Notes under the pieces: generated by a model
The model's input: the letters and a program-made list of their open reading frames with translations, nothing else
Databases searched by the model: none
What the model was told of the DNA's origin: nothing
Assembly: GCA_965242615.1 (NCBI GenBank)
Contig: CBDESR010000005.1
Coordinates: forward strand, 1,300,768 to 1,364,767
Length of the DNA: 64,000 bases
Origin: Dehalococcoidia bacterium
Lineage (GTDB): Bacteria; Chloroflexota; Dehalococcoidia; Lucifugimonadales; UBA3495
Direction of reading: 5' to 3'
In this document: piece by piece, positions 1 to 64,000 of the stretch
How positions within the stretch are numbered: position 1 is the stretch's first letter
How the letters are laid out: each line of letters starts with the position of its first letter
Made by a program: the position numbers and the translations under genes

Positions 1-2048
1 CTGTTGATGGACAGGACATACATCTCGCCGGCGGCGTCCGTGGCAAAGGAAACAATCGGCACCGGTAACTTTCCCACCGTCCGCCGCTGCCAGCCGCTTG
101 CGGCGTCTCCGGACAAGGCCAAAATGCGGCCGCTGCAATAGTCGCCAAAAAGATAGTCCCCGGCCAGTTGCGGCAATGCCGCGCCGTGATACTGCCCGCC
201 CCAAATGATGGCGCAGCCCACATCACGACCATAGGTAGTTACCGGCAGCGTGGCATCAGTCAAAGCGGCGCATTGCGGCGCGGCGGCGTGGCACTGGTCG
301 CCCTCAAACACCGGCCAACCCATATTGGCGCCGGCCGCTACAATGGAAACTTCCTCGACCTTATGCAGGCCCACATCGCCGACCCACAGCCGCCCGTCAG
401 CGTCAAAGGACATCCGCCAGGGATTCCGCAAACCGTAAGCCCAGATCTCCCCGCGAGCTTCCGGCATTGCCAGCAGGGGGTTGTCCTCAGGAATGCGATA
501 GGGTCGCTCCGGCGTGGCGAAACGCACATCAATGCGGATTATTTTGCCGTGCAGACTGCTCAGCCTTTGGGCGTCCTCGTGGAACAGATTGATGCCTAGC
601 CCCAGATACAACATCCCGTCCGGGCCGAACCTGATCGCGCCGCCGTGGACAAATAGGGTAGGCATCGGCACTTCCAGCAGTACCAGTTCCGCCGCCCGGT
701 CCGCATAGCCGTCGACCACCGGGAAACGGGACAAGCGGATGTTCTTGCGGTCATCCGGCACATTGTAATAGACATAGAGGAAAGGGAAACGGTCAAAATC
801 CGGGTCGAGGGCGGCGCTGAGCATACCCTTTTCACCGTCGCAGCAATCGGTCTGGTCCGTCAAATCGAGGATTGGCGGCGTTGCCCCCTGCGCGCAAAAG
901 AAGTCCGGGGTCGGGTTGCAGCGCATGATATAGCCATCCCGCTCGACCACCGCCAAGCCGCCCGCCGGCCAGGGAATTAACTCGACCGGCCGCCGGATCC
1001 TTCTGCCTAACCCCTCGGCTCGCGATAATTCGGCTGGCTGGACCACCGGCGTCGGCAAACCGGAGCTGTAGCTCCAACATTCCGGGTAGCCGTCCGCCCG
1101 CAGCCCGCAGGTATCAGACCAGCCGGCGCTAATGGCCGTGAACTGCCCGGCCGGCGCCCTTAACCCCGCGCTCAGTCCATTGCCCCAACACTTCACCCGC
1201 CCGTCCGTCCTGATTCCGCACCCGTGATTTTCCCCGGCGGCGATTTGGGTGAAAGTTCCGGCGGGCGGGCGAGCTTGCTCCGGGGACTTGTCGCCTTGGC
1301 AGACGGTGACCCCATCTTGCCGCAAGGCGCAGGTAGTGTGTACGCCCAAAGCCAGGGCTTGGAAATTGCCGCTGAGCAAATTAGCCTGCCCATATCGATT
1401 GCTCCCCCAGCAGCGCAAGCCGCCGCCGGCGGTCAATCCGCAGCTATGGCCGCCGCCGGCGGCGATGGCGGTAAAGGTTACGCCCGGCGGCGGCGTGGCG
1501 CGCCCGTATTTTTCCCAGCCCCAACATTGAGCGCGTCCGTCAACGCGCAAGGCGCAACTGTGCTGCTTCCCGGCGTCCACCATCGTAAATTGTCCCGGCG
1601 GGGGAATAGCTTTGTTATGTAAGTTCTCGCCCCAACAATAAAGGCTGCCGTCAACTTTCAGACCGCAGGCAAAGGACAGCCCCACGGTTATCTGCGTGAA
1701 TCTCTCCCCCTCCGGAGCGTCCTTCAGGTCATAAACATTATCATCCCCCCAGCAAACCGCCTTGCCGTCGGCTTGCAAGCCGCAGGTATGATATTTGCCG
1801 ACCGCTACCTGTACCAGCGGGACGAAATCCGGCGGAGGGGTAGCCGCCGGATTTGCTGACGGGACGCCGGGCGCCGTTGACGGCGTTGCTGGGGTGGTAG
1901 AACAAGCGGCGGTCAACAGCAGGAGCAGGAACAGAGCCGCCAAGCCAATAGGAAATAGCCGGCTTTGGCGCGGCGGGCGCGCAACAGCATATTCAGCAGT
2001 CGACTGTTGCCGCCCCGGACGCTGACGGTAGTAATGAAAACGGGGCAT
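1..2048 (-). CDS. Lipoprotein with RCC1-like repeats fused to a PQQ-dependent sugar (glucose/sorbosone) dehydrogenase propeller; 3' end lies outside the window
   Basis: Absent from the ORF track because no stop lies in the window. Manual minus-strand translation from ATG 2048..2046 gives MPRFHYYRQRPGRQQ...LFLLLLLTAAC (lipobox). Repeats follow, such as KYHTCGLQADGKAVCWGDD, FACGLKVDGSLYCWGEN and HSCALRVDGRAQCWGW. Then come HGGAIRFGPDGMLYLGLG, GKIIRID, EIWAYGLRNPWRMSFD, LWVGDVG..EEV and GANMGWP. Confidence 0.8.
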   Translation of the reverse strand, partial: MPRFHYYRQRPGRQQSTAEYAVARPPRQSRLFPIGLAALFLLLLLTAACSTTPATPSTAPGVPSANPAATPPPDFVPLVQVAVGKYHTCGLQADGKAVCWGDDNVYDLKDAPEGERFTQITVGLSFACGLKVDGSLYCWGENLHNKAIPPPGQFTMVDAGKQHSCALRVDGRAQCWGWEKYGRATPPPGVTFTAIAAGGGHSCGLTAGGGLRCWGSNRYGQANLLSGNFQALALGVHTTCALRQDGVTVCQGDKSPEQARPPAGTFTQIAAGENHGCGIRTDGRVKCWGNGLSAGLRAPAGQFTAISAGWSDTCGLRADGYPECWSYSSGLPTPVVQPAELSRAEGLGRRIRRPVELIPWPAGGLAVVERDGYIMRCNPTPDFFCAQGATPPILDLTDQTDCCDGEKGMLSAALDPDFDRFPFLYVYYNVPDDRKNIRLSRFPVVDGYADRAAELVLLEVPMPTLFVHGGAIRFGPDGMLYLGLGINLFHEDAQRLSSLHGKIIRIDVRFATPERPYRIPEDNPLLAMPEARGEIWAYGLRNPWRMSFDADGRLWVGDVGLHKVEEVSIVAAGANMGWPVFEGDQCHAAAPQCAALTDATLPVTTYGRDVGCAIIWGGQYHGAALPQLAGDYLFGDYCSGRILALSGDAASGWQRRTVGKLPVPIVSFATDAAGEMYVLSIN

Positions 2049-2825
2049 AAGTCAGCGCAGCAACGCGGCTAAACCGGGCCGGTCAAGCTGGCAATCACCG
2101 TGTCCAGCCGGGCGGCGGCCTGGGCCGTTACCGCCGCCGGTCAGCCGCCGTGGGGATTTAGTATTCCAGAGAAAGCCGACAGCTCGGCCGCGCCGGTAGA
2201 GCCGCCGCGCCACCCTAGCCCGCCCCAGTTCCCGCGGCCGGGCAGTGGGGTTAAGGACGGTGATCTGGCTCGGGGTTGCGGATGGCATTTCGTCAACTCT
2301 TGCTGGATGGCAAGGGGTATGCTATAGAGGCGCAACGGGAATTATAGGGCTAAACCAAACCAATGGCAAGGCAGAGCAACGGCCAGAATGATTGCCTTGG
2401 AAAGCGCCGGGGTTCCGGACCGGTCAACCCAAACGACGTCGGACTAAACCAGTTCAGAATTGGGGCGGCAAGTTGCCGCCGGAGGGCTTGCCGGGCGGCC
2501 AAGGCGAAGGCTCAACCGGCCACGGCCACGCCAGATATAAGACTTTGTCGTTCTTGGATGAGGTAACTTGGGGCGCGCCGCCGAAGTTACTGGTTTCCTC
2601 CGGCGATATGACCGGAACGACTTGCGCGTCGGGCTCGTCCGCCGCTGTCCTGAGGTTCTCCTTGTTCCAGTGTCCGCTACGACATCGTATCATATACCGT
2701 ATCCAACTCCCGGCAGGGTTTTTTTTAAGGGAGTTATATGCCTGTTCACACAGCCTATCTGGAAACCGCCGGCAATCGGAACGCATCCCTAGCCAATGCG
2801 CAAACAAGTATATAATTCCCTTTCC

Positions 2826-2854
2826 TTGACACTTATGCGGGTTGATTGTATGCT
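2826..2854 (+). promoter_or_regulatory. Putative sigma70-type promoter for the MaoC/SDR cluster
   Basis: TTGACA (2826-2831), 17-nt spacer, TATGCT (2849-2854), about 35 nt upstream of the GTG start at 2888. Confidence 0.3.
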
Positions 2855-2887
2855 TTTGCCGTTCAGTCAAGGGGGAGGTTTTTTGTT

Positions 2888-3346
2888 GTGTCCAGTCAGG
2901 AAGCTTTGATTAGCGAGGAGATGCGGCGGCAGGCTATCGGGTTGGAAGGGGCGCCGGCGGTTATGGAAGTGGAAAAAGGCCACATCCTGCGCTTTGCCGA
3001 GGCGATTGGCGACCCTAATATCCAGTGGACGGAGGAGGCAACCGCGCGTAAGGGCCGCTACGGGGGGATTACGGCGCCGCCGACTTTTTTGCGGGCAATG
3101 CGGGGGGCAACGGTGGATTTGCCCTTTGAGTTGTCCTTCAGCCGGCGGTTGGACGCCGGCAGCGATTGGGAGTATTTTCAACCGGTACGGCCGGGAGACC
3201 GGATTACGGCGGTGGCGCGGATTGCCGATTTGACGGAGCGGAGCGGCCGGTTAGGGCGGATGGTTTTTATGACGACGGTGACTACTTACCGCAATCAGTT
3301 TGAGGAAGTGGTGGCGACGCAGACCAATACGCTGATTGCCTACTAA
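2888..3346 (+). CDS. MaoC/FAS1-like dehydratase N-terminal-type hotdog subunit
   Basis: ORF 2846..3346. I prefer the in-frame GTG at 2888, preceded by the GGGGGAGG RBS (2871-2878). Hotdog-fold-like sequence (ILRFAEAIGDPN, GGITAPPTF) paired with the next gene. Confidence 0.75.
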   Translation: MSSQEALISEEMRRQAIGLEGAPAVMEVEKGHILRFAEAIGDPNIQWTEEATARKGRYGGITAPPTFLRAMRGATVDLPFELSFSRRLDAGSDWEYFQPVRPGDRITAVARIADLTERSGRLGRMVFMTTVTTYRNQFEEVVATQTNTLIAY

Positions 3347-3368
3347 TTCCGAAGCGGGAGGGGGGTAT

Positions 3369-3803
3369 ATGGCCGAGCAAGTTTATTGGGAGGATGTGGC
3401 CGAGGGTATGGAACTGCCCGCCTTGGTCAAGGAGACGACGACGCGGCAGCTGGTGCAGTATGCCGGGGCGTCGGGGGATTTTTACGAAATCCACTACGAT
3501 AAGGACTTTGCCATCGGCAATCAGCTGGACGGCCCCATCCTGCACGGGGCGTTGAAAAGTGCCTTTCTGGGGCAGCTGGTGACCGATTGGATGGGGCCGT
3601 TGGGGACGCTGAAACGGCTGCAATGCCAGTATCGGGGGATGGATGCGCCGGGGCAACCGATTACGGTTAAGGGGAGCGTGACCCGGAAGTATGCGGCGGA
3701 TGGGGAGTATCTGGTGGAGTGCGAGCTGCGGTTGGAGAATGCCCAAGGGCAGAATACTACGCCGGGGACGGCGACGGTGGCGCTGCCGAGCCGGGGCGGG
3801 TAG
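3369..3803 (+). CDS. MaoC-like (R)-specific enoyl-CoA hydratase/dehydratase subunit
   Basis: ORF 3336..3803 with ATG 3369 after the GGGAGGGGGG RBS. Motifs YAGASGDFYEIHYD and ILHGAL are typical of the MaoC hydratase motif region. Confidence 0.8.
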   Translation: MAEQVYWEDVAEGMELPALVKETTTRQLVQYAGASGDFYEIHYDKDFAIGNQLDGPILHGALKSAFLGQLVTDWMGPLGTLKRLQCQYRGMDAPGQPITVKGSVTRKYAADGEYLVECELRLENAQGQNTTPGTATVALPSRGG

Positions 3804-3934
3804 AGGGGCTTTTACGCTATCCCCGGTCATCCCCGGCATCGCAGGGCGGTCGGGATGGCATAGCGGGGTGACTTCCGTTCTTTGCTTTTAAGGAAATTAC
3901 GCCAACTAAACCAGAAATCGAGGTTAGAACTGAT

Positions 3935-4855
3935 ATGGCAGAGATACTGCAAGACAAGGTAGCCATTGTGACCGGGGCCGGGCGCGGCGTGGGTCGGGGG
4001 GTTGCTATGCTGATGGCGGCCGAGGGGGCCAAGGTAGTCGTGGTGGACCCGGGGGTGAATGTGGACGGGAGCGGCTTTGACCAGTCCATCGCCGAGGAGA
4101 TGGTGGGGGAAATCCGGCAGGCGGGCGGTACGGCCGTGGCTTGTATGGAGTCGGTGGCGACGATGGCGGGCGGGGAGAAAATCGTCCAGACGGCCATTGA
4201 CGCCTATGGCAAGCTGGACATCGTCGTTACCTGCGCCGGCATCCTGCGGGATCGGATGATTTTCAATATGACGGAGCAGGAGTGGGATGATGTGATTGCC
4301 GTCCACCTGAAGGGGACTTTCAGCGTGGTCAAGAACGCCTGCATCCTGTTTCGGCAGCAGCGTTCCGGGCGCATCATCACTTTCAGCAGCCAGTCGGGGT
4401 TGCAGGGCAATTCGGGGCAAGCCAACTATGGGGCGGCCAAGTCGGGCATCGCCGGGTTCACCAAGGTGGTGGCGCGGGATATGGGGCGCTATGGGGTCAC
4501 GGCTAATGCCATTGCGCCGCGGGCAACGACCCGGATGATTGGGGCGATACCGGACAGCGCGGCGGAAATTCGGGCGCGCGGCGGGGTGCAAGGTCTGGAC
4601 CAGGGGGATGAGCCGGAGACGATGAACCCGGATGACATTGCGCCCTTTGTCTGCTATCTGGCGAGCGACTATGCGGCCAATGTGAACGGGCAGACTTTCC
4701 TAGTCTATGCCAGTGAAATATCGTTGATGTCGCAGCCGCGGCCGCAGCGTTCCATCTATAACCCGGAAGGGCATTGGAGTATGGCGGCGATTGCGCCGCA
4801 AGCCCGGAATCATTTGACCCGGAACATTTATAACCCGGCGCCGCCGCGGGGGTAG
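3935..4855 (+). CDS. SDR-family NAD(P)-dependent oxidoreductase (hydroxyacyl-CoA dehydrogenase-like)
   Basis: TGAGRGVG glycine-rich loop; catalytic S...YGAAK (NYGAAKSG); 306 aa. Confidence 0.9.
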   Translation: MAEILQDKVAIVTGAGRGVGRGVAMLMAAEGAKVVVVDPGVNVDGSGFDQSIAEEMVGEIRQAGGTAVACMESVATMAGGEKIVQTAIDAYGKLDIVVTCAGILRDRMIFNMTEQEWDDVIAVHLKGTFSVVKNACILFRQQRSGRIITFSSQSGLQGNSGQANYGAAKSGIAGFTKVVARDMGRYGVTANAIAPRATTRMIGAIPDSAAEIRARGGVQGLDQGDEPETMNPDDIAPFVCYLASDYAANVNGQTFLVYASEISLMSQPRPQRSIYNPEGHWSMAAIAPQARNHLTRNIYNPAPPRG

Positions 4856-4893
4856 CGCGGCGGCGGGACGCCGGGAAAAGGGCAGGCAAAGCG

Positions 4894-5625
4894 ATGGCAA
4901 CCAAGGCGACATTGGAACGGGCGCAGGAGGCGGAGGAACTGCTGCACGCGGCGGAGGTGGACTTGGCGGCCGGCCGGGAGCAGCCGGGCGCGCTGAAGGC
5001 GTGGGATGCCGCGGTTATTGCAGTGAAGGCAGTAGCGGAGCCGCGGGGGTGGGATTGCGACGGCTGGGGGGAAATTAACGCTGCCGTCAAGAAGTTGGAA
5101 AAGGAGAGCGGCGTTAAGGGTTTGACCAGCGGGTTCGGCACGGCGGATGCGCTGCGCACCCAAGGGGAGTACGGCCTTATGTACGAGGGGGATGGCGTGG
5201 AGGTCGATTTTCCGCGGGTGCAACAGTTCGTGGTGCAGATGCTGGATTTGGCGGCTCCTGACCGGCCAAAGAAAGTTGTTCCGGAGAAAGCCCGATTGGC
5301 CCGGGAGTTGCTGGAGAATGTCCATTACGATTTTGGAGAGGGCAAGGGGGAAAAGGGTTCGGAAAATATGTGGCAGGCGGTATCCGGCGCGCTGCAAGCG
5401 GTAGCTGAGGAACGGCGTTGGCGGTGTGGTACTGTGGCGGAAATGCGGGAAGTTGCGGCGGCCTTGGCCCGGGAAACCGGGGACTGCCGGTTCATTGGCG
5501 GGTTTGCGGTGGCAGAAACCTACTTTGCCAACTTTGCCCGGGAGTTTTTCTCTGACGAACATGATGATTACGCCCGACCGCTGGTGCGACGGTTCGTCAT
5601 CCGGGTACTGCACCGGCTATCCTGA
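4894..5625 (+). CDS. Hypothetical protein with two PaREP1-like helical repeats
   Basis: Two internal copies of the pattern A.E.L..A...L..G....A.KAW.A...A.KA.A (ALKAWDAAVIAVKAVAE and SENMWQAVSGALQAVAE). The family assignment is from memory of the PaREP1 pattern. Confidence 0.5.
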   Translation: MATKATLERAQEAEELLHAAEVDLAAGREQPGALKAWDAAVIAVKAVAEPRGWDCDGWGEINAAVKKLEKESGVKGLTSGFGTADALRTQGEYGLMYEGDGVEVDFPRVQQFVVQMLDLAAPDRPKKVVPEKARLARELLENVHYDFGEGKGEKGSENMWQAVSGALQAVAEERRWRCGTVAEMREVAAALARETGDCRFIGGFAVAETYFANFAREFFSDEHDDYARPLVRRFVIRVLHRLS

Positions 5626-5639
5626 CCAAGAGAGGTTAG

Positions 5640-5996
5640 ACCATCGAACCGGAGGAACACATAACGACGGCCCGGCTTTTTCTGGAGGAATCCGACCGGG
5701 AATTTGCGACCGGGGATAAACTGCAAGGCTCGGAAAAGCTGTGGGGGGCGGCGGCGCATATCATTATTGCCATCGCTCAACGGGAGGGACGCCGTTACAA
5801 CAAGCATCCGCATTTGGAAGAGGCAGTACTGAGGCTAAGTCGAAATCCCGGCAATGGGGTTTCGGTGCAGGACTTCAAAATCGCTGAGCGGCTCCATGTC
5901 TATTTCTATCACGCTCAGTTGTCCGACACTGAACTGATGGACTACCGCCGGCAAGTGCAGTCTTTCGTGAACCGGTTGTTGCAAATCGCAACCTGA
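5640..5996 (+). CDS. PaREP1-like protein; open frame lacks a canonical start until 5814
   Basis: The frame is open from 5640 (after TAG 5637-5639): TIEPEEHITTARLFLEESDREFATGDKLQGSEKLWGAAAHIIIAIAQREG...LHVYFYHAQL. The homology starts far upstream of the first TTG (5814). AGAGAGG lies at about 5629-5635. Confidence 0.4.
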   Translation, partial: TIEPEEHITTARLFLEESDREFATGDKLQGSEKLWGAAAHIIIAIAQREGRRYNKHPHLEEAVLRLSRNPGNGVSVQDFKIAERLHVYFYHAQLSDTELMDYRRQVQSFVNRLLQIAT

Positions 5997-6081
5997 CCGG
6001 GTAAATCCCGGATTGAGCGGCCTAAAACCAGCCAATCCCGTAACCCAAACCTAAACTTAACTCCAGAGAGGGAGCGCAGCA

Positions 6082-7002
6082 ATGCCCGATTTGTTGAAGG
6101 ATAAGGTAGCAATCGTAACCGGCTCTGGCCGCGGTGTCGGCAAGGGGGTGGCTTTGCAAATGGCCGCTGAGGGGGCCAAGGTGGTCGTGGTCGACCCCGG
6201 GGTGAACCTGGATGGCAGCGGGGCGGACCAGTCCGTGGCCCAGGAGGTGGTCGAGGAAATCAAGGCGGCCGGGGGGGGCGGGACGGCGTGTATGGAGTCG
6301 GTGGCGACGATGGCGGGCGGGGAGAAAATCGTGCAGACGGCCATTGACGCTTACGGCCAGCTGGACATTGTGGTTACTTGCGCCGGCATTTTGCGGGATC
6401 GGATGATTTTCAATATGTCGGAACAGGAGTGGGATGATGTGATTGCGGTTCACCTGAAGGGGACGTTCAGCGTGGTCAAGAACGCCTGCATCCTGTTTCG
6501 GCAGCAGCGTTCCGGGCGGGTCATCACTTTCAGCTCGACTTCCGGGCTGTATGGCAATTCGGGGCAAGCCAACTACGGGGCGGCCAAGGATGGCATTGCC
6601 GGCTTTACCCGGGTAGTGGCGCGGGATATGGGGCGTTACGGGGTGACGGCTAATTCCATTGCGCCCAGCGCGTCGACGCGGATGATTGGCAGCGTGCCGG
6701 AGGAAGCGCGGGATTTACGGGCAGCCCGGGGGATGACCGGCGGCAATGTGGGGGAATTGCGCGGTCAGCCGGAGGATATTGCGCCCTTTGTTACCTGGCT
6801 GGCTTCCGACGAGGCGGCGTCGGTGAACGGGCATATCTTTTATGTTACCGCCGGGTTGGTAAGCCTGCTGAATGAGCCGGAGCCGGTGCGGACGATGCAT
6901 AAGGAAGGGCGGTGGACGATTGAGGAAATCATCCGGGTGTTTCCGGCGACTTTAGGGGTGGAACTGCATAACCCGGCGCCGGCGCCCCCGCCGGCGGGTT
7001 AG
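6082..7002 (+). CDS. SDR-family oxidoreductase, paralog of 3935..4855
   Basis: Same length (306 aa), roughly 75% aa identity by eye. The central section is near-identical at the DNA level. Confidence 0.9.
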   Translation: MPDLLKDKVAIVTGSGRGVGKGVALQMAAEGAKVVVVDPGVNLDGSGADQSVAQEVVEEIKAAGGGGTACMESVATMAGGEKIVQTAIDAYGQLDIVVTCAGILRDRMIFNMSEQEWDDVIAVHLKGTFSVVKNACILFRQQRSGRVITFSSTSGLYGNSGQANYGAAKDGIAGFTRVVARDMGRYGVTANSIAPSASTRMIGSVPEEARDLRAARGMTGGNVGELRGQPEDIAPFVTWLASDEAASVNGHIFYVTAGLVSLLNEPEPVRTMHKEGRWTIEEIIRVFPATLGVELHNPAPAPPPAG

Positions 7003-7014
7003 GGTCGGGCAGGA

Positions 7015-7725
7015 ATGGCAACGGTTTTCGGGACGGTCCGAGACCGGCGGCCGGGCAAGTCGCCGCCGGTGGAGTGGCCGTTGCCGTTGAATCAGCGCAA
7101 CCGCTATGACGGCTTGCAGCTGCTGGCGGAAATGGCGGCGGAGTCGGTTCCGCTGTGCATTTTCGACCCGCAGTATCGGGGCATCCTGGACAAGATGCAG
7201 TATGGCAATGAAGGGGTGAGCCGGGGGCGGCGGCGGAGCGGGTTGCCGCAGATGCCGGAGGATACTATCGCCGCCTTTATTGAGGGCATTGGGCGGGTAT
7301 TGACGCCCTCCGGGCATCTGCTGCTGTGGATTGACAAGTTTCACCTGTGTACCGGCATTCAGCTGCGGCCGGAGTTGGAACAGTCGGGCTTGGAAGTGGT
7401 GGATTTGGTGACCTGGAACAAGGGTCGGATGGGGATGGGCTACCGCACCCGGCGTTTCGGCGAACACCTGCTAATCATCCAGAAACAGCCCAAACGGGCC
7501 AAGGGGGTATGGCAACGGCACGACATCCCGGATGTGTGGACGGAATCGGTGCCGCAACAAGCCGGCGTACATCCCAAGCCTGTAAAACTGCAAGCGGCGT
7601 TGATTGAGGCGGTGACGGACCCGGGGGATGTGGTATTAGACCCGGCGGCGGGGAGTTATTCGGTGTTGGCGGCGGCGCAGTTGGCGGGGCGGGAGTTTTT
7701 GGGGTGTGATATATGGTCAGAATAG
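7015..7725 (+). CDS. Beta-class DNA methyltransferase (N6-adenine or N4-cytosine)
   Basis: Motif IV variant IFDPQYRG near the N-terminus and motif I VVLDPAAGSYSVLAAAQLAGREFLGCDI near the C-terminus. This is the permuted beta order seen in PF01555-type enzymes. Confidence 0.8.
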   Translation: MATVFGTVRDRRPGKSPPVEWPLPLNQRNRYDGLQLLAEMAAESVPLCIFDPQYRGILDKMQYGNEGVSRGRRRSGLPQMPEDTIAAFIEGIGRVLTPSGHLLLWIDKFHLCTGIQLRPELEQSGLEVVDLVTWNKGRMGMGYRTRRFGEHLLIIQKQPKRAKGVWQRHDIPDVWTESVPQQAGVHPKPVKLQAALIEAVTDPGDVVLDPAAGSYSVLAAAQLAGREFLGCDIWSE

Positions 7726-8405
7726 ACGCGGGAAAACCCGGCCGCCGGGATGGCGGTTACGCCCGGATGTTTGACGACGCGGAAATTGGGGCGCTCATTT
7801 CCCGTATCCACGCCACCAGCATCCGGGCCGGGAACGAACTGGAGCATATCGTCGAGCGGGAGGCACGAGCGAACCAAACCCGCATAGCTGACCTGGACCG
7901 TTTCTTGGCAAACGGCGTTGACGGCGTGTTTATCGCCGACAAAAAGACCATCAAAGCGGCAAAGCGCATTGACTTCCCCGGCGCGGAACCGGATTATCTC
8001 ATATTCGTGCGCCAAGGAACCCGCCGTCTTTGCTATGTGGTGGAACTGAAAGACGGCGACCAGTTCGACACCAAGAAATCCAGCGGCGAAGTTGACTCGC
8101 TTACCCGGTTCAGCACTACTGTGGGTTCCACTTTGCCCTACGAAACCGCCATCAGGATTTGCTCGTTCAATCAGGACGATAAAGAGGCTATCGTTACCGG
8201 ATTCAAGCGTACTGTCGACAAGAGTCTGGTATGGACGGGCCGGGAGTTTTGCGAATTGCTGGGCTTCGACTATGACGCTATCCTGGAGGAGCGGCGAGCA
8301 GACGCCGCAGCCAATCGCCGGTTTCTGGTGCAGCAATTATTTGATATGCCGGCGGTAAGGGACATATTGCGGGATACCGTACTCGAGCAAATCGAGGGCG
8401 GTTAA
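7713..8405 (+). CDS. Putative type II restriction endonuclease (PD-(D/E)XK)
   Basis: Overlaps the methyltransferase stop by 13 nt. Candidate catalytic motif EPDYLIF...x...VVELKDG. An alternative start is ATG 7770. Confidence 0.55.
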   Translation: MVRIDAGKPGRRDGGYARMFDDAEIGALISRIHATSIRAGNELEHIVEREARANQTRIADLDRFLANGVDGVFIADKKTIKAAKRIDFPGAEPDYLIFVRQGTRRLCYVVELKDGDQFDTKKSSGEVDSLTRFSTTVGSTLPYETAIRICSFNQDDKEAIVTGFKRTVDKSLVWTGREFCELLGFDYDAILEERRADAAANRRFLVQQLFDMPAVRDILRDTVLEQIEGG

Positions 8406-8838
8406 AGCGTAGCTATGATAATTCCAGAGTGTCATCTGGGGTTTCCCTTCATTGAAAACGGTTACTTGGAAACTGTGGGCAGCGACCGCCCGAGGCTTGG
8501 GGGCAGTTTTTACTCATCCCCAAGTGGCCCAGTTTATGGCGCAGGGGGTTGCGACGGTTGGCCGTGCATTTACCGGAACGATGGCGACAAATGACCCTGC
8601 CCCAAAGGGAACCCGGAGTGCCTGATACTACTAACCGGCTGGAGGGACGGTTTTCGGACAGATTAAACCCCGCTATCGGTTGACCCGGGGCTGAAAGCGC
8701 CGCCCGGGGCGGCTAACTTTATGGTGGTGTTGGACGATGTATTGCAATAGACCAGCACAAATTGACCGCCCAACCCGGCCGCCGCCCGGAATGCCAACAC
8801 TTTCTGAAACAGTGCACGGTCCGGGCTGAAAGGGCTGG

Positions 8839-9231
8839 TCAGTAGATAGTCTCTACATAGGGATACTGGCGTATCAGCCGGTCGGAAGTTACTAACGGGC
8901 ATTGGTAGATTCGGGCGGTCGCCACGATAATCTGGTCGGATGGGTCTCGATGGAAACCGCCCGGCAACTGGGTGGACGCTACGGCAATTTCCGGCGTCAA
9001 GTCCAGCAGCTCCACGCCCGGGTAGCGCAATGCGGTATCCATCCATTCGGACACCGGCACGGCAAACTGCAACCGGCCGATCTGCGCCAGTTTGGCAACT
9101 TCCCAACAAGAGATGACGCTGACCCCAATATGCCCGCGCTCGTTGTCGGCAATGGCTCGGATTTGCGCCGAAGTCAGTCGGGTAATATCCAAGGTCCACT
9201 GAACCCAGATATTGGTGTCCAGCATAATCAT
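8839..9231 (-). CDS. vapC: PIN-domain toxin VapC
   Basis: MIMLDTNIWV (D5), CWEV, DPSDQIIVATA and LVTSDRL supply the conserved acidic residues of PIN domains. Confidence 0.85.
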   Translation of the reverse strand: MIMLDTNIWVQWTLDITRLTSAQIRAIADNERGHIGVSVISCWEVAKLAQIGRLQFAVPVSEWMDTALRYPGVELLDLTPEIAVASTQLPGGFHRDPSDQIIVATARIYQCPLVTSDRLIRQYPYVETIY

Positions 9232-9458
9232 TTCAGGGCGTCCCAGTCCTCCAACGGCACGGCCGGGTCGAAAGGCCGCTCGTACTTGTAGGGCAAGCCG
9301 CGCAAGGGGTAGCGTTCCGCTTCGGACTGCTCTGCCGCCGGCGGAGGCGGCAAGGGCTTCACTACCACTTCCACTTGCTCCCCCGCCGCAAAGGGCAGTC
9401 CGTCAATTTGGATGATGCCGCCGTCAGTTACTGCGGTCCGGGTAGTGAATGTAACCAT
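9228..9458 (-). CDS. Putative VapB-type antitoxin
   Basis: 76-aa ORF with a 4-nt overlap on the vapC start; small beta-rich N-terminus (GGIIQIDGLPFAAGEQVEVVV). Confidence 0.6.
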   Translation of the reverse strand: MVTFTTRTAVTDGGIIQIDGLPFAAGEQVEVVVKPLPPPPAAEQSEAERYPLRGLPYKYERPFDPAVPLEDWDALK

Positions 9459-9585
9459 TGGAATTAGCCCTCTCTTGCCGGGTTTTCGTCATTATACACT
9501 ATAACCGCAACCGCCCCTTGTTAGCAATGGCGCGGCCAGTTATAATGGCGGAGAGCCGGCAACGAAATCACAAGGGGGAAAATTA

Positions 9586-9933
9586 GTGGCAACTATCTTT
9601 GACACCCACCGGGCTGTCCGGAATCTGCAAGCGGCCGGGATCGACGAATCCCAAGCCGAGGCTATGGTCGAAATGGTGTGCGATGCTCTCGGAGAAGGCG
9701 TAGCCACCAAGTCGGACATCGACCGGTTGGAACAAAGCACTAAAGCCGACACCGACCGGTTGGAACAGAGCACCAAAGCCGATACCGACCGGTTGGAACA
9801 GAAAGTTGACGCGCTGGAGAAAAACCTTATCCAGCGCATTGACACAGCGGAGATGAGGGCTACGCTGCGTTTCACCGTCATCTACCTCGCCGGCTTAGGG
9901 TTATTGTTCGCCGCCTTGCGTTTCCTCTCCTGA
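9586..9933 (+). CDS. DUF1640-like coiled-coil protein with C-terminal TM anchor
   Basis: GTG start after a GGGGGA RBS; FDTHRAVRNLQAAGIDESQAEAMVE N-terminus; hydrophobic tail VIYLAGLGLLFAALRFL. Confidence 0.6.
   Translation: MATIFDTHRAVRNLQAAGIDESQAEAMVEMVCDALGEGVATKSDIDRLEQSTKADTDRLEQSTKADTDRLEQKVDALEKNLIQRIDTAEMRATLRFTVIYLAGLGLLFAALRFLS
9715..9802 (+). repeat. 33-bp in-frame tandem repeat (about 2.6 copies, DxDRLEQSTKA)
   Basis: Units at 9715-9747, 9748-9780 and a partial third; near-identical DNA. Confidence 0.8.
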
Positions 9934-9953
9934 AAGCAGAGGAGTGCCGGCTC

Positions 9954-12173
9954 CTATTCCCCCCGCCCCTTTTGCCGCCGCCAAATGCGCGCCAACCGCA
10001 GCTCGTCATAAGTAAATTGGCCGGCCAGGTATTCCCACGCCGGGTTAAGGAAATCGTCGCCGCAGGCGTCAAAGGCGGCGTTGATTTGGTCGAACCGTTC
10101 CGCAGCCGGCAGCAAGTGGGCTAAATCCAGAGTTTCCCCCTGCATCGTCAGCCGCTCCAGATGCCCCAAGATAGTCTGCTCCGCCAAGTTGCGCCGGCGG
10201 GCGATTTCGGATAGGGAAAGTTTTTGTTCCAGCAGAGCGCGGGTGGCGGCGTAGGTATTGCTTCGCCGGGGTTCCAAGGTCGGTTGCCGGCCTTCCCGTT
10301 CCCGGCCGCTGCGATTCGCCGCCGCCGCCAGCGGCCGCGCCGCCGTGCGGTCGGCAATGCCCCGGGCCGCCGCATACTGGCGGATGGCGGCCACAAAGCG
10401 CGGGCCGTACTGCTCCAACTTGGCCGCCCCTACGCCGGGGATTTGGGCAAAGCTGTCCAGACTTTGCGGAAAGAGGGCCGCCATCTGGCGCAGGGATACA
10501 TCGCCGAAAACCACATACGCCGGCACATCCTGCTCCTCCGCCAACTGACGGCGCAGGTTCCGCAGTTCCGCAAACAGAGCCGTATCATATTCCGCGGCGG
10601 CCGCCGCCTTGCCGGCCAATGGCGCAGTAGCGGCTTCCGTCTCCGGCCGGGGACGGGGCAGCGTCAGCTTTTGCCGTTCCTGGAGAAACCGCCGCCCCTT
10701 ATCGGTTACGCCCAGAGTAGGAAACTCCCCTTCATTGCGCGCCAGCAAACCCCGGGCCTGCAACTGTCCCATCAATTCCCGCAGTTCCGACCGTCCGAAA
10801 TCCCGGACGACGCCGTACACGCTCAACTGGTTATGCCCCAACTCCAGAACCCGCTTTTCCTGGCTGCCGGTCAGCACTTGGGCAATGTGCAATGCACCAA
10901 AACGCTGGCCGGTGCGGATGACGGCGGAGAGTATCTTTTGGGCTATTTCGGTAGCGTCAAACTCCTCGGACGCGGCCAGGCAGACATCGCAGCCGCCGCA
11001 GTTGTCCGTCGTCCAGTGTTCCCCGAAATACTCCAAAATGTAGCGGCGGCGGCAAGCCGGCAACTCGGCAAACTGCACCATCTGCGCCAGTTTCAACCGG
11101 GCGTTGCGCTGCTCGGCGGTATCCTCCATCTGGTTGATGAAATAGTCCTGCTTGGCTTTGTCGGCGTAGTTGTAGAACAGGACGCACTGGCTGGGCAAGC
11201 CATCCCGCCCGGCCCGGCCGGTTTCCTGATAGTAGCCTTCCAGCGACTTGGGCAGGCTGTAGTGAACCACCAGGCGAATATCCGGCTTGTCAATGCCCAT
11301 CCCGAAAGCAATCGTAGCAACGATAATCGGTACCCGGTCGCGGATAAAATCCTCTTGATTTTGCCGGCGGGAATCAGCGTTTAGTCCGGCGTGGTAAGGG
11401 CGGGCCGACAAGCCCCGGGCGTTCAAGTCATCAGCCAGTTCCTCGGTGTCCCGCCGGGAAAAGCAGTAAATGATAGTTGACTGCTGTCGCTGTTCCTGCA
11501 ACAGGGTGAGCAGCGCGCCCCAGGAGTTGCCTTTGGGCATTACGGCGTAGCTGAGATTGTCCCGGTTAAAGCTGGACAGGAAAACCCGCCCCGGCTGCAA
11601 ATCCAGTTGGCTGCTGATGTCGGCCCGCACCCGTTCCGTAGCGGTGGCGGTGAGGGCAATGACCGGCGTTTGGGGAAAGTCCCGCCGCAAGGCCCGCAGA
11701 TTGCGGTAATCCGGGCGAAACTCATGCCCCCATTCGGAAATGCAGTGGGCTTCGTCAATGGCAATGAGGCTCAACTCCAGATGTTCCAGAAAGTTGCGGA
11801 AACCGGGCAAAGCCAAGCGTTCCGGGGCCACATAGAGGATTTTGACTTCGCCCCGGGCCGTGGCGGCCTGCACCTGGTCAACTTCCGAAATGGGCAAAGA
11901 GCTGTTGATAAACCGGGCGGCGATGCCGTTGGCGTTCAGGGCATCCACCTGGTCTTTCATCAGGGCAATCAAGGGGGAAACCACCAGGGTAATGCCGGGG
12001 AAAAGCAGGGCCGGCAGCTGATAGCACAGGGATTTGCCGCCGCCGGTCGGCATCAACACCAGGCTATCCCCGCCCGCCAGGGTATGGCCGATAATCTCCT
12101 CCTGCAAGGGCCGGAAAGCGGCATACCCGAAATGGGATTTAAGCAGGTCGAGGGGGGCGGGGACGGCGTTCAT
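9954..12173 (-). CDS. recQ: ATP-dependent DNA helicase RecQ with C-terminal HRDC/HTH extension
   Basis: FGYAAFRPLQEEII, MPTGGGKSLCYQLPA, DEAHCISEWGHEFRPDY, Zn-binding CRRR...CGGCDVC; 739 aa. Confidence 0.95.
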   Translation of the reverse strand: MNAVPAPLDLLKSHFGYAAFRPLQEEIIGHTLAGGDSLVLMPTGGGKSLCYQLPALLFPGITLVVSPLIALMKDQVDALNANGIAARFINSSLPISEVDQVQAATARGEVKILYVAPERLALPGFRNFLEHLELSLIAIDEAHCISEWGHEFRPDYRNLRALRRDFPQTPVIALTATATERVRADISSQLDLQPGRVFLSSFNRDNLSYAVMPKGNSWGALLTLLQEQRQQSTIIYCFSRRDTEELADDLNARGLSARPYHAGLNADSRRQNQEDFIRDRVPIIVATIAFGMGIDKPDIRLVVHYSLPKSLEGYYQETGRAGRDGLPSQCVLFYNYADKAKQDYFINQMEDTAEQRNARLKLAQMVQFAELPACRRRYILEYFGEHWTTDNCGGCDVCLAASEEFDATEIAQKILSAVIRTGQRFGALHIAQVLTGSQEKRVLELGHNQLSVYGVVRDFGRSELRELMGQLQARGLLARNEGEFPTLGVTDKGRRFLQERQKLTLPRPRPETEAATAPLAGKAAAAAEYDTALFAELRNLRRQLAEEQDVPAYVVFGDVSLRQMAALFPQSLDSFAQIPGVGAAKLEQYGPRFVAAIRQYAAARGIADRTAARPLAAAANRSGREREGRQPTLEPRRSNTYAATRALLEQKLSLSEIARRRNLAEQTILGHLERLTMQGETLDLAHLLPAAERFDQINAAFDACGDDFLNPAWEYLAGQFTYDELRLARIWRRQKGRGE

Positions 12174-12221
12174 ACGGGGCGGAACCTTTGGGAAAGGTTA
12201 GGTTTGGCGGGTAGTTTGGGA

Positions 12222-13922
12222 TTATATACCAACTAAACGCCGGTTATCTTGCTTTTCCGGCAATTGCCCTATAGGTTCACAGCTCAGCTCGAACATTTCC
12301 CCCAACCGCCGGATTTCCGGGTCGTCCCAAGCCCATACCTTGCCGGCTTGCCCCTGGGCAATCAGATCCTTGACTTGGGCGATAATCCGGGCGCGGTTAG
12401 CGGCGCTGACCCACCAGGGATAAGGCATCCGCTCCAAGTCTTTGCTCTGGATATTCTGCGTGTGGTTGATAACCGTTTTCAGGATGCGGTTAGCCAGGGG
12501 CGACAAGAGCCAGCCCAAGGTGAAAAAAAGCTCCTCCCGGTCAATCCCTTCCCGCAGGAAAGCGCAGGGGGCGCCGCTGTCCAGCGCATAGCCCTCCGGG
12601 ATGTAGCGGGCAATGAACCGGGATGCGACCAGATGCCAGGTCAGCCCCTCTTTGCCAAAATAAGGCTGTCCGCCAACGCCGCGCAGGTACCAATTCCCGG
12701 TTTTCTTGTAGGTAAGCACCGCATCGCCGTCATTTTCCCAAAATATGTAATGGGTGGGCGGCGAGAATATCAGACGACTGTTCCCGATATTGTAAGGACG
12801 ATAGCGGGCATTGGGCAGGGGGATGACCAGGGGATTTTCCCGGGGCAATACCCGGACCCGCCGCTCGGTAGCGCCGCGGGCTTCGGCGTCTTTCAGCATA
12901 GCGCGGCGTTTCGGCGACAGCTTGCCCAGCCGGGCCCGTTCCAGTTCGTAATCCAGCGTAACCGGGGCTTCATAGAACTCGAAGCGATAGGGTTCGACTA
13001 TTCTCTGCTGTTCGTCAACGCGGCGGACAAAGAGCCGGTTTTTGCCGGTGGTCATACCACTGGACGCGACAAAATAATCGCCCAGCAGGGGGCCGGAGAA
13101 AAACCTTGCCAATTCCTCGGTAATTCCCCAAGACAAGTGGGGCGTGGATTTGATGATTTGCTTGGCCAGGGGGCGGGCGTTGTGTACCACGACGCCCCGG
13201 TTGACGCCCTTTTGGAAGTTCAGGGTCAGCGTGGGGTAATCGGTTTCCGCCGAGAACTGCTGAATATCGGTCAAGGTTACTGCGCCCTGCTCCATAATCA
13301 GCTGCCGCAAGCCGGCCATGGTCGGTATCGTCAGCAGGGTATTGCTGCATACGAATAGCAACCGCCCGCCGGGACGGAGCAAATCCAGGGCGGCCACGAT
13401 AAAAAAGGCGTAGGTTTCCTTCTTGATTTTCCGCCCCAGCCGCTTGCCCAGGATACGGTCCAGGGTGTCCTCAATAGCCGGGTCAAAAGTGCCGCCGAAA
13501 GGGGGATTGCCGATTATCAGGTCAAAACCTTCGGCTTGCAGGCCGGACTGGTCGGCGGGGGACATCCCGTTGACGATGCCCGACAGATACTCCCGGAAAA
13601 AATCGGCTTGGCGGACTTCTCCGCGCCAAGCGCACGGGAACTGCCGGGATTTTCCGGCCAGGATACGGTCAGACCTTGCCGCCAGTTCCGGGTCAATTTC
13701 AATGCCCAGCAACTCGACGCCCCGGCCGCTTTGGGCTGTCTCCGACGCGGTAAGACGGTCGGCAATAGCGGAAAGAAAGGCTCCGTCGCCGCAGGAAGGC
13801 TCCAGAATCCGCCGGCAACCCTCCAAGGGAACGCCAGCCACTATATCCCGCGCCAACCACTGCGGGGTCATATACTGCCCGGTCTGCCGCTTCATCGCCC
13901 GGTGGCGTTTGCTTTGGCTCAT
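12222..13922 (-). CDS. Gamma-class N6-adenine DNA methyltransferase (Eco57I/TaqI-like, stand-alone)
   Basis: YMTPQWLARDIV (motif X), ILEPSCGDGAFL (motif I), LIIGNPPFGG (motif IV), C-terminal TRD-like region. Confidence 0.85.
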   Translation of the reverse strand: MSQSKRHRAMKRQTGQYMTPQWLARDIVAGVPLEGCRRILEPSCGDGAFLSAIADRLTASETAQSGRGVELLGIEIDPELAARSDRILAGKSRQFPCAWRGEVRQADFFREYLSGIVNGMSPADQSGLQAEGFDLIIGNPPFGGTFDPAIEDTLDRILGKRLGRKIKKETYAFFIVAALDLLRPGGRLLFVCSNTLLTIPTMAGLRQLIMEQGAVTLTDIQQFSAETDYPTLTLNFQKGVNRGVVVHNARPLAKQIIKSTPHLSWGITEELARFFSGPLLGDYFVASSGMTTGKNRLFVRRVDEQQRIVEPYRFEFYEAPVTLDYELERARLGKLSPKRRAMLKDAEARGATERRVRVLPRENPLVIPLPNARYRPYNIGNSRLIFSPPTHYIFWENDGDAVLTYKKTGNWYLRGVGGQPYFGKEGLTWHLVASRFIARYIPEGYALDSGAPCAFLREGIDREELFFTLGWLLSPLANRILKTVINHTQNIQSKDLERMPYPWWVSAANRARIIAQVKDLIAQGQAGKVWAWDDPEIRRLGEMFELSCEPIGQLPEKQDNRRLVGI

Positions 13923-14029
13923 GGCACGAATCGCATACTGGACTGGTTCACCGCAAAGTCGGCACGCAAAAACGCGGTGAGTTGTTGTCTTTGGTTATGG
14001 AGCCGCGGGGGCGGGGGGTGTAGGGGGGA

Positions 14030-16102
14030 TTATTTTGCCAGACTGGAGGACTTGGAGCCGGCTACTGTCGGCTCCATACACCACTGATTCCGCAGGATTG
14101 CCAACTGCTCTACTGCAACTTTATCCAGCCGAAGCACCTCTACCAGCAGCCGGCGGTCCAGTTCCTGCCGTACCGGGTCATGATAGGCTTCATTAGCCGG
14201 CAGCATTCGCTCTTGACACAGTTCGTCGTAGATTTGCACCGCGGCCTCCATTTGCTCCTGCGTCAACCGCCGCAAGTCCAGCGTAGGAATGTTTGGAATG
14301 GCCGTAGCGGAAATGCTACCCCGCCCACCGGTAATCCGATTGCTCTCCAGCCAATAGCTGATTAGTCCCAGAGTGCCATTCAGCCAGGCACAAGTAGCTT
14401 TTTCCCGGGCAACCGTACTCATTCTCAGGTTGGGCCAAGCCCGCCCGCCGGCAGTTACCCGGCTAGTAAAAGCGGCGGCAATGGGATTGGAGTTAAAGCG
14501 AAAGTCCACATTGATATGGAGATGGCTGGCTTGCGCCCAAACGTTTCTGGCTTCCGACTCCGACGCATCGTCCTTTATGGTACCGGTGCTGTCCGGGGCT
14601 GTTTCCATACAGAACTGAACATCACTGTCCTTATTCCACAGCATCGGCCATTCAGCTCCAGAGCTAGCCCCCGCTTTGACCTGGAAAGGCCCCCGCTCCT
14701 CGATGTCCCGGGCTATCGGCCCGACAATGCCGATCGCTCCGGCCGGCGCAATGGGGATACGAACCGGCGCATAGTGTTGGGGCAGGCGCAGGATTCCCCG
14801 GGATAACTCCTCTACCGTCCGCACCAACCCCAAGTCAACTACACGGACAGACCCCCACCGGCCTAAAGGATGCACTCCCGTCAAGCGCACACTACCGACG
14901 ATGTTATCGCCGACTTTGAGGTCAGAGTGGTTGTTCAATTCCCTCAAACCGGAGATGGCTTGCCGGATAGCTTTGGCGGTCTCTTGGGCTTCCAGCTTGT
15001 TGGCGGGGCGTTCTTTCAGGTTGACGAAATGCGCCTGCCGCCTCGGCGACTCCCCGCGCCCCAAACGACGGGCGATGAGAATAACTTCGCCGATTTCAGT
15101 ATCGGCGGAAAAAGCCGCCTCCCGGTTTTCCGCTTGGGCAATGCTGATAACTACGATGTCATTGTAGCTTTCGCTGACCAAGCGGCGCAGCTTCTGCCAA
15201 CTCCAGCTTTGCTCGCCGTCATAACTGCCGCCCTGCATCGACGACATCGGCAATATCAAGGCAATATGGCCATTAGGCTTGACCATATTATGGGCAATAG
15301 CCGTGAAATGAGACCCTAGCCCGGCGTTGCCATCGCCAATCGTCTTTTTACTCAGTTTCTTGGTGCGGACGCTCATCGCCTTCTGCACTGCCGGCGTAGT
15401 CTGGAAAGCGGCGAAAGGCAGATTGACGGTGCTTTTCTCGTTATTCTTTCGTTTAGTGGGCGACGTAAAGGGCGGGTTCATAATTACCAAGTCTTGGCTC
15501 AAGGGAGACATATCCACTTCAATGGGCTTTTGTTCCCCGGCTGCCCCCATTGCCATTTGCTGAGACAACGGCAAGATTGCCTGCTTACGGGCGTTTTTCA
15601 AGTCCAGCAGTTCCAAGGAACCGATGGACACTACCGGCTTGCCCTTTTTGTCCTTTGACCCGGTATCGCCATAGTCGTACAATACGCTGCGGGTCTTTTC
15701 GTAATGCTCCCGGGGAGCAACCGAGGAAAGCAAGGACGCGGTCAGATGGACACCGGCCGGCATAATATCGCAGGCGGTCAAGCAGTTCTCCATCATATAG
15801 GAATGAACGGAATCGGGGTTGCCACCGTGGTTGCGATGCAGTTCCCGCGCCCGTTGGTAGGCGGCCAGAGGCAACCCGCCGGTGCCGCAGGCATAGTCGG
15901 CGATGTGGTAATTTTTCAAGGTTTCCGGATTGGCCCAATCCAGGCTTTCCGGTACCGCCAGATACGCCGCTAAAGTGGTCGACTCCGGCCGGGTGTAGTA
16001 AGTAGCCAGGGTTCTCCGGTCGGAAATGAGTTTCTGAAATACGGTGCCGGCCACGTCGTTGGTACGAATGGCTATCTGTATCTGGTTGGCCGTTCGGTTC
16101 AT
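14030..16102 (-). CDS. N6-adenine DNA methyltransferase-like protein with large C-terminal TRD
   Basis: ORF track gives 14030..16210. I prefer the internal ATG 16102..16100 (MNRTANQ), which forms an ATGA start/stop overlap with the upstream gene. Motifs YYTRPEST, ADYACGTGG, VIMNPPF. Confidence 0.75.
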   Translation of the reverse strand: MNRTANQIQIAIRTNDVAGTVFQKLISDRRTLATYYTRPESTTLAAYLAVPESLDWANPETLKNYHIADYACGTGGLPLAAYQRARELHRNHGGNPDSVHSYMMENCLTACDIMPAGVHLTASLLSSVAPREHYEKTRSVLYDYGDTGSKDKKGKPVVSIGSLELLDLKNARKQAILPLSQQMAMGAAGEQKPIEVDMSPLSQDLVIMNPPFTSPTKRKNNEKSTVNLPFAAFQTTPAVQKAMSVRTKKLSKKTIGDGNAGLGSHFTAIAHNMVKPNGHIALILPMSSMQGGSYDGEQSWSWQKLRRLVSESYNDIVVISIAQAENREAAFSADTEIGEVILIARRLGRGESPRRQAHFVNLKERPANKLEAQETAKAIRQAISGLRELNNHSDLKVGDNIVGSVRLTGVHPLGRWGSVRVVDLGLVRTVEELSRGILRLPQHYAPVRIPIAPAGAIGIVGPIARDIEERGPFQVKAGASSGAEWPMLWNKDSDVQFCMETAPDSTGTIKDDASESEARNVWAQASHLHINVDFRFNSNPIAAAFTSRVTAGGRAWPNLRMSTVAREKATCAWLNGTLGLISYWLESNRITGGRGSISATAIPNIPTLDLRRLTQEQMEAAVQIYDELCQERMLPANEAYHDPVRQELDRRLLVEVLRLDKVAVEQLAILRNQWCMEPTVAGSKSSSLAK

Positions 16103-17031
16103 CCGCTCCAGGATCGGCTCGGCTCGGCCTGAAAAGGCGTAACCTCTAACAGCAGTTCTTTTGCGATATGAAAGATGGGCCAATAGTTGATGGACAGGAT
16201 ATACTCCCACTGCTCAATCACGGCGTCTTGGGTCAGCCCAGATTCGGCCCTGACCTGAGCCAGGTTTTTAATGCCCCGGTAGCCGGCCAAGTTCTGCTGG
16301 CAAGCTAGAGCGTTAATCATAATGACCGCCGCCATTTTAGCCGTCTGCTCCCGCTGGGTTTTCTTATCCCAAGCTTCCTGCGCCTTATCTTTCTCGTCGA
16401 TAGGCGGGTAGGGCTGGCGGAGTTTGGCGGCGATTGCGATACATACCTCCGCAGGACAAGCCATCAGCATAGCTGCGGCGTCCTCAGTTCCTTGGCGCAG
16501 AGAAGTAACTGCCCTTTCGATTACATTAGGGGCTTCCGCCGCCGGCTTGATGAAATCTATCAGATGGCGGATGTCGCCGGAAATGAAACCCTGTTGCGGA
16601 AACCGGGTGTAATTGTTCGCAGTGCCTTGATAGGCGGCATAATCCAGATGCTCGCCATCTTTCAGCATTTGCTCGGCGATTGACCCGGTAGCGCACTGGT
16701 GGAGAGATTCAGGTGAACGGATAGCAATAACCGTGCTAACCGTGCCGAATCCTTCGGCAACCGGCGGGTTGAGTTCCCGCCCCAATCGCGTAAGACAGTC
16801 GTCAACGACGGTACGGGCCGGACGGTATTCGTTCTCCAGCACTATCGGTGGACTGTCCGCCCGGGTAATGAGTACGTCCGGCTTGTCTTGGGGGCCGCGC
16901 AATGCCCCCCTAAGCTCCTCCCGCACTCTCCAGCCCAAGCTGCCCGTCAGTTCACCTATGACACTGGCAATGCGCCCGTTCAGCTGCGGCTCTTCCAAGG
17001 CCATAAAGAATCCTCGCAATTTTAGGGGCAT
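16099..17031 (-). CDS. Hypothetical 310-aa partner of the methyltransferase; possible nuclease-like N-terminus
   Basis: Translationally coupled (ATGA) to 14030..16102. The segment DKPDVLITRADSPPIVLENEY resembles a PD...ExE/K arrangement (weak). Confidence 0.5.
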   Translation of the reverse strand: MPLKLRGFFMALEEPQLNGRIASVIGELTGSLGWRVREELRGALRGPQDKPDVLITRADSPPIVLENEYRPARTVVDDCLTRLGRELNPPVAEGFGTVSTVIAIRSPESLHQCATGSIAEQMLKDGEHLDYAAYQGTANNYTRFPQQGFISGDIRHLIDFIKPAAEAPNVIERAVTSLRQGTEDAAAMLMACPAEVCIAIAAKLRQPYPPIDEKDKAQEAWDKKTQREQTAKMAAVIMINALACQQNLAGYRGIKNLAQVRAESGLTQDAVIEQWEYILSINYWPIFHIAKELLLEVTPFQAEPSRSWSG

Positions 17032-17083
17032 TATATACCACTTTGCCCGGCCCGCAACCGCCGGGCGTCACTAACTGCCCGAT

Positions 17084-18331
17084 TCACCCTCCCCCAATCA
17101 ACACCACTTCCCGCTGCACCGGGCTGGTCGCATCAGGGCCGCTGGCTGACATATAGGCGTCAATTTCCGAGCGGACGCCAAAGTCCGGCAGGTAGATGCC
17201 CGGTTCAATGGAAAAGCCGACGCCGGGGATGATGCGGCGGGTGTCATAAGTCTCAAAGCCGTCCAGGTTCACCGCCTCGCCGTGCACTTCGCAGCTGATG
17301 CTGTGGCCCAAGCGATGGGTAAAGTAGTCGCCATAGCCGCGTTCCCCAATGTAGTTGCGGGCCGCCGCATCCGCCTGCCAGCCCGGCACCGCAACGCCGG
17401 CTTGATAGCAGTCTTTCAGGTACTGCAGGGCGGCGTCCCGCGCCCCGGTAACGATGTCAAAAATTTCCTGCTGCCGCTGCGGGACGCTAGCGCCCACATA
17501 CGCCGTCCAGGTAATATCGGCATAGACGCTGTCGCCGCCGCTCTCCTTGGCCCACAGGTCAATCAATACCCAATCGCCGGGTTGAAAGACACTGCTGCCC
17601 GCCGGCTCCGGTTCATAGTGGGGATCGGAGCAGTGGGCGTTGACCGACACTATCGGCCCGTCCGCCGTTTCCAAACTTTCCTCCCGAAAGCGGCGGCGGA
17701 TGAACTCGGCGATTTCGTATTCGGTAGGGCTATCGGGCAGCCGGGCCCCGATGCGGCGGAAAGCCTCATTGACAATCTGCCCCAACTTGGCGGCGGCCCG
17801 TTGGTGGCTGGCCAACTGCTGCGGCGTCCAACGCTGGGTAGCATACTGCATCAAATCCGCCGAGGAGACCACCGCCGGCCCCAAGCTGCGTACCAGTTCC
17901 ACGGTGCCGGCGTCCACCCGGGAAACCCGGGGCATCGCGTTCTGCGGCGAGTATTCCATTGCCACCTGCGGCGCGGCGGCCAGTAGCGGCGTCAGTTGAT
18001 CGAGCAGGCTTTGGCGGCTGCTATAGACCAGCAACTCGAAACCGGGCGCGGCGTCTCCGTCCCCAATGGCAGCATCCCCGGCAATGGCGGCCGATTGAGC
18101 TACGGCGGCAAACTTGCCGGCGTCCACATAATGAGTCAGCAGCCGGGACGGGCCGGCTTGCGGGATGTAGAGAAAGCAGGGGCGGGTTACATGGCCGGAG
18201 GCGGTAATCACCTGCCCAAAGATGGGATTGGACTGGCGGTAGTCGTAAATCAACCAGCCGGGCAGCCCTTCCTGAGCCATAAACTCCCGGGCCGACCGGA
18301 CAATGGATTGAAAGCTGTGGGCTTGGGGCAT
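17084..18331 (-). CDS. M24-family metallopeptidase (Xaa-Pro aminopeptidase-like)
   Basis: DLWAKE..YADITWT, HRLGHSISCEVHGE, FSIEPGIY metal-ligand pattern. Confidence 0.85.
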   Translation of the reverse strand: MPQAHSFQSIVRSAREFMAQEGLPGWLIYDYRQSNPIFGQVITASGHVTRPCFLYIPQAGPSRLLTHYVDAGKFAAVAQSAAIAGDAAIGDGDAAPGFELLVYSSRQSLLDQLTPLLAAAPQVAMEYSPQNAMPRVSRVDAGTVELVRSLGPAVVSSADLMQYATQRWTPQQLASHQRAAAKLGQIVNEAFRRIGARLPDSPTEYEIAEFIRRRFREESLETADGPIVSVNAHCSDPHYEPEPAGSSVFQPGDWVLIDLWAKESGGDSVYADITWTAYVGASVPQRQQEIFDIVTGARDAALQYLKDCYQAGVAVPGWQADAAARNYIGERGYGDYFTHRLGHSISCEVHGEAVNLDGFETYDTRRIIPGVGFSIEPGIYLPDFGVRSEIDAYMSASGPDATSPVQREVVLIGGG

Positions 18332-18350
18332 AAGTTTCTCCCGTCCCGCC

Positions 18351-19028
18351 CTACTCCCGAAACCGAAACTCCCGCAAATCCTCGGGAATAATCAGTTGGG
18401 CGGCGGTCAATTCCTGAATTTCCGCGGGCGTCCAGCCCGGGGCGTATTCCCGCAGCGCAAAGCCCTGCGGCGTTACCGCAAACAAGCCCAGGTCGGTGGC
18501 GACCAGCGTAACCGCGCCGGGCGCGGTAATGGGCAAGGCGCAGCGTTTCAGCAGCCGGGGCTGGCCGTCCCGGGTGCAATGCTCCATCGCGATAAAGACC
18601 CGCTGGGCGCAGGCGGCCAAATCCATTGCGCCGCCGATGCCGCCGCCCTTACGGGTGGGGATGCGCCAGTTGGCAAAGTCGCCGTTTTCCGCTACCTCAT
18701 AAGCCCCCATCACGGTAACATCCACCATCCCCTTGCGAATCAGGGCAAAGGAGTCGGCGTGGTGGACGATAGCCATTCCGGGCATAGCGGTAACATTCTG
18801 GCCGCCGGCGTTGACCAGGTGTTTGTCCTCTTGACCGGACGGGGCCAGCGGCCCGTAGCCGATGACGCCGTTTTCCGAATGAAAGACGAGGCTTTTGCCG
18901 GGGTCAACATAGTTGGAGCAGAGGGTAGGCATCCCTACGCCCAGGTTGACAATCCACTCATCCTGGAACTCCATAGCCAAGCGGTCGCACATAGCCTGGC
19001 GTTGCAGACGGGGCTTATCGGTTGCCAT
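18351..19028 (-). CDS. 3-oxoacid CoA-transferase subunit B
   Basis: ORF 18351..19178; real start ATG 19028 after an AAGGAGGA RBS. FHSENGVIGYGP (catalytic Glu), GGAMDL. Confidence 0.85.
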   Translation of the reverse strand: MATDKPRLQRQAMCDRLAMEFQDEWIVNLGVGMPTLCSNYVDPGKSLVFHSENGVIGYGPLAPSGQEDKHLVNAGGQNVTAMPGMAIVHHADSFALIRKGMVDVTVMGAYEVAENGDFANWRIPTRKGGGIGGAMDLAACAQRVFIAMEHCTRDGQPRLLKRCALPITAPGAVTLVATDLGLFAVTPQGFALREYAPGWTPAEIQELTAAQLIIPEDLREFRFRE

Positions 19029-19310
19029 GGGTTTCCTCCTTGCCGGAGCGGGATAGAGGCGCGGCCTAATAGTAGTGCGGCTGGGGTTCATCCTTGACCG
19101 GAGCCGGGGCCGGCTTGGCTTTAGCGGCCGGCTTTCCGCAAGGCACAGTGTATCACAAGTTAAGCAAAGGCCGGTCAAGGGCGCTTTCCTTATAATACAA
19201 CATTAAGCCGGGCGGGGTTCGGCACTGGGCGGGCGGTTGCCGTTGGGCTAATGCTTTGCTATTATTGGGCGGGACGGGCGGAAAATCTGACGGCAAAGGA
19301 TGGCAAGGCA

Positions 19311-20009
19311 ATGGCGCAGGATGCGGCGGCGCGGGACTTCGTTAAGTATTCCTTTTATAAGGTGGCGCCGGAGTGGCGGCTGCTGGCACCGGCGGTACGG
19401 GAGCGGAGCAAGGCGGAGTTCGCGGCGGTTCTGGAGGAGTTTGACGACCGGGTGGCTTGGAGCAGCTACAGTATGACGGCGACCCGGGGGGATGTGGACT
19501 TTCTGCTGTGGAAAATCAGTCCGACGCTGGAAGCCATTGACGCGCTGACTGGGCGGCTGAATCATACCGAGTTGGCCGGGTATCTGGATACGCCCCATTC
19601 CTATCTGGCGATGACGCGGCGGTCGCCCTATGTGGCGGAGCATCAGCACCCGGGGCAGGAGGGGACGGGGGCGACGATGCGGATGGTGGGCCGGAAGTAT
19701 CTGTTCGTTTATCCCTTTGTCAAGACGCACGAGTGGTATCAGCGCAGCCAAGAGGAGCGGCAGCGGCTGATGAATGAGCATTTCGAGATTGGGCATCGCT
19801 TCCCGGAGGTGAAAATCAGCACTTCCTATTCCTTTGGGTTGGATGACCAGGAGTTTGTGCTGGGGTTTGAGACGGATGAGCCGGGGGCGTTTCTGGATTT
19901 GGTGATGGCACTGCGGGAGTCGGCGGCGCGGCCCTACACGCTGCGGGACACGCCGATATTTACGGGTTTGCGGAAGTCGGTGCGGGAGTGTTTGGATGGG
20001 GTGGGGTAG
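19311..20009 (+). CDS. Chlorite dismutase-family protein (coproheme decarboxylase ChdC/HemQ-like)
   Basis: ORF 19251..20009, ATG 19311 after AAAGGA. YSFYKV...W, KYLFVYPFVKTHEWY, FGLDDQEFVLGFETD. Confidence 0.8.
   Translation: MAQDAAARDFVKYSFYKVAPEWRLLAPAVRERSKAEFAAVLEEFDDRVAWSSYSMTATRGDVDFLLWKISPTLEAIDALTGRLNHTELAGYLDTPHSYLAMTRRSPYVAEHQHPGQEGTGATMRMVGRKYLFVYPFVKTHEWYQRSQEERQRLMNEHFEIGHRFPEVKISTSYSFGLDDQEFVLGFETDEPGAFLDLVMALRESAARPYTLRDTPIFTGLRKSVRECLDGVG
19841..20009 (+). repeat. Direct repeat copy 1 (3' 169 bp of the ChdC-like gene)
   Basis: 161/169 identical to 22043..22211 in my manual alignment. Confidence 0.9.
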
Positions 20010-20024
20010 GCTAAAGGATACCGC

Positions 20025-21758
20025 CTACCCGGTGGAAGTAGCGCTTTCCGCTACCCGAGCAATGGCATCAAGAACTTCGGTGATTTCCGGGTCGATTTCC
20101 TCGCGGGGTACATACTGGGCCAGTTCGTAAAAGTCCTTCTTGTTCATCAAGTTGGGCAGGTCCAGTTTGGCGAAGTAAGCCCGGAACAAGGGCGTCAGAA
20201 AGTCGTCGCTTACTTTGGTGTCGGCATCCCAAGGGGAGCCTTTGCCGATGGTTTGCAAGGCGCTCTCCACATCCGCAATGGCTTCCCGCATTGCCCGCAG
20301 TCGACGGTCGGCTTCACTGGCGGCAAACAAAGGCTCGGCGGCGTCCCCTTCCGCGGCGGCCCGAGCATAGGCGGTCAGGGTAGACTGGGAACAAAGGTAG
20401 TTCTCAATTTCCCGGCGCCGCCAGGATATAATTTCCAAGCCGTCCCCACTCCTTGCCGGCGGCGTATCCAGCCGGTCGAATATGGCTACTCCTTTCAAGT
20501 CAGGGAGGGCTTCCCGCAAACCATAGTAATGGTTTTGGGCTTTGCTGGGTTGGTTCTCTACATAGGAAACGAAAGCCATCGACAAGGATTTCCGGGCCTT
20601 ATCGTGGCCCAGCTTGAGGGCAAAGGCTTGCAATATCGCCAAGTCGGTGGAACCTTCCAAATAGAGGTTCCAACCGGTCTGTTCGGCTTGGTAATACTGG
20701 TCGAAGCCGATTTCCCGCAGGGATTTCAGAACTTGGCGGCCCCGGTCATCAATGCGATGGGGTTGACCGACGAAAGCGATGACCATATCCCGACCGGCGG
20801 CTTCGTTGAGCAACACTTCGGAGTGACTGGCGGCAATTATCTGGCTGTTGCTGGCGGCGGCTACTTCGCTAATCTGGCGGTAGATTTGCCGCTGGCGCAA
20901 TATCTCGAGATGGGCGTCCGGTTCATCCAGCAAGAGAACCGCGCCGGGGTTGGCGTACATATAAGCCAGGATGAGCAAAGTCTGCTGCAAGCCGCGGCCG
21001 GTGGAGGACAAATCCAGAGCTACGCCGCGCTCTCGGTAGCTCATTACAATTTCGCCCCGTTCCGCTACATAGCGGGGAGCTTCAAGGTCAACGCGAAACA
21101 AATCCTGTATCTGGGCAACCAAATTGGCCCATTGACCGAGCTGCTCGTTGTAAATGCGGAAACATAGATTCCGCAGCACCTCGGCGGTGCGCCCTTCACC
21201 GACCCGGACATTTACCGCACCTACATCTAATCGGGTTTCAGTGGCCGCTAACCCGGACATCGGGGGTAGGAAGGCAATCTGCAACCCCTTTACTTCGGCT
21301 TCCGGAATTTCCATCCGCTCCGAACCCGCAGCGTCAGAGCGCAAAGGGCGGCAATAGAAAGACTCCTCGTTAGCGTAGTCGAACTCCAACCCGCAATTCC
21401 AGTGGAGGTCATTGTTCACCCCGGATACGGTGACATCGATACGCACGTTTTCCGTGTGCTGCTGACCCTGGTTATACTGGCTGTTCCGCACATGGAGTTC
21501 GTACCACAGCAAACGGGCGCTGGGTACGGGAATAGCAACCAAATCCCGGCGGTTGACGGTAATGCCGCGGCTGGAGCCGGCGGCTTTACCGGAGCGGCGT
21601 TCCAGCCACCGTTTCAGGCCAATGTCCCACAGGGCCAAAGCCTGCATCGCTGAAGTCTTGCCGGAGTTGTTAGGCCCGATAAATACTACCGGGTTTCCCA
21701 ACTCGATTTCGACTTCGCCAAGCCGTTTGAAGTTGCGTATGACGATGTTGGTAAGCAT
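20025..21758 (-). CDS. ABC/AAA-type ATPase fused to a Toprim/DUF4435-like domain (OLD-family, PARIS AriA-AriB-like fusion)
   Basis: Walker A GPNNSGKTS (aa 28-36), signature-like LSSTGRGLQQ, Walker B VLLLDEPDAHL, AASHS. C-terminal LYLEGSTDLAILQAFA and WRRREIENYL resemble Toprim/DUF4435. Confidence 0.7.
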   Translation of the reverse strand: MLTNIVIRNFKRLGEVEIELGNPVVFIGPNNSGKTSAMQALALWDIGLKRWLERRSGKAAGSSRGITVNRRDLVAIPVPSARLLWYELHVRNSQYNQGQQHTENVRIDVTVSGVNNDLHWNCGLEFDYANEESFYCRPLRSDAAGSERMEIPEAEVKGLQIAFLPPMSGLAATETRLDVGAVNVRVGEGRTAEVLRNLCFRIYNEQLGQWANLVAQIQDLFRVDLEAPRYVAERGEIVMSYRERGVALDLSSTGRGLQQTLLILAYMYANPGAVLLLDEPDAHLEILRQRQIYRQISEVAAASNSQIIAASHSEVLLNEAAGRDMVIAFVGQPHRIDDRGRQVLKSLREIGFDQYYQAEQTGWNLYLEGSTDLAILQAFALKLGHDKARKSLSMAFVSYVENQPSKAQNHYYGLREALPDLKGVAIFDRLDTPPARSGDGLEIISWRRREIENYLCSQSTLTAYARAAAEGDAAEPLFAASEADRRLRAMREAIADVESALQTIGKGSPWDADTKVSDDFLTPLFRAYFAKLDLPNLMNKKDFYELAQYVPREEIDPEITEVLDAIARVAESATSTG

Positions 21759-21817
21759 AGCGCACGACCATCATGTGGATTATTGGGCCAATTATAGCAC
21801 AGCACAGTATAAAAGCA

Positions 21818-21869
21818 GGGGCGCACCCCGCGGGATGCGCCCCCTAATCCATTGCCGGCTGATGGACTG
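21818..21869. repeat. 52-bp hairpin-containing repeat, copy 1
   Basis: GGGGCGCACCCCGCGGGATGCGCCCCCTAATCCATTGCCGGCTGATGGACTG; 50/52 identical to 35255..35306. Contains the 8-bp stem GGGGCGCA/TGCGCCCC. Confidence 0.9.
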
Positions 21870-22042
21870 CCCTCCCAGCAGGTCGACAGTGGTAACGACA
21901 ACGCCCCTTAATCACTGCGCCGGCTAAGACTGTCCTACCTCATCGCTATTGTTGCTCAGCCCACGGCAAGACAGCCCGAATGCCTGGGGCAGGAGGGGAC
22001 GAGTGCCGCCAGCCTTTTACCACCCTGCGTTGCTGGCTGGCG

Positions 22043-22211
22043 GGATGGACAGGAGTTTGTGCCGGGGTTTGAGACGGATGAGCCGGGGGCGTTTCTGGAT
22101 TTGGTGATGGCGCTGCGGGAGTTGGCGGCGCGGCCCTACACGCTGCGGGACACGCCGATATTTACGGGTTTGCGGAAGTCGGTGCGGGAGTGTTTGGAGG
22201 GGGTGGGGTGA
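22043..22211 (+). pseudogene. Orphan 3' fragment of a ChdC-like gene (direct repeat copy 2)
   Basis: Encodes ..QEFVPGFETDEPGAFLDLVMALRELAARPYTLRDTPIFTGLRKSVRECLEGVG* in frame with its own stop but no 5' part. Confidence 0.85.
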
Positions 22212-22237
22212 TGCAGAAAATTCTGCGTAGGCCAACG

Positions 22238-23236
22238 TCAGAACGGAAGGTCGTCAATATCCCTTTCTGCCCTTGCTACGGGGCGCGCAGGCCGCAACAT
22301 TCGCTCGAAATGTGCCTTCAGGTCTTCCATGACCTCTGGCACGTATTCAGGCAACACGCGTTGCGTCCTGGTTATCAGGTTGACCATATCTTGGAAAGAC
22401 CTCCGGGCCTTCGCAGAATCGCCATCTCTCGCACTTCGATAGGCATCCATACCAAGATCGTAAAGCCAAGGCGAACTCTCTTTAAGATCACTAAGCAGCA
22501 CGAGGAAACCGGGAGCACCCGAGAGCCTCATTGCAATCACCCTAGATTGCTCTGACGAAACGAAATATGACCTTCCTTGCGGTATGCGGAGGGCCATTAC
22601 TTCGTCCAGTCTTGCCGAAAGACGACGGAGTTCCCGACTTTCCAGCCTACTGCCTACAATCTCCACCAAGTTTGACAGTTCGCTACGCACTTCAGATATG
22701 GTGGATAGCATATCTGCTATGGTGCGTTGCTCCGGGTCCTCGCTCTGGCGCAATCGTTGGAGGTCTAGGGCAACTGAGATAGGGGTCTCCAAGTCGTTGG
22801 GGTTGGCTTGCAGAGCCTTGACTTGTTCAGCAATGGACGTCTTCGCTTTCGCCACGTTGTCAAGGTCGTGGAGATCGATAAATACCGTTCGATTTCCTGC
22901 AACGTCAAAAGGTATTTCCTCACCCACCCGTATAATTTGCACGAACGGCTTAACTATGGCGTGGCGGAGGGCCAGTTCATAAAATACATTGGGATTCCGG
23001 TCAGTCAGGTCGGCGATGACAAGGTCGTCATCTACGATATGTTGAATTACCTGGCTCGTAATAATGCCAGGCTTGTCGATCTCGTCAGCCCGAGTAGACA
23101 CGTACCCCAGAGGCTCCACCGCCGGGCGAATGATGTGCTGGAGGACTTGATCGGAGTGCTTGCGGATCTCCGAATCAGGCTCACCAATCGGCGCGATAAC
23201 GAAACAGGACTTGCTGCCAGACTCTACCATCATCAT
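22238..23236 (-). CDS. Hypothetical protein with N-terminal TIR-like / nucleoside 2-deoxyribosyltransferase-like Rossmannoid domain and helical C-terminal half
   Basis: CFVIAPIGEPDSEIR...IIRPA...RADEI..PGIIT..VI..I...DLVIADLTDRNPNVFYELALRHA..KP pattern. Confidence 0.45.
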   Translation of the reverse strand: MMMVESGSKSCFVIAPIGEPDSEIRKHSDQVLQHIIRPAVEPLGYVSTRADEIDKPGIITSQVIQHIVDDDLVIADLTDRNPNVFYELALRHAIVKPFVQIIRVGEEIPFDVAGNRTVFIDLHDLDNVAKAKTSIAEQVKALQANPNDLETPISVALDLQRLRQSEDPEQRTIADMLSTISEVRSELSNLVEIVGSRLESRELRRLSARLDEVMALRIPQGRSYFVSSEQSRVIAMRLSGAPGFLVLLSDLKESSPWLYDLGMDAYRSARDGDSAKARRSFQDMVNLITRTQRVLPEYVPEVMEDLKAHFERMLRPARPVARAERDIDDLPF

Positions 23237-23614
23237 CTCCCGTTCGTCTGCCCTTACCTCTGGTCTTACTGGGGTAAAGATGCCGTAAGAATTTATACGG
23301 CCGCCAGATTTTATTATATGTGATTATCGTATGTCAAGCACATTGTGTCCATTTTATAGCCCCGTGCAAAAATCCTCTAGATTTCTTTTCCGTCCACCAA
23401 TGAAGACGAATTCCGCCGTTTTTCGCAGGAATTGTGACGGGGTGGAAATTTTGTGAAGGAGGAGTATTCTGCCTGTTTGGACTTTTGTTGGGGCGATTTC
23501 TATGACCGAATGGCTTATCCACTTGAAGGAACCAAGTGGTATTCAGACCGCGAGATAGAGTACGTTGTGACATCGATAGGGATTTAACCGTGGCTAGTTG
23601 TCCCGCCCTTTTGC

Positions 23615-24475
23615 CTATGGGCTTAGGCCGAAGGTGTTGATCCAGATGAGGGCTGTGGTACGGGATCGTTCTGCCTCAGATTTGGTTATGTTCCACTCTT
23701 GAGAGATGGCGCTGTAAGCATCCTCATCAGTCTGGCTTGCGGTGGCAAGCACACTTTCGATGAATGGTGATGCTTGCAGGGATAAACGAACCCAAGCGTT
23801 GAACTGCTCCTTGGCCAAGCCGGAGGGGATAGCTAATATCCCGACTTCCCTGATGGCGATTTCCTGTTGCTCGAGCGTAGGAATTTCAAGCCCACGCTGC
23901 TGGTATGCCAACCATAGGTAATCCGGATTTCGGGTGAGCGGCTTCCAGCCATCAAAGGATTCTGCGGTGTCTTGCCGTTCCAGCGGCGTATCAGAATGGA
24001 GGGTCGGGATAATCTGGTTCCAAGCATCGAACTCGGCATCGGAGACTTCGTGGGCTTTCAGGAATAGGAGGTGTTCAAACCATTCCGCGTCAAAGTCGGC
24101 CGGAGGTGGGCAAAGGATTTCCACGTTGCCGTTGCCATAAATGCTCATGCCAGCGTTGGTGAGGTTGGCCGAGCCTACCAAGACATTACTGTCGAAGCGG
24201 TAGTACTTGGCGTGAAGCCGGTTGTGGAGCAAAAAAGTTCCGTTGAGGCCCAGCACGAGAGGCCGGCAAGCCAAGTCAGTTGTTCCGGCTTGGATGTCCT
24301 GCGGAGTCCAGCGCGACACGCAGGTTATGCTGGCATCCGGAGCGATGGAGTTCAGGACAAGCGTCAGCGGTTGCTCCTTGATGTAAGGAGCAACTATGAC
24401 TGCTTCTTGGGCGTTGGCACAGGAAGCAGTTAATATTTCCCAGCAAGTGGGGTTATTCGGGAGAGTCGACGACAC
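23615..24475 (-). CDS. Phospholipase D-family (HxK) nuclease
   Basis: LHAKYYRFDSNVLVGSANLTNAG = HxK(x4)D(x6)GSxN (H88 codon at 24214..24212). GTG start overlaps the upstream stop by 23 nt. Confidence 0.8.
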   Translation of the reverse strand: MSSTLPNNPTCWEILTASCANAQEAVIVAPYIKEQPLTLVLNSIAPDASITCVSRWTPQDIQAGTTDLACRPLVLGLNGTFLLHNRLHAKYYRFDSNVLVGSANLTNAGMSIYGNGNVEILCPPPADFDAEWFEHLLFLKAHEVSDAEFDAWNQIIPTLHSDTPLERQDTAESFDGWKPLTRNPDYLWLAYQQRGLEIPTLEQQEIAIREVGILAIPSGLAKEQFNAWVRLSLQASPFIESVLATASQTDEDAYSAISQEWNITKSEAERSRTTALIWINTFGLSP

Positions 24476-26300
24476 CCTCGTCCATCAGCCTGCTTAAGAT
24501 GCGGCCCCATCGCCGACAAGTGTCTTGGAAATCGACTCGGGTTCGCTGGTCCTGGATTTCGTCTTCCATCCGGGCCAAGGCCAAGATGATAAGCCGGAGG
24601 GCACTGGCCGGGCGGCTGTCTTGCTCGTTGTTTTCCGAGCCAGCCTGGTTTTCCAGGAATTCAAGGTAGTCGTATGCCGGGTGATTGATGTTGAGTTTGA
24701 CCACCAATACCCCGGATTGGGAGGTTTCAACTTCAAACACCGCAGAGCCGCTGAGGCTCGCGTTGATGAACTTGTAACGGTATCGGCGTTCTACCGTTAT
24801 CTGGGCCTGCCTCTGGGCTTCCTCTAACGGGAGTCCCGATTCAGTAAGGTCTTTGGTGAGCTCTTCTATTTTCACGGTGTCTTCCACCGTGTCGAAAAGG
24901 TCATCGGTAGGCGTCCGCTCGGACTCTGAGTTGCGGAGAGCTTCCTCAATTGCTTGAGTGCCCAGTTCTTCCGCTTTTTGAACGGTGGTTACCGAGGAGA
25001 TGTCAACCGGACTGGATGGGCGAGGGCGCTGACTGAATTTGCGCTGGATCTCGCGCATCATATAGCGGACGGTGTTCCGGATATGTTCCGCTATGCCGTA
25101 CAGGTCGGTTTCCAGCCCGTCGGTCTCGTCTCGGGCCTCGGTGTCGCCGCTGTCTGACAAGTTCAGGTCTCGAAGTGCCCTGACAAAATGGGACACCGTT
25201 TGTTTGTTGTGGTCTACTCCGAAAAGGTCGTCGCACCCCTCGTTGAATTTTACTTCGCAGCCCCACCACCGGTTCAAAGGATGTGATCCACCTCCTTGGT
25301 CGGTGGTTGCCATGGTGCGGTCCAGAGTTATCTCGCGGTTTTCCCGAATGATGGAAACTCCCATGTTTTTGTTGGCGTGTTGACCGTAGTCGCGCTGGCC
25401 AGGCAGGTCACGGTAATTGCCTAAGGGTTCGCTTTTGACTAAGGAATACGTGACGGTGACGGTCTCCTCTTTGCCGTCAACTATGACGGTAAAATCCTGT
25501 GTGCGGAGGAGGTCGAACATAGGTTGGGCACCCCAGACTCCTGGGGTGTTTGAGGTTGGCATCAGATAAAGGGGATCGTTAGGTCGGACCTGCGCCTCGG
25601 CTATGATGGTGTTGTCCGGTTCCCAGAAGGAAGCCATCCGAATTGTCAAGGATTGGCTGTTGATGTAATGCCGGTAGATCCGCCCGATTTCCTCCTCGAT
25701 ATGTCGGAATACTGTGTCGGATCGCATAGTGATGCGGTCGATGTCGGACCACACTACCAGGGTGCCGCTGGAACTGACATTTTGTTTGGCTAGTTGCAGC
25801 CATTCTTGCGGGACAGGTTGCCGATCGGGAAAGATTAGGGACTGTTGACCGGCTTCCACTTCTTCTATGGATAGATAGGCGTGGTGGGAGCTGTCGGGGC
25901 CGTCTTGCCAGGACCAGACGTCTAATTTCTTGCACTGGGATGCGGACGACGTAGGCAACCCCATGCCATACTTTCCGATGGTTCTGACGCTTTGGAGAGG
26001 CTTGTGGCCTCCGAAGGACAGGGCTAAGGATAACGTCTCGGGAGACATACCTTCACCATTGTCGAGGACGGCGATTTTTTGAATCCGCTGGACGGTCCTG
26101 GTGGGGCCGGGGACTTGGGCTTCTTTAACCAAGAGTTCTACTTGGGAAGCGTTGGCATCAATGGAGTTGTCGATGAGTTCGGCGATGGCGTTGGCAGCAT
26201 GGGGGTAACGGCTGTCCCGGAGGGCCCTTATGAGCATCGCGGGCTGGAAGATGGGATTTGAGTCCGAGGAGCCGCTTTGGATACTTACGTCGGTTGCCAT
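24453..26300 (-). CDS. GHKL-superfamily ATPase, MORC/paraMORC-like
   Basis: ORF 24453..26477; I prefer ATG 26300 (MATDVSIQ), a 16-nt overlap with the helicase stop. N-box ELIDNSIDA, G1 VLDNGEGM, G2 IGKYGMGLPTSS. Confidence 0.8.
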   Translation of the reverse strand: MATDVSIQSGSSDSNPIFQPAMLIRALRDSRYPHAANAIAELIDNSIDANASQVELLVKEAQVPGPTRTVQRIQKIAVLDNGEGMSPETLSLALSFGGHKPLQSVRTIGKYGMGLPTSSASQCKKLDVWSWQDGPDSSHHAYLSIEEVEAGQQSLIFPDRQPVPQEWLQLAKQNVSSSGTLVVWSDIDRITMRSDTVFRHIEEEIGRIYRHYINSQSLTIRMASFWEPDNTIIAEAQVRPNDPLYLMPTSNTPGVWGAQPMFDLLRTQDFTVIVDGKEETVTVTYSLVKSEPLGNYRDLPGQRDYGQHANKNMGVSIIRENREITLDRTMATTDQGGGSHPLNRWWGCEVKFNEGCDDLFGVDHNKQTVSHFVRALRDLNLSDSGDTEARDETDGLETDLYGIAEHIRNTVRYMMREIQRKFSQRPRPSSPVDISSVTTVQKAEELGTQAIEEALRNSESERTPTDDLFDTVEDTVKIEELTKDLTESGLPLEEAQRQAQITVERRYRYKFINASLSGSAVFEVETSQSGVLVVKLNINHPAYDYLEFLENQAGSENNEQDSRPASALRLIILALARMEDEIQDQRTRVDFQDTCRRWGRILSRLMDEGVVDSPE

Positions 26301-27535
26301 ATTTGCTCCCAGTTCTGGAAGGCTTCGGTTATCGAACCGAATTCCAGTAGTTTGGAGTCGAGCAGGGTATAAATCTGACACCTGCGGTTTCCGCCGGATC
26401 GTTCGCCCCGCATCGCCCGTCCTATCATCTGGGAGTATAGGACGAGAGATGTAGTTGGTCTGGCGACTATTACGCAACTGGTGCGCGGAGCATCAAAGCC
26501 TGCGGTTAATACGCCATAGTTTAGCAAAGCCATCGCCTCGGAGTCAATACTCCGGAAGCGGTCGATCGTTGATTGGCGTTGCTCCGATGGGGTACTACCA
26601 GTGATGCTTTCGGCGTGATGTCCCATCCCATTCAGGATGCCGGTGCAGTGATGGACGCTGGCCAGGGATGGGCAGAACACTATGACCCGGCGATGAGTGA
26701 CCAGTGCCCGGGAGGTTACCCGGATTATTTCCTGCTGCCAATTGGGGTCTTGGCCGATTTGGCGTAGGGTTGACCCGGAGTAATCTCGATCCTCGGACAC
26801 ATTCTGAAGCGGCAAGGTCGAGGTCAAGGATATAGGTGTGAACTGTGGGGCAGCCAAGTACCCATTCTTAATGAGATAGGTTACCGGATCAGGGTGTCCT
26901 TTTGGGTCTATAGTTACCTTTTGGAAGTTGAAAAACTCCGCTAGTTGCTGGTCCTGCTCCCCGGGTGTTGCAGAGCGTCCCGGCGTTGCCGTGAGTCCCA
27001 GCAAAGGCGGCTCATAGGTGAGGAGTTGCTTTGTGACGAACTGATAGGTGTTGGCAATGGACTGATGGGCTTCGTCAAATATCACCGCTGCAGCGCGGTC
27101 TGCCAAGTTTATGAGCAATTGCTGGTTGCTCCCGGATACGGAGTAGAGCTTGGCCAATCCAGTAACCAAGAAGCCGGGTTCGTAAGCAATGTCTCTGGCG
27201 TCTCCCCAATAGCGTTGGATGTGGGCCGGGCGGTTGCCCAAATACGACCAAGCAGTCGCGAGATTTTCTGCCGCTTGTTCGCACAGCTCCTCGCTGGCCG
27301 CCAGCCAGATCAGGATTTTTCCTTCGTTGGCCTTCTGGTTCAGAATGTGGCAAGCCACGTGGCAGGCCAACCGGGTCTTGCCGGCGCCGGTAGGCAGATG
27401 GGCAATGGCTCGGGGGCCTGTCCCGAAACGGGGCGGTGTAGTAGGGCACAGGAAATCAAGCAGGTCGTGCATGACCTGCCTCTGATAGGGGTACAGCTGG
27501 TAATTGGGTTGGACTACGTTCGGATTAGATACCAC
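26285..27535 (-). CDS. SF2 DEAD/DEAH-box helicase
   Basis: LPTGAGKT (Walker A), VIFDEAHQS (motif II), GLTATPGR (III), QMIGRAMRG (VI). Confidence 0.85.
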   Translation of the reverse strand: MVSNPNVVQPNYQLYPYQRQVMHDLLDFLCPTTPPRFGTGPRAIAHLPTGAGKTRLACHVACHILNQKANEGKILIWLAASEELCEQAAENLATAWSYLGNRPAHIQRYWGDARDIAYEPGFLVTGLAKLYSVSGSNQQLLINLADRAAAVIFDEAHQSIANTYQFVTKQLLTYEPPLLGLTATPGRSATPGEQDQQLAEFFNFQKVTIDPKGHPDPVTYLIKNGYLAAPQFTPISLTSTLPLQNVSEDRDYSGSTLRQIGQDPNWQQEIIRVTSRALVTHRRVIVFCPSLASVHHCTGILNGMGHHAESITGSTPSEQRQSTIDRFRSIDSEAMALLNYGVLTAGFDAPRTSCVIVARPTTSLVLYSQMIGRAMRGERSGGNRRCQIYTLLDSKLLEFGSITEAFQNWEQIWQPT

Positions 27536-29156
27536 AGACGCCCTCGCATTCGTCGAGCATAATGCTATCGTAATCCGGAGTGTCAGTCAAGTCAATCTCC
27601 GACAAGGGCCGCCGTTCCCGATGCAGGTAGGCATAGCCTTTCCTGCTGATGCCGTTCCTGACGGTTTGGTCGTTGCGGAGGGCGTGGTCAACCAGAATGG
27701 CATCTTGGAAAGACTCAGGGTCATGGTCTTTAAGCCACTTCCATTCAGCGTTGGTGTGGTAAGGGCAGCCGATGCAGGAACTGCGCGGCAAATAGCGGTC
27801 GGGGTAACGTTCCTTGAACCAGATCAACGCTTGGACCCGGCTTATCCCCAGATCTACGAGGGGAAACCGGTTTTCAATCCATTCCTCCTGGCTTTTTTTG
27901 GCCCGTATGGCCTCGTCGGAACTGATACCCATCCAGACTTCGGCATAGACAGGTTTTTGTGCCCGGCGTCCGGGTTGCAGCCCCATGCGTTGACGCAGCA
28001 GGTCGTGAATGGGCTTGATTTTGTACTTGCTGGTGCATTGGCGGCGGGCCAGCGCCGAGCTGCCGTCCGGGTTGGTGATGAAAGCCGGGATGGTCAGGTA
28101 GGGTTTGCCTTCGGGACTGACGCCTTTCAAGATGTTCTCGCGGAGGCTGCCGTTATTGACCCGTACTATCTCAAAGGATACTTGGGATTGCAGCCACTCC
28201 AAGTGTTCGTAGATATGAGGAGGTTCCCATCCGGTGTCGGCGAATATAGCTAGGTCAGGCTTTTCGAGTCCAGAATAGCCTTGCTCGGCCATCAAAGCAA
28301 GAACGGTGGACTGGACGCCGGCACCCAGACTAAGGGACCTGATAGTGGGCGTACGGTTCAGCAACCTTTTGCGGTCGCTGACGAAGTCGGGGTTTGCCAT
28401 AATGTCAGCCAAGTGGGCTTGCAGCAGGCCCCTGATTTCGTCGCGGGGCAAGGCTTCCAGTATTTGCGTGCCGGCGTCGAGGTTGATGCGGCGGAACAGT
28501 TCCATGCCTCCGGCTTCGGCTTTCATGCCTTTGCCTTCATTGAGGAGAGCCCGGACGAATTCTGCTAACAGAATCGGCGAGCGTAGAACAGCGGAGCGGA
28601 GCAGTATGTGGTAATGGACAGCGAACTTGGCAAAGTGTTCCAGAGCCTGTTCTGCGTTGAAGGCTCCGGCCGACGCTTCAGCCGCTTTGACGGCGGTGTG
28701 GGCAATCCACCAGGTCCGGCCGGCTGTGTTGCTGTTCCAAAGGGCGGTTCCCTGGTTCTCTATGAACCAGTGGGCTTTGATGTAGTCCGGCAGATTTGTG
28801 GCCCTGGTGCGACGCCAGCGCTTCAAGCCATAGGCGTGGAGCTTGAAATGGGCCAGCCAAGTCCACATCCTGGTATCGGTCGCGGTTGCTGGAGTGATGC
28901 CCGGCAGGGAATTATAGAAACCCAGCGCTTGCCGATCGGCCAAATTGGCGTTGCCGGAACTGACCGGTTCCAAGATGAGAGGATGGATGGTGTTGATTCC
29001 CGTTTCCTCTGTCGTGCGGGTTACGCCCTCGGCGGCGAGGATTTCGGCAAAGTCGGTTTCGGGATTAAGGTAGGTTTCCGGACTCTGCTCGGCTACCAAC
29101 CGGAGGCAGTCGTAAGCCTCTTGGGTTAGTTTGAGGATGGGGAAACCTGCTGACAT
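27525..29156 (-). CDS. PAPS-reductase-like PP-loop enzyme (DndC/IbrA-like) with about 265-aa uncharacterised N-terminal domain
   Basis: aa 274-284 SLSLGAGVQST (variant of the SGGxDS PP-loop), RRQCTSKYKIKP, C-terminal CIGCPYH. The N-domain is Trp-rich helical (RMWTWLAHFKLH..., RTWWIAHTAV). Confidence 0.7.
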   Translation of the reverse strand: MSAGFPILKLTQEAYDCLRLVAEQSPETYLNPETDFAEILAAEGVTRTTEETGINTIHPLILEPVSSGNANLADRQALGFYNSLPGITPATATDTRMWTWLAHFKLHAYGLKRWRRTRATNLPDYIKAHWFIENQGTALWNSNTAGRTWWIAHTAVKAAEASAGAFNAEQALEHFAKFAVHYHILLRSAVLRSPILLAEFVRALLNEGKGMKAEAGGMELFRRINLDAGTQILEALPRDEIRGLLQAHLADIMANPDFVSDRKRLLNRTPTIRSLSLGAGVQSTVLALMAEQGYSGLEKPDLAIFADTGWEPPHIYEHLEWLQSQVSFEIVRVNNGSLRENILKGVSPEGKPYLTIPAFITNPDGSSALARRQCTSKYKIKPIHDLLRQRMGLQPGRRAQKPVYAEVWMGISSDEAIRAKKSQEEWIENRFPLVDLGISRVQALIWFKERYPDRYLPRSSCIGCPYHTNAEWKWLKDHDPESFQDAILVDHALRNDQTVRNGISRKGYAYLHRERRPLSEIDLTDTPDYDSIMLDECEGVCGI

Positions 29157-29159
29157 TTT

Positions 29160-30008
29160 CTACTCCGTTTCCGCAACGTTGGTCACGCTGGTCAAGAGCC
29201 GGCCTATAGGCGCCTCCAGTATGATTTGGGCATAGTGGGGCGCATTGCGGCGGATGCTTTCGGCATCGTGGTCTATTTTATACCGTTCCAGCGCGGATTG
29301 TATAGCTTGGGACCAGAGGGATTCCGGGTAATCTTGGTAGCAGTGGAGCGCTTGGGTGACTACGTTCAAATAGAACGCGGAGATTAGGGCTGCCTGCCCC
29401 ATTTTGCTGTGGGTCTGGCTTCTTACCCGTTCCAGTGTGATTTTATCTACGGGATTGACGTAGATTTTTATTCGGTCGGAATTGAAGTCCAACTCGTATA
29501 AACCGGGCTTGGTAGCGGGATTTGGCACCAAGTCAATCACCGAGCTGGCATTGGTTTCCTTGATGATGACTCGCTTTGAGGCTGCGACGGCCAAGATGGC
29601 TCCCCGGGGCAGGTCAAAACCTTCAGGCTTCAGTTCCCGTATTTCCGGGTTATGTTCAGGGGCTTGGAAATCGGATACCGGCTTGACGGTGATGATATAT
29701 GGGGTGACGACTATTTCGTCGGCGTAGTTTTCCGCGGGCAGCGAGAGGTAATGCTGCCGGTTCTGTCCCGAGAGGTGCAGCTCTCGGCTATAAGTGCGGA
29801 CGCACGTGGTTTGTACCGCGTAATCTGCTCCTCCTTGACCAATCAAGGATTGCAGGGTTTCGCTGTTCAGCAAATACTCCAGCGTAAGGTTGATTACCTC
29901 CCCGTTGCTGAGTACGCTGTTGCGCACTTGGCAACTGAAGCCCGATTGGGGGTAATCGTCGGTATCATCCGACAGGAGCGGGTAGGGCAGGAGGCGTTGA
30001 CGCCACAT
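29160..30008 (-). CDS. Hypothetical protein (282 aa), operon member
   Basis: Clean ORF, 3-nt and 9-nt gaps to its neighbours; no motif I recognise. Confidence 0.5.
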   Translation of the reverse strand: MWRQRLLPYPLLSDDTDDYPQSGFSCQVRNSVLSNGEVINLTLEYLLNSETLQSLIGQGGADYAVQTTCVRTYSRELHLSGQNRQHYLSLPAENYADEIVVTPYIITVKPVSDFQAPEHNPEIRELKPEGFDLPRGAILAVAASKRVIIKETNASSVIDLVPNPATKPGLYELDFNSDRIKIYVNPVDKITLERVRSQTHSKMGQAALISAFYLNVVTQALHCYQDYPESLWSQAIQSALERYKIDHDAESIRRNAPHYAQIILEAPIGRLLTSVTNVAETE

Positions 30009-30017
30009 ATACGTTAC

Positions 30018-31787
30018 CTATTCCGGCTGTAGAGTGAAAGCCATCCGGCTGATGTCTTGCCCGGCAGTAATTTTAAGCCGGACGCGTTCGTTAGGTTTGG
30101 TGGTCAGGGTAATGGCGCCCGCCTCCACTTGTATTGGCTCTTCGGGGCGGTCGAGGCTCTCGGCGCTGATGATGAGTAGAGGGGTATCATTCTTTCTTTC
30201 ACCCCCGGTCGGAAACAGCTTTACCGTGGTACTGCCGGCCTGCATAGCAGTGAAACCGACGACCGCTTCGTTGACGCCGGTACAGACGACCCGTTGATCC
30301 TTCAGCGCCGGCGGATGGTGGTCGTCTAATAAGCTTGGAGCCAGGGGTCGCAACATAGATGAAACTCCTGACCTGATTTCCACCGTAGTCAGGTTGCGTT
30401 CCTTAGTTTCTTCTGCATACTGCTCCGGCAAAGCGTATGCCAGTTCAGTCAAGTTGCTGACGCCCGGATACTCAGAGATGTCGAATATCTCCTCGTAGGT
30501 CACGTTCAAAGTGTTTCTGGCGTGGGTCAAAGTCGCTTCGGCAAATTGACGCTCACTGGCCTCCGCGATTTTCTCCGAAGTGATGGCGTCGTGTCCCGGG
30601 TTTTCCATACTGCGGAGCCAAGCATCGCCCTCATTTGTTGCCGGGATGACAACGGCGGCGTAGTCGGGCCAATAGCTATGGTTTGGCGGAGAGAGCGGGT
30701 TGTGCTTGCGCTCCCGGCTGTCGGTAATGAGCATACCGTTGCGGTTCAGGCAAGCCGTTCGCCGGGGACCTTCTCCTTTGAGGATATATGCTTTCAGGAC
30801 TCCCAGTGGCGAGTCCGTTGATACGCTCGTCGCGGTTCGATCGCGGATTGCCCGATAGTAAGCGTAGGAGGAGCTGTTGCTGGCTAAGGCAAAGTGCTGG
30901 TCGAGGGTCTCGTGGTTAATGAGTACCGACGGTTGTTCCGGCTGCCCCTGGATGGCAACCGTCAAATCCTGATTGTGGATCGCAAAGAAATAGTTTTCGA
31001 TGACGGCCAAGACAGCGGTTGCGACCCAATTGGAGCACCGCGGGTTGAAACCGAGAATAAACACGCCGGTGCCGGTCTCTGCCAGTCGGAAGCAGGAAGG
31101 TATTTCCGTTCCGCGCAGTGGTCGGCCGGATGCCGTACGGTAGAATCCGATGTGCTGGAGCGGCGTAGGCTTCGCTTCAGGCAAGGCGTGAGTTATCAGG
31201 CGGCTCTTTCCTTGCGTCTTTTCTTCGCGTCCTTGTCGCCGGGCCAAGTACCGCGTCGAGTATATGACGGAATACAGGTCACTGACATTGAAAACAGCGT
31301 TCTTGCCCATCCCGTAAGAACCGCCGGCGGCGTTTTTGTCCTTGCGGACTATCCCTTCTTGGGTTACCAGAGCATTCCATTTCTCGCCGACCAGCCCGGT
31401 TGTGCCGGTATCGACAACGCTGAGACAAGGGATGGTCGGGTTATCGATGCAGTTTAGGGCTTTGGCATAGGCAGCTACGGCATCGGTCTCGTTCCGTGCT
31501 TTGGTAATTTCCAAGCAAGCTGCGATGTGGGCGGAGAGCGCCGGGCCGCCCATGGCATCAGTAGGCACTTCGACCTCAGTAAAGGTCAAGTGAACTGGTT
31601 GAATCAGCCCATCAACTTTGGCATCCAGCGCGTTCTGGAGCAGCTCGCGCACCAAGTGGACCATCGGGGAGGCTTGAAAATGCGCGGCGGCGGCGTTTTC
31701 GAAGCCGTATTCGACGCCATCGTTGTTGGGCGGGAACTGCCAAGTGGCCTGCTGTTTGGGAGATGCAGTCAAAATCATTTGCTCCAA
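30018..31787 (-). CDS. GHKL-superfamily ATPase (HSP90/sacsin-like N-terminal module) with large C-terminal region
   Basis: RELLQNALDA (N-box), VVDTGTTGL (G1), GGSYGMGKNA (G2). The start may be ATG 31778. Confidence 0.65.
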   Translation of the reverse strand: MEQMILTASPKQQATWQFPPNNDGVEYGFENAAAAHFQASPMVHLVRELLQNALDAKVDGLIQPVHLTFTEVEVPTDAMGGPALSAHIAACLEITKARNETDAVAAYAKALNCIDNPTIPCLSVVDTGTTGLVGEKWNALVTQEGIVRKDKNAAGGSYGMGKNAVFNVSDLYSVIYSTRYLARRQGREEKTQGKSRLITHALPEAKPTPLQHIGFYRTASGRPLRGTEIPSCFRLAETGTGVFILGFNPRCSNWVATAVLAVIENYFFAIHNQDLTVAIQGQPEQPSVLINHETLDQHFALASNSSSYAYYRAIRDRTATSVSTDSPLGVLKAYILKGEGPRRTACLNRNGMLITDSRERKHNPLSPPNHSYWPDYAAVVIPATNEGDAWLRSMENPGHDAITSEKIAEASERQFAEATLTHARNTLNVTYEEIFDISEYPGVSNLTELAYALPEQYAEETKERNLTTVEIRSGVSSMLRPLAPSLLDDHHPPALKDQRVVCTGVNEAVVGFTAMQAGSTTVKLFPTGGERKNDTPLLIISAESLDRPEEPIQVEAGAITLTTKPNERVRLKITAGQDISRMAFTLQPE

Positions 31788-31804
31788 CAGTATATGGATA
31801 AGCC

Positions 31805-31833
31805 AGTTTAAGTAATCCAGCGCGGAATTGCAA
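31805..31833 (-). promoter_or_regulatory. Putative promoter of the six-gene operon
   Basis: Minus strand: TTGCAA (31833..31828), 17-nt spacer, TAAACT (31810..31805). Confidence 0.3.
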
Positions 31834-32113
31834 GGATAACAAGAAGATACCCGTTTCAGGTCCTATTCACTGTTATTGACTGGTGGGATAAAAGGGTAGC
31901 GCTTGAGCAAAGGGAGGGTCTCGATTGGCGTAGCAGTGCGGCTGTAAGCTGCCTAGTCCGCCTAGCGGATGATGGGTTATACCGGCAAGGGTAAGCGGTT
32001 CTGGAACGAGGCGGCGGGATAATTGGCTGGAGGCGGGGCTGAGCCGGCCGGCTGGCTTGTTGCAGCACGGTGGAGGGCTTGGGGGTGATTGGCCGGCTGG
32101 CAGTTGCTCCTGA

Positions 32114-32398
32114 TTAGAGCTCGATATTTTCGAGGAAGTCCAGCCACGGCGGCGGCCAAGCGGCGGGCTCGCCAGTTTCCGTGGTGGTTGGAGCCGGGGT
32201 GCCGCCCGAGGATTGGGCGGCTAGTTGACGGCCAATATCGTTCCAAGCTGCGGCAATGTCCAGATAGTACGGGATGGCGGCTTGGTCGGCCGGTTGTTCC
32301 GTCGCTATGTTCAGGGCGAAGGCCAGAGCGTTGACGGTGCCGATGGCGGCCAGGGCGGCCGGCGCCGGCAGGGCGATGAACTGGTTGGCCCGGGTCAT
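32114..32398 (-). CDS. Hypothetical protein (94 aa)
   Basis: ATGA overlap with the upstream 150-aa ORF; no recognisable motif. Confidence 0.4.
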   Translation of the reverse strand: MTRANQFIALPAPAALAAIGTVNALAFALNIATEQPADQAAIPYYLDIAAAWNDIGRQLAAQSSGGTPAPTTTETGEPAAWPPPWLDFLENIEL

Positions 32399-32847
32399 GG
32401 GCCGGGACTCCAGCAGGCGTCCAATGCGTTCAAGTCCTGCTGGTCCGGGCGGGTGGTCGCGACTAGGGCGTTCAGGAAGGTCTGCGGGTTCTGTACGAAG
32501 TACTCCAGTCCCAGGTCGGTGACGGCCTGGCGTTGGCCGGCGGCTTGGGCCTGTTGGCTCAGTTCCGGGACCTCGGCGTAGGCGACGCTGCGCGCGATGC
32601 GAAGCATATAGCTGGCTTTGGCCTCCCGGCCGGCAGCGCTGCCCTGTTCTATGACGATGCGCAACAGGTTGGCAGCGTGTTCCTCCTGTTGCTGGTCCAA
32701 GTCGGCGATGTAGCGTTGCAGCAGCAGGTCGATTTCGGCCCGGGGCTGGTCGGACAGAGCTAAACCGGTAATGGCTTGGGCAATGCTGCTTGCCCGGGCA
32801 CTTACGGCGTTGGGCTGGTAGCGGCTGGGGATGTTTTCGTATGGCAT
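32395..32847 (-). CDS. Hypothetical protein (150 aa)
   Basis: Coupled to 32114..32398; helical-looking; no recognisable motif. Confidence 0.4.
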   Translation of the reverse strand: MPYENIPSRYQPNAVSARASSIAQAITGLALSDQPRAEIDLLLQRYIADLDQQQEEHAANLLRIVIEQGSAAGREAKASYMLRIARSVAYAEVPELSQQAQAAGQRQAVTDLGLEYFVQNPQTFLNALVATTRPDQQDLNALDACWSPGP

Positions 32848-33192
32848 GGCTTTGGTTCGAGGATAGGCCGTTGGCTGCCGGAGATTATAGTCCGCTGGCT
32901 GGGTGCGGTCAAGGAATGGGATTATGGAGAGGGTAGTCCGTGGTTTGAGCCTTTAATTTGGTGGTTTCTTTACCGGTTGCTCAGGTGGGAGCTGATTATT
33001 CCGGCTGAGAGCGCCATTCCAAAAGTTCTGCTGGCTGCTTCGGTGAAAGTCAGTCTTTCTGGCCGGAGAGCGCCGGGCATCGTTTTGGTCAACCAACAAA
33101 AACATTTCAGGAATGCATTTATGAGTGTTGGCTTTTCCCGGTTCTACCTTGCCAGTCATTAATCTTGGGAAGCTCTGTGGGCCGGGACCGCT

Positions 33193-33333
33193 TTACGGCC
33201 GTTGCCGTGGCCGGTTCCAGTAAGGGTTTTTGCACTTGGGGCAAACCTTGGGTTCAGCTATGGACTTTCGGTTCGGCACCCATTCGTGGCCGCAGCGTTC
33301 GCAGCGGTATCCGATGACGGTGATGATTGCCAT
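33193..33333 (-). CDS. Small zinc-ribbon protein (46 aa), below the ORF-track cutoff
   Basis: Manual translation gives MAIITVIGYRCERCGHEWVPNRKSIAEPKVCPKCKNPYWNRPRQRP* with a GGAGGAACC RBS 5 nt upstream. Two CxxC pairs. Confidence 0.5.
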   Translation of the reverse strand: MAIITVIGYRCERCGHEWVPNRKSIAEPKVCPKCKNPYWNRPRQRP

Positions 33334-33561
33334 TAAGGTTCCTCCGATGGCTTCTCTATTTTCCTGATAGTATCATAGTATAAGGGTATCCCTTTGGAGT
33401 GCTTGGGGAAAGTTCTTGCAGGGGTCGGATTCGCCAAGTTTCATAGCGGGACGGGATCCTGCCATTAAAATCAGCGGGGTTTCCGGTCGATAATTTACCC
33501 GCAAGGAAACTGACATAAAATTCGTCCATTTCACTCTTGACTTCGGTTGCCGCACTAATGT

Positions 33562-34959
33562 TTGACTAATATAATGGCGGCAACAAGAGAGACCGTCGGG
33601 CAGCCCCCCGACGGCCTCAGTATGACGCACCCCAGACCCCGAGAAGGCGAGATGGTCATCGCTTATCCTACATTATCTTATGGCCCTTTGCAACCGACCC
33701 AGTCGGGCTCGGCCAAGTTGGAGAGCCTCGAGTTTTTCGTCGGGCAATGGGACTTGGAGAGGGTTTTCGCGGAGTTGAACCTGCCATCCTTGGCTCAGAG
33801 CTTGGAACCAGATCGCTCCGACCCAAGGGGGCGGCCGCGGTACTCGCGGTTGGCGTTTCTGAAGGGATTTTTCCTGGCCAGGGCCAGGGGCTGGGAGAGC
33901 ACGGCGCAATTGGTTAGGGAGCTGCGGCTGAACCCGTCGTTCGCATATTTCTGTGGCTTCGGAGAGGAGGATAACGAGAGGCCTGTCATCAGGATACCGC
34001 ATCGGACCACTTTCTCCCGGGTCTTTGCCGAGGTTTGCCAGGTGTTTCCTCTACTCGAAAGCCAGCTCCGAGAGATTGCGTGGGGGTACGCTTCCCTTGT
34101 CGAGGGTTTTGGGCACGATCTGGTAGTGGACGCTTCGGTGGTGCCGACCAATTCCAATCCCAACAAACGTCCTAAGGGAGGGCTATCCCGGTATACTGAT
34201 CCGGAGGCTGGCATTGCGGTGAAAAACTCGCCGCGTTCTCTGGCCGGCAAGGTAAAAGTGCTTGGCTACGGCTGTCATTCGGCAGTGGATGCGAAGACCG
34301 GTTGTTTGCTGGACTTGGTAGTTTCGCCGGGCGGAGTCCATGAAACAACATTGCTGGGCGGGGTGGTTGACCGGCTACTGGAGCGGTATCCGCAACTGCC
34401 TTTCAACACTTTGATTGCCGATCGGGGTTATGACTCCAAGCTGAATAATGTGAATCTTCATAAACTGGGGATTACTCCGGTGATTCACAAGCGGCGGCCG
34501 CGGGGAGGAGCCTTGCACGTTGGGATTTATAATACCGCAGGGACACCCACTTGTGTCGGCAGGCAGCTAATGATTTTTGCGGGTACTGACCCGCGGACTG
34601 GGCAACGGTTATATCGGTGTCCTCCAGGGGGTTGTCATTTGCAGGGCCGGGTTCTGGTTACCAAGTTCTGCGATAGTGAGGTAAGGGTGAACCCGGAGGA
34701 TGACGTTCGCCTTTTCGGAGGCGCGTTGCGCCGGGACGGACCGGAGTGGCAGGCCAAGTACTGGATGCGCTGGACGGTGGAGCGGCTGTTTTCCGAGTGG
34801 AAAAGGGAGGGGCATATCGAACGACACCACTTCCGGGGGAAGGATAAAGTTGAAACCTTAGTCATCCTCCAAGCGATGTTCTCGGCGGCTAAGGTTTTGA
34901 GCCGGGTGCGCCAAGGAGAAGTTTCCGGGCTGCATCGGGGGATGTGGCCGGTAAAGTGA
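33562..34959 (+). CDS. IS5/IS1182-type DDE transposase
   Basis: DUF772-like N-terminal region (YSRLAFLKGFFLARARGWESTAQLVRELRLNPSFAYFCGF), DASVVPTN, IADRGYDS, YWMRWTVERLFSEWKR (Y-R-E-K signature). Element ends not confidently found. Confidence 0.85.
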   Translation: MTNIMAATRETVGQPPDGLSMTHPRPREGEMVIAYPTLSYGPLQPTQSGSAKLESLEFFVGQWDLERVFAELNLPSLAQSLEPDRSDPRGRPRYSRLAFLKGFFLARARGWESTAQLVRELRLNPSFAYFCGFGEEDNERPVIRIPHRTTFSRVFAEVCQVFPLLESQLREIAWGYASLVEGFGHDLVVDASVVPTNSNPNKRPKGGLSRYTDPEAGIAVKNSPRSLAGKVKVLGYGCHSAVDAKTGCLLDLVVSPGGVHETTLLGGVVDRLLERYPQLPFNTLIADRGYDSKLNNVNLHKLGITPVIHKRRPRGGALHVGIYNTAGTPTCVGRQLMIFAGTDPRTGQRLYRCPPGGCHLQGRVLVTKFCDSEVRVNPEDDVRLFGGALRRDGPEWQAKYWMRWTVERLFSEWKREGHIERHHFRGKDKVETLVILQAMFSAAKVLSRVRQGEVSGLHRGMWPVK

Positions 34960-35254
34960 GCGCGGGTCGCGGAATCGTGTCCGGGCAAGCGATTAGTCGA
35001 CTGTCCCAGTCGATCGGAGCAGGCTGAAGGCAGGTCGGGGTAGTCTGGGTGTTTGATCTGGACAAGAACTTTATGTTTTACGGGGCGTCTTAAAGACGTC
35101 CTGAATTTTTGTGGGGCGATGCCAGTGTTTTCAGGTTATGTGGAATTACGGAATTCGTCACAATGGGTTAATAATTTTCTTGGAGTGCTGATTTTTGCAC
35201 GGAGCTAATTTTAGGAATTGCGAGCAAAACTTTGATTACACAAGAATTATGTAT

Positions 35255-35306
35255 GGGGCGCACCCCGCAGGATGCGCCCCCTAATCCATTGCCGGCTGAC
35301 GGACTG
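35255..35306 (-). terminator. 52-bp hairpin repeat copy 2, directly after the aconitase stop (probable terminator)
   Basis: Lies 1 nt downstream of the TAA (35310..35308). Stem GGGGCGCA/TGCGCCCC; same element as 21818..21869. Confidence 0.6.
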
Positions 35307-35307
35307 A

Positions 35308-37578
35308 TTACCCGTGAAACAGGTTCAGGGCCGAGCCCTTCCGGAACCATTCCAGTTGGGACTCGCCGTAGGAGTGGTTCAGTTGCAGGGTTTCGTTGCT
35401 GCCGTCGCTGTGCTGCACCCGGCACTCGACCGGCTGGCCGGGGGCGAGGTTTTGCAGGCCGACGAGGCTGATGCGGTCGTCCTCCCGGATGCGGTCGTAG
35501 TCGTCCGGGTTGGGGAAAGTCAGCGCCAGCAAGCCCTGCTTTTTGAGGTTGCTTTCGTGGATGCGGGCGAAGCTGCGGACAATGACGGCCGCGCCGCCGA
35601 GGAGTCGGGGCGACAAGGCGGCGTGTTCCCGGCTGCTGCCTTCGCCGTAGTTGAAATCGCCGACGACGACCCACTTGACGCCCTGGCTCTGGTAGTCCCG
35701 GGCGATGCGGGAAAAGCCGACGCCCTCTGCGCCGCTGACCACATTTTTGCCCTTGCCGGCCGCCCCGTCATAGGCGTTAATCGCGCCCATAAACATATTG
35801 TCGCTGAACTTGTCGAGATGGCCGCGGTAGCGCAGCCAGACGCCGGCCGGGGAGATGGAGTCGGTGGTGGTTTTGCCCTGACACTTGACCAACACCGGCA
35901 TATCGAGGAAATCCTGCCCGTCCCAAGCCGGCCAGGGTTCGAGCAATTGGATGCGCTCACTGTCCGGGGCTACGGTCAGCTCGATGTTGCTGCCATCCGC
36001 CGGCGGATCCTCGTAGGAAGTGCTGCCCCGGTCGAAGTTCTGCGGCGGCACATCCGGGGCCGGCGCGGGCGGCGTCAAGCTGAAGGGCTGGCCGTCGGCG
36101 CCGGTCAGGGTGTCGGTCAAGGGGTTGAAAGACAAGCGGCCGGCCAAGGCCAGGGCGGTAACGATTTCCGGGCTGCCGATCAGGTTCATCGTGGCGGCTT
36201 CGCCGTCGTTGCGGGCCGGGAAGTTGCGATTGTAAGAGGTTACGATGGTGTTGGGCCGCCCTACCGGGTCGCCAATCCGCCGCCACTGGCCGATGCAGGG
36301 GCCGCAGGCGTTAGCCAATACCGTGGCGTTAATGTCTTGCAGGGACTGCATTTGCCCATCCCGCTCGATGGTAGCGCGCACCTGTTCGGAGCCGGGCGTT
36401 ACCATAAAAGGCACCGCCGCCTTGAGGCCGTGGGACTTGGCTTGCTCGGCGACATCGGCGGAGCGGCTCATATCCTCATAAGAGGAGTTGGTGCAGCTGC
36501 CAATGAGGGCTGAGGAGATTTCATCGACCAAGCCGGCGTCCTGCTGCAATTCGGCCGCCATTTGGGAGATGGGGCGGGCCCGGTCGGGAGAGTGGGGGCC
36601 GACCAGATGCGGCTCCAGTTCGGACAGGTTGATTTCCACCACCTGGTCATAATGCTGCGCCGGGTTTTCGTAACATTCCGGGTCGGCAGCCAGCAGATGG
36701 CGATACTGTTCCGCCAGTTCGGCCAGTTCCGCCCGGCCGGTGGCCGCCAGGTAGCGGGCCATCGTTTCGTCATAGGGAAAAGTGGAGGAGGTAGCCCCCA
36801 GTTCGGCGCCCATATTGCAGATGGTGCCTTTGCCGGTGGCGCTGATGCTGGCGGCGCCGGGGCCGAAGTATTCGATGATGGCGTTGGTAGCGCCGGAGAC
36901 GGTGAGCAAGCCAGCCAGACGCAGGATAATGTCTTTGGGGGCGGTCCAGCCGTTCAGTTCCCCGGTCAGGCGCACGCCGATAAAGCGGGGGTAAAGGACT
37001 TCCCAGGGCAAGCCGGCCATCACTTCCACGGCGTCAGCGCCGCCGACGCCGACGGAGATGGAGCCGAGGCCGCCGCCGTTGGGGGTGTGGGAATCGGTGC
37101 CAAGCATCAGTTGAGCGGGAAAGGCGTAGTTTTCCAGGGCGACCTGGTGGATGATGCCGGCGCCCGGCCCCCAGAAGCCGACGCCGTATTTGGCGGCCGC
37201 CGTCCGCAGGAAGTTATAGACTTCGCTGTTTTCGCCGAGGGATTCCTGCAAATCCTGCGCGCCCTCGACCCGGGCTTGAATCAGATGGTCGCAGTGGACG
37301 GAAGTAGGCACGGCGGTGGCGGCGCGGCGGGTCTGCATAAACTGGAGCATCGCGGTTTGCCCCAGGACATCTTGCAGGATGACCCGGTCGGGGCGCAGCT
37401 GGATATAGGTTTCGCCGCGGGTCAGGTCGGTATTGGCCGGGTCGTCGAGATGGGACAGAAGGATTTTGTCGGCCAGGGTGAGCGGGGTTTGGCGGGTTTG
37501 GCGGACCGTCTGCAAGTTCTGGTCCAGTCGCTGGTAAATCCCGGAAACGGATTCCCGGGTGGGCGCTATAGTTGGCAT
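35308..37578 (-). CDS. acn: Aconitate hydratase (about 750-aa, mitochondrial-type length)
   Basis: GTDSHTPNGG, GSCTNSSYEDM and NACGPCIGQW Fe-S ligand motifs; full-length domain order. Confidence 0.95.
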   Translation of the reverse strand: MPTIAPTRESVSGIYQRLDQNLQTVRQTRQTPLTLADKILLSHLDDPANTDLTRGETYIQLRPDRVILQDVLGQTAMLQFMQTRRAATAVPTSVHCDHLIQARVEGAQDLQESLGENSEVYNFLRTAAAKYGVGFWGPGAGIIHQVALENYAFPAQLMLGTDSHTPNGGGLGSISVGVGGADAVEVMAGLPWEVLYPRFIGVRLTGELNGWTAPKDIILRLAGLLTVSGATNAIIEYFGPGAASISATGKGTICNMGAELGATSSTFPYDETMARYLAATGRAELAELAEQYRHLLAADPECYENPAQHYDQVVEINLSELEPHLVGPHSPDRARPISQMAAELQQDAGLVDEISSALIGSCTNSSYEDMSRSADVAEQAKSHGLKAAVPFMVTPGSEQVRATIERDGQMQSLQDINATVLANACGPCIGQWRRIGDPVGRPNTIVTSYNRNFPARNDGEAATMNLIGSPEIVTALALAGRLSFNPLTDTLTGADGQPFSLTPPAPAPDVPPQNFDRGSTSYEDPPADGSNIELTVAPDSERIQLLEPWPAWDGQDFLDMPVLVKCQGKTTTDSISPAGVWLRYRGHLDKFSDNMFMGAINAYDGAAGKGKNVVSGAEGVGFSRIARDYQSQGVKWVVVGDFNYGEGSSREHAALSPRLLGGAAVIVRSFARIHESNLKKQGLLALTFPNPDDYDRIREDDRISLVGLQNLAPGQPVECRVQHSDGSNETLQLNHSYGESQLEWFRKGSALNLFHG

Positions 37579-37671
37579 AACCGGTTCTCCCCTACGCTGT
37601 TTTGCGGTGTGTTTGCGCGGCCCGCCGCCCCCGGTGGAACAGGGAAGCGGGCGGGACGGGTTAATAGCGGT

Positions 37672-37700
37672 AGTGTAAAAGGATCTGGGGGTGGTGTCAA
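37672..37700 (-). promoter_or_regulatory. Putative sigma70-type promoter of aconitase
   Basis: Minus strand: TTGACA (37700..37695), 17-nt spacer, TACACT (37677..37672); about 90 nt upstream of the ATG. Confidence 0.4.
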
Positions 37701-37820
37701 TGCGCTTTTGGCAAAACGGCAGCGTTCCCCTTTAAGTGGTTTGATTGGCAAATTCGGGTTTTACAGTAAGAGTACGAGCCAAATCGCCGGCTAAACCACC
37801 TAAAATACAACGCTATCTAG

Positions 37821-38335
37821 GGCCTGTTGATAAACCCGTTTCTCCTGATTAGATTACCAGCAATTTAATCAGGATGGAATGGCTTGGCGCGTAAGATGTT
37901 ATCCGACCGGCAATGGGAACGGCTGGAGCCGGCTTTGCCGGGCGACCCCAGAAAAGGCGGCCGGCCGCCACTGCAAGCTAATCGGAACACGGTTGAGGGC
38001 ATTCTGTGGATTGCCCGCACCGGAGCTCCCTGGCGGGACTTGCCCCCGGAGTTTGGGAATGGAACCTGGTGTATCAACGGTTCCGTCGCTGGACTAAAGC
38101 CGGCGTCTTTGAGCAGTTGTTCAACAGCTTGGCCGGCGAGCTTCAGCTGGATACGGTAATGGTGGACGGGACTTTTGTAAAAGGGCATCAGCACGGGGCT
38201 GGGGCCCCAAAAGGGGACGCTCCCGCGACCAATCCCGGGTCGCCCAAGCCATCGGGCGGAGTCGCGGCGGGCTGAATACCCGGATTGTGGCCTTGGTTGA
38301 TGCCATGGGCCGCTTGGTCAAGTTTGTTCTGCTCA
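37821..38335 (+). pseudogene. IS5-family (IS427/IS1031-like) element remnant: frameshifted and 3'-truncated transposase
   Basis: Left end GGCCTGTTGATAAACC sits after CTAG (37817-37820). LSDRQWERLEPALPG...GRPP..NR..VEGILWIARTGAPWRDLPPEFG, then a frame change to WNLVYQRFRRWTKAGVFE. A second frame change comes before IGRSRGGLNTRIVALVDAMGRLVKFVLLS. The homology stops near 38335-38360. Confidence 0.7.
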
Positions 38336-39369
38336 GCCGCAATTTTCATTACCGGCAACGATTTGATTTCCGGCAACGGCATTAGCGAATACCGGCTTTC
38401 GATAGGGTAGTTGCCATAAACCCCGGTATGTTTCTGATAGTTCTGATGACGCTGGCTCGGCCAAGGCGGGTCAACGACAATCGTAGCGTAACCACCCGGC
38501 GGCGGGGCGGGAAAGTTAATCATCCCTTGCCCCCCTTTATCGCCTATCGCCGCTACATCCCCCCAATCCTCAAAGGGCAATTCCGCCCCGGCCGCCTCCG
38601 CCGGCCGCTTGCCGTCTAAACTCTCGTGGGGCCGAAAGTAGTTGTAATGGAGTACCAAGCCATCTACGTAGGCTTGCCCGGTATCCCTACCCTCCAGTCC
38701 CCGCAGGGTTTTATCCCTATCCCGGAATGTTCCTTGTAACCGCTCCGACATATTGTTGTTGATTTGCGCTTTGATTCCCTGGCTAACCGTATGCTTGACC
38801 GGGCGGGTCGGGAAAGCCCGCGGCAATGCTTGCCGGTAAGACCGCAGCCCATCCGTCTTTACAACCGCCGGCGCATTGTTTGACTTGTCCCTTGCCATTG
38901 CCAGGGCAGTTTGCGCTGCCCTTGCCGTCCGTTCCGGCGTCAGATAGGCCGCCAGCACAAACCGGGTGTCGCTGTCCATAACATTGAATAGCCACATCTT
39001 TTCCCCTCCCACATTGACCATCATCTCATCCGCCACCCACTCCCGCCCGGTGTCAACCTTCATCGGCCGCAGGATTTCATCCGCCGTCCCGGACAATTCC
39101 CTGACCCAGCGATAAATACTGGTCGCGCCGGTTTCCTTGCCGAAATACTGCTCCATATTCCGGGCAATGCGCCGGTAAGACAGTCCGTCAAAATACATAT
39201 CCACTGCTGCGCCCTTTTCGTGCGGCGTCGCGTGTCGCTTGCCCGCCGGCTTAACCGGCTTGCCATTGGCGTCGAGCATTACCAGCCGCGCCCCGCCGCC
39301 AACGCGGCAAGTATCGCAGCGTTCCCCCGTCCGCCGCTTGCAATTGGGCGATTTGCATTTATGCCCCAT
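38188..39369 (-). CDS. IS6-family DDE transposase with N-terminal zinc finger; ORF reads through into the MT-A70 fragment and the antisense IS5 remnant
   Basis: MGHKCKSPNCKRRTGERCDTCR; ADEMMVNVGGEKMWLFNVMDSDTRFVL (D), VKTDGLRSYRQAL (D), NNNMSERLQGTFRDRDK (E). The transposase homology ends at about 38530. Confidence 0.65.
   Translation of the reverse strand: MGHKCKSPNCKRRTGERCDTCRVGGGARLVMLDANGKPVKPAGKRHATPHEKGAAVDMYFDGLSYRRIARNMEQYFGKETGATSIYRWVRELSGTADEILRPMKVDTGREWVADEMMVNVGGEKMWLFNVMDSDTRFVLAAYLTPERTARAAQTALAMARDKSNNAPAVVKTDGLRSYRQALPRAFPTRPVKHTVSQGIKAQINNNMSERLQGTFRDRDKTLRGLEGRDTGQAYVDGLVLHYNYFRPHESLDGKRPAEAAGAELPFEDWGDVAAIGDKGGQGMINFPAPPPGGYATIVVDPPWPSQRHQNYQKHTGVYGNYPIESRYSLMPLPEIKSLPVMKIAAEQNKLDQAAHGINQGHNPGIQPAATPPDGLGDPGLVAGASPFGAPAPC
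38340..38523 (-). pseudogene. N-terminal fragment of an MT-A70-family N6-adenine methyltransferase
   Basis: MINFPAPPPGGYATIVVDPPWPSQ...YSLMPLPEIKSLPV (DPPW motif and the Y.tM....i..LPV pattern); only about 60 aa remain. Confidence 0.55.
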
Positions 39370-39387
39370 CCCACTATGATATACTAT

Positions 39388-39413
39388 CCCCCCCAGCAAA
39401 ATGGAACAGAACC
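39388..39413. repeat. Right terminal inverted repeat of the IS6-family element
   Basis: CCCCCCAGCAAAATGGAACAGAACC matches 48668..48693 at all but one position. IS6-family ends (IS26/IS257), as I recall them, begin GG(C/T)(A/T)CTGTT. Confidence 0.7.
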
Positions 39414-39852
39414 CTTTTCACTGCCGGGACTGCCGCAAGTTCTTTTCAGTGAAAACCGGCACGGTGATGCAGTCCTCCAAGTGGTAAAGTCCACCGATGC
39501 GCCGACCTTGCAGCGGTTTGTGGAAAGCCGCGCCCGGGATATGGCGACGGTTTACACCGACGCGGCCCGGTCTTATGCGGGGCTGTCCCGTCCGCACGAG
39601 GTAGTCAAGCCCTCGGCGGGGGAGTATGTGCGGGCCATGGCGCATACCAATGGGGTGGAGTCCTTCTGGTCAATGCTGAAGCGGGGCTATATCGGGATAT
39701 ACCACCATTTCAGCTCCAAGCACTTGCACCGGTATGTCTGCGAGTTTGAGGGGCGGCACAATCAGCGGCCGTTGGACACCCTGGAGCAGATGGTCATGAT
39801 GGCCCGGGGAATGGTCGGCAAGCGGCTGCGCTACGCCGACCGGATTGCCTGA
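39414..39852 (+). pseudogene. IS1595-family transposase remnant (5'-truncated by the IS6 element and internally deleted)
   Basis: ..FHCRDCRKFFSVKTGTVMQSSKW* (second half of the Zn ribbon), then in another frame VKSTDAPTLQRFV...VYTDAARSYAGL...HTNGVESFWSMLKRGYIGIYHHFSSKHLHRYVCEFEGRHNQR. About 100 aa between the two parts are missing. Confidence 0.65.
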
Positions 39853-40045
39853 ACGGATGTCGGCTGGAACGCCGGCAACCGGCCGGGCAGTTCGGCGCGA
39901 GATAGCGTAAAGGGGCAGGATAAGCGGGAAGTTTGGGAGCGAAAGAAGGGGAATTGGCAGGGGTGTCCCCAACCTATTCCGTTTAGGTTGGTATATAATT
40001 CCCAAACGGACCATCAAAGCAACCAGGAGGACATCAGCCTCCCTA

Positions 40046-41701
40046 TTACTCCAAGTAAAGCTCGATGGGGTCGCCCGGGGTCAAATCCAGATTTTGCAAG
40101 CCGGGGTAATCCGGGGGGTAGCGAAAGACGCGAAAGACGCGGTTGTCCTCCGGCGGCATTATATAGCCCTGATTTACCGGGCCGGATTCGATTAAGGGAC
40201 TTACATACCGCCAAACGGTTTTTCCGGCAGGGGTGACTTCTTTGAAGTCACCACGGGGGCCGTCGTTAATCAGGGTATTGCCGTTGGGCAGCCGTTGGGC
40301 GTTGGAGAGAAAGCTGGCGTAAAAGTCGGTGGGATTGGCAGCGGTATAAGTCCAGACCGGTTCCGCCGGACCGTAGGGCGCGCCCGGCTCCCGTCGGTAA
40401 TTATAGCCGTCCGCCGGCAATGTCAGTTCAACCACCGATGAATAGCCGCGCTCCAATCCCGGCCGTTCCCGACCGTTGTTGAAAATCAGGACATTGCCGG
40501 CTCCCGGCAATCCCGGGGCAATCCAATGGGCATCGTGATGCCAGAAAAGTCGCTGGTCAGCGTAATCACCGGCCCGCCAAGCCCGGGGATTGCCCCAGCG
40601 ATAGAGCAGGTCGCCGCCGCCGCGGCCCTTGCCGCCGCTATGTCCGGCGGCCTCTGCCGTAGTCGTGCTGTGGTCAATTATCCACACTTCGCTGAAATTA
40701 CGGGCGGAAATCATAATTTGTTGCAGCTCCGGGTGGTAGTCCAGCGCATTGGCGTGAATCCAGCCATGCCGGTCATTCCCGGTAGTATCCAGCGCAAAGT
40801 TCAGGTCAATCCGCTCAGGATGTTCCGCCACCGCCCCGTAGTTGGGTTTAGCCGGGTCAAAGTCTTGAATCAGATGATCCCAGATATGCCACTGCCAAAC
40901 TATGCTCCCGGAGGTCGGCCCGGTGGGCTGCACTTCGACCAAGTAGTCCACCAGTACCCCCCGATTGCTCAGGGTGGCGGGATTTGCCCCGGCGGCGATT
41001 GCTTCCTGCCGGGTTTTGCGTTCCCGGGCCAGCAGCAGGATGTTGCCGTTGGGCAGTTTGAGGAAGTCGTGATGCACCGGGTAATGGTATTCCCAAACCA
41101 CGGTCCCGTCGGGAGCCACTTCCTTTACGCCGCGCCGAATCGACTCCCCGTACTTGCCGATTCGGTTTCCGATAAGCAGGTTGCCGTTCCGCAGCAGAAC
41201 GGCGTCAGTACCGCTCTGCGGCCAAGCGTATGCCACTCGTCCCTGATTGTCAATCAAGTAAAAGTTGCGCTCCGGGAAAGGAAAGGCGGTAACCGGCCCC
41301 TTGAAAAGAGTATAGCCGGGATATGACTCCGGTTCATTCAGCAACAGTCCTACCGTGGGGCGGCCCCAACTGGCCACAGTTGGCGCCGGTAGCGGGATGG
41401 GAGTTGGCCGCCGGGTTGGCGGCGGCAACCGGGTTGGGGACGGGATGCTCTGGCTCGGCAGTGATACGGGCGCCGTTCCCGATCCGGTGCCCGGCGCAAC
41501 CGGGTCGGCGGGAGCAGGAACGGCGCCGCCGCAAGCCAACACCCCGGCGAACAGGCAACTTAAAGCGCCATAAAGAAAAAATGCCTTCCAGTCGGACAGT
41601 CGCAGCAAACCTTGATGCAGGGCCATCGGAATCCCAGCCGAGGATTTTGAGGGGCAGTCATAGGAATTATAGATCCGGCGGTAAAAGGCTGACATTTTCA
41701 T
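40046..41701 (-). CDS. Arylsulfotransferase (ASST)-family beta-propeller protein, secreted/lipoprotein
   Basis: ORF 40046..41719; ATG 41701 follows a GGAGGGG RBS. Signal/lipobox-like FAGVLACGG, PT-rich linker, HHDFLKLPNGNILLL, HANALDY, NNGRERP. Confidence 0.65.
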   Translation of the reverse strand: MKMSAFYRRIYNSYDCPSKSSAGIPMALHQGLLRLSDWKAFFLYGALSCLFAGVLACGGAVPAPADPVAPGTGSGTAPVSLPSQSIPSPTRLPPPTRRPTPIPLPAPTVASWGRPTVGLLLNEPESYPGYTLFKGPVTAFPFPERNFYLIDNQGRVAYAWPQSGTDAVLLRNGNLLIGNRIGKYGESIRRGVKEVAPDGTVVWEYHYPVHHDFLKLPNGNILLLARERKTRQEAIAAGANPATLSNRGVLVDYLVEVQPTGPTSGSIVWQWHIWDHLIQDFDPAKPNYGAVAEHPERIDLNFALDTTGNDRHGWIHANALDYHPELQQIMISARNFSEVWIIDHSTTTAEAAGHSGGKGRGGGDLLYRWGNPRAWRAGDYADQRLFWHHDAHWIAPGLPGAGNVLIFNNGRERPGLERGYSSVVELTLPADGYNYRREPGAPYGPAEPVWTYTAANPTDFYASFLSNAQRLPNGNTLINDGPRGDFKEVTPAGKTVWRYVSPLIESGPVNQGYIMPPEDNRVFRVFRYPPDYPGLQNLDLTPGDPIELYLE

Positions 41702-41828
41702 TTCGGGATTCCCCTCCAAGATCGATAATACTATGGATTAAGGCCGGGACGGTAGTAAAACCCGCCCCGGCTTTAATCGGGCAATTCCGTTAAAACTTGC
41801 CTCGAACAGCCCTAGCCGGCCGGGCGGG

Positions 41829-43382
41829 TTAGCGGACGTTCCAGAGTTGGGCGCGCTGCATAAATACGGTGGAATCAGCCAGCCAGTGGGCGTAGCCGAG
41901 GCGGCGGTTGTCGGTCAGCCAGTTAATCCGCTGGTTAAGACAGGTCAGCAGGGCGGTGTTGTCGGCGGCGACGGTGAAACCGCCGTTTTCGGTCTGCGGG
42001 TCGAGGGCGGTTACGGCAAAGTTCCAGTCGGGGTTTTGCGCTGCGTCCTGATTGCCGATTTCGCCGCGGGCCAAGGCGTCGACAGCGCCGTCAGCCAGGG
42101 CGGCGAGCAGTTCGGCTTCGCCCAGATGGTCGCCCAAGTAAATAATGGTCGGCAGGTCGGCAGAGGGCGGCGGGTAAAGGGCGGTGCGGCCTTGCATATT
42201 TGCGGTGACCCGGGCGGAGGTGATGGTGTAGTTGGGGCTGCCATCGGCGGTTACGGCGCCGTTGGGGGTGTCCACCCGGACGCCGCTAATCAGTGCGCCC
42301 TGGGCATCGACCAAGCCCAGCAGCTGCAACAAGCGGTGTTCTCCGGTAGTGGCGGCCAATACGCCGACTTTCATCTCCCCGGTCAGGTCGGAGTGGGCGC
42401 GGATGCGGTCGGCATCCTCCGTCCGCACCAGCAGGGACTGGCGGAAGTGGACATGGCCGTCGGTAAAGGCAATCTGCAAGTTGCCGTCAGCGTCCCGGGT
42501 GCGGGCATCCAGAATAGTGATGCCGCCGCTAATCAGGTCAAATTCCGGGGCGGCGGACTTTAGCCAGATGCCATCCCACGCATCTATGCCGGTGCGGGAA
42601 AGGGTAATGCGGGGGCCGTTCATCGCCGCGAGGGCGTCGAGCAAGTCGGCTTCGTAGCCCTGCTGGGTGTTGAAAGCGGCGGCGTTGGGGTCGCTGTCGG
42701 CGCTGTTGCTGAGGGGGTCAAAAAAGGCGTAGAAACCGACATTAAGCGTCAGATCTTGGGCGCCGCAAGCCGGGATGCTGGCGTTGACCCGGGCAGTGAG
42801 GGCGGCCAGTTGGCGCTCGAGTTGGGCGATAATGGCTTCGTCGGTCAGGATGCGGCTGAGCAGGGCGTCGATTTGTTCCTGCTCGGCTTCGATAAGGGCG
42901 AGTTCGGCGGCGACTTCCCGCTGCAACTCGGCGATGGCGTCCTCGTCCACCTGTAGGCGTTCGAGGATCGCGTTGATTTGTTCGTGGTCGGCGTGGATGG
43001 CGGCTTGCTCGGCGTCGACATCCTTGCGGAGTTCGGCGATGGCGTCCTCGTCCACCTGGAGGCGGTCGAGCAGGGCGTCGATTTGTTTCTGTTCGGCTTC
43101 GATAAGGGCAAGTTCGGCATCGACGTCCTTACGGAGTTCGGCAATTTCATCCTCGTCCAGCTGGATGCGGTCGATGAGCTGGTTGATTTGCTCGTGGTCG
43201 GCGTGGATGGTTTGCTGGTCGGCGGCGATTTCCTGCCGCAGTTCGGCAATGGCGGCGGCGTTGGCGGTGGTACGCTGTTCGAGGCCGCTGAGGTCGGGGG
43301 CCGCGCAGGCGGCCAGGGTCAAGGTAAGGAGAACGGCGGCCAGCAGGGCCGGCAAAAAGCGGGGAATGGAAGGCTTTCGCAT
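41829..43382 (-). CDS. Lipoprotein: coiled-coil repeats fused to a family-3 solute-binding-protein-like domain
   Basis: Signal peptide with LTLAAC lipobox, four 35-aa repeats, C-terminal SBP_bac_3-like region (GITILDARTR, KVGVLAATTGE). Confidence 0.65.
   Translation of the reverse strand: MRKPSIPRFLPALLAAVLLTLTLAACAAPDLSGLEQRTTANAAAIAELRQEIAADQQTIHADHEQINQLIDRIQLDEDEIAELRKDVDAELALIEAEQKQIDALLDRLQVDEDAIAELRKDVDAEQAAIHADHEQINAILERLQVDEDAIAELQREVAAELALIEAEQEQIDALLSRILTDEAIIAQLERQLAALTARVNASIPACGAQDLTLNVGFYAFFDPLSNSADSDPNAAAFNTQQGYEADLLDALAAMNGPRITLSRTGIDAWDGIWLKSAAPEFDLISGGITILDARTRDADGNLQIAFTDGHVHFRQSLLVRTEDADRIRAHSDLTGEMKVGVLAATTGEHRLLQLLGLVDAQGALISGVRVDTPNGAVTADGSPNYTITSARVTANMQGRTALYPPPSADLPTIIYLGDHLGEAELLAALADGAVDALARGEIGNQDAAQNPDWNFAVTALDPQTENGGFTVAADNTALLTCLNQRINWLTDNRRLGYAHWLADSTVFMQRAQLWNVR
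42790..43215 (-). repeat. 105-bp in-frame tandem repeats (x4) inside the lipoprotein gene
   Basis: For example, GCGTCCTCGTCCACCTG recurs at 42937 and 43042 (period 105); protein units ..EQ.QIDALL.RLQVDEDAIAELRKDVDAE. Confidence 0.7.
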
Positions 43383-43636
43383 AGGGGACGCTCCTGATCG
43401 GCAGGTTTTACGGCGGGCGGCGGGGCAACTTGACGCCCCGGCTGATTTATACCATAATCCAGCATTGCTAACCGGTCAAGGGACTGGGGAAAATGGGTTT
43501 AGCGCCTTTTAATTGTCCATACCGATCCCTACGTTGTCCCTACATTGCCCATTGACAACGGGCGGGACGGTTATAGACTACCCGGGCAGTTGAACAAAGG
43601 CAACGGAAGGTAGTGCCAGCCATTTTGGGGGAGCGG

Positions 43637-44449
43637 ATGGCCGCCCGATTAGACCAGTTTTATACCAATCCCGAACTGGCCCGCCAGTATGCCGGTCAAG
43701 TGCTGGACGCCTACGGCTCGACTACCGACTGTTTTGTGGAGCCGGCGGCCGGGGCCGGGGCTTTTGTGCAACCGCTGCGGGCGGCCGGCAAGCCGATTAT
43801 CGCCGTGGATATTGCGCCGCGGGCGGCGGATATTCGGCAAGCCGACTTTCTGCGGGATGAGCTGTGGCCGGATTGGGGCAAAATCGCGGTGGTGGGCAAC
43901 CCGCCCTTCGGCAAGAATTCGTCCCTGGCGGTCAAGTTTTTTAACCGGGCGGCGGAACGGGCTGACACCATCGCTTTTATTGTGCCGCGCACTTTCCGCA
44001 AACATTCGGTTCAGCGCCGCTTGAATCCCTGGTTTGCGCTGGTGGTGGATGAGGATGTGCCGGATAACGCCTTTGTCAAAGATGGCAGTCCCTATGCTGT
44101 GCCGTGCGCCTGGCAGATTTGGGAACGCCGCGCCGTCTGCCGGCGGGATAAGGATACGCCGGATGTGTCGCACCTGATTCGCTATGTGGTGGACCCGGGA
44201 GCGGGCGAGTTCGCGATGCGCCGGGTGGGGTTTTATGCCGGGCAGGTGAAAGAACCGCCGGAGTGGCGGCTGGCTGACCTGTCGCCGAGTACCCACTATT
44301 TCCTGCAAAGTGTCCGGGCCGACGCCCGGCAGTTGCTCCGTAGCATTGATTGGCGCGATGTTTGCCAGGCTACCGCCGGCTCCCGCTCCTTGTCCAAGCA
44401 CGAAGTGGCGGTAAAGATGGCGGCGGCGGCGCGCAATGCCCCGGATTAA
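43637..44449 (+). CDS. Small NPPF-motif SAM-dependent methyltransferase (orphan N6-adenine DNA MTase-like)
   Basis: ORF 43613..44449; ATG 43637 after GGGGAG. DQFYTNPELA, FVEPAAGAGAF (motif I), VVGNPPFG (motif IV). Confidence 0.6.
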   Translation: MAARLDQFYTNPELARQYAGQVLDAYGSTTDCFVEPAAGAGAFVQPLRAAGKPIIAVDIAPRAADIRQADFLRDELWPDWGKIAVVGNPPFGKNSSLAVKFFNRAAERADTIAFIVPRTFRKHSVQRRLNPWFALVVDEDVPDNAFVKDGSPYAVPCAWQIWERRAVCRRDKDTPDVSHLIRYVVDPGAGEFAMRRVGFYAGQVKEPPEWRLADLSPSTHYFLQSVRADARQLLRSIDWRDVCQATAGSRSLSKHEVAVKMAAAARNAPD

Positions 44450-44492
44450 CTTTCGGATGGGACACCGGTACGAAATTGACTTGCAGGGCAAG

Positions 44493-44643
44493 CTAGGGCG
44501 TGTTCACACTAATTATTTTCAGATAGGAATTGACCGCCCAAATTCCCGCCGGGCGCGCTCTTGCCACCGACGGAATCCGTTATTTCGTAGGGGCAACCCT
44601 TGTGGTTGCCCTGCTCTCGGCAATTAGCGTGAACACGCCCTAG
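44493..44643. repeat. 151-bp IR-bounded MITE-like element
   Basis: CTAGGGCGTGTTCACACTAATT (44493-44514) versus AATTAGCGTGAACACGCCCTAG (44622-44643), 21/22 complementary. Internal 8-bp hairpin GGGCAACC-CTTGT-GGTTGCCC (44591-44611). Confidence 0.55.
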
Positions 44644-44764
44644 TTCACAGGTGTACGAAAAAATCGTACAGTTGAAAGGGCTGTCTGTACCCTGACAGCA
44701 AGCGGAAACCGTCAGAATGCCCCTTGCCGACCCCTTGCCCGGTGTGTTATACTACCGGCAGTGT

Positions 44765-44841
44765 CGGGGCGTGGCGCAGCCCGGGAGCGCACTTGCATGG
44801 GGTGCAAGGGGTCGCCGGTTCGAATCCGGCCGCCCCGACCA
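44765..44841 (+). tRNA. tRNA-Pro (anticodon GGG), CCA encoded
   Basis: Manual cloverleaf: acceptor CGGGGCG/CGCCCCG, D-stem GCGC/GCGC, anticodon stem CTTGC/GCAAG with loop ATGGGGT (U33, GGG, G37), T-arm GCCGG-TTCGAAT-CCGGC, discriminator A, CCA. Confidence 0.9.
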
Positions 44842-44860
44842 GTTACCGCAGAGACCACCA

Positions 44861-45055
44861 ATGCCGACTGTAAAGGTTCGTTACGCCATCCGCATTGTAG
44901 AAGCGGATGGCTGGTATTTAGTCCGAATACGGGGCAGCCACCGCCATTTTCATCATCCGCATAAACGCGGCACCGTAACCATTCCCGGCAAGCCGGGGGA
45001 TGATTTGTCCCCGCGGGACTGGTCCAGCATCCGCAGCCAGGCTCAGTTGAAGTGA
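44861..45055 (+). CDS. hicA: HicA mRNA-interferase toxin
   Basis: [46 protein letters not shown], embedded in track ORF 44717..45055. Starts 20 nt after the tRNA. Confidence 0.8.
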
Positions 45056-45360
45056 TGAGAGAAATGAAGTACGTTATCATCCTCGAACCCGCCCCGAACA
45101 ACTGGTGCGCGTTCTCTCCGGATGTGCTTGGCTGTGTCTCGACCGGGGCCACGCCGCAGGAAACTCTGTCCAACTTTCTGGAAGCCCTGGAGTTTCACTT
45201 GGAGGATATGGAGGAGAGCGGCGAGCCGATTCCGCCGGAACACGTCGATTCTCCGGAGGATATCGAGCCTTACGCCGATAAGGGCGTATTTTTCCCGTGG
45301 GGGCCGCGGCCGCCGGAGCCGGTAGAGGAGCCGACCGCCGCTGAAACGGCGGCGGTCTGA
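45052..45360 (+). CDS. hicB: HicB-family antitoxin
   Basis: KYVIILEPAPNNWCAFSPDVLGCVSTGATPQETLSNFLEALEFHLE; overlaps the hicA stop. The start may be 45055 or 45064. Confidence 0.8.
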   Translation: MMREMKYVIILEPAPNNWCAFSPDVLGCVSTGATPQETLSNFLEALEFHLEDMEESGEPIPPEHVDSPEDIEPYADKGVFFPWGPRPPEPVEEPTAAETAAV

Positions 45361-45370
45361 CCCGCGCCGT

Positions 45371-46399
45371 TCAGGAAGTCAATACAATCCGTCCCAAGGG
45401 CGGGTTTTCCCGCAGACGGGCCAAGGCTTGCTCGGCTTGCTGCCGGGGGTAAAGTTCCGACACTACCGGCTTTAACTGGCCCCGTTCCACCAGCCGCGCC
45501 ACTTCCACTACATCCTGCAAGGTCGAAGCCCGCGCGCCGAGGATGCTCCACTGTCCATAAATCAGGTCGGCGGTGTCCACAGCCAAGGGGATGCCGTAGT
45601 TGTAGCCCAGAACGACCAGGCGGCCGCCCAGTTTGAGGCAGCCGATACTTTGCGGCAGTACGGCGGCTACGGCGTTGCCGCCCACCGTTTCCACTACCAC
45701 ATCCGCGCCTATCCCGCCGGTCAGTTCCTTAACCCGCTGCGGCAAATCCTGCTCCCGGCTGTTGATGATGGCATCCGGGCTGAACTCGGCGGCGCCGTCC
45801 AGTTTGTCCGGGGCTACATCGGCGGCGATAACCCGCGCGCCCATTAGCCCGGCGACCTGTATGGCGTGGATGCCCAAGCCGCCGACGCCAATGATTGCCA
45901 CCGTTTCCCCGGCCTGCACCTTGGCCCGGTAAGTGAGGGCGTGATAGACGCTGGCAATGGCGTCGGGGATGATAGCGGCTTCCGCCCAAGGAACTTCCGG
46001 CGAAATCTTGACGGCGTTGCGGCCGGACACCCGCATATATTCGCCAAAACCGCCGTTCAGCTCAAAGCCGGTGCGGGGCGCGTCGGAGCAGTAATTTTCC
46101 AGTCCCCGGCGGCAGTAGTCGCAAAATCCGCAGCTTTCGGTGGGATAGACGGTGATATGGTCGCCGGGTTGCAGTCCCGGGGTCGCCGCGCCGACCGCTA
46201 CCACTTCGCCGGCGGCTTCGTGGCCGGGGATATGCGGCAGGGTCACCGTCGGCACCAAGCCGTCGGCGATTTTCAGGTCGGTAGCGCACAAGCCATTGGC
46301 GGCTACCCGGATCAGCACATCCCGGGGGCCGATTTCCGGCTCCGGGACTTCCTGCCAGGACAGGGGACTGCCGAACTGTTGCAAGGTCATTGCTTGCAT
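45371..46399 (-). CDS. Zn-dependent alcohol dehydrogenase (MDR family)
   Basis: GLCATDLK, GHEAAGEVV, CGFCDYCRRG structural-Zn cysteines, GVGGLG NAD-binding loop. Confidence 0.9.
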   Translation of the reverse strand: MQAMTLQQFGSPLSWQEVPEPEIGPRDVLIRVAANGLCATDLKIADGLVPTVTLPHIPGHEAAGEVVAVGAATPGLQPGDHITVYPTESCGFCDYCRRGLENYCSDAPRTGFELNGGFGEYMRVSGRNAVKISPEVPWAEAAIIPDAIASVYHALTYRAKVQAGETVAIIGVGGLGIHAIQVAGLMGARVIAADVAPDKLDGAAEFSPDAIINSREQDLPQRVKELTGGIGADVVVETVGGNAVAAVLPQSIGCLKLGGRLVVLGYNYGIPLAVDTADLIYGQWSILGARASTLQDVVEVARLVERGQLKPVVSELYPRQQAEQALARLRENPPLGRIVLTS

Positions 46400-46458
46400 C
46401 GGGTTTGGTTCCTTTTTAGCGGCGGGTAGAGTCCCGCAGCGCCGGGGTTAGTAGGCGG

Positions 46459-46815
46459 CTATTTCAGCAGGAAGTTCACCGGCAGCAGCTCTTGGCTTAC
46501 CGGGTTCACCGCCAGCCCCAAGATTTCCAGGGTGGTCGCGCCGATAAGGGGTTCAACATCGTTGGGCGTGAACACTACCGGCACGATGCCGGACTTGCCA
46601 TTGTACCGCATACGGGTATAGCCGACCGGATACTCGACAATGCGGCCATCGCCCAACTCGAACCGGGAACTGTTCTCCGCAACTACCCGCAACGAGTTAA
46701 GCAAACCCTCCGGCGCGGCGGTATGGGTACTGGCGGTGTCCACGATGCCGTCCAGCGCAACGAACTCCCGGCCGGCCGGGTCGCCAATTTCCATAATAAC
46801 ATTAAAGATGCCCAT
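46459..46815 (-). CDS. Retropepsin-like (clan AA) aspartyl protease family protein, variant active site DTAS
   Basis: GIVDTASTHT in place of DTGS; paralog of the next gene. Confidence 0.65.
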   Translation of the reverse strand: MGIFNVIMEIGDPAGREFVALDGIVDTASTHTAAPEGLLNSLRVVAENSSRFELGDGRIVEYPVGYTRMRYNGKSGIVPVVFTPNDVEPLIGATTLEILGLAVNPVSQELLPVNFLLK

Positions 46816-46880
46816 AACATCCCTTCCGTTCCGACTAGCCGGGCTGAAAGCACTGCCGGGTATGGGATAAGCGACCCGGG

Positions 46881-47264
46881 TTACTCCGCAGCAGTTTCCG
46901 GCCCGTGCCGCCGCATCAGGTTGTTGACCGGCAGCAGTTTCTTGCCGATGGGGTCAACGCCCAGATTGAGATTTTCCAGGGTAGTTGCGCCGATGCTGGC
47001 GCCTACTGCTTCGGGCGCAAAGACTACCTGCACCAAGGCTTGGTCGCCATTGTACCGCACCCAGGCAAAGCCGGTAGGGTATTCCACAATCCGGCCGTCC
47101 GCCAACTCGAAGCGGCGGCTGCGCTCCGGGGTTATCTGCAAACGGTTCAGCAGGCTTTCCGGCATAGTGGTGTGGGTGCTGCCGGTATCCACCAGAGCAT
47201 TAACGGCTACGAATTCGCGCCGGTTCAAGCCGCCGATTTCCACATCAACATAGAAAGTTCCCAT
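46881..47264 (-). CDS. Retropepsin-like (clan AA) aspartyl protease
   Basis: ALVDTGSTHT (D-T-G-S), IGATTLENL flap-like region. Confidence 0.7.
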   Translation of the reverse strand: MGTFYVDVEIGGLNRREFVAVNALVDTGSTHTTMPESLLNRLQITPERSRRFELADGRIVEYPTGFAWVRYNGDQALVQVVFAPEAVGASIGATTLENLNLGVDPIGKKLLPVNNLMRRHGPETAAE

Positions 47265-47486
47265 AACATCCCTCCCGTTCCAACGAGTTGGGTTGAAAGC
47301 ATTGTAGGGTATGGGGCGGTTAGGGGCAAGGGGCGGGCATATTCCGCGTGCGGCTGGTGGCTAAATCCGGCTCTGCCGAAGCCGGGAGAGATGATTGCCT
47401 TTTCCTCGGACGCGGCCGCTGTCCCTGATTTAGTGACGCTTACCCCCTTTCCCGCCAGTGGATGGTTGTGCTTTAATAGTCCTATA

Positions 47487-48038
47487 ATGCTTAAAGACCA
47501 GCGGCCGCCGCCGGAAAGAGAATCGGTCTGGAGTGTGGCCCGGGCGTGGCTGCCTTGGTGCTTGGCTCTGATTTTCCTGCTGACTTTTGTCTGGACGGGA
47601 TTTGTGGCGTGGGTGCAAATCACCACGGGCAACCACCCGTCGGTAGGCCCGCTGGTGGAGTCCATAGTAATTAAAGGCGCGAGCGGCGTCCCGTTGATTT
47701 TGGTAATCTCCATTGCCGCCGTGACCATAGCCGACATAGCGGGAGGCGCTATCGTGGTAACTTACCGGTATCTGAACAACAAGTTTGTCGAACCCCTGCG
47801 CCGCCAGTTGCGCGAGGAGGGCAAAAAGGAAGGCCGGGAGGAGGGCAAAAAAGAAGGGCGCGAGGAGGGCAAGAAAGAAGGCCGGAAGGAGGGCGTTGCC
47901 GTTGGCGAAATGCAAGCCAACCAGCGTTGGCGGGACTGGCTGCGGCGGCAGGACGAAGCTCAGGCCAAGGGCGAACCCTTCGACGAACCGCCGCCGGATA
48001 GCATATCCCCCAACGGGAAAGACCCGGCCGGAGAGTAG
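47487..48038 (+). CDS. Membrane protein with EG(K/R)KEGRE repeat tail
   Basis: Real part of track ORF 46905..48038 (whose 5' part is antisense to the protease gene). ATG 47487; 2-3 TM segments; REEGKKEGREEGKKEGREEGKKEGRKEG. Confidence 0.55.
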   Translation: MLKDQRPPPERESVWSVARAWLPWCLALIFLLTFVWTGFVAWVQITTGNHPSVGPLVESIVIKGASGVPLILVISIAAVTIADIAGGAIVVTYRYLNNKFVEPLRRQLREEGKKEGREEGKKEGREEGKKEGRKEGVAVGEMQANQRWRDWLRRQDEAQAKGEPFDEPPPDSISPNGKDPAGE

Positions 48039-48383
48039 CCGGCTCCGGGTCGCGCCGCCATTGCGCATCCGCACATCTGGCGGCCCAGCCGACTGGTGCC
48101 ATCCCCAACGGCGGCAAAATCCCCCAACAAATCCCCGCGGGAGGCGCTATCGTGGTAACTTACCGGTATCTGAACAACAAGTTTGTCGAACCCCTGCGCC
48201 GCCAGTTGCGCGAGGAAGGCAAAAAAGAAGGCCGGAAAGAGGGCGTTGCCGTTGGCGAAATGCAAGCCAACCAGCGTTGGCGGGACTGGCTGCGGCGGCG
48301 GGAGGAAGCTCTGGCCAAGGGCGAACCCTTCGACGAACCGCCGCCGGACAGCGTATCGCCCAACGGGAAAGACCCGGCCGGAG

Positions 48384-48693
48384 GGTTCTGTTCAATTTTG
48401 CTGGGGGAATTGTCCGCGCTACACCCCAGCGAATTCCCGGATGCCCTCGATGACCCGCCGATTGTAGCCGTACTGCTCGACGATATACCGGTGGATTTCC
48501 TCCTCCGGCTCCGCCGATTTGAGCCGTGTCACTATGTCGGAATAGACCTCCGTCCGCAGATACATATAGGCCGTCATCTGCCCATCCATCGGGCGGAGCA
48601 GCCTGACTTTAATGGGGCCGACCTCTTGACGCTTGGCTTTGTTAGTGGTCATTTTCTACCTCCTCTATTTCCCCCAGCAAAATTGAACAGAAC
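48384..48693. mobile_element. 310-bp non-autonomous IS6-type element (perfect 26-bp IRs, 8-bp TSD) carrying a 77-aa ORF
   Basis: IR-L GGTTCTGTTCAATTTTGCTGGGGGAA 48384-48409; IR-R is its exact reverse complement at 48668-48693. TSD GGCCGGAG at 48376-48383 and 48694-48701. The empty site is visible in duplicate copy 1 at 48026-48033. Confidence 0.8.
48419..48652 (-). CDS. Hypothetical 77-aa protein, cargo of the IS6-type element
   Basis: ATG 48652 preceded by an AGAGGAGG RBS, abutting IR-R; no recognisable motif. Confidence 0.5.
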   Translation of the reverse strand: MTTNKAKRQEVGPIKVRLLRPMDGQMTAYMYLRTEVYSDIVTRLKSAEPEEEIHRYIVEQYGYNRRVIEGIREFAGV

Positions 48694-48846
48694 CGGCCGG
48701 AGAGTAGCCCCCAATAGCGGCAAAATCCCCCACAAATCCCCGGTCACTGACACTTGCCCCTTGCGCCGCCGCCGCACATCCGTTCACAATGTCCCCCAGC
48801 TGCATTAACATAACGGCGGCATTGACCGCTGCAAGGGGATGAATTT

Positions 48847-49638
48847 ATGGTTATTGCCCTGGCGCCGCAAGTGGAACCGGTGGACTGGACGGATCTTGAC
48901 CTCATCGACCTCGACAACCCGGCCGCCGCCGCCCCGCCGCCCGAAATCTATCAGCCCAAACTGCGCGACTTGCCCCAGGGTGAGCGGCCCCGGGAACGGC
49001 TCCGCGACTACGGCCCCGGCCACCTCAGCAACGCCGAACTTATCGCCATCCTGCTCCGCACCGGCATCCAGGGCGAAAATGTCCTCGCTATGTCCCAACG
49101 CCTGCTCACCCGCTTTCAGGGCCTCGACGGCTTGGGCCGCAGCGCCTTCGCCGAACTCTGCGCCGAACGCGGCCTCAGCGAAGCCAAAGCCTGCCAACTG
49201 ATGGCCGCCCTCGAACTCGGCCGCCGCTTCATCTCCCTCGCCCCCCAAGACCGGGCCGTCATCCACTCCCCCCAGGATGTCGCCAACCTGCTCCAAGCCG
49301 AAATGTCCACTCTCGAACAGGAACACCTGCGCGCCCTCCTGCTCAACACCAAAAATCAGGTGCTGCGCGTCCACAACATCTATATCGGCAATGTCAACAG
49401 CTCCATCGTCCGCCCCGCCGAAGTCTTTCGCCCCGCCGTGCGCGAAAACGCCCCATCGGTTATAATCGTACACAACCACCCCTCCGGCGACCCCACGCCC
49501 AGCCCGGAGGACGCCGCCGTAACCCGTGAACTGGTCGCCGCCGGCAAACTGCTGAACATCGAACTCCTCGACCATATCGTCATCGGCAGCGGCGGCCGCT
49601 ATGTCAGCCTCAATGAGAAAAAGTTGGGATTCGGTTAG
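48847..49638 (+). CDS. radC: RadC-family JAB/MPN domain protein
   Basis: ERPRERL...[28 protein letters not shown] (JAMM motif). Confidence 0.9.
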
Positions 49639-49640
49639 TT

Positions 49641-50966
49641 TTGAGCAGCTTTATCCGGCCAACTTTATCCGCCCTGGCCCTGACCCTTGGCTTGCTGCTG
49701 CTGGCCGGCTGCATTGCCGCACCCCCGACCGCCTTCCCGACCAGCGCCCCTACTCCTACCCCGGAGCCGGCTACCGCTACCCCCACGCCCACCGTCCGGC
49801 CCCCTCCTACTCTGCCGCCTACCGCTACCCCCACGCCCACGCCGGAACCCACCGCCACCGCCCTTCCCACGCCGCGCCCCCGTCCGACTCCCACTCGGCG
49901 GCCCACCCCCACGCCCACCGCTACCCCCACCCCGACGCCAACTCCGACCCCCACGCCGCTGCCGACTCCGCTGCCCACCCCCACGCCATTGCCGCCCACC
50001 CCGGAACCGCCGCCTACCGCTACCCCTACTCCCACACCGCCGCCCGTCCCTACCCCTACTCCCCTGCCCGGGCCGGAACTTGTCGATCTCGTCGGCACCA
50101 ACTTTGGCTACCAGGTAACTTTGCGCCTCTACCTGCCCGCCGCTGCCGAACCGCGGATCCTCCGCCGGGTAACTATGGATTTTCCCAACCGGGACGCCGG
50201 CGTCTATCTGGTCAGCCTGGAGCGGCAGCGCGGCGGCTACTACCGCGGCCAATGGTACATCGACCAATCCCGACTCCGCCGCGCCGACCTTTCCTGGGTG
50301 CGGCGGAATGTGCCGCTCTCCGTAGATGAATTTCCGGTACGCCTGACCTGCGCCGGCAGTATGCGCCCCACCCTCTACTGCGGCGACGCCGTCCATTACG
50401 AACTGCCGCCCTTCTCCAAACCCCTGCAAGTCGGCGAAGTCGTCGCCTACCGTTTCAACCCGGCCGACGCCGTTTCCGGCCGGGACTGCGCCAACCTCTT
50501 TACCGTTGCCAACCTGCGCGGCGCGCCCTACCGCTTGGCCCGCATCGACCGCCAGATTCAAGGCTCCAGCCGCAGCTACTTCACCAAAGGCGACAACAAC
50601 TATGAACTAGACCCCTGCCCGGTTCACCAACGGGACATCATCTTTAAGGCCGTAACCCGCGGCCCCGACGCCTATGTCCGCGACCCGCAGCAGTACGACC
50701 GCTATCTGGAGGAACACGACGACCTACTGTTCGCTTTCCGTCAAGCCCGGGACGATTACCACGACCTGCTCCACCGCTACGACATTACTTTTGGCGAATA
50801 CATCCGCCTGCTGAAATTTCCCGACACCCCGCAAGAAACCCTCGACAACTACGACCGCAACCTGCGAACAATGCGCCAAAGAATGACCCGCCTTTACGAC
50901 CAGTCCAACCGCCTCTGGCGCGACCTCCTGACCGTCCAAGCCAAACTGGAACAAACCGTCCGTTAG
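49641..50966 (+). CDS. Lipoprotein with PT-rich linker and S26 (SipW-type) signal-peptidase-like domain plus helical tail, copy 1
   Basis: LLLAGC lipobox, about 110-aa P/T linker, [13 protein letters not shown] (Ser motif), [12 protein letters not shown]. The position of the general-base His reads YRLARID. Confidence 0.6.
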
Positions 50967-50981
50967 CCGGCGGGGGTTAAT

Positions 50982-52382
50982 ATGCTGAGCAAGTTCATCC
51001 GGTTGCTCTTGCCGCCCCTTGCCCGGCTACCCTTGCCGCTCCTTCCCCGGTTGCCGATACCGCCCCTTTCCCTGCTGCCCCGGCCGCTCTTTGCCTTGCT
51101 GGTCTTGCTGGCATTGACCGGCTGCGTCAACCCCCCGCCCACCCCAATCCCGGCGCCGCCAACTCCTACTCCCACCGCCCGCCCCACGGCAACGGCTACC
51201 GTTGCGCCTACTCCAACGCCTACTGCCCTCCCTACCCCGACGCCGCGCCCCACGCCGACCGCTACCCCAACCCGTACACCCACGCCGGTTCCTACCCCGA
51301 CTCCGACGCCGACGCCGACGCCCACACCCACCCCAACTCCAACACCGACGCCCACGCCTACCCCAACTCCCACACCGACGCCGACGCCCACTCCCTTGCC
51401 TACCGCTACGCCCACGCCGCGGCCAACTCCCACACCAACCCCTACCCTAACACCAACGCCCCGGCCGACGCCCACGCCCATTTTGGCACCGCAGGTTACT
51501 GCCTTCGTGGGCAGCAACTTCGGCTACCGCGTGGATTTAAGCATCTACCTGCCCGGAGTTGCCGATGAACAGGTCATCCGCAAAGTGGAAATGTGGTTCC
51601 CCGATTGGGATTTCGAGGAATATATCGTCATCTTTACCCGCCAGCGCAGCGGCTACTACCGGGGACAAACCTATGTGGAACGGGACAATGTGGAACGGCC
51701 CACCCAAGCTTGGTTTCAGGAAAATGTTGATATTGACATTGAGGAGTTCCCGGTACGCATTGCCTGCACCGGCAGTATGCGCCCGGTAATCCACTGCGGC
51801 GACGAAGTTATCTTTGAGCCAGCGCCCCGCAACGGCCAGCTGCAAGTAGGCGATATAGTAACCTTCCGTTTCAGCCGCCGGGATGTGGCCGTTGACCAGG
51901 ATTGTTCCTCCCTGTTCACCACGCCCAACCTGCGCGGCACCAAGTATATAATTCACCGCATCCATCAGAAAGTGCGCGGCTCCAGCCCGCCCCGCTATGT
52001 TACCAAGGGCGACAACAACCCGACCCGCGACCCCTGCGCCGTCAGCGAAACCAGCATCATCTTTCGGGTAGTCCAAGTCAACAAGGATGTTTATGTCCTT
52101 GACCCGACCTTGTATGCTGAATATGTCCAGGAACACCAACGGCTGCTGACCGAATACCGGGAAAAGCGGGATGAGCGGGCGGACTTGCTGGAACGCTACT
52201 ACGCTATGCGGGGTGATTACTATAGCTTGTGGTACTCCGGGGCCAGCCAAGCCGAGCTGGATCGCTTTTATAGCAGTTTGGAAAGCCTGCGGCGGCGGAT
52301 CAACCGCTTGACTGACCAACTGAACCAACTGCGCCGCGACCTGCGAACCGCCCAAGACCGCATCGCCAGCGTCGTCCGCTGA
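50982..52382 (+). CDS. Lipoprotein with PT-rich linker and S26 (SipW-type) signal-peptidase-like domain plus helical tail, copy 2
   Basis: LALTGC lipobox, (TP)n linker, [20 protein letters not shown] (His retained), [12 protein letters not shown]. Confidence 0.6.
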
Positions 52383-52502
52383 CCCGAAACCGCCCATCGA
52401 TACCATCGGAGGGAAACAAGGTCCTACTTCAAAGATGCCTCAAACCGTGAACCCAAAGAACTGGCCCCCGGCGCGCGCATCCGCACCTTTTGGGGCGACA
52501 AT

Positions 52503-52748
52503 ATGCTCCTGTCCCTGGTGGAAATTGACGCCCATTCCGAAGTCCCCCTGCACACCCACCCCCACGAACAGGGCGGCATCCTGGTCTCCGGGGAAATGGA
52601 AATGGGCATCGGCGGCGAAGTGAAAACCCTGCAACCCGGCGATCTGTACCTCATCCCCGGCAACATCCCCCACTACGCCAAGTGCAATGCAACCCCCGCC
52701 TTGGCCTTGGATATTTTCAGCCCGGTACGCGAGGAATTCCTGTATTAG
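52503..52748 (+). CDS. Cupin-domain protein (N-terminus unresolved)
   Basis: PLHTHPHEQGGILVSGEMEM..G.....PGD.YLIPGNIPH. Cupin-like sequence continues upstream in frame to 52383 without a canonical start. Confidence 0.6.
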   Translation: MLLSLVEIDAHSEVPLHTHPHEQGGILVSGEMEMGIGGEVKTLQPGDLYLIPGNIPHYAKCNATPALALDIFSPVREEFLY

Positions 52749-52842
52749 CGGGCATTCGTATCGGGCAATGGCATACTAAAACCGTCCTTCCCCTTTTCCC
52801 GGGAAGGACGGCAAGCAAGCCGCCAAGTTATGCCCTTGCCTT

Positions 52843-53277
52843 TTACGCCGCCAAATCCTCCACCACCAGACGGCAGCCCAGCAAATCCAAGGCGCGAGTT
52901 ACCTGGCTCCAGGGGGTAATGCAGTCGGGATGCACCAGCTTTTTAATCGAGGCTTCCTGCAACCCCAACTGTCCGGCCAAGTCGGCGTAGCTGATGCCCT
53001 GGCGGCGCATTGCGGTATAAATCGACAGCTTGGTCGCCACCATCGGCGGCACGGGAATCAGTTCCTGCCCCGCCTTAACCGGGCTGGGGATGGGCAAATC
53101 CTCCTCGCACCGCACATACGCCCCCAACGCGGCCACCAGGCAATCGTGAGCTTGAAAATGGGCTTCGGTGTAGGTGTCGCCCCCGGTATGGGCGCCCTTG
53201 ACGCCGGGGAAGCTAACAGTGAACCCGCCATCGGCATAGGCGCTGGCGGTAATAAGGCACGGATAGGCGTAACGCAT
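52843..53277 (-). CDS. hicB: HicB-family antitoxin with C-terminal HTH
   Basis: YAYPCLITASAYADGGFTVSFPGVKGAHTGGDTYTEAHFQAHDCLVAAL, then an XRE-like GISYADLAGQLGLQEASIKKL. Confidence 0.7.
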   Translation of the reverse strand: MRYAYPCLITASAYADGGFTVSFPGVKGAHTGGDTYTEAHFQAHDCLVAALGAYVRCEEDLPIPSPVKAGQELIPVPPMVATKLSIYTAMRRQGISYADLAGQLGLQEASIKKLVHPDCITPWSQVTRALDLLGCRLVVEDLAA

Positions 53278-53279
53278 AA

Positions 53280-53432
53280 TCAGAACTCCCTCCGGTCGAT
53301 GCCCAACTCTCGAAACATCTGCATCAGCGTACCGGTTTTAATCTCGCCGTACTGTACTTGGGTACGACGGTCGCCCAAGTAAAAAGTGCCGTGGCTCCCC
53401 CGGCCTTTACGGGTTTCGTACCGCCATTCCAA
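53280..53432 (-). CDS. hicA: HicA-like toxin, short (about 50 aa, TTG start), below the ORF-track cutoff
   Basis: Manual translation gives ..EWRYETRKGRGSHGTFYLGDRRTQVQYGEIKTGTLMQMFRELGIDRREF*. The stop lies 2 nt before the hicB ATG. The N-terminus looks truncated. Confidence 0.45.
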   Translation of the reverse strand: MEWRYETRKGRGSHGTFYLGDRRTQVQYGEIKTGTLMQMFRELGIDRREF

Positions 53433-53665
53433 CCCGTTGCGCCGGCCCCCTTTTATTCAGTCAACGGCCGCGGCTCCCAAACCTTCTTGATTTCCTGAAA
53501 GTCCTCGTAGGTAGCATGAGGCAGGATGCCCCGATAAATGCCCCGCAGCGAGCGCAGTTCAGGCTTTTCCGCCGGCATCTGCGGAACGGCGGTGAGCTTG
53601 CCGCTGGACAGCCCCGGCGCCAACTGAAACCGCCAAGCAGAGTTGCCGTTCATCCGGTTTCCCCC

Positions 53666-55360
53666 TTACTGCTGATTGCCCAACTCCGGATCCAGTTCGG
53701 CGGCCCGCCGCAAATCGGCAACGGCCAGGGTTTCGTTACCTAGTTGCCGCTGTGCCAATCCCCGATTGCGGTGAGCAACGGCATCACTGGGGCTTCGGAC
53801 AATAGCCCGTGTGCAATCGGCAATGGCCAAGTCATACTCACCTTTATTGAGATAGGCATAGCCCCGGCCGTTGTAGGCAAGGGCATCTCCGGGTCTCAAG
53901 GCAATGGCTTGGCTGAGGTCAGCAATGGCCAAGTCATGCTCCCCTTTGTCGGAGTAAGCCAAGCCCCGACCGTAGTAGGCAAAGGCATAACGGGGGTTCA
54001 AGGCAATGGCTTGGCTGAAGTCAGCAATGGCTACGTCATACTCTCCTTTGAGGCGATAAGTATCACCCCGGTAGATGTAAGCAGTTGCAAACCGGGGGTA
54101 CCGGGCAATGGCTTGGCTGTAGTCAGCAATGGCCGAGTCATGCCCCCCTTTGTTCAGATAGGCACTGCCCCTGTCGAAGTAGGCATCCGCATCGTCGGGA
54201 TTCAGGACAATGGCTTGGCTGAAGTCAGCAATGGCTAAGTCATGCTCCCCTTTAATCCCATAAGTATCGCCCCGGTAGATGTAAGCAGTTGTAAAACCGG
54301 GGTTTAGAGCAATAGCTTGACTGTAGTCAGCAATCGCCAAGTCATGCTCCCCCTTCCGGCGATAGGCACCGCCCCTGTCGAAGTAGGCATCCGCATCGTC
54401 GGGGTTCAGGGCAATGGCTTGGCTGTAATCGGCAATAGCCAAGTCATACGCACCCTTGTTGGAGTAGGCATCACCCCGGCTGTAGTAGGTATCGGCATCG
54501 CCGGGGTCCAAGTCAATGGTTTGGCTGAAGTCGGCAATCGCCAACTCGTAATCTCCCTTGTCACTGTAGGCAGAGCCTCGAAAGAAGTAGGCATCGGCAT
54601 CGCCGGAGTTCAGGGCAATGGCTTGGCTGAAGTCGGCGATTGCCAAGTCGTGATCCCCCTTGTCACTGTAGGCAATGCCCCGGCTACGGTATGTGTCTGC
54701 ATAGCCAAAGTTCAGGGCGATGGCTTGGCTGAAGTCGGCAACAGACAACTCATACTCACCATTGCGGAGATATGCCATGCCCCGATAGCAGTAGGCAACA
54801 GCAAAGTCAGGGTTCAGAGTAATGGAGCGATTGTAGTCAGCAATGGCCAAGTCGTCCGCTCCCTTGCCGGAGCAGGCGTTTCCCCGGATGTAGTAGGCAT
54901 AGGCATCGTCGGGGTCCACGGCAATAATCTGACTGAAATCTGCAATCGCCGCGTCGTATTCTCCTTTGTCATGATAGGCATAGCCCCGACTGTAGTAGTA
55001 GGCAGACGCATTGCCGGGGTTCAGGACAAGGGCTTGGCTGAAGTCGGCAATCGCCAAGTCATGCTCGCCTTTGCTGAGGTAGGCATCGCCACGGGTGTCC
55101 CAAGCAAAGTCGTCCTCGGGAGTCAAGACGATAACTTGGCTGAAGTCGGCGAGTGCCGAGGCATACTCTCCATTTTCAAGATAGGCAACGCCCCGGTTGT
55201 AGTAAGCAGTCGCATCGCCAAGGTCCAAGGCGATGGCTTGGCTGTATCTGGCAATTGCCAAGTCGCACTCAAATTTGTTCCGATAGACGTTGACCCGGTT
55301 GCGGTACGCCGCCGCATCCCCCAAGTCGCCGCCCCGCTCCAACCCGCTGAACTTCACCAT
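53666..55360 (-). CDS. Tetratricopeptide repeat protein (about 16 tandem TPRs)
   Basis: 34-aa periodicity with AIADFSQAIALNP.DADAYY.RG.AY..KGEHDL throughout. Confidence 0.9.
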   Translation of the reverse strand: MVKFSGLERGGDLGDAAAYRNRVNVYRNKFECDLAIARYSQAIALDLGDATAYYNRGVAYLENGEYASALADFSQVIVLTPEDDFAWDTRGDAYLSKGEHDLAIADFSQALVLNPGNASAYYYSRGYAYHDKGEYDAAIADFSQIIAVDPDDAYAYYIRGNACSGKGADDLAIADYNRSITLNPDFAVAYCYRGMAYLRNGEYELSVADFSQAIALNFGYADTYRSRGIAYSDKGDHDLAIADFSQAIALNSGDADAYFFRGSAYSDKGDYELAIADFSQTIDLDPGDADTYYSRGDAYSNKGAYDLAIADYSQAIALNPDDADAYFDRGGAYRRKGEHDLAIADYSQAIALNPGFTTAYIYRGDTYGIKGEHDLAIADFSQAIVLNPDDADAYFDRGSAYLNKGGHDSAIADYSQAIARYPRFATAYIYRGDTYRLKGEYDVAIADFSQAIALNPRYAFAYYGRGLAYSDKGEHDLAIADLSQAIALRPGDALAYNGRGYAYLNKGEYDLAIADCTRAIVRSPSDAVAHRNRGLAQRQLGNETLAVADLRRAAELDPELGNQQ

Positions 55361-55437
55361 TTGCTCCGCTCCTGCTCCCGTTCCTTGTCCGGTATAACCG
55401 TTCCAGCATTACCCGCCCATTATACCCACCGCCCCGC

Positions 55438-56376
55438 CTACTCCGCCAGCAGGCCGATACCCGTCCACCAGTGCTTGCCCTTGCCGCGCCGCCGCCGTTG
55501 AAAGCCCTGGGCCGTCAACTGCATCCCGAAAGTGCGCTGCGGCAGCGGCTCCCGCCCCTGTTCCTGACACCAATCGCTATAAGCCTGATAAAAGTCTTTG
55601 GCAATTATCAGGGCATCATTGCCCACCACGCAGCGGGCGGTGACGAACTCGGCAACTTCGGTCAGCGGCGATTTCTCCCCGGACTCCGCCGCCCGGGCGG
55701 CCGCCGCCGCGGCTTTAGCCGCCGCTTCCCGTTCCGCTTCGGCCTGCGCGGCGGCCAGAGCCTTGGCTTCCTCCGCCAAATGCGCCTTTTCCACCTGCTC
55801 GCTGCAATACTGGAGCAGCGCCATATAGCGTTGCAGCCCGCCGAAATCGTCCCACAGCACTTCCTTGCCATCGAGGATCGAGGCGTCGAGGGTAAATTCC
55901 ACCGGCTTGACCTCGAAGCGATGCCGGTAATCCGGGGGGCAGACCCACACCGGGGAAAGCAAATCCCGGCTCATCGTGTTGCTGAGCAGGTACAGAGCGC
56001 AGCGGGCGGCTTTAAGGTCCGGATCCGGGTCTTGCAGCGGCTGACCCTTGTAGGTCATTTCCATCGTGCGGTGGGTCTGGATAGCGGAGAAGGCGAACGA
56101 GCCGCGTATCTGGTTGTTGATGCAGCGCACCAGTTCCCGGTTGTCCCGCAGCTTCAAGGGCGCATCCACCTCCACCGTGTCATCATTCAACGCCTTGAAC
56201 TCCGTCTTGCCCGGCACATAGGCGGCGGTGATGACCCCGCGCTGCGCGGCCGCCCACAACGCAATGGACAGGGCCAAGTTCTCCTTGACCATCTTAATGT
56301 TCGATGCGGATGGCACCACGGCAATACCCCCTGAACTAGCGGAAGGGTTTCCGCTTCCCCCATTTTCCTGCTGCAA
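55438..56376 (-). CDS. Hypothetical protein; C-terminus resembles the phage/plasmid primase C-terminal region
   Basis: Ala-rich coiled segment, then FYQAYSDWCQEQGREPLPQRTFGMQLTAQGFQRRRRGKGKHWWTGIGL. The start is uncertain. Confidence 0.35.
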   Translation of the reverse strand: MQQENGGSGNPSASSGGIAVVPSASNIKMVKENLALSIALWAAAQRGVITAAYVPGKTEFKALNDDTVEVDAPLKLRDNRELVRCINNQIRGSFAFSAIQTHRTMEMTYKGQPLQDPDPDLKAARCALYLLSNTMSRDLLSPVWVCPPDYRHRFEVKPVEFTLDASILDGKEVLWDDFGGLQRYMALLQYCSEQVEKAHLAEEAKALAAAQAEAEREAAAKAAAAAARAAESGEKSPLTEVAEFVTARCVVGNDALIIAKDFYQAYSDWCQEQGREPLPQRTFGMQLTAQGFQRRRRGKGKHWWTGIGLLAE

Positions 56377-56482
56377 CCCGTCCTACCTCCTGGCGGCGGC
56401 AAGCCGCCCCGGATGTGGCTAATCAGCAACGCCGCCGGCCGCGCCGGAATTAAACCGGCGCCCTAACCCGGCGGCCCGCCGG

Positions 56483-57454
56483 CTACTGGTTAATGTCCAT
56501 CACCACTTTGATGATGTTGTCCTGACGCTGTTCGTACATATCGTACGCCTGCTGCACCTGGGAAAAGGGCAGCCGGTGGGTAATCATCTGGGCCGGGTCG
56601 CACCAGCCGCGCTGCCGCAATCCCACCAAATCCTGAATCTGGCTGATCGGATCGCCGCTGCGCGCCCCGGTCGTCGGGATGATGATGGGCTGCTTTTCCA
56701 TCAGCAGGTTATGCTCCAGCGGCACATAATGGTCGCTCTGGATGCCGAACAGAATAACCTGCCCGAACTGTTTAACCAGCCCGAAAGCCAGGTTAAAGGT
56801 GTCCGGGTAGCCAGCCGCCTCGACCACCACATCCGCGCCCTGGCCCCGGGTAATTTCCATTACCGCTTCCCGCAAATCCTCTTTATCCGGGTTGACGGTA
56901 TGGGTTGCGCCCATAGTGCGCGCCTTGTCCAGCCGGTAGTCCAGCAAATCGGCGGCGATAACATTCCGCGCCCCCATATTGGCCGTCAGCATCGTAAAGC
57001 TCAGCCCGATACTGCCTTGCCCCAACACCAGCACATTCTTTTGCAGCACCGTCCCCATCTGCCGGCAAGAGTATAGCACGGTGCCGGTCGGCTGGCACAT
57101 CACCCACTCCTCCAGCGGCCCCTCCTCCGGCAGCAGAATCATCCGCCCGGGATGGGAAACCAGATACTCCATCAGCCCGCCGGTGCCGCGTTCCGGGATG
57201 ACGATAACCCGCTGCCCTTCGTGGTAGGCGTCGGTGCGGCTTTCCACCACCACGCCGGCCAATTCGTGGCAGGGGCGGCCCGGCTGCATCGGATAATTCT
57301 CCTCCGGCTCAATGGGCCCGTAGCCGTGGCGGATGTCGCTGCCGCAGACCGAAACCCGCTCCAGCTTAATCAGGCACTGGCCGTCATTGGCTTGGGGCAT
57401 CTCCAGTTCCACGAAGTCAAACTGCTTGGGGGCGGCCAGTCGGGCTGCTTTCAT
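56483..57454 (-). CDS. Zn-dependent dehydrogenase (MDR, threonine/sorbitol dehydrogenase-like)
   Basis: VSVCGSDIRH, PCHELAGVV, GQGSIG nucleotide-binding loop. Confidence 0.85.
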   Translation of the reverse strand: MKAARLAAPKQFDFVELEMPQANDGQCLIKLERVSVCGSDIRHGYGPIEPEENYPMQPGRPCHELAGVVVESRTDAYHEGQRVIVIPERGTGGLMEYLVSHPGRMILLPEEGPLEEWVMCQPTGTVLYSCRQMGTVLQKNVLVLGQGSIGLSFTMLTANMGARNVIAADLLDYRLDKARTMGATHTVNPDKEDLREAVMEITRGQGADVVVEAAGYPDTFNLAFGLVKQFGQVILFGIQSDHYVPLEHNLLMEKQPIIIPTTGARSGDPISQIQDLVGLRQRGWCDPAQMITHRLPFSQVQQAYDMYEQRQDNIIKVVMDINQ

Positions 57455-57692
57455 AACTTTCTCTGCTCCGGCAAGTCAAAATTGTCCGGTTCCAGTCCGG
57501 TCAAAGCGGTCAAAATCCCGGCGGCCCCGCCGCCGCTAGGTTCCGCCTGTAATAATAATTGCTAACTTGCCGCGGGGCAAGACACTTGGGCAACTTAATT
57601 GGCAGATTATTGCCGTTTGATTTTGGGGAATTGGGGGATGTAGGGCTAATTCCGTCCCGTCCCTACAATGTCCGTTGCTGTTATCCCCCCTT

Positions 57693-59090
57693 TCACTCCC
57701 CCGTCCCCTCCACATACTCCACAAACTCTCGGTAACTGCCGAATTGGGCGGCCCTTTCCAGAAAATCCTTCAAGCTCGCACTGCGCCGCCGCAGCTCCCA
57801 TACTTGCCCCCCGATGGGGCTGACCGAACCCGGCCCGGTGGCATAGCTGCCGTAAAAGGCAAAATAGGCTTGGTTCAGCTTGCGAATGTAGTAGTTATTG
57901 GCGACAAAGTATTGCCGCCGCCGCTCCATATACGCCTCCGCCGCCTCAATCTCCCCGGCCGCCAGCAGCTCCTCAGTGCGGATGCGGGTCTGCCGCATCT
58001 CGGCGGTAAAGTCAAAGCCGCCGGCCGGTACGACCGGCAACGGCGGCGGCTCGTCTGATGATGCGGCGGCAGTAATCAGGTTCGGCGGCCGTGGCCGACC
58101 GGTCATCGCCGCCCACGCCAAATCGCCCAACTCCGCGCCCGCTACGGACGCCACCGTTTCATTCAGCGTCAGCATCTCCGGGCTGGCTTGAAAGTTGCGG
58201 CCCAAAGGTCGAAAAAACAGCCACTGGTGCAGCCATTCGTGGGCCGTGATTTCCAGAGCGTAGCGCAGTCCCACCGTATCCAGCACGATGCTGGGATAGA
58301 CCGACAACCCGCCGGTGTCCTCGACCAGGGCCGACAAGTTAGCCGCGCGCAACAGTTCCTCCTCAATCTCCCCTTTGACCGCGACGCTGAGCCCGGGACG
58401 CAGCAGTACCGACTGCTGCCGCGCGATGCGCTCCCGCGGGGAAACCACCAGTACGCTCGGCGGCCCGCCAAACACCGCATCCACCGGGGGAAAGACGCCG
58501 CCCCAGGGCGCGGTTATGCCCTGCGCCGCCAAAACCTCGGACAGTTCCGCCTCAACCGTCGCCTCCGCCGCCGGCCGCAGTTGTTGCCGCCGCCGCTCCC
58601 GGCGGGACAGCGCGGTCAGTTCCTGTACCGTCGTCGGCCGGTAGGCAACGGTGTTTTGTCGCTGCCGCCGCGCCCAACGCCGCTGTTCCTGTCCCAGGGC
58701 AAAGAATTCCTGAGCTTGCGCCAGCCGCTCCGCCCGGGGCAATTCCTCCCGGCCCGGCCACAAAGCCGCCAACCACCGCAGCCCCTTATCCGGCAGGTGG
58801 TTCAACTCCCAAGCAACAATGCTGTAGCGGTAAGGGGCGGCCGCCAAATCTACCGCCGAAGGCCGATAATCGCCGCCGCCGGCCGCCAGCAGCACCCCGC
58901 TCAATAGCAGCAGCAGCAACGCCCGGCGCAACCGCCGCCAAACCCGCCGGGCCAGATCCCGGCCCCCGGCCGGCGCCGCCGTTTCAGAGCTATAGCCAGG
59001 AAAGCAATCCACCCCAAAATGATACCACGCCGCTACCGCCCGTTGCCCCAGCGGTCCAAATGGCAGCAGCCCACCGCCAAAGCCGCCCAT
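57693..59090 (-). CDS. Putative membrane-anchored HExxH metallopeptidase-like protein
   Basis: ORF 57693..59243, whose 5' part overlaps the upstream gene; I tentatively use ATG 59090. TM LLLLLLSGVLLAAGG; ITAHEWLHQW (HExxH). Confidence 0.45.
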   Translation of the reverse strand: MGGFGGGLLPFGPLGQRAVAAWYHFGVDCFPGYSSETAAPAGGRDLARRVWRRLRRALLLLLLSGVLLAAGGGDYRPSAVDLAAAPYRYSIVAWELNHLPDKGLRWLAALWPGREELPRAERLAQAQEFFALGQEQRRWARRQRQNTVAYRPTTVQELTALSRRERRRQQLRPAAEATVEAELSEVLAAQGITAPWGGVFPPVDAVFGGPPSVLVVSPRERIARQQSVLLRPGLSVAVKGEIEEELLRAANLSALVEDTGGLSVYPSIVLDTVGLRYALEITAHEWLHQWLFFRPLGRNFQASPEMLTLNETVASVAGAELGDLAWAAMTGRPRPPNLITAAASSDEPPPLPVVPAGGFDFTAEMRQTRIRTEELLAAGEIEAAEAYMERRRQYFVANNYYIRKLNQAYFAFYGSYATGPGSVSPIGGQVWELRRRSASLKDFLERAAQFGSYREFVEYVEGTGE

Positions 59091-59545
59091 TCCTGCGTGC
59101 TTTTCGGACAGCCAATCAGTTCCAGCCGCACCATCACCGCATAAGCCAGCTGCTCCGGCGGCGCCCGGGAATGTCCCAGCAGCGCCGCCCGTACGACCGT
59201 AGCCGGATAGGTGTAAAGCGGCAAACGGCAGCCCGCCGACCACTGCGCCAACGCCGTATCCAGCAGTTCCAACGCCGGCTCCGGCCAGCGCACCCCCGCC
59301 GGCTGCCCGTAGGCAATGGCCGCCGGCTCACACCACGCCGCCAATTTATCCAACGCCGCCGCCAGATGCCGCACCCGGTCCACGGCGTCCAGCCGCCGCT
59401 GCCGCGGCAGTCGGATGTTGCCGGTCTCCCCGGCCCGCTTTCCCCGGAACACCGCCCAACCGGTTTCCCGCACCCCGGCATTCAACGCCAGCAGCGCCGG
59501 CCCGCCCGCCAAATCCGCCCTTGGCGTATAATGGCCGCCGGTCAC
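59033..59545 (-). CDS. RuvC-like fold protein with substituted catalytic residues
   Basis: LALNAGVRETGWAV (Asn where RuvC has Asp7), AIAYGQP (no Glu66 equivalent), QEWAALAVGCCH (E/A where RuvC has D138/D141). Confidence 0.4.
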   Translation of the reverse strand: MTGGHYTPRADLAGGPALLALNAGVRETGWAVFRGKRAGETGNIRLPRQRRLDAVDRVRHLAAALDKLAAWCEPAAIAYGQPAGVRWPEPALELLDTALAQWSAGCRLPLYTYPATVVRAALLGHSRAPPEQLAYAVMVRLELIGCPKSTQEWAALAVGCCHLDRWGNGR

Positions 59546-59823
59546 CGGATTACCGCCGGGCCCGCCGGATACCCCGTCCCGGATAGAACCGCCGCCTCCT
59601 TTTCCGCCGCCCGGTTCGTTTCCGGCCCGGGCAATGCCGTCCCCGGCAAGACAATGGGAAAGGTCGGACTAGCGGCTGCGGCCGGCGGTTCAGCCGCCGG
59701 TTCGCCCCGCCGGTACAAGCCCACATAGTAGCAACTCCCGCATTGCAGGCAAATCCAGTCCCCGCAATCCCGGGCCAAATCGCCGCCGCATTTCCGGCAG
59801 CCCTTCAACAGATAATCGTTCAT
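59542..59823 (-). CDS. Zinc-ribbon protein
   Basis: ATG 59823 after GGAGG. MNDYLLKGCRKCGGDL....CLQCGS; ATGA overlap with the next gene. Confidence 0.55.
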   Translation of the reverse strand: MNDYLLKGCRKCGGDLARDCGDWICLQCGSCYYVGLYRRGEPAAEPPAAAASPTFPIVLPGTALPGPETNRAAEKEAAVLSGTGYPAGPAVIR

Positions 59824-60087
59824 CCTTGCCTCCGATGTTTGTCCGCTGCCTTGACCAAGCAATAAAGAATTATTGTTCTATATCATCCGTCAATTGTCAA
59901 GACCCCACAGCCGGCAATTTGGAACTGTGAGGAAACCGGATTCCCGTTGGCACGAGCCGGGCGGTAGGCAGAACGGCGAAACGCCTGTAAGGTTCAAGTA
60001 TATGCCACCGCCCTTGACGCCGTCGCCAATCCCCGGCATAATGCCTCCACCAACCAGCCCCCTTAACCCAACAGCAAAGGAGCCACG

Positions 60088-60393
60088 ATGACCACTTTGG
60101 AACGGGAACCGATCCAGCTGCTCGGCTATCTGGAAGGTCGGATTGAGGAGCAGTCCGCCGCCATCCAGGAGATAAAAGACGGGCAGCAGCAAATCCTCGC
60201 CCGCTTTGACCAGATGCAGACCTTTATGGTCAACCGCATGGACCAGATCCAAGCCGAGTCCAACAGCAAGATTGACCAAGTAGAAGCCCGGGTCACTAGC
60301 CGCATCGATCGGGTGTTTATGGCCTTGGCCGGATTGGCCACCGGGATCATTGTCACCCAATTCGGCGTGATAGTTACCCTCCTCTTGCAGTAG
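60088..60393 (+). CDS. Tail-anchored coiled-coil protein, copy 1
   Basis: AAAGGAG RBS; hendecad-like Q/D-rich helix; C-terminal TM LAGLATGIIVTQFGVIVTLLL. Confidence 0.6.
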   Translation: MTTLEREPIQLLGYLEGRIEEQSAAIQEIKDGQQQILARFDQMQTFMVNRMDQIQAESNSKIDQVEARVTSRIDRVFMALAGLATGIIVTQFGVIVTLLLQ

Positions 60394-60452
60394 CCGCCCC
60401 GGCCCGCCGGCGGAACTCCTTACGACCTTAACCCAACAGCAAAGGAGCCACT

Positions 60453-60824
60453 ATGACCACTTTGGAACGGGAACCGATCCAGCTGCTCGGCTATCTGGAA
60501 GGGCGGATTGAGGAGCAGTCCGCCGCCATTCAGGAGATAAAAGACGGGCAGCAGCAAATCCTCGCCCGCTTTGACCAGATGCAGACCTTTATGGTCCATC
60601 GCATGGATCAAATCCACGCCGAGGTCAACGACAAGATTGACCGCGCCCACGCCGAGTCCAACAGCAAGATTGACCGCGCTTACGCCGAGCTCAACAACAA
60701 AATTGACCAGGTGGAAGCTCGGGTCTCCAGCCGCATCGACCGGGTGTTTATGGCCTTGGCCGGATTGGCCACCGGCATCATTGTCACCCAATTCGGCGTG
60801 ATAGTTACCCTCCTCTTGCGGTAG
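60453..60824 (+). CDS. Tail-anchored coiled-coil protein, copy 2 (two extra 11-aa modules)
   Basis: First 44 aa identical to copy 1; insertion HAEVNDKIDRAHAESNSKIDRAYAELNNKID. Confidence 0.6.
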   Translation: MTTLEREPIQLLGYLEGRIEEQSAAIQEIKDGQQQILARFDQMQTFMVHRMDQIHAEVNDKIDRAHAESNSKIDRAYAELNNKIDQVEARVSSRIDRVFMALAGLATGIIVTQFGVIVTLLLR

Positions 60825-60851
60825 CCACCTATCCCGCCGGCGGAACTCCTT

Positions 60852-62204
60852 ATGACCATTCAACCCGACCCTCCCGACAATAGCCCGGCCGACTCTGATA
60901 CCGACGCCGGCCACATCCTCCCCAACCTGCTCCTGTTCGGGGAAACCCTGCGCCGCCTCGGCCTAGACTTCGGCTCCGGCAATATGCTCGACTTGGTGCG
61001 GGCCACCGAAACCATCCCCATCGGCCGCAAGCAGGACTTCCGCCACGCCGCCCGCTGCCTCTTGGTCCACCGCAAACCGGATTTGCCCCTCTTTGATGAC
61101 GCCTTCCAAATCTTTTGGCGCCGCCCGGCCCACGGTATCAGCGCCCGCGACCTGCGCAGTATGGGCGAGGAACGCCGCTACCGCCATCCCCGAGTCGGCC
61201 CGCCCGCCGCCGACTCCGACCCCGGCGCCGCCCTCGGCCGCGCCCCCGAGAACCAGGCCGGCATTGACCTGAGCCAAACCTACAGCGGACGGGAAGTGCT
61301 GCGCCACAAAGACTTCGCCGACTTCACCCCCCTGGAAATCGCCCAAGCCAAAACAATGTTGTCCGAACTTTCCTGGGACTTGGGCCGCCGCCGCTCCCGC
61401 CGCACCGAACCCGGCGCCGGCCGCCTCCCGGACTGGCGGCAAACCCGGCGTCAAAGCCTCCAATACGGCGGCGAACCCCTGACCCTGGCTTACCGCCAAC
61501 GCCGGGAAAAGCCCCGCCCCCTGGTACTGCTCTGCGATGTCAGCGGCTCTATGGAACGCTATACCCGGATGCTGCTCCACTTCATCCACGCCATTGCCGG
61601 CGACCTCGGCCGGGTCGAAGCCTTCCTCTTTGCCACCCGCCTGACCCGCATCACCCGCTGCCTCAACTACCGCAGCATCGACCAAGCCGTCAACGAAGTA
61701 GCCCGCGCCGTCCCCGACTGGGCGGGCGGCACCCGCATTGGCGCCGCCGTCAAAGCCTACAACTACGCCTGGGCCCGCCGCACCCTCGGCAATGGCGCCG
61801 TAGTCCTGATTATCTCCGACGGCTGGGATCGCGGCGAACCGGAACTGCTATCCAAAGAAATGTCCCGTTTGCAGCGCAGTTGCCACCGCCTCATCTGGCT
61901 GAATCCCCTCTTGGGTTCGCCCAACTACCAGCCCCTGACCCAGGGGATGCAAGCCGCCCTCCCTTATGTGGACGATTTCCTGCCGGTGCATAACCTCGAC
62001 AGCCTGGAATCCTTGGCCCAACACCTGAACCAGTTAAGCCCCCGCCGCGCTCCCCTCCGCCGCGGCGCCGCCAAAACCAACTTCGCAGAACCGGATGAAC
62101 CCACAAATCCCCCGGCAACCCCATCCCGCTCCCACGGCCAAATCAATCCGGCCTTAGCCCCCACCTTCCGCCATCCCCGTTGGGGCCAGCCGCCTACCGT
62201 CTAG
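60852..62204 (+). CDS. VWA domain protein, CoxE family
   Basis: LLCDVSGSM (MIDAS), GGTRIG, IISDGWDRG, RLIWLNPLLG. Confidence 0.85.
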   Translation: MTIQPDPPDNSPADSDTDAGHILPNLLLFGETLRRLGLDFGSGNMLDLVRATETIPIGRKQDFRHAARCLLVHRKPDLPLFDDAFQIFWRRPAHGISARDLRSMGEERRYRHPRVGPPAADSDPGAALGRAPENQAGIDLSQTYSGREVLRHKDFADFTPLEIAQAKTMLSELSWDLGRRRSRRTEPGAGRLPDWRQTRRQSLQYGGEPLTLAYRQRREKPRPLVLLCDVSGSMERYTRMLLHFIHAIAGDLGRVEAFLFATRLTRITRCLNYRSIDQAVNEVARAVPDWAGGTRIGAAVKAYNYAWARRTLGNGAVVLIISDGWDRGEPELLSKEMSRLQRSCHRLIWLNPLLGSPNYQPLTQGMQAALPYVDDFLPVHNLDSLESLAQHLNQLSPRRAPLRRGAAKTNFAEPDEPTNPPATPSRSHGQINPALAPTFRHPRWGQPPTV

Positions 62205-62584
62205 CTTTCCGCCAGTTCCTCGGCGTCCCGAATGTAGCTGATGGTCTCCCGGATGTCGGCGATTACCGAATCCTCCGGTTCACACATCCCGTCGTAAAAA
62301 CAAGCCCCGTGCAGCACATAAGCCTTGTGCGTGTAGCGGCTTTCCAAAGGTTTCAGGGCTTCGTCCCCGCGGCTCAACTCCCGCAGACCACGCAAAGTCC
62401 GGCCGGTAGTGCGCGGTTCCCGACCGGCCCGGGCCAGCACCAACGCGTCAGTAGCCCGCTTGGTTGCGCCCCACGCCTTTTCCGCCGCGTTGCGTATCTT
62501 GCCCGACTCCAACTGCTCCAGGGCATCGTCATAAAGCTCCCGAGCATCGGCGAAAAGCACTCCAACCCGTTCCGTTTCCAGCAT
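62201..62584 (-). CDS. PaREP1-like helical protein
   Basis: LYDDALEQLESGKIRNAAEKAWGATKRATDALVLA....YVLHGACFYDG. Confidence 0.45.
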   Translation of the reverse strand: MLETERVGVLFADARELYDDALEQLESGKIRNAAEKAWGATKRATDALVLARAGREPRTTGRTLRGLRELSRGDEALKPLESRYTHKAYVLHGACFYDGMCEPEDSVIADIRETISYIRDAEELAES

Positions 62585-62709
62585 AAAACCTCCCTTGCCC
62601 CGTATCTGCCCGTTATGTTACCACCCTTCGGCAAAGTTACCCGGGCAAACCCCGGTTTGACTCCCGCCGGCATAGCTGTTAATCTCTTACCCCCAAGCGA
62701 GGTAACAAA

Positions 62710-63381
62710 ATGCCCTTTTGCCCCAACTGCGGCCGCGAAACCCAGTCCCAAGCCAACTTTTGCCCCGCTTGCGGTGCCGAATTGGCCGCAGTACCGGTCA
62801 CCTCGAATCCAGTGGAGACGCCCGGGGAATTGCCTTATCACATTTCCTTGAACCGTATCGTATTGATGACGGTATTGTCCCAAGGCCTGTATCTCTTTTA
62901 CTGGTTCTACCTGACCTGGAAGCAGTACCGCGATCATACCGGAGACGTAGCATACCCTGTTTGGCACGTCTTGACCATGTATGTGCCAATCTATGAACTG
63001 TTCCGCATTCATGCCCATGCCCGCACTTACCGGGACTTGATGCGGCTCGCCGGGGTTGCCAGCTCTATCAAGGCATGGTTGGCGGTGGTGCTATGGTTTA
63101 TCTCGGTGAGAATAGTAGTAATCCAATTCTGTATCTCCGTTACCCTCCTTTCCGACGAGGCGAGGGATTTTTACGGAGCTGTCCCACTCCTTGGTATTCT
63201 CGGGTTTGCAATTGGATTGGTCATTGCCTTGCTCTGGCACCTTCAGAGCAACATAAACCGGTACTGGCGGGGATTTCTCAATGCGCGCGTAACCTCAGCT
63301 CGCATCGGAGTAGGCGAGATAATTTTTGCTATTATTGGGGTATTGGCTTGGGCTGCTTTCGTTACGTACATATTCAGATAG
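62710..63381 (+). CDS. Zinc-ribbon plus DUF4234-like multi-pass membrane protein
   Basis: MPFCPNCGRETQSQANFCPACG, then LYLFYWFYLTWKQ and several TM segments. Confidence 0.6.
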   Translation: MPFCPNCGRETQSQANFCPACGAELAAVPVTSNPVETPGELPYHISLNRIVLMTVLSQGLYLFYWFYLTWKQYRDHTGDVAYPVWHVLTMYVPIYELFRIHAHARTYRDLMRLAGVASSIKAWLAVVLWFISVRIVVIQFCISVTLLSDEARDFYGAVPLLGILGFAIGLVIALLWHLQSNINRYWRGFLNARVTSARIGVGEIIFAIIGVLAWAAFVTYIFR

Positions 63382-64000
63382 TCGTGGCGGCTGGGGCTGT
63401 AACCCGCCGCTGTATGACCGTCACCACCCCAAAAGCCGCCCCCGCCAATACCGCCCCGGCCGCCGCATCCAGCACAAAATGATTGCCGGTGATGACGATG
63501 GCGCAAAAAGTCAGTGCCGGGTAAGCCAAGCCTAATGCCTTCCACCCGCCCGGCAGTTCCCGCACAAACAGCGTCCCCAAAACGCAAGTCCAACTGAAAT
63601 GCAGGCTCGGCATTGCCGCGTTGGTGTTGTAAAAGGCCGCCATCCCCGGCCCGCCGTAAAACACCGGCCCATAAACCTGTATCGTATCCACCAAATATGG
63701 CGTCTTAAACGGCGGCGCCACCGGCAGCAGCGCAAAAATCACCAACGCCATTGCCAAATTCACCACCAGCACATTGCGGTAGTAGTAATAGACCCGCCGG
63801 CGGACCAAGTAGCAAACCAGCGCCGCCGCCAGAATAACCGGCCAGTAAGTCAGGATATAAACCCAGTTCAGGGCAATAGCCAGCGGCCGGGCGTACTCAA
63901 CAACCCACCCTTGCATCGCCGGCTCCACGAACAGCCCCAGCGACCGCTCCCAGGCCATCAGCGCGGCGGCATTATCCAAGGCCGCCCTTTCCCCGCCCAC
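63374..64000 (-). CDS. PAP2-superfamily (PAP2_3-like) membrane phosphatase/transferase; 5' end probably outside the window
   Basis: AMPSLHFSW and GNHFVLD motifs. The M at 64000 is only a GTG at the window edge. Confidence 0.7.
   Translation of the reverse strand: MGGERAALDNAAALMAWERSLGLFVEPAMQGWVVEYARPLAIALNWVYILTYWPVILAAALVCYLVRRRVYYYYRNVLVVNLAMALVIFALLPVAPPFKTPYLVDTIQVYGPVFYGGPGMAAFYNTNAAMPSLHFSWTCVLGTLFVRELPGGWKALGLAYPALTFCAIVITGNHFVLDAAAGAVLAGAAFGVVTVIQRRVTAPAATTI

What the first reader, a model, noticed from the sequence alone, without database searches (positions are those of the whole stretch)
12222..17031. Split MmeI/Eco57I-like arrangement: 310-aa protein ATGA-coupled to an NPPF methyltransferase-TRD, plus a second stand-alone NPPF methyltransferase
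Seen: the 310-aa ORF stop (TGA 16101..16099) overlaps an in-frame ATG (16102..16100) of the downstream 690-aa protein, which carries DYACGTGG and MNPPF. A second gamma-class enzyme (GDGAF, GNPPFGG) follows 107 nt later. The 310-aa protein has KPDVLITR...VLENEY, which could be a PD-ExE/K nuclease core followed by a helical connector. Established knowledge: type IIG/IIL enzymes (MmeI, Eco57I) have the order nuclease, helical region, gamma-MTase, TRD in one chain, and Eco57I is accompanied by a separate methyltransferase. Inference: this is a two-polypeptide version of such an enzyme. No obvious nuclease exists elsewhere in the cluster.
Basis: partly seen in the sequence, partly recalled or inferred. 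Interest (0 to 1): 0.55.

Follow-up and report, generated by a model that had tools for sequence, protein, structure and literature searches.

The report
Frameshift-split type IIG restriction-modification gene
The two overlapping genes are the halves of one ordinary ~990-residue combined restriction-and-methylation enzyme gene that a five-base duplication has broken in this strain, and the neighbouring methyltransferase is an unrelated stand-alone enzyme rather than its regular partner.

Summary
The sequence features are all present as described: the ATGA overlap, DYACGTGG/MNPPF, GDGAF/GNPPFGG, the 107-nt gap and KPDVLITR…VLENEY. The domain guess also holds. A confident AlphaFold model of the closest intact relative (pLDDT 91.5) matches the type IIG enzyme BpuSI best over the whole chain (E 3e-18). 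It shows an N-terminal PD-(D/E)XK-like nuclease (PD-x13-ExE), a helical connector, a gamma N6-adenine methyltransferase and a TRD.

The "two-polypeptide version" is not a designed arrangement. On the minus strand at 16128..16114 the window carries (GCCGA)x3. Removing one unit gives an uninterrupted 998-codon ORF. A 97%-identical relative with the same gene order has (GCCGA)x2 and an intact 989-aa gene, and a 92%-identical relative is also intact. More than 120 homologues, and most of 80 species loci, are single chains of about 1000 aa. The ATG of the "downstream gene" is an internal Met codon of the family.

The 566-aa methyltransferase belongs to a large family of stand-alone enzymes. It lies next to this gene only in the window's lineage. 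It is absent from the 92% relative and from all 80 other loci.

Verdict: a recent slippage frameshift in a solitary, uncharacterised type IIG gene. It is ordinary and of low interest.

The parts
16099..17031 (-). N-terminal fragment ORF (310 aa as listed; probably 301 aa from ATG 17004). It holds the nuclease domain and most of the helical connector, and ends in 6 out-of-frame residues (SRSWSG) and a TGA.
16537..16992 (-). Predicted PD-(D/E)XK-like endonuclease domain (residues ~14-165 of the 310-aa ORF). Putative catalytic residues: E39 (16917..16915), P51-D52 (D at 16878..16876), E66 (16836..16834), E68 (16830..16828), giving PD-x13-ExE.
   Evidence: AF2 pLDDT >90 for residues 14-160. Top PDB fold hits are all restriction-endonuclease-like folds. 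In 88 homologues: D 88/88, E66 87/88, E68 85/88 with K in 2/88, E39 82/88.
16114..16128 (-). (GCCGA)x3 pentanucleotide repeat, the site of the +5-nt frameshift. The intact relatives read GCCGA GCCGA (L089) or GCCGA GCCTA (L007).
16099..16102 (-). ATGA: the stop of the frameshifted N-fragment overlaps an internal Met codon of the ancestral gene. A GGAG lies 3 nt upstream, so reinitiation is possible.
   Evidence: reinitiation is inference
14030..16102 (-). C-terminal fragment ORF (690 aa from ATG 16102): end of the connector, gamma-class N6-adenine methyltransferase (motif I DYACGTGG 15898..15875; motif IV NPPF within 15481..15467) and a C-terminal TRD of roughly 350 aa.
12222..13922 (-). Separate 566-aa stand-alone gamma-class N6-adenine DNA methyltransferase (Pfam Eco57I + N6_Mtase; M.TaqI/M.BseCI-like catalytic domain; PglX-like C-terminal region). 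It is not a conserved partner of the type IIG gene.

Best explanation
Window 17004..14030 (-) is one gene for a solitary, single-chain type IIG restriction-modification enzyme of about 989 aa. Its domain order is N-terminal PD-x13-ExE nuclease, helical connector, gamma N6-adenine methyltransferase, TRD. In this strain it has been broken by slipped-strand duplication of one GCCGA unit (x2 to x3) inside the connector. The duplication shifts the frame, so the first product ends after 6 aberrant residues at a TGA that overlaps an internal ATG.

Shown: the repeat, the restored ORF, the intact close relatives, the fold, the lack of conserved neighbours.

Inferred: the intact enzyme binds an asymmetric site through its TRD, methylates one adenine and cuts at a fixed distance, as BpuSI and MmeI do. 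In the window, restriction is most likely lost because the nuclease is no longer tethered to the DNA-recognition module. A 690-aa methyltransferase-TRD product may or may not be made by reinitiation at the ATGA.

The 566-aa methyltransferase downstream is an independent stand-alone enzyme, placed next to this gene only in this lineage.
For: Deleting 5 nt of the (GCCGA)x3 repeat gives a 998-codon ORF with no stop.

L089 is 96.2% identical over window 19132..12222 and has the same order: CoA-transferase, M24 peptidase, this gene, 566-aa MTase. It carries (GCCGA)x2 and an intact 989-aa gene. The 5-nt unit is the only indel inside the CDS, and one of only two indels in 6.9 kb.

L007 (92% identical) is also intact, and the 5-nt unit is the only indel in 3 kb.

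More than 120 homologues of 965-1111 aa cover 93-99% of the repaired protein. About 70 of 80 species-representative loci read through in one frame.

The full-length AF2 model has pLDDT 91.5 and pTM 0.93. Its best PDB match is BpuSI at E 3e-18 over the whole chain, followed by BrxX/PglX, DrdV, CamA, M.BseCI and LlaBIII. The N-domain alone matches restriction-endonuclease-like folds.

Catalytic and SAM motifs are invariant or nearly so across 88 homologues and are intact in the window.

Differences from L089 are mostly synonymous (N part 18 synonymous to 1 non-synonymous; C part 38 to 20), so the break is recent.

No conserved neighbour exists in 81 loci. There is no 566-aa homologue within +-8 kb in 80 loci.

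Frameshift-split type IIG genes that are inactive until repaired are documented in H. pylori (PMC3936762).
Against: No activity data exist for any member of the family.

Foldseek E-values for the isolated N-domain are weak (about 0.02), and the motif is ExE rather than ExK.

The source and sequencing technology of the window are unknown, so an assembly artefact cannot be formally excluded.

Both halves keep every motif, and the stop/start overlap with a nearby GGAG would allow coupled translation, so a working two-piece enzyme is not excluded.

The 989-aa/566-aa adjacency recurs in L089, so a lineage-specific functional pairing is possible.
Confidence: 0.85

Rival explanations
1. Sequencing or assembly artefact: the real genome has (GCCGA)x2 and an intact gene.
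For: Several homologues in public long-read, low-coverage assemblies show ragged frameshifts at various positions. Neither the window's 310-aa ORF product nor its 566-aa protein is on record in the protein collection, so the source could not be checked.
Against: The change is a whole 5-nt repeat unit, which is typical of replication slippage and not of homopolymer miscalls. Only one other indel, in non-coding sequence, separates the window from a 96% identical relative over 6.9 kb, so the assembly is not indel-prone.
Confidence: 0.08
2. Functional split enzyme. The 301-aa nuclease-connector protein and the translationally coupled 690-aa methyltransferase-TRD protein assemble non-covalently and restrict DNA, with the 566-aa enzyme as the Eco57I-style protecting methyltransferase.
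For: There is an ATGA overlap with GGAG 3 nt upstream. All catalytic motifs are intact in both halves. In BpuSI the nuclease packs against the methyltransferase domain (PMC3185434). BpuSI and some other type IIG systems have separate methyltransferases. The 989/566 adjacency is also seen in L089.
Against: The split is unique to this sequence, while a 97% identical relative is fused. The break lies inside the connector and leaves a 6-residue nonsense tail. The start codon is an internal Met of the family, not an evolved start. The two methyltransferases share no TRD similarity; BLASTP finds only the NPPF region at E 0.036. The 566-aa gene is absent from L007 and from 80 other loci.
Confidence: 0.04
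3. Phase variation: the pentanucleotide repeat is a contingency switch that reversibly turns restriction off, possibly leaving a methyltransferase-only product.
For: Two repeat-number alleles (x2 and x3) exist in 97% identical strains. Phase-variable type IIG genes are known in H. pylori and C. jejuni.
Against: There are only 2-3 repeat units, whereas known contingency loci carry long homopolymers or many units. L007 has an imperfect repeat (GCCGA GCCTA), so the tract is not conserved. Two scans of JGI metagenome contigs for x2-x4 alleles found nothing.
Confidence: 0.03

Closest known systems
RM.BpuSI (type IIG/IIS/IIC, Bacillus pumilus; PDB 3s1s)
   Same: It is the best whole-chain structural match (E 3e-18). 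It has the same domain order: N-terminal PD-(D/E)XK nuclease, helical connector, M.TaqI-like gamma N6A methyltransferase, C-terminal TRD (PMC3185434).
   Different: Only about 12% sequence identity. BpuSI has PD-x15-ExK, whereas this family has PD-x13-ExE. BpuSI is encoded with two companion methyltransferases, M1 and M2, whereas this family is a solitary gene in nearly all loci. The window copy is frameshifted.
MmeI / DrdV family (type IIL)
   Same: A single-chain enzyme combining restriction, modification and specificity. It is a solitary gene with no companion methyltransferase, which fits lone-strand modification for self-protection. DrdV is among the top fold hits.
   Different: No MmeI_N, MmeI_hel, MmeI_TRD or MmeI_C Pfam hit. 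MmeI_Mtase appears only at E 0.005-0.03, below threshold, in two distant relatives.
Eco57I / AcuI-type systems (type IIG enzyme plus a separate methyltransferase)
   Same: The Pfam Eco57I methyltransferase model (PF07669) is passed by distant family members and by the 566-aa enzyme. The window and L089 have a bifunctional gene followed by a separate gamma-methyltransferase.
   Different: The window's own methyltransferase domain scores below the Pfam threshold (17.5 against 25.3 bits). The companion is not conserved. There is no TRD similarity between the two proteins.
Frameshift-split type IIG genes of Helicobacter pylori (HP1353-HP1354, JHP1272)
   Same: One type IIG gene is read as two ORFs because a short repeat changed length. 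Those genes were inactive until repaired (PMC3936762).
   Different: Those frameshifts sit in long homopolymer tracts that vary at high frequency. Here it is a 2-to-3-unit pentanucleotide duplication.
BamHI-type PD...ExE active-site variant (from general knowledge, not tested here)
   Same: The third catalytic position is Glu instead of Lys, as in BamHI D94/E111/E113. Two of 88 family members have the canonical Lys there.
   Different: There is no detectable relationship to BamHI beyond the shared superfamily fold.

Membership tests
Type IIG (bifunctional RM) restriction enzymes | Endonuclease and methyltransferase in one polypeptide | tested here: not met
   In the window the gene is split by a +5-nt frameshift. 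The feature is met in the 97% and 92% relatives and in more than 120 homologues. The window copy is therefore a disrupted member.
Type IIG (bifunctional RM) restriction enzymes | N-terminal PD-(D/E)XK-fold nuclease domain with conserved acidic catalytic residues | tested here: met
   The AF2 core has pLDDT >90. The top PDB fold hits are all restriction-endonuclease-like, although E is only about 0.02 for the isolated domain. BpuSI aligns over the whole chain. D is invariant and ExE is 85-87 of 88.
Type IIG (bifunctional RM) restriction enzymes | Gamma-class N6-adenine methyltransferase domain (motif I xxGxG, motif IV NPPF/Y) followed by a TRD | tested here: met
   DYACGTGG and NPPF are invariant or near-invariant. 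PF07669 is above threshold in distant members. Fold matches include BpuSI, PglX, DrdV, CamA and M.BseCI, TRD region included.
Type IIG (bifunctional RM) restriction enzymes | SAM-stimulated cleavage at a fixed distance from an asymmetric site; hemi-methylation | not testable with these tools
   Needs enzyme assays and methylome data.
MmeI family (type IIL) | Sequence membership: Pfam MmeI_N, MmeI_hel, MmeI_Mtase, MmeI_TRD, MmeI_C | tested here: not met
   No hit at or above threshold in the window proteins or in 10 family members.
MmeI family (type IIL) | No companion methyltransferase (lone-strand protection) | tested here: inconclusive
   The gene is solitary in 81 loci. An unlinked methyltransferase cannot be excluded, and the window lineage has an adjacent one.
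Eco57I-type system | A bifunctional enzyme consistently linked to a separate methyltransferase of the same specificity | tested here: not met
   The 566-aa gene is absent from L007 and from 80 loci, and lies about 400 kb from the type IIG gene on the circular chromosome OZ220473.1. No TRD similarity.
Phase-variable (contingency) RM genes | A hypermutable simple-sequence tract in the ORF, with repeat-number variation among close strains | tested here: inconclusive
   Alleles x2 and x3 are seen in 97% identical sequences. However, the tract has only 2-3 units and is imperfect in L007.

The most novel reading that the evidence does not exclude
The frameshift produces a naturally occurring two-subunit type IIG enzyme. 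A free nuclease-connector protein would dock onto a translationally coupled methyltransferase-TRD protein, resembling a miniature Res/Mod system. Alternatively, it acts as a switch that turns a restriction enzyme into a methyltransferase-only epigenetic enzyme while a nuclease fragment is still expressed.
Probability: 0.05. Interest if true: 0.5.

Novelty: new member of a known kind. Interest (0 to 1): 0.2.

Why it matters
For annotation, window 17004..14030 should be called one disrupted type IIG gene, not two genes and not a new split architecture. The 566-aa methyltransferase should be treated as a separate enzyme.

Of modest wider interest, the intact gene belongs to a sizeable family with no Pfam or NCBIfam model for its nuclease and TRD parts. 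The family has 625 cluster representatives carrying the N-domain and at least 320 matching stretches in species-representative genomes, mainly Dehalococcoidia/SAR202-type MAGs. It has a PD-x13-ExE active site and a solitary-gene lifestyle. It could be a source of new type IIG/IIL specificities, but nothing about its predicted mechanism is unexpected.

Tried and rejected
- PDB sequence-profile search with the family alignment gave nothing significant; the best hit was GGA1 at E 0.12, and PglX scored E 0.44.
- Pfam, NCBIfam and PADLOC on the 310-aa piece gave no hits.
- Exact-sequence look-ups of the window's 310-aa and 566-aa proteins, meant to identify the source assembly, found neither on record.
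- Two scans of JGI metagenome contigs for the junction with 2-4 repeat units gave 0 hits, so allele frequencies could not be estimated.
- Programmed -1 ribosomal frameshifting as a way to read through was rejected. There is no slippery X XXY YYZ heptamer in CAGGCCGAGCCGAGCCGATCCTGGAGCGGATGA (by inspection).
- I looked for target-site duplications or repeats at the borders of the 1.85-kb segment carrying the 566-aa gene, relative to L007. None was evident, and a repeat finder failed on strand syntax.
- The promoter/terminator scan of 11900..17400 was not above the shuffled expectation.
- I looked for a conserved neighbour gene, which would indicate a multi-gene system. The next most frequent neighbour cluster occurs in only 8 of 81 loci and is a housekeeping SDR.
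- The first homologue search, with the 310-aa query, returned only truncated proteins of 523 aa or less. That briefly suggested a systematically split family.
- The BpuSI follow-up paper was checked for nuclease-deletion or in-trans data, and none was found.
Full report
**1. The observation**

- On the minus strand a 310-aa ORF (17031..16099) ends in a TGA that overlaps an ATG (16102..16100). That ATG opens a 690-aa frame running to 14030.
- The 690-aa product has DYACGTGG (15898..15875) and MNPPF (15481..15467).
- The 566-aa ORF (13922..12222) starts 107 nt further on and has GDGAF and GNPPFGG.
- The 310-aa product has KPDVLITR…VLENEY.
- The flanking genes are an M24 peptidase (18331..17084) and RecQ (12173..9954).
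- The true start of the first ORF is probably ATG 17004, giving 301 aa. Homologues begin there, GAGGA lies 6 nt upstream, ATG 17031 lies in a TATAAT-like box, and the closest relative has a 1-nt indel at 17030.

**2. The two ORFs are one gene**

Homologues of the 310-aa protein do not stop where it stops. They continue in frame into …M..TAN.I..AI..NDVAGTVFQRLIADRQTLATYYTRPE…DYACGxGG, which is the N-terminus of the window's 690-aa protein (alignment A1).

The junction DNA on the minus strand reads CAG GCCGA GCCGA GCCGA TCCTGGAGCGGATGA, so GCCGA is present three times at 16128..16114. Deleting one unit gives a 998-codon ORF with no internal stop: …TPFQAEPILERMNRTANQ….

A search with the repaired protein returned more than 120 proteins of 965-1111 aa covering 93-99% of it. 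The closest is P0043, 989 aa and 93% identical.

Two close relatives settle the direction of change.
- L007 is 92% identical in DNA over window 17071..14027. It differs by a single indel in 3 kb, the 5-nt GCCGA.
- L089 is 96.2% identical over window 19132..12222 and 97.2% within the gene. It has the same gene order: CoA-transferase, M24 peptidase, this gene, 566-aa methyltransferase. It carries (GCCGA)x2 and an intact 989-aa ORF. In 6.9 kb there are only two indels, this one and a non-coding 1-nt indel.

The split is therefore a derived +5-nt tandem duplication. It looks like slipped-strand mispairing and not like a homopolymer-type sequencing error. The "start codon" of the 690-aa ORF is an internal Met of the family, and the ATGA overlap is a by-product of the shifted frame.

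Substitutions relative to L089 are mostly synonymous: 18 synonymous to 1 non-synonymous in the N part, and 38 to 20 in the C part. All motifs are intact. The event is therefore recent.

**3. What the intact gene encodes**

Sequence libraries say little. Pfam, NCBIfam and PADLOC find nothing for the N-terminal 300 aa. For the middle they give only sub-threshold Eco57I, Alw26I or mad2 methyltransferase hits. Distant family members do pass the Pfam Eco57I methyltransferase threshold (P0263 38.8 bits, also P0251, P0301 and P0304).

Structure prediction is clearer.
- The 310-aa fragment folds into a confident alpha/beta core (residues 14-160, pLDDT >90) followed by helices. Its PDB neighbours are all restriction-endonuclease-like folds: 3ijm and 3ot2 (DUF820/Uma2), the R2 RLE domain, AF1548, the SPARDA nuclease, McrC, MspJI, NucS and BpuSI. 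The E-values are weak at about 0.02, with probabilities of 0.9-0.99 for the top hits.
- The full-length model of P0043 is very confident (pLDDT 91.5, pTM 0.93). Its best match is the type IIG enzyme RM.BpuSI (3s1s) at E 3e-18, aligned over the whole chain. Next come BREX PglX/BrxX, the type IIL enzyme DrdV, CamA, M.BseCI, HsdM and the type ISP enzyme LlaBIII.
- BpuSI has the order PD-x15-ExK nuclease (residues 6-174), helical connector (175-289), M.TaqI-like methyltransferase (293-579), TRD (PMC3185434). The present family has the same order.

Across 88 homologues the putative nuclease residues are conserved (window numbering):
- E39: 82 of 88.
- P51-D52: D in 88 of 88.
- E66: 87 of 88.
- E68: 85 of 88, with the canonical Lys in 2 of 88.

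This is a PD-x13-ExE variant. From general knowledge, BamHI uses ExE. Methyltransferase motifs I and IV are invariant.

The frameshift falls inside the helical connector, around residue 303 of 998. It separates the nuclease and most of the connector from the methyltransferase-TRD.

**4. Genomic behaviour of the family**

The N-domain has 625 representatives at 50% clustering with E<=1e-3, many of them 940-1010 aa. In species-representative genomes at least 320 matching stretches were confirmed. Most are in Dehalococcoidia MAGs. Others are in Acidobacteriota, Longimicrobiales, Alpha- and Gammaproteobacteria and Rhizobium terrae.

In about 70 of the 80 loci fetched, the gene reads through in one frame. 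A few are broken at other positions or decayed.

No neighbour is conserved. The next most common flanking cluster is found in 8 of 81 loci and is a housekeeping dehydrogenase. The gene is therefore a solitary one-gene module that appears in varied contexts. In L008 it even sits between the E1-alpha and E1-beta genes of a dehydrogenase, and L001 has a decayed remnant at the same place. This fits a self-sufficient type IIG/IIL-like enzyme, but an unlinked protecting methyltransferase cannot be excluded.

**5. The second methyltransferase**

The 566-aa protein passes Pfam Eco57I and N6_Mtase. Its catalytic region matches M.TaqI and M.BseCI, and its C-terminal region matches the PglX TRD region. 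It belongs to a large, well conserved family of stand-alone enzymes of about 565 aa, with 1164 hits.

The evidence that it is not a regular partner:
- It is adjacent to the type IIG gene in the window and in L089.
- It is absent from L007, where RecQ follows the type IIG gene after 37 nt.
- No homologue lies within +-8 kb of the type IIG gene in 80 other loci.
- In genome OZ220473.1 the two genes lie at 2.80 Mb and 0.29 Mb of a circular 2.9-Mb chromosome, about 400 kb apart by the shorter path.
- The two window methyltransferases share no similarity outside the NPPF region.

The Eco57I-style "companion" reading is therefore not supported as a family property. A lineage-specific functional pairing cannot be excluded, and BpuSI itself has companion methyltransferases.

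**6. Mechanism and consequences**

Inferred for the intact enzyme, by analogy with BpuSI and MmeI: the TRD recognises a specific site, the gamma-methyltransferase modifies one adenine using SAM, and the tethered PD…ExE nuclease cuts at a distance set by the connector.

In the window the nuclease is no longer joined to the recognition module, so restriction is most likely lost. Comparable frameshift-split type IIG genes in H. pylori were inactive until repaired (PMC3936762).

A 690-aa methyltransferase-TRD product could arise by reinitiation at the ATGA, since a GGAG lies 3 nt upstream. This is untested.

The rivals are an assembly artefact (about 0.08), a working two-piece enzyme (about 0.04) and phase variation (about 0.03). 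The report sections give the evidence for each.

**7. Verdict**

The headline claim of a split two-polypeptide architecture with an Eco57I-like partner is not right. This is a recently frameshifted copy of a solitary, uncharacterised but conventional-looking type IIG gene, with an unrelated stand-alone methyltransferase next to it. It is a new member of a known kind and of low interest.

Noticed in passing
window 20025-31787 (-), with 33562-34959 (+) and 38188-39399 (-): A probable defence island with lower GC (0.53-0.56). It contains a 577-aa AAA_21/AAA_15 OLD-like ATPase (AriA/GajA-like), a 332-aa protein with a weak TIR-effector hit, a 286-aa PLD-like protein, a 674-aa HATPase_c_3 MzaB-like protein, a 416-aa ResIII/DEAD helicase, a 543-aa DUF6339 protein and two proteins with no family (282 and 589 aa). 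DDE transposases follow.
   Followed up: partly
L008 8001-11039 (same contig as L012); L001 8001-9342: In two related Dehalococcoidia genomes the type IIG gene sits between the E1-alpha and E1-beta genes of a 2-oxoacid dehydrogenase. In L001 only a decayed remnant is left at that site: residues 12-394 joined to 949-994, with the methyltransferase and most of the TRD deleted.
   Followed up: partly
L077 8001-10790 and 10975-13761; also L040, L045, L073, L075: Some genomes carry two paralogous copies of the ~1000-aa gene, in L077 directly in tandem. This could mean two specificities side by side.
   Followed up: no
L091 5303-6004 and L092 5618-6004: Homologues of the 566-aa methyltransferase in other genomes are preceded by a small ORF with no Pfam hit (233 aa and 128 aa) that overlaps the methyltransferase start by 4 nt. 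This may be a partner of unknown function. The window has no equivalent.
   Followed up: no
window 17004-17060 (-): The listed ATG at 17031 lies inside a TATAAT-like sequence (GGTATATAATG). The in-frame ATG at 17004 has GAGGA 6 nt upstream and matches the start of the homologues, so the N-terminal fragment is probably 301 aa, not 310 aa.
   Followed up: yes
alignment A3, column of window residue E68: Two of 88 family members have Lys instead of Glu at the third catalytic position, giving ExK rather than ExE. This supports the assignment of this position to the PD-(D/E)XK motif.
   Followed up: partly
P0003 (492 aa; alignment): One homologue joins the N-terminal nuclease-connector region directly to the last ~160 residues of the TRD, with the methyltransferase domain deleted. 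This is another decayed form of the gene.
   Followed up: no

What the first reader, a model, noticed from the sequence alone, without database searches (positions are those of the whole stretch)
19841..22211. 169-bp duplication of the ChdC/HemQ-like 3' end brackets a 2-kb cassette
19841..20009 (the end of the intact gene, including its stop) and 22043..22211 (an orphan fragment with its own stop) are 161/169 identical by manual alignment. The differences include the stop codon (TAG versus TGA) and three amino-acid changes. This is the footprint expected when an element integrates into the 3' end of a protein gene and supplies a replacement 3' end, or when a duplication or recombination occurs at an island hotspot. 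No integrase lies between the repeats.
Basis: seen in the sequence. Interest (0 to 1): 0.6.

Follow-up and report, generated by a model that had tools for sequence, protein, structure and literature searches.

The report
Recombination scar in a defence-gene hotspot
The duplicated end of the heme-synthesis gene chdC is real, but it is most likely a scar left where two alternative sets of anti-phage genes became stacked between two core genes of a Dehalococcoidia bacterium, not the footprint of a self-integrating element.

Summary
The repeat is confirmed: 19841-20009 and 22043-22211 are 161/169 identical. An independent metagenome contig (L081, 96.7% identical) has the same layout, so it is not an assembly artefact.

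In relatives, chdC and aconitase (acn) are convergent neighbours, often 13-330 bp apart. Otherwise they are separated by varying cargo: ParA-like+HEPN, DUF4365 pair, IS elements, or an OLD-like ATPase, "AAA577".

A second repeat was missed. The acn terminator plus the acn stop codon (21818-21869) recurs at 35255-35306. The window therefore holds two cargo units head to tail, and each unit keeps both hotspot edges:
- Unit 1: chdC-3'/AAA577/acn-terminator.
- Unit 2: chdC-3'/13-kb island+IS/acn-terminator.
- A 162-bp joint (x) links the two units.

AAA577 lies directly next to acn in eleven related loci and diverges in step with it, so it is a resident gene, not a recent mobile cassette. The x|chdC-3' junction also occurs in four relatives, abutting AAA577 and eroded by different deletions, so the orphan predates this arrangement. 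Another genome has an independent 417-bp chdC orphan with a different breakpoint.

No site-specific recombinase was found. The best reading is homology-driven or illegitimate recombination at a defence hotspot. This is an ordinary kind of event, nicely documented here.

The parts
19311..20009 (+). Intact chdC/hemQ (coproheme decarboxylase, 232 aa). The likely start is the ATG at 19311, preceded by AAGGA.
   Evidence: Pfam Chlor_dismutase E=2e-53. NCBIfam HemQ_actino is the best NCBIfam match but scores below its curated cutoff (129 vs 235 bits). 92-94% aa identity to the chdC of close Dehalococcoidia relatives.
19841..20009 (+). Repeat copy 1 (C3'a): the last 169 bp of the intact chdC, ending in a TAG stop. 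It forms the left edge of cargo unit 1.
   Evidence: It keeps the residues conserved in all aligned relatives.
20025..21758 (-). Cargo 1: the 577-aa ATPase 'AAA577'. It has an ABC/OLD-like ATPase head and a C-terminal domain matching no family. Its stop codon lies 15 bp from the chdC stop.
   Evidence: Pfam AAA_15/AAA_21. PADLOC AriA/NsnB/AriAB/GajA-type hits. The closest PDB sequence is OLD nuclease 6p74. The AlphaFold model (pLDDT 69) gives Foldseek top hits to OLD nuclease, Septu PtuA and Gabija GajA, E about 1e-8 to 1e-7, but with TM-scores of only 0.2-0.3. It lies directly downstream of acn in L082, L083, L084-L087, L090, L091, L093 and L094.
21759..21817 (-). AAA577 upstream (promoter) region. 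It is conserved together with the gene in relatives.
   Evidence: Alignments. The sequence AATTATAGCACAG...TATAAAAGCAG is shared by L081, L082, L090, L091 and L093.
21818..21880 (-). Orphan copy of the acn 3' flank (f): the terminator hairpin, the spacer, and remains of the acn stop codon plus about 7 nt of acn. It forms the right edge of cargo unit 1.
   Evidence: 52 bp at 96% to 35255-35306. A terminator-like hairpin lies at 21844-21817 on the minus strand. L081 keeps ...CTGCCTACCCG, which is the acn stop codon plus 4 nt, as found next to the real acn in L082.
21881..22042 (.). Joint 'x' between the two units. Positions 21915-22028 are homologous to the sequence between a DUF7700 gene and a shrunken chdC remnant in L090/L091/L093/L094. 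Positions 21983-22006 are a 24-nt patch copied from chdC nt 339-362.
   Evidence: BLAST 82-85%. Alignments. The patch is 21/24 identical, and 0 of 500 shuffles reach its score.
22043..22211 (+). Repeat copy 2 (C3'b): the orphan chdC 3' end with a TGA stop. It is a pseudogene remnant and forms the left edge of cargo unit 2.
   Evidence: It carries private substitutions at conserved codons (L>P, S>L). The orthologous orphan in L081 has four other private changes. The same remnant in L090/91/93/94 is cut down to 47-73 bp by different deletions.
22212..35254 (-). Cargo 2: a 13-kb low-GC island. It holds orf332 (22238-23236, weak TIR-effector hit), a PLD-like gene (23615-24475), a GHKL ATPase resembling MzaB (24453-26477), a helicase (26285-27535), a DUF6339/SspD-like gene (27525-29156), PDC-M33B (29160-30008), PDC-M33A (30018-31787) and an IS1182/IS5-like transposase (33562-34959, + strand).
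   Evidence: Pfam, PADLOC and NCBIfam. GC is 0.55, against 0.61-0.64 for chdC and acn. It is absent from L082, L088 and all other related loci.
35255..37578 (-). The acn 3' flank (f', 35255-35307) and the aconitase gene acn (35308-37578). This is the right-hand core gene of the hotspot.
   Evidence: Pfam Aconitase E=5e-134. 97-99% aa identity to the acn of L088 and L090. Homology with relatives resumes at 35252-35255.

Best explanation
The 169-bp repeat is a recombination scar inside a defence-gene hotspot bounded by two convergent core genes, chdC and acn.

In this Dehalococcoidia clade, cargo sits between the chdC stop codon and the acn terminator. The window holds two such cargo units stacked head to tail. 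Each unit still carries its own copy of both hotspot edges:
- Unit 1: [last 169 bp of chdC | AAA577 | acn terminator and stop codon].
- Unit 2: [last 169 bp of chdC | 13-kb island + IS | acn terminator].
- A 162-bp patchwork sequence, x, joins the units.

The first chdC end is fused to the rest of the gene and keeps it functional. The second is a decaying pseudogene remnant.

The stacking was most likely made by recombination between two different alleles of the hotspot, probably from two strains. It would have used one homologous exchange in an edge (chdC end or acn/terminator) and one illegitimate joint (x). Two routes fit:
(a) single-crossover insertion of a circularised or tandem 2.2-kb copy of [x - chdC end - AAA577 - terminator], taken from a relative of the L090 type, into a chdC-island-acn allele; or
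(b) homology-facilitated illegitimate insertion of [x - chdC end - island - terminator] next to acn in a chdC-AAA577-acn allele.
No site-specific recombinase is needed in either route.

Shown: the two repeats, the hotspot, residence of AAA577 next to acn, the pre-existing x|chdC junction, and decay of the orphan.
Inferred: the direction and mechanism of the joining event.

The two repeat pairs should allow RecA-dependent loss of either unit without damaging chdC or acn.
For: (1) Hotspot. 25 of 80 chdC loci have acn within 10 kb. In 24 of these acn is convergent. 17 have a gap of 13-327 bp and 8 have a gap of 0.7-7.6 kb. Cargo types include ParA-like+HEPN (L003, L088/89), 375-aa+DUF4365 (L004, L067), IS elements (L024, L059) and AAA577 only (L082). 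Homology between the window and L088 stops 5 nt after the chdC stop and resumes 3 nt before the acn terminator.

(2) Second repeat. The acn flank at 21818-21869 matches 35255-35306 at 96%, and it contains the acn terminator.

(3) AAA577 is a resident gene. It lies directly after acn in L082, L083, L084-87, L090, L091, L093 and L094. Its nucleotide identity tracks that of acn: 94.8/95.7, 89.5/93.8, 80.3/87.4 and 76.0/85.8.

(4) The x|chdC-3' junction is present in L090/91/93/94. There it directly abuts AAA577, with two different internal deletions. The window order is a cyclic permutation of that arrangement.

(5) x carries a 24-nt chdC-derived patch, which is typical of an untidy illegitimate joint.

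(6) There is an independent second case. In one MAG, a 417-bp chdC orphan (codon 95 to stop) sits next to the acn cargo. It is 402/417 identical to the intact copy on another contig and also ends at the stop codon. The breakpoint differs but the right edge is the same.

(7) No tyrosine or serine recombinase domain was found in about 40 window ORFs. Only two DDE transposases were found.

(8) The orphans accumulate private changes, and both window copies share TT at 19967-8, which suggests gene conversion.
Against: The parent alleles required by each sub-route were not found: chdC-island-acn for route (a), and x-chdC end-island-acn for route (b). The one metagenome scan gave nothing useful.

It is not known whether chdC is intact in L082, because the contig ends 57 bp into the gene.

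In L083 a 165-bp chdC remnant begins within about 3 nt of the window orphan's left boundary but has a different left flank. This could mean a preferred, possibly site-specific, breakpoint rather than common descent.

Recombinases acting in trans from outside the 64-kb window cannot be excluded.

The excess of private changes in the orphans rests on few sites and is not statistically strong.
Confidence: 0.6

Rival explanations
1. In-place tandem duplication followed by cargo replacement. A chdC-AAA577-acn ancestor duplicated the segment from chdC codon ~178 to the end of acn, with x as filler at the duplication joint. The second AAA577 copy was later replaced by the 13-kb island. The L090-type genomes then lost the first unit. 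This is purely intragenomic and needs no import of a second allele for the duplication itself.
For: It explains the cyclic permutation and the shared x|chdC junction without unobserved parent alleles for the duplication step. Both repeat pairs have similar identity of about 96%. A chdC-AAA577-acn allele is known, at least as far as the chdC end (L082).
Against: A 162-bp filler is unusual for a tandem duplication. In L090/91/93/94, x starts about 20 nt after the stop codon of the DUF7700 gene, as if it were that gene's native flank. The intermediate with two AAA577 copies was not observed. Two further events are needed: a cargo swap, and loss of unit 1 in the relatives.
Confidence: 0.2
2. Site-specific integration, as the first reader proposed (e14/icd-like, or a cis-mobilisable element). 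A 2.2-kb element carrying AAA577 and a mimic of the chdC 3' end inserted at a defined site near chdC codon 178. It used a recombinase supplied in trans, displaced the original 3' end, and x is the element's other arm.
For: The geometry is exactly that of e14 in icd, with the icdC pseudogene at the far end (PMC13626634). Tandem islands without integrases occur at ssrA in Dehalococcoides (PMC3146451). The L083 remnant starts within about 3 nt of the same chdC position but has a different left flank.
Against: There is no recombinase between the repeats or among about 40 window ORFs, and none next to chdC in the related loci whose genes were examined. The supposed element contains the acn terminator and stop codon and is syntenic with acn in eleven loci, diverging in step with it. 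The x|chdC 'attR' junction occurs in four genomes without any attL partner nearby. The independent orphan in L067 breaks at codon 95, not 178. x contains a chdC-derived patch.
Confidence: 0.12
3. Assembly or binning artefact. The contig falsely joins two strain variants of the chdC-acn locus through their shared chdC end.
For: Two alleles of one locus placed in tandem is what a mis-join between strain variants could look like. The copies differ by about 4%, similar to the divergence between strains.
Against: An independent assembly from another sample (L081, 3.3% diverged) has the same order, including the f-x-orphan joint and the first island gene. The x|chdC junction is also present in four further contigs, including a 3.37-Mb chromosome. 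A mis-join would not create the unique 162-bp x.
Confidence: 0.03

Closest known systems
Core-gene-flanked defence hotspots (e.g. cDHS1/cDHS2 of Pseudomonas aeruginosa; PMC10250203)
   Same: Both have two conserved core genes that bracket a site with variable, mostly defence-type, low-GC cargo. Many occupants have no mobility genes. Exchange through the conserved flanks by homologous recombination has been proposed.
   Different: This case is in uncultured Dehalococcoidia and lies between chdC and acn. The cargo units still carry duplicated pieces of both flanks. Johnson et al. expected flank-mediated exchange to leave no scar.
e14 / phage 21 integration into icd, with the icdC pseudogene (Hill et al. 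1989, as described in PMC13626634)
   Same: In both, the functional gene runs into the inserted DNA, which provides a slightly different 3' end. The displaced original end survives as a C-terminal pseudogene on the far side. Deletion between the copies gives a chimeric but functional gene.
   Different: e14 is a prophage with its own integrase and an SOS-induced, site-specific excision. Here there is no recombinase, the 'insert' is resident chromosomal DNA that carries the neighbouring gene's terminator, and the breakpoint is not conserved (codon 178 versus codon 95 in L067).
Tandem ssrA genomic islands of Dehalococcoides, and cis-mobilisable elements / accretion (PMC3146451)
   Same: Same bacterial class. 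Several islands lie in tandem, each bounded by a direct repeat of a gene's 3' end. Some islands lack integration modules.
   Different: The ssrA repeats are 20 bp and are made by a serine recombinase (DsiB) encoded next to attL. Here the repeats are 169 bp and 52 bp, correspond to both flanks of the hotspot, and no such integration module was found.
Homology-facilitated illegitimate recombination and Campbell-type single-crossover insertion (known from natural transformation studies; own knowledge, with papers listed)
   Same: One homologous anchor plus one illegitimate joint brings in foreign DNA. A single crossover of a circular molecule duplicates the homologous segment on both sides of the insert.
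   Different: This is inferred from sequence only. Competence or transduction in this organism is unknown, and the parent alleles were not recovered.

Membership tests
Integrase-mediated element inserting in the 3' end of a protein gene (e14/icd type) | A direct repeat of the target gene's 3' end at both boundaries | tested here: met
   161/169 identity, spacing 2202 bp.
Integrase-mediated element inserting in the 3' end of a protein gene (e14/icd type) | A site-specific recombinase encoded in or beside the element | tested here: not met
   The only gene between the repeats is an AAA_15/AAA_21 ATPase. No recombinase domain was found in about 40 window ORFs.
Integrase-mediated element inserting in the 3' end of a protein gene (e14/icd type) | An empty site in relatives: an uninterrupted gene followed by the DNA found to the right of the orphan | tested here: not met
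   No chdC-island allele was found. The allele that was found (L082) keeps the 'element' and lacks the orphan and the island.
Integrase-mediated element inserting in the 3' end of a protein gene (e14/icd type) | The insert is foreign or mobile: patchy distribution, not syntenic with host genes | tested here: not met
   AAA577 lies next to acn in eleven loci and diverges in step with acn. The insert contains the acn terminator and stop codon.
Integrase-mediated element inserting in the 3' end of a protein gene (e14/icd type) | Precise excision or a circular form with a defined core | not testable with these tools
   This needs reads or PCR from the samples.
Core-gene-flanked defence hotspot | The same two core genes flank the site across relatives | tested here: met
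   acn lies within 10 kb of chdC in 25 of 80 loci, convergent in 24 of them. In 17 the gap is only 13-327 bp. L088/L089 add two more.
Core-gene-flanked defence hotspot | Different cargo at the same site in close relatives | tested here: met
   At least five cargo types were seen, with sharp homology edges at the chdC stop and the acn terminator.
Core-gene-flanked defence hotspot | The cargo is defence-related | tested here: inconclusive
   There are PADLOC/Pfam hits to defence-type families: AriA/GajA-like, TIR-like, PLD, MzaB-like, PDC-M33A/B/C, HEPN and DUF4365. No complete known system was identified and no function was tested.
Cis-mobilisable element / tandem accretion | att repeats recognised by the recombinase of a related autonomous element at the same site | tested here: not met
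   No recombinase-bearing element adjoins chdC or acn in the related loci whose genes were examined. Recombinases elsewhere in these genomes could not be checked.
OLD-family / ABC-ATPase defence proteins (for the gene between the repeats) | An N-terminal ABC-type ATPase head | tested here: met
   Pfam AAA_15, AAA_21 and SMC_N. PDB 6p74 OLD nuclease E=1.8e-7. Foldseek top hits are OLD, PtuA and GajA, with low TM-scores.
OLD-family / ABC-ATPase defence proteins (for the gene between the repeats) | A C-terminal Toprim nuclease domain with catalytic acidic residues | tested here: inconclusive
   There is no Pfam hit for residues 351-577. The PADLOC AriAB model covers 272-460. The alignments to OLD and GajA span most of the protein but have low TM-scores (0.19-0.24). 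Invariant E368, G369 and D372 in 36 homologues look Toprim-like, but this was judged by eye only.

The most novel reading that the evidence does not exclude
The duplicated hotspot edges (the chdC end and the acn terminator) may act as portable homology arms. Defence cargo that carries them could then move and stack between strains as small circles or linear fragments by general recombination alone. This would give mobile-element-poor Dehalococcoidia an integrase-free way to build and reshuffle defence islands. The independent 417-bp chdC orphan in another genome, and the near-coincident breakpoint in L083, would be further products of the same process.
Probability: 0.15. Interest if true: 0.5.

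Novelty: new member of a known kind. Interest (0 to 1): 0.3.

Why it matters
This locus is a clear natural example of how a defence island can grow at a site bounded by core genes without any integrase. The leftover pieces of both flanking genes record the order of events.

It also shows that a duplicated 3' gene end is not enough on its own to call an integrative element. Here the apparent insert is resident DNA, and the real novelty in this strain lies on the other side of the orphan.

For annotation of Dehalococcoidia MAGs, it marks chdC-acn as a place to look for new defence genes. It also flags the short chdC-like ORFs there as pseudogene remnants.

Tried and rejected
- Exact look-ups of the window's ChdC and AAA577 found nothing on record. 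P0273 was also not on record.
- The single metagenome scan, using orf332, returned one 70%-identical locus (L092) with no chdC, so no chdC-island allele was recovered.
- I looked for inverted repeats that would mark the ends of the IS at 33562-34959, and for repeats around the island. Nothing convincing was found.
- A Pfam scan of the AAA577 C-terminal 227 residues gave no hit even at E<=10. NCBIfam gave no specific family.
- Rfam at gathering threshold found only tRNA-Pro. Tandem-repeat search found nothing in 19-36 kb.
- I guessed that the 233-aa ORF at the end of L084/L086 was ChdC, which would have implied an inversion between those genomes and the window. tblastn found no ChdC there, so I dropped that reconstruction.
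- I first read the arrangement as a random illegitimate joint made in this lineage. That was rejected once the x|chdC junction turned up in L090/91/93/94.
- I compared which acn-flank copy resembles which relative, to decide between donor and recipient. The result was not discriminating.
- A relative-rate comparison of orphan and intact copies points toward decay of the orphan but rests on too few sites.
Full report
**1. The observation**

Positions 19841-20009 and 22043-22211 form a direct repeat with a spacing of 2202 bp. It covers 167-169 nt at 96% identity. Self-BLAST gives E=5e-74. A 25-mer from the repeat occurs exactly twice in the window, against none in shuffles.

Copy 1 is the end of an intact 232-aa chdC/hemQ gene at 19311-20009 (Pfam Chlor_dismutase E=2e-53; NCBIfam's best match is HemQ but below its curated cutoff) and ends in TAG. 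Copy 2 is an orphan that ends in TGA.

I count four amino-acid changes (D>G, L>P, S>L, D>E) and one synonymous change. The L>P and S>L changes fall on codons that are identical in all eight aligned relatives.

The only gene between the copies is a 577-aa AAA_15/AAA_21 ATPase at 20025-21758 on the minus strand, called "AAA577" here.

A 3.85-kb contig from another sample, L081, is 96.7% identical over 19227-22661. It has the same order: intact gene, ATPase, orphan, and then the first island gene. The C-terminal 120 aa of orf332 are 100% identical. An assembly artefact is therefore very unlikely.

**2. The organism and the locus**

ChdC relatives place the window in Dehalococcoidia (Chloroflexota) MAGs. 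The best match is 92% aa.

In 25 of 80 related loci, aconitase (acn) lies within 10 kb downstream of chdC, and in 24 of these it is convergent with chdC. In 17 of them the gap is only 13-327 bp. In 8 the gap is 0.7-7.6 kb.

The larger gaps hold varied cargo:
- a ParA-like ATPase plus a HEPN protein (L003, and the close relatives L088/L089);
- a 375-aa protein plus DUF4365 (L004, L067);
- IS elements (L024, L059).

In the window, chdC ends at 20009 and acn (35308-37578, minus strand) is 15.3 kb away. The interval has lower GC (0.55-0.57, against 0.61-0.64). It encodes:
- AAA577;
- a weakly TIR-like protein;
- a PLD-like protein;
- a GHKL ATPase resembling MzaB;
- a helicase;
- a DUF6339/SspD-like protein;
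- PDC-M33B and PDC-M33A homologues;
- an IS1182/IS5-like transposase.

Homology with L088 stops 5 nt after the chdC stop and resumes 3 nt before the acn terminator. chdC-acn is therefore a hotspot bounded by core genes, with sharp edges.

**3. A second repeat changes the picture**

Positions 21818-21869 match 35255-35306 at 96% over 52 bp. This sequence is the hairpin terminator just downstream of acn plus a spacer. In L081 the internal copy still continues through the acn stop codon and four more bases, reading ...CTGCCTACCCG, exactly as beside the real acn in L082.

The supposed cassette between the chdC repeats therefore carries a piece of the other flank of the hotspot. The window reads:

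chdC-5' | chdC end (a) | AAA577 | promoter | acn terminator (f) | 162-bp joint x | chdC end (b) | 13-kb island + IS | acn terminator (f') | acn.

These are two cargo units in tandem, each with a left edge and a right edge.

**4. AAA577 is a resident gene, not a newcomer**

In L082, L083, L084-L087, L090, L091, L093 and L094, AAA577 lies directly downstream of acn with the same promoter-terminator spacer.

Its nucleotide identity to the window falls in step with that of acn. The AAA577/acn values are 94.8/95.7 (L090), 89.5/93.8 (L082), 80.3/87.4 (L083) and 76.0/85.8 (L084).

L082 shows chdC end - AAA577 - acn with neither the orphan nor the island.

As to its nature, AAA577 has an ABC-type ATPase head and PADLOC hits to AriA, NsnB, AriAB and GajA models. 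Its closest solved sequence is an OLD nuclease (6p74). An AlphaFold model (pLDDT 69; the C-terminal 220 residues mostly 83-95) finds OLD nuclease, Septu PtuA and Gabija GajA first, although with low TM-scores of 0.2-0.3. No family matches its C-terminal domain.

The family is very large and unusually conserved. There are more than 8000 hits, and identity is about 70% even to a protein labelled Rhodospirillaceae.

**5. The orphan's left junction is older than this arrangement**

Positions 21915-22028 of x are 82-85% identical to sequence in L090, L091, L093 and L094. In those loci it lies between the stop of a DUF7700 gene and a shrunken chdC remnant, and that remnant directly abuts the AAA577 stop.

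The remnant is 73 bp long in L091 and about 47-50 bp in L090/L093/L094. The alignments show two different internal deletions of an ancestral "x + 169-bp chdC end". The L091 deletion lies between two GCTG(G)CGGGA motifs.

Those genomes have the order x - chdC end - AAA577 - promoter - f - acn. The window has chdC end - AAA577 - promoter - f - x - chdC end. That is a cyclic permutation of the same 2.2-kb unit plus one extra chdC end.

x also contains a 24-nt patch (21983-22006) that matches chdC nt 339-362 at 21/24, with 0 of 500 shuffles reaching its score. So the joint is untidy, or it is the remains of a once longer chdC fragment.

In the genome that holds L090, the functional chdC (L001) is about 2 Mb away. 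It is next to Bax1-I, MiaB-like and NadA genes and is only 88% identical in nucleotides to the window's chdC. By contrast, acn and AAA577 of that genome are 95-96% identical to the window's.

**6. An independent second case**

In MAG CBDBCU01, a 417-bp chdC fragment (codon 95 to the stop) sits between rplA and the acn-side cargo (L067). An intact chdC lies on another contig (L002). The two are 402/417 identical, and the homology again ends exactly at the stop codon. The right edge is the same as in the window and the breakpoint is different. That is what hotspot-edge recombination predicts. A fixed attachment site would not predict it.

**7. Decay and conversion**

The window orphan has two private changes. 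The L081 orphan has four others. The orphans share only the two bases at the left edge and the stop-codon region. The L090-type remnants are being deleted.

Both window copies share TT at 19967-8. L081's copies and most relatives have GC or GT there, which suggests gene conversion between the copies. The counts are small.

**8. Mechanism**

No tyrosine or serine recombinase domain was found in about 40 ORFs of the window. Only two DDE transposases were found, at 33562-34959 and 38188-39399. None adjoins chdC or acn in the related loci whose genes were examined.

The structure needs one illegitimate joint (f|x) and one homologous exchange in an edge. Three routes fit:
- (a) A circular or tandem copy of the L090-type unit inserted by a single crossover in the 169-bp chdC homology of a chdC-island-acn allele.
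- (b) A fragment x - chdC end - island - f' - acn from another strain inserted next to acn in a chdC-AAA577-acn allele, anchored in acn with an illegitimate left joint.
- (c) An in-place tandem duplication followed by cargo replacement.

I could not separate these routes. The parent alleles for (a) and (b) were not found. Flank-sequence affinities were not informative.

I rank import from another allele, (a) or (b), first at 0.6, and route (c) at 0.2.

The site-specific reading gets 0.12. It keeps some weight because the 165-bp remnant in L083 starts within about 3 nt of the window orphan's boundary while having a different left flank, namely the stop of an SNF2/PLD gene 13 nt away. About 10 nt to the left of both boundaries look alike (GGCGGCGGG versus GGCTGGCGGG). 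Common descent of the junction is therefore possible, but it is not shown.

**9. Consequence**

This point is inference. The 169-bp pair and the 52-bp pair are direct repeats. Recombination within the first pair would remove AAA577 and leave a chimeric but complete chdC. This is what happens to icd when e14 is lost (PMC13626634). Recombination within the second pair would remove the island and restore the L082-type allele. The internal acn terminator now stands between the island's minus-strand genes and the AAA577 promoter.

**10. Comparison with what is known**

The locus behaves like the core defence hotspots described in Pseudomonas, where exchange through conserved flanks was proposed and was expected to leave no scars (PMC10250203). 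Here the scars are visible.

The geometry copies e14/icd-icdC, but it fails the membership test on the recombinase, the empty site and the foreignness of the insert.

It also recalls the tandem ssrA islands of Dehalococcoides and their integrase-less members (PMC3146451). Those have 20-bp repeats made by a serine recombinase.

**11. Verdict**

The feature is a new example of a known kind of genome dynamics. It is interesting mainly as a well-resolved case and as a caution for annotation.

Noticed in passing
window 21818-21869 and 35255-35306: A second direct repeat of 52 bp at 96% identity. It is the acn terminator and flank, and one copy lies inside the supposed cassette. It proved to be the key to the structure.
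   Followed up: yes
L067:10001-10417 and L002:10283-10699: In another Dehalococcoidia MAG, a 417-bp chdC 3' fragment sits between rplA and the acn-side cargo. It is 96.4% identical to the intact chdC on a different contig. This is an independent orphan with a different breakpoint.
   Followed up: partly
L001 (chdC) and L090 (acn-AAA577), same 3.37-Mb chromosome OZ251531.1: The chdC at the acn locus is reduced to about 47 bp. The functional chdC lies about 2 Mb away and is only 88% identical in nucleotides to the window's gene, whereas acn and AAA577 are 95-96% identical. This suggests replacement of the native gene by a diverged copy.
   Followed up: partly
window 20025-21758 (AAA577) and its homologues P0001-P0120: This OLD/PtuA/GajA-like ATPase family is very large (over 8000 hits). 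It stays about 70% identical even to a protein labelled Rhodospirillaceae. Its confidently modelled C-terminal domain matches no Pfam family. Its function is unknown.
   Followed up: partly
window 19227: Homology with L081 and L088 begins abruptly at 19227, just upstream of a promoter-like site at 19237-19265. The window's upstream genes (CoA-transferase, M24 peptidase, methylases, RecQ) are not upstream of chdC in those relatives. This marks another rearrangement breakpoint.
   Followed up: partly
L081:3680-3720 and several places in L090, L091, L067, L084, L086, L001: A short element of about 35 nt occurs repeatedly in intergenic DNA of these genomes. It looks REP- or MITE-like.
   Followed up: no
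window 12222-17031: On the other side of chdC lie two large Eco57I-like/N6 methyltransferase genes (one with a MADS mad2-like hit) and a 310-aa gene of unknown function, next to RecQ. This may be a second defence cluster. L054 has homologues of two of them upstream of its chdC.
   Followed up: no
window 27525-31787: Homologues of all three genes of the candidate system PDC-M33 (A, B, C) lie in a row. The C homologue is fused to an SspD-like part.
   Followed up: no
window 38188-39399: A transposase of the IS6/IS240 type lies just beyond acn. The genes that follow acn in relatives (ferredoxin, AsnC regulator) are missing from the window.
   Followed up: no
window 53815-55264 and 49900-51480: A long array of diverged 102-nt tandem repeats (about 12 copies) lies inside a 564-aa ORF. 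Separately, a stretch of C-rich 6-66-nt repeats may encode a low-complexity protein.
   Followed up: no
window 3953-4692 and 6100-6833: Two short-chain dehydrogenase genes about 2 kb apart are 80% identical in nucleotides, so they are a local paralogue pair.
   Followed up: no

What the first reader, a model, noticed from the sequence alone, without database searches (positions are those of the whole stretch)
21818..35306. 52-bp hairpin repeats delimit the 13.4-kb AT-richer island; interleaved A-B-A'-B' repeat pattern
A 52-bp element, GGGGCGCACCCCGC(G/A)GGATGCGCCCCCTAATCCATTGCCGGCTGA(T/C)GGACTG, occurs at 21818-21869 and again at 35255-35306 (50/52 identical). The second copy starts 1 nt after the aconitase stop and looks like its terminator. 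Together with the ChdC 3' repeats the order is: ChdC-3' (A), ATPase cassette, hairpin (B), about 170 bp, ChdC-3' fragment (A'), defence island with IS, hairpin (B'), aconitase. Inference: the ancestral junction was ChdC-3'/hairpin/aconitase. Two alternative cargo cassettes for the same hotspot are now arranged in tandem, either by recombination between variants or by duplication followed by cargo replacement.
Basis: partly seen in the sequence, partly recalled or inferred. Interest (0 to 1): 0.65.

Follow-up and report, generated by a model that had tools for sequence, protein, structure and literature searches.

The report
Two defence cassettes stacked between ChdC and aconitase
The 52-bp repeat is the terminator region of the aconitase gene, present twice because two alternative versions of a variable defence-gene slot between the ChdC and aconitase genes have been joined in tandem; most of the "island" is a separate 11.9-kb transposon, so this is a clear but ordinary case of defence-island turnover.

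Summary
The 52-bp element occurs exactly twice in the window (21818-21869 and 35255-35306, 50/52 identical), interleaved with a 167-nt repeat of the ChdC 3' end (19841-20007 and 22043-22209, 96%).

- **What the 52 bp is:** the intrinsic-terminator hairpin plus 25-nt 3' trailer of aconitase. It sits at the same place after the aconitase stop in seven related Chloroflexota contigs. It was not found elsewhere in the related DNA examined.
- **The slot:** the ChdC-aconitase interval holds a different defence-like cargo in each relative.
- **Single-cargo versions exist:** L021, L025 and L026 have only the OLD-like ATPase next to the hairpin and aconitase. L023 has only the 330-aa gene.
- **The tandem is real:** an independent assembly (L020, 96.7% identical) has the same arrangement.
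- **The only new joint:** the last 8 nt of aconitase fused to a 164-nt spacer. In L025 and L026 that spacer lies downstream of a DUF7700 gene and already abuts a decaying ChdC 3' fragment.
- **The island:** most of it (23357-35207, 11,851 bp) is an IS1182/IS5-like transposon with 18-bp inverted ends and a 6-bp ATTTTA target duplication. It carries a multi-gene defence cargo and is absent from L023.

The hairpins are relics of flanking sequence, not boundaries of a mobile element. This is a new member of a known kind.

The parts
19311..20009 (+). Intact ChdC (chlorite-dismutase family, 232 aa). Its last 167 nt form repeat A (19841-20007).
   Evidence: Pfam Chlor_dismutase 2e-53. 94% aa identity to P0001 over the full length, including the C-terminus. 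Repeat D8.
20025..21758 (-). Cargo 1: a single-gene ABC-type ATPase (577 aa) related to OLD, AriA and GajA defence ATPases.
   Evidence: Pfam AAA_15/AAA_21. PADLOC AriA, NsnB and GajA partial hits at 1e-21 to 1e-15. Best PDB sequence match is OLD-family nuclease 6p74. It lies next to the aconitase terminator in L021, L022, L025 and L026.
21818..21878 (-). B: a displaced copy of the aconitase terminator. It comprises a 25-nt trailer, a 12-bp hairpin followed by TGCTTTTAT, and a degenerate relic of the aconitase stop plus its last two codons (21870-21878).
   Evidence: -39.8 kcal/mol on the - strand; scored as terminator-like. L020 keeps CCTACCCG after B. B lies 59 nt upstream of the ATPase ATG. 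The aconitase-stop-to-ATPase-start distance is 112 nt in L021 and L025 (gene tables), and the same spacing is implied in the window.
21879..22042 (.). Spacer. Positions 21915-22028 are homologous (82%) to the region just downstream of a DUF7700 gene in L025/L026. Its left edge is the one non-homologous joint of the tandem.
22043..22212 (+). A': a pseudogene fragment of the last 167 nt of ChdC. It has a TGA stop and private substitutions, including a Ser-to-Leu change.
   Evidence: The gene caller in L020 found a 50-aa ORF here with a weak Chlor_dismutase hit.
22238..23236 (-). Cargo 2a: a 330-aa protein with an N-terminal nucleoside-2-deoxyribosyltransferase/TIR-like fold and a helical C-terminal domain. 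Its function is unproven.
   Evidence: PADLOC TIR effector 3.6e-7. No Pfam hit. AF2 model with pLDDT 78. Foldseek best PDB hits are NDT, DNPH1, MilB and TIR, with E about 2e-3 and target-normalised TM up to 0.67. It is the sole cargo in L023.
23351..23356 (.). Left copy of the 6-bp target-site duplication ATTTTA.
   Evidence: L023 has a single ATTTTA at this point.
23357..35207 (.). An 11,851-bp passenger-carrying transposon. Its 18-bp terminal inverted repeats, TAGC(C/T)CCGTGCAAAAATC, are at 23357-23374 and 35190-35207. A subterminal GACGAATTCCG motif occurs at both ends.
   Evidence: The inverted repeat is found only at these two places, in inverted orientation. End alignment. L023 provides the empty site.
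23615..31787 (-). Passenger defence genes. PLD-like (23615-24475), GHKL/MzaB-like ATPase (24453-26477), SF2 helicase (26285-27535), PDC-M33C with DUF6339 plus an SspD-like domain (27525-29156), PDC-M33B (29160-30008), and PDC-M33A (30018-31787).
32114..33333 (-). Small ORFs of unknown function inside the transposon: 94 aa, 150 aa, and a 46-aa zinc-ribbon protein (33193-33333).
33562..34959 (+). DDE transposase, IS1182/IS5-like.
   Evidence: Pfam DDE_Tnp_1 plus DUF772. NCBIfam IS1182 2e-30, below that model's cut-off.
35208..35213 (.). Right copy of the target-site duplication ATTTTA.
35255..35306 (-). B': the native aconitase 3' trailer plus terminator hairpin.
   Evidence: The orthologous position is conserved in relatives.
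35308..37578 (-). Aconitase (756 aa).
   Evidence: Pfam Aconitase 5e-134. 94-96% nt identity to L001, L021 and L025.

Best explanation
ChdC (+) and aconitase (-) converge on an intergenic slot. In this Chloroflexota lineage that slot behaves as a defence-gene hotspot.

The 52-bp element is aconitase's own 3' trailer and Rho-independent terminator. Each version of the slot has the form 'ChdC 3' end, cargo, terminator, aconitase'.

In the window, two different versions are concatenated:
- Unit 1: full ChdC, OLD-like ATPase, terminator B, last 8 nt of aconitase.
- Unit 2: spacer from downstream of a DUF7700 gene, 167-nt ChdC 3' pseudogene, 330-aa NDT/TIR-like gene, terminator B', intact aconitase.

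The tandem needs only one non-homologous joint, at about 21878/21879 (aconitase position -6 fused to the spacer). It also needs homologous recombination in a shared flank, either the 167-nt ChdC 3' region or the terminator/aconitase. Two routes fit:
- Homology-facilitated illegitimate recombination of incoming DNA from a related strain.
- Campbell-type single crossover of a circularised 2.2-kb segment (spacer, ChdC fragment, ATPase, B).

Afterwards, an 11.85-kb IS1182/IS5-like transposon with a multi-gene defence cargo inserted between the 330-aa gene and B'. It duplicated ATTTTA at the target.

The displaced hairpin B now sits 59 nt upstream of the ATPase start. It probably still terminates minus-strand transcription entering from unit 2.

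The direct repeats make the array metastable. A/A' recombination would delete the ATPase unit. B/B' recombination would delete unit 2.

Shown: the anatomy, the orthology of the terminator, the single-cargo versions, the empty transposon site, and the shared spacer/fragment joint.

Inferred: the recombination route and its polarity, terminator activity, and the defence function of the cargos.
For: - **Repeats real and sharply bounded:**
- **Hairpin plus trailer lies immediately after the aconitase stop** in L001, L003, and L021, L022, L025, L026 and L023. By direct reading of the rows, stem pairs are exchanged in L003 and L022 (A-U becomes G-C; C-G becomes U-A in L003). T-runs follow the hairpin in most copies. 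B is scored as a terminator.
- **Variable cargo in relatives:**
  - L001: ParA-like plus HEPN.
  - L003: PDC-M02B at 7e-98, plus an 83-aa gene.
  - L005: TIR.
  - L021, L025, L026: the ATPase.
  - L022: the ATPase, with a type IIG RM and an HKD-Snf2 helicase on the far side of the ChdC fragment.
  - L023: the 330-aa gene.
- **L021 is colinear with a single-cargo version:** it matches window 19953-21871 and then directly 35255-37136, with one hairpin. L023 is colinear with 22058-23356 and then 35208-35450.
- **Flank markers sort by unit**:
  - A's downstream sequence (TAGGCTAAAGGATACC) and B's CCTACCC match the ATPase version in L025 and L021.
  - A' with TGA and B' with ATTACCC match L023.
- **Independent confirmation:** assembly L020 has the same tandem at 96.7% identity. 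The similarity is mosaic: ChdC 93.4%, ATPase 97.7%, the 330-aa gene 100%.
- **The spacer/ChdC-fragment joint is older:** it is also present in L025 and L026, with different secondary deletions.
- **Transposon ends, target duplication and empty site:**
Against: - The direction and route of the recombination cannot be resolved. Aconitase shows no clear mosaic breakpoint.
- Neither L021 nor L023 reaches far enough to show whether its ChdC is full-length.
- The breakpoints lie unusually close to gene ends: aconitase position -6, ChdC about -167 to -170, and about -165 in L022 with a different left flank. Random illegitimate recombination does not predict this.
- B' lacks a good U-tract (ATACATAATTC).
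- The complete source genome could not be searched for further copies of the 52-bp element.
Confidence: 0.72

Rival explanations
1. In-situ tandem duplication followed by cargo replacement. The inter-gene segment (spacer, ChdC fragment, ATPase, B) of an L025-type genome duplicated in place. The aconitase-proximal ATPase copy was then swapped for the 330-aa gene through the A and B flanks. The left end was later rejoined to a full ChdC through the 167-nt homology.
For: - L025 and L026 show the exact unit 'DUF7700, spacer, ChdC fragment, ATPase, B, aconitase'.
- The novel joint links the two ends of that unit.
- The window's aconitase is closest to L025 and L026, at 95-99%.
Against: - It needs at least three events, against one or two for the preferred model.
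- The left copy is attached to a full ChdC with no DUF7700 or spacer on its left.
- A/A' and B/B' carry version-specific markers that match different relatives (L025/L021 against L023), as expected for two imported versions.
Confidence: 0.18
2. A site-specific integrative element. Either A/A' are attL/attR of an element that targets the ChdC 3' end and supplies a replacement 3' end (as e14 and phage 21 do at icd), or B/B' are att sites of a 13.4-kb island.
For: - The direct repeats restore an intact ChdC ORF and leave a displaced 3' fragment.
- A ChdC fragment truncated within about 10 nt of the same position occurs in L022 with a different left flank.
Against: - No tyrosine or serine recombinase lies between or next to the repeats. 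The only recombinase is a DDE transposase, whose cognate ends are the 18-bp inverted repeats.
- No tRNA is present.
- B carries the aconitase stop codon relic and is simply the orthologous terminator.
- The ATPase, B and aconitase diverge together across relatives at 80-95% identity, as vertically linked genes would.
- The fragments in L025 and L026 decay by random deletions.
Confidence: 0.07
3. The 52-bp element is a genome-wide REP/MITE-like repeat and the bracket is coincidental.
For: These genomes do contain many dispersed 35-150-nt intergenic repeats.
Against: - There are only two copies in the 64-kb window.
- In about 115 kb of related Chloroflexota DNA it occurs only at the aconitase 3' end or its displaced copy.
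- A scan of 185,579 species genomes gave 14 unrelated single hits and no multi-copy genome.
- The JGI metagenome scan gave 9 hits with no homology to the window.
- B keeps the aconitase stop relic.
Confidence: 0.02
4. Assembly chimera. Two co-existing strain versions were mis-joined through the shared repeats.
For: The source is probably a metagenome-derived 2.29-Mb contig. Strain variants of this locus co-occur in the same sample series.
Against: - An independent assembly from another sample (L020), 3.3% divergent, has the same joint and order.
- The joint contains a 164-nt spacer that a repeat-mediated mis-join would not create.
Confidence: 0.02

Closest known systems
Core defence hotspots between conserved genes (P. 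aeruginosa cDHS, PMC10250203; E. coli defence-island hotspots, PMC10121019)
   Same: A fixed slot between two conserved chromosomal genes holds different defence systems in different strains. Exchange appears to go through the conserved flanks. No dedicated integrase is present.
   Different: This one is in uncultured Chloroflexota. Two alternative occupants are retained in tandem, with relics of both flanks marking the seam. One flank gene (ChdC) is itself displaced to another locus in some relatives (L024/L025).
Displacement arrays formed by homology-facilitated illegitimate recombination: V. cholerae T6SS effector-immunity arrays and Rhs C-terminal displacement (PMC5361080, section 13)
   Same: An incoming module is anchored by homology on one side and joined illegitimately on the other. 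The old module is pushed downstream, leaving orphaned 3' fragments of the conserved gene. Successive events build arrays.
   Different: Here the modules are defence cassettes between convergent housekeeping genes, not toxin/immunity pairs. Relics of both flanks are duplicated (ChdC 3' end and aconitase terminator). Only one round is visible.
Integration of e14 and phage 21 into icd, with a duplicated alternative 3' end (from my own knowledge, not checked here)
   Same: A duplicated 3' gene segment of about 165 nt keeps the target gene intact and leaves a pseudo-3' fragment at the other end.
   Different: Those elements encode an integrase and have a defined att core. None is present here.
Passenger-carrying IS elements and defence-cargo transposons, for example Tn7-like elements (from my own knowledge)
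   Same: A transposase with cognate inverted ends and a target duplication mobilises a block of defence genes.
   Different: The transposase is IS1182/IS5-like. Elements of that kind are normally 1.3-2 kb without passengers; this one is 11.85 kb with about 9 passenger ORFs. Movement of the whole unit is supported by only one empty site (L023).
Rho-independent terminators
   Same: A G+C-rich 11-12-bp hairpin sits right after a stop codon and is followed by a T-run in most orthologues. The stem is kept through paired changes.
   Different: The native copy B' in this genome has a poor U-tract. The 25-nt trailer between stop and hairpin is unusually conserved among close relatives.

Membership tests
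Rho-independent (intrinsic) terminator | G+C-rich stem-loop immediately downstream of a stop codon, on the sense strand of the gene | tested here: met
   On the - strand there is an 11-12-bp stem 26 nt after the aconitase stop. Free energy of the 81-nt stretch containing it is -33.2 kcal/mol (B') and -39.8 kcal/mol (B), with z-scores of -2.8 and -2.2.
Rho-independent (intrinsic) terminator | U-tract directly after the stem | tested here: inconclusive
   B, L020, L021 and L025 have TGCTTTTAT or TGATTTTAT. L003 has TTTTT and L022 has TTTTTTT. B' and L023 have ATACATAATTCT. Only B passes the consensus scan.
Rho-independent (intrinsic) terminator | Structure conserved through compensatory change at the orthologous site | tested here: met
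   RNAalifold counted one double change (CG to UA). By direct reading of the rows, L003 and L022 also exchange A-U for G-C; the aligner offset those rows.
Rho-independent (intrinsic) terminator | Transcripts end there | not testable with these tools
   Needs Term-seq or 3' RACE.
Defence-island hotspot between core genes | Same conserved flanking genes with different cargo among relatives | tested here: met
   At least six different occupants next to the orthologous aconitase terminator and/or ChdC.
Defence-island hotspot between core genes | Cargo consists of anti-phage systems | tested here: inconclusive
   PADLOC and Pfam matches include PDC-M33A/B/C, PDC-M02B, type IIG RM, HKD-Snf2, TIR, HEPN and OLD/AriA-like. 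Several of these are only candidate systems, and none has been tested.
Site-specific integrative element (att-flanked island) | Integrase or recombinase encoded within or beside the repeats | tested here: not met
   No such domain was found in any ORF from 19 to 38 kb. The only recombinase is a DDE transposase with its own inverted repeats.
Site-specific integrative element (att-flanked island) | Direct repeats that duplicate the 3' end of the target gene and restore it | tested here: met
   A/A' are 167 nt at 96% identity, and ChdC is intact.
Site-specific integrative element (att-flanked island) | Precise empty site in relatives | tested here: inconclusive
   Single-cargo versions exist (L021, L023), but their contigs end before the ChdC -167 position.
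REP/MITE-type dispersed repeat | Many copies at unrelated intergenic sites in one genome | tested here: not met
   There are two copies in 64 kb. In about 115 kb of relatives it occurs only at the aconitase 3' end. No multi-copy genome was found in GTDB representatives. The full source genome was not available.
IS1182/IS5-type DDE transposon (for 23357-35207) | DDE transposase, cognate terminal inverted repeats, target-site duplication and an empty site | tested here: met
   DDE_Tnp_1 plus DUF772. 18-bp inverted repeats matching 17/18, found only at the two ends. ATTTTA is duplicated, and L023 has a single ATTTTA.
IS1182/IS5-type DDE transposon (for 23357-35207) | Score above the curated family cut-off, and typical IS size | tested here: not met
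   NCBIfam IS1182 scores 106 bits against a cut-off of 270, and IS5_4 scores 76 against 140. The element is 11.85 kb, against 1.3-2 kb for ordinary members (the size range is from my own knowledge).
HFIR-type displacement array | Orphaned 3' fragment of the conserved anchor gene between successive modules | tested here: met
   A' lies between the ATPase unit and the 330-aa-gene unit. The analogy is described in PMC5361080.
HFIR-type displacement array | One homologous and one illegitimate junction formed in a single uptake event | not testable with these tools
   Needs transformation experiments, or donor and recipient genomes.

The most novel reading that the evidence does not exclude
The units 'ChdC 3' fragment, cargo, terminator' might be integrase-independent, or trans-mobilised, cassettes. 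They would circularise and re-insert at the ChdC 3' end or the terminator, giving an integron-like array of defence cassettes in Chloroflexota. The hint is that breakpoints fall within a few codons of gene ends (aconitase -6; ChdC about -167/-170). A ChdC fragment cut within about 10 nt of the same point also occurs in a relative whose aconitase is only 87% identical (L022), with an unrelated left flank.
Probability: 0.07. Interest if true: 0.7.

Novelty: new member of a known kind. Interest (0 to 1): 0.33.

Why it matters
This is a fully resolved natural example, from an uncultured Chloroflexota lineage, of how defence hotspots grow. Alternative cassettes are exchanged through conserved flanks and are occasionally stacked. 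The stacking leaves diagnostic relics of both flanks: a terminator copy and a gene 3' pseudofragment. A cargo transposon adds a further layer.

Such paired relics could serve as markers for finding hotspot seams in metagenome-assembled genomes. The cargos are candidates for testing as defence genes: the OLD-like ATPase, the NDT/TIR-like 330-aa protein, and the PDC-M33 block with its helicase, GHKL ATPase and PLD-like genes.

The finding does not reveal a new kind of mobile element or mechanism.

Tried and rejected
- **Exact look-ups of the window's ChdC** (252-aa and 232-aa forms) found nothing. The source genome, a 2,294,267-bp contig, is known only from cluster tables and could not be fetched. 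The genome-wide copy number of the 52-bp element is therefore untested.
- **Scan of GTDB representative genomes for the hairpin:** 14 unrelated hits and no Chloroflexota.
- **JGI metagenome scan for trailer plus hairpin:** 9 hits, none homologous to the window.
- **A possible second copy of the B trailer inside the spacer** (about 21903-21934). It is only marginal against the window's own B' (9 of 500 shuffles scored as well) and absent against L001 and L025. I rejected it as evidence of an earlier round of stacking.
- **Homology between the 330-aa protein and the TIR_2 protein next to ChdC in L005:** none found.
- **A mosaic breakpoint in aconitase** that would give the polarity of the recombination: none seen.
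- **An inner left inverted repeat next to the transposase,** which would indicate a simple IS plus a solo end: none in the correct orientation.
- **Rfam and tRNA scans of 19-38 kb:** nothing found.
- **Pfam scan of the ATPase C-terminal 248 aa,** looking for Toprim: nothing found.

Full report
**1. Observation**

The 52-bp pattern matches only at 21818-21869 and 35255-35306, both on the + strand, against none expected by chance. The two copies differ at two positions, and similarity ends abruptly on both sides. A second direct repeat of 167 nt at 96% identity lies at 19841-20007 and 22043-22209. It is the 3' end of a chlorite-dismutase-family (ChdC) gene and stops at the last sense codon.

The gene order on the + strand coordinate is as follows:
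- ChdC (+, 19311-20009)
- a 577-aa AAA_15/AAA_21 ATPase (-, 20025-21758)
- B
- about 170 nt of spacer
- A'
- a run of minus-strand genes
- a DDE transposase (+, 33562-34959)
- B'
- aconitase (-, 35308-37578)

G+C is 0.51-0.575 across 22-35 kb, against 0.59-0.64 outside.

**2. What the 52 bp is**

Read on the aconitase strand, the element is a 25-nt trailer followed by a perfect 11-12-bp G+C-rich hairpin. The 81-nt stretch containing it folds at -33.2 kcal/mol for B' and -39.8 kcal/mol for B. Copy B is followed by TGCTTTTAT and is picked up by the terminator scan.

ChdC homologues place the window in Chloroflexota; the sources' own names for the hits are Dehalococcoidia and SAR202. I recovered the locus from related metagenome contigs through ChdC, ATPase and cargo homologues.

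In L001, L003, L021, L022, L023, L025 and L026 the same hairpin follows the aconitase stop directly. The trailer is also recognisably conserved in all of these except the more distant L003 and L022. In L003 and L022 the stem keeps pairing through exchanged pairs and is followed by T5 to T7 (direct reading).

B' is therefore the native aconitase terminator region. In the sister contig L020, copy B is still followed by CCTACCCG, which is the aconitase stop codon and last two codons. B is thus a displaced piece of an aconitase 3' end, not a free-standing repeat.

The element appears nowhere else in the window or in about 115 kb of related DNA. A scan of one genome from each of 185,579 species gave 14 single, unrelated hits. 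A JGI metagenome scan gave nine hits with no homology to the window. No Rfam family and no tRNA is present.

**3. The slot is a defence hotspot**

The occupant next to the orthologous terminator and/or ChdC differs among relatives:
- **L001:** a ParA-like ATPase plus a HEPN RiboL-PSP protein.
- **L003:** PDC-M02B at 7e-98, plus an 83-aa gene.
- **L005:** a TIR protein.
- **L021, L025, L026:** the same ATPase as in the window, at 80-95% nt identity.
- **L022:** that ATPase, with a type IIG RM enzyme (3e-101) and an HKD-Snf2 helicase beyond the ChdC fragment.
- **L023:** only the 330-aa gene.

**4. The window is two versions joined in tandem**

L021 is colinear with window 19953-21871 and then directly with 35255-37136, sharing a single hairpin. 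This is the ATPase-only version. L023 is colinear with 22058-23356 and then directly with 35208-35450. This is the version with only the 330-aa gene.

Flank markers sort the same way:
- The sequence after A's TAG stop, and B's CCTACCC, match L025 and L021.
- A' with its TGA stop, and B' with ATTACCC, match L023.

The tandem is not an assembly artefact. L020, from another sample, has the same order and the same joint at 96.7% identity. Its similarity is mosaic: ChdC 5' part 93.4%, ATPase 97.7%, spacer 95.7%, A' 94.7%, and the first 424 nt of the 330-aa gene 100%. That pattern is itself a sign of recombination.

**5. The spacer and the older joint**

Window 21915-22028 is 82% identical to the DNA just downstream of a DUF7700 gene in L025 and L026. 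There it abuts a shortened ChdC 3' remnant, followed by the ATPase, hairpin and aconitase. L025 keeps about 55 nt of ChdC and L026 about 77 nt. Their internal deletions differ, as expected for independent decay of a window-like 'spacer plus 167-nt fragment' ancestor.

In the 3.37-Mb genome that contains L025, the full ChdC lies about 2 Mb away, next to a Bax1-I gene (L024). The spacer/ChdC-fragment joint therefore predates the tandem.

The only joint specific to the tandem is at about 21878/21879, where the last 8 nt of an aconitase gene meet the spacer.

L022 carries a ChdC fragment truncated within about 10 nt of the same point but with an unrelated left flank. This may reflect common descent followed by a later insertion. 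It may instead hint at a preferred breakpoint. I cannot tell which.

**6. Mechanism**

The minimal history is one non-homologous joint plus homologous exchange in a shared flank (167 nt of ChdC, or the terminator/aconitase). Two routes fit:
- Homology-facilitated illegitimate recombination of incoming DNA.
- A Campbell-type crossover of a circularised 2.2-kb segment (spacer, fragment, ATPase, B) into the ChdC 3' end of a genome carrying the 330-aa version.

The same logic has been proposed for orphan-gene arrays in V. cholerae T6SS clusters and for Rhs loci (PMC5361080).

It is not excluded.

Aconitase shows no mosaic breakpoint that would give the polarity.

A site-specific element is unlikely. 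No integrase is present, and the ATPase, hairpin and aconitase diverge together across relatives.

**7. Most of the 'island' is a transposon**

Relative to L023, the window has an insertion of exactly 23357-35207 (11,851 bp). The evidence for a transposon is as follows:
- It is flanked by a duplicated ATTTTA (23351-23356 and 35208-35213); L023 has a single copy.
- It is bounded by 18-bp inverted repeats, TAGC(C/T)CCGTGCAAAAATC, which occur nowhere else in the window.
- Both ends share a subterminal GACGAATTCCG motif.
- No inner repeat lies next to the transposase, so the whole block is one unit.

It encodes an IS1182/IS5-like DDE transposase. Its passengers are:
- PDC-M33A, PDC-M33B and PDC-M33C (the last with DUF6339 and an SspD-like domain)
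- an SF2 helicase
- a GHKL/MzaB-like ATPase
- a PLD-like protein
- three small ORFs of unknown function

The insertion left intact a strong promoter-like site for the 330-aa gene, at 23337-23308 on the minus strand.

**8. Cargo identities**

The ATPase is an ABC-type ATPase with partial matches to AriA, NsnB, GajA and OLD. Its C-terminal 248 aa match nothing in Pfam.

The 330-aa protein has no Pfam domain. An AF2 model (pLDDT 78) gives an N-terminal flavodoxin-like domain. Its best PDB neighbours are nucleoside 2-deoxyribosyltransferases, DNPH1, MilB and TIR domains, but the matches are weak (E about 2e-3).

The defence roles of these proteins are inferred, not shown.

**9. Verdict**

- The hairpins are flank relics, not island boundaries or att sites.
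- The bulk of the island is an independent transposon.
- No empty site was seen in any relative.
- One of the joints is older than the tandem.

This is a well-documented but ordinary case of defence-hotspot turnover, and a new member of a known kind.

Noticed in passing
window 23357-35207: An IS1182/IS5-like transposase appears to mobilise about 10 kb of passenger genes as one unit, with 18-bp inverted repeats, a 6-bp target duplication and an empty site in L023. This is unusually large for that transposase type. The transposase scores below the NCBIfam cut-offs.
   Followed up: partly
L022:11746-11915; window 22043; L025:11752-11806; L026:11735-11830 (approx.): ChdC 3' fragments beside the ATPase recur in several lineages. 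The L022 fragment is cut within about 10 nt of the window's A' boundary but has a different left flank (a type IIG RM / HKD-Snf2 island). L025 and L026 show further independent deletions.
   Followed up: partly
window 19227: Homology to both L001 and L020 stops at the same point, 84 nt upstream of the ChdC start. The DNA to the left (CoA-transferase and M24 peptidase genes) is unrelated in those contigs. This may be another rearrangement boundary.
   Followed up: no
L025:5006-7385 and L026:5004-7383: A DNA methylase, a 316-aa protein and an HTH protein are inserted between the AIRS-domain gene (PF00586/PF02769) and the aconitase upstream region. The window instead has an IS240/rve-type transposase at 38188-39399 beyond aconitase. 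The other side of aconitase is therefore also variable.
   Followed up: no
L003:1-1713 and about 6650-12240; L020:3434-3851; window 48378-48409 / 48669-48700: These genomes carry abundant dispersed intergenic repeats of 35-150 nt; L003 has dozens of copies. The window's 32-nt inverted pair at 48.4/48.7 kb matches one of them, seen in L005. They are unrelated to the 52-bp element.
   Followed up: no
window 20025-21758 (ATPase family): This single-gene ATPase is very widespread at about 70% aa identity. All 8,000 scored candidates had E <= 1e-20, and source names among the listed hits include Chloroflexota and Rhodospirillaceae. That suggests a highly mobile, strongly conserved but uncharacterised defence-like gene.
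   Followed up: no
window 53658-55286; 49740-51470; 3935-4692 vs 6082-6833; 42819-43238: Other repeats in the window: 12 tandem copies of a 102-nt unit; proline/threonine-type low-complexity coding repeats; a pair of paralogous segments about 2.1 kb apart (74-91% identity); and three 105-nt tandem units.
   Followed up: no
window 22213-22661 vs L020: The start of cargo 2 is 100% identical between the window and L020, while the adjacent ChdC is only 93% identical. This indicates recent transfer of that cassette between diverged strains.
   Followed up: partly
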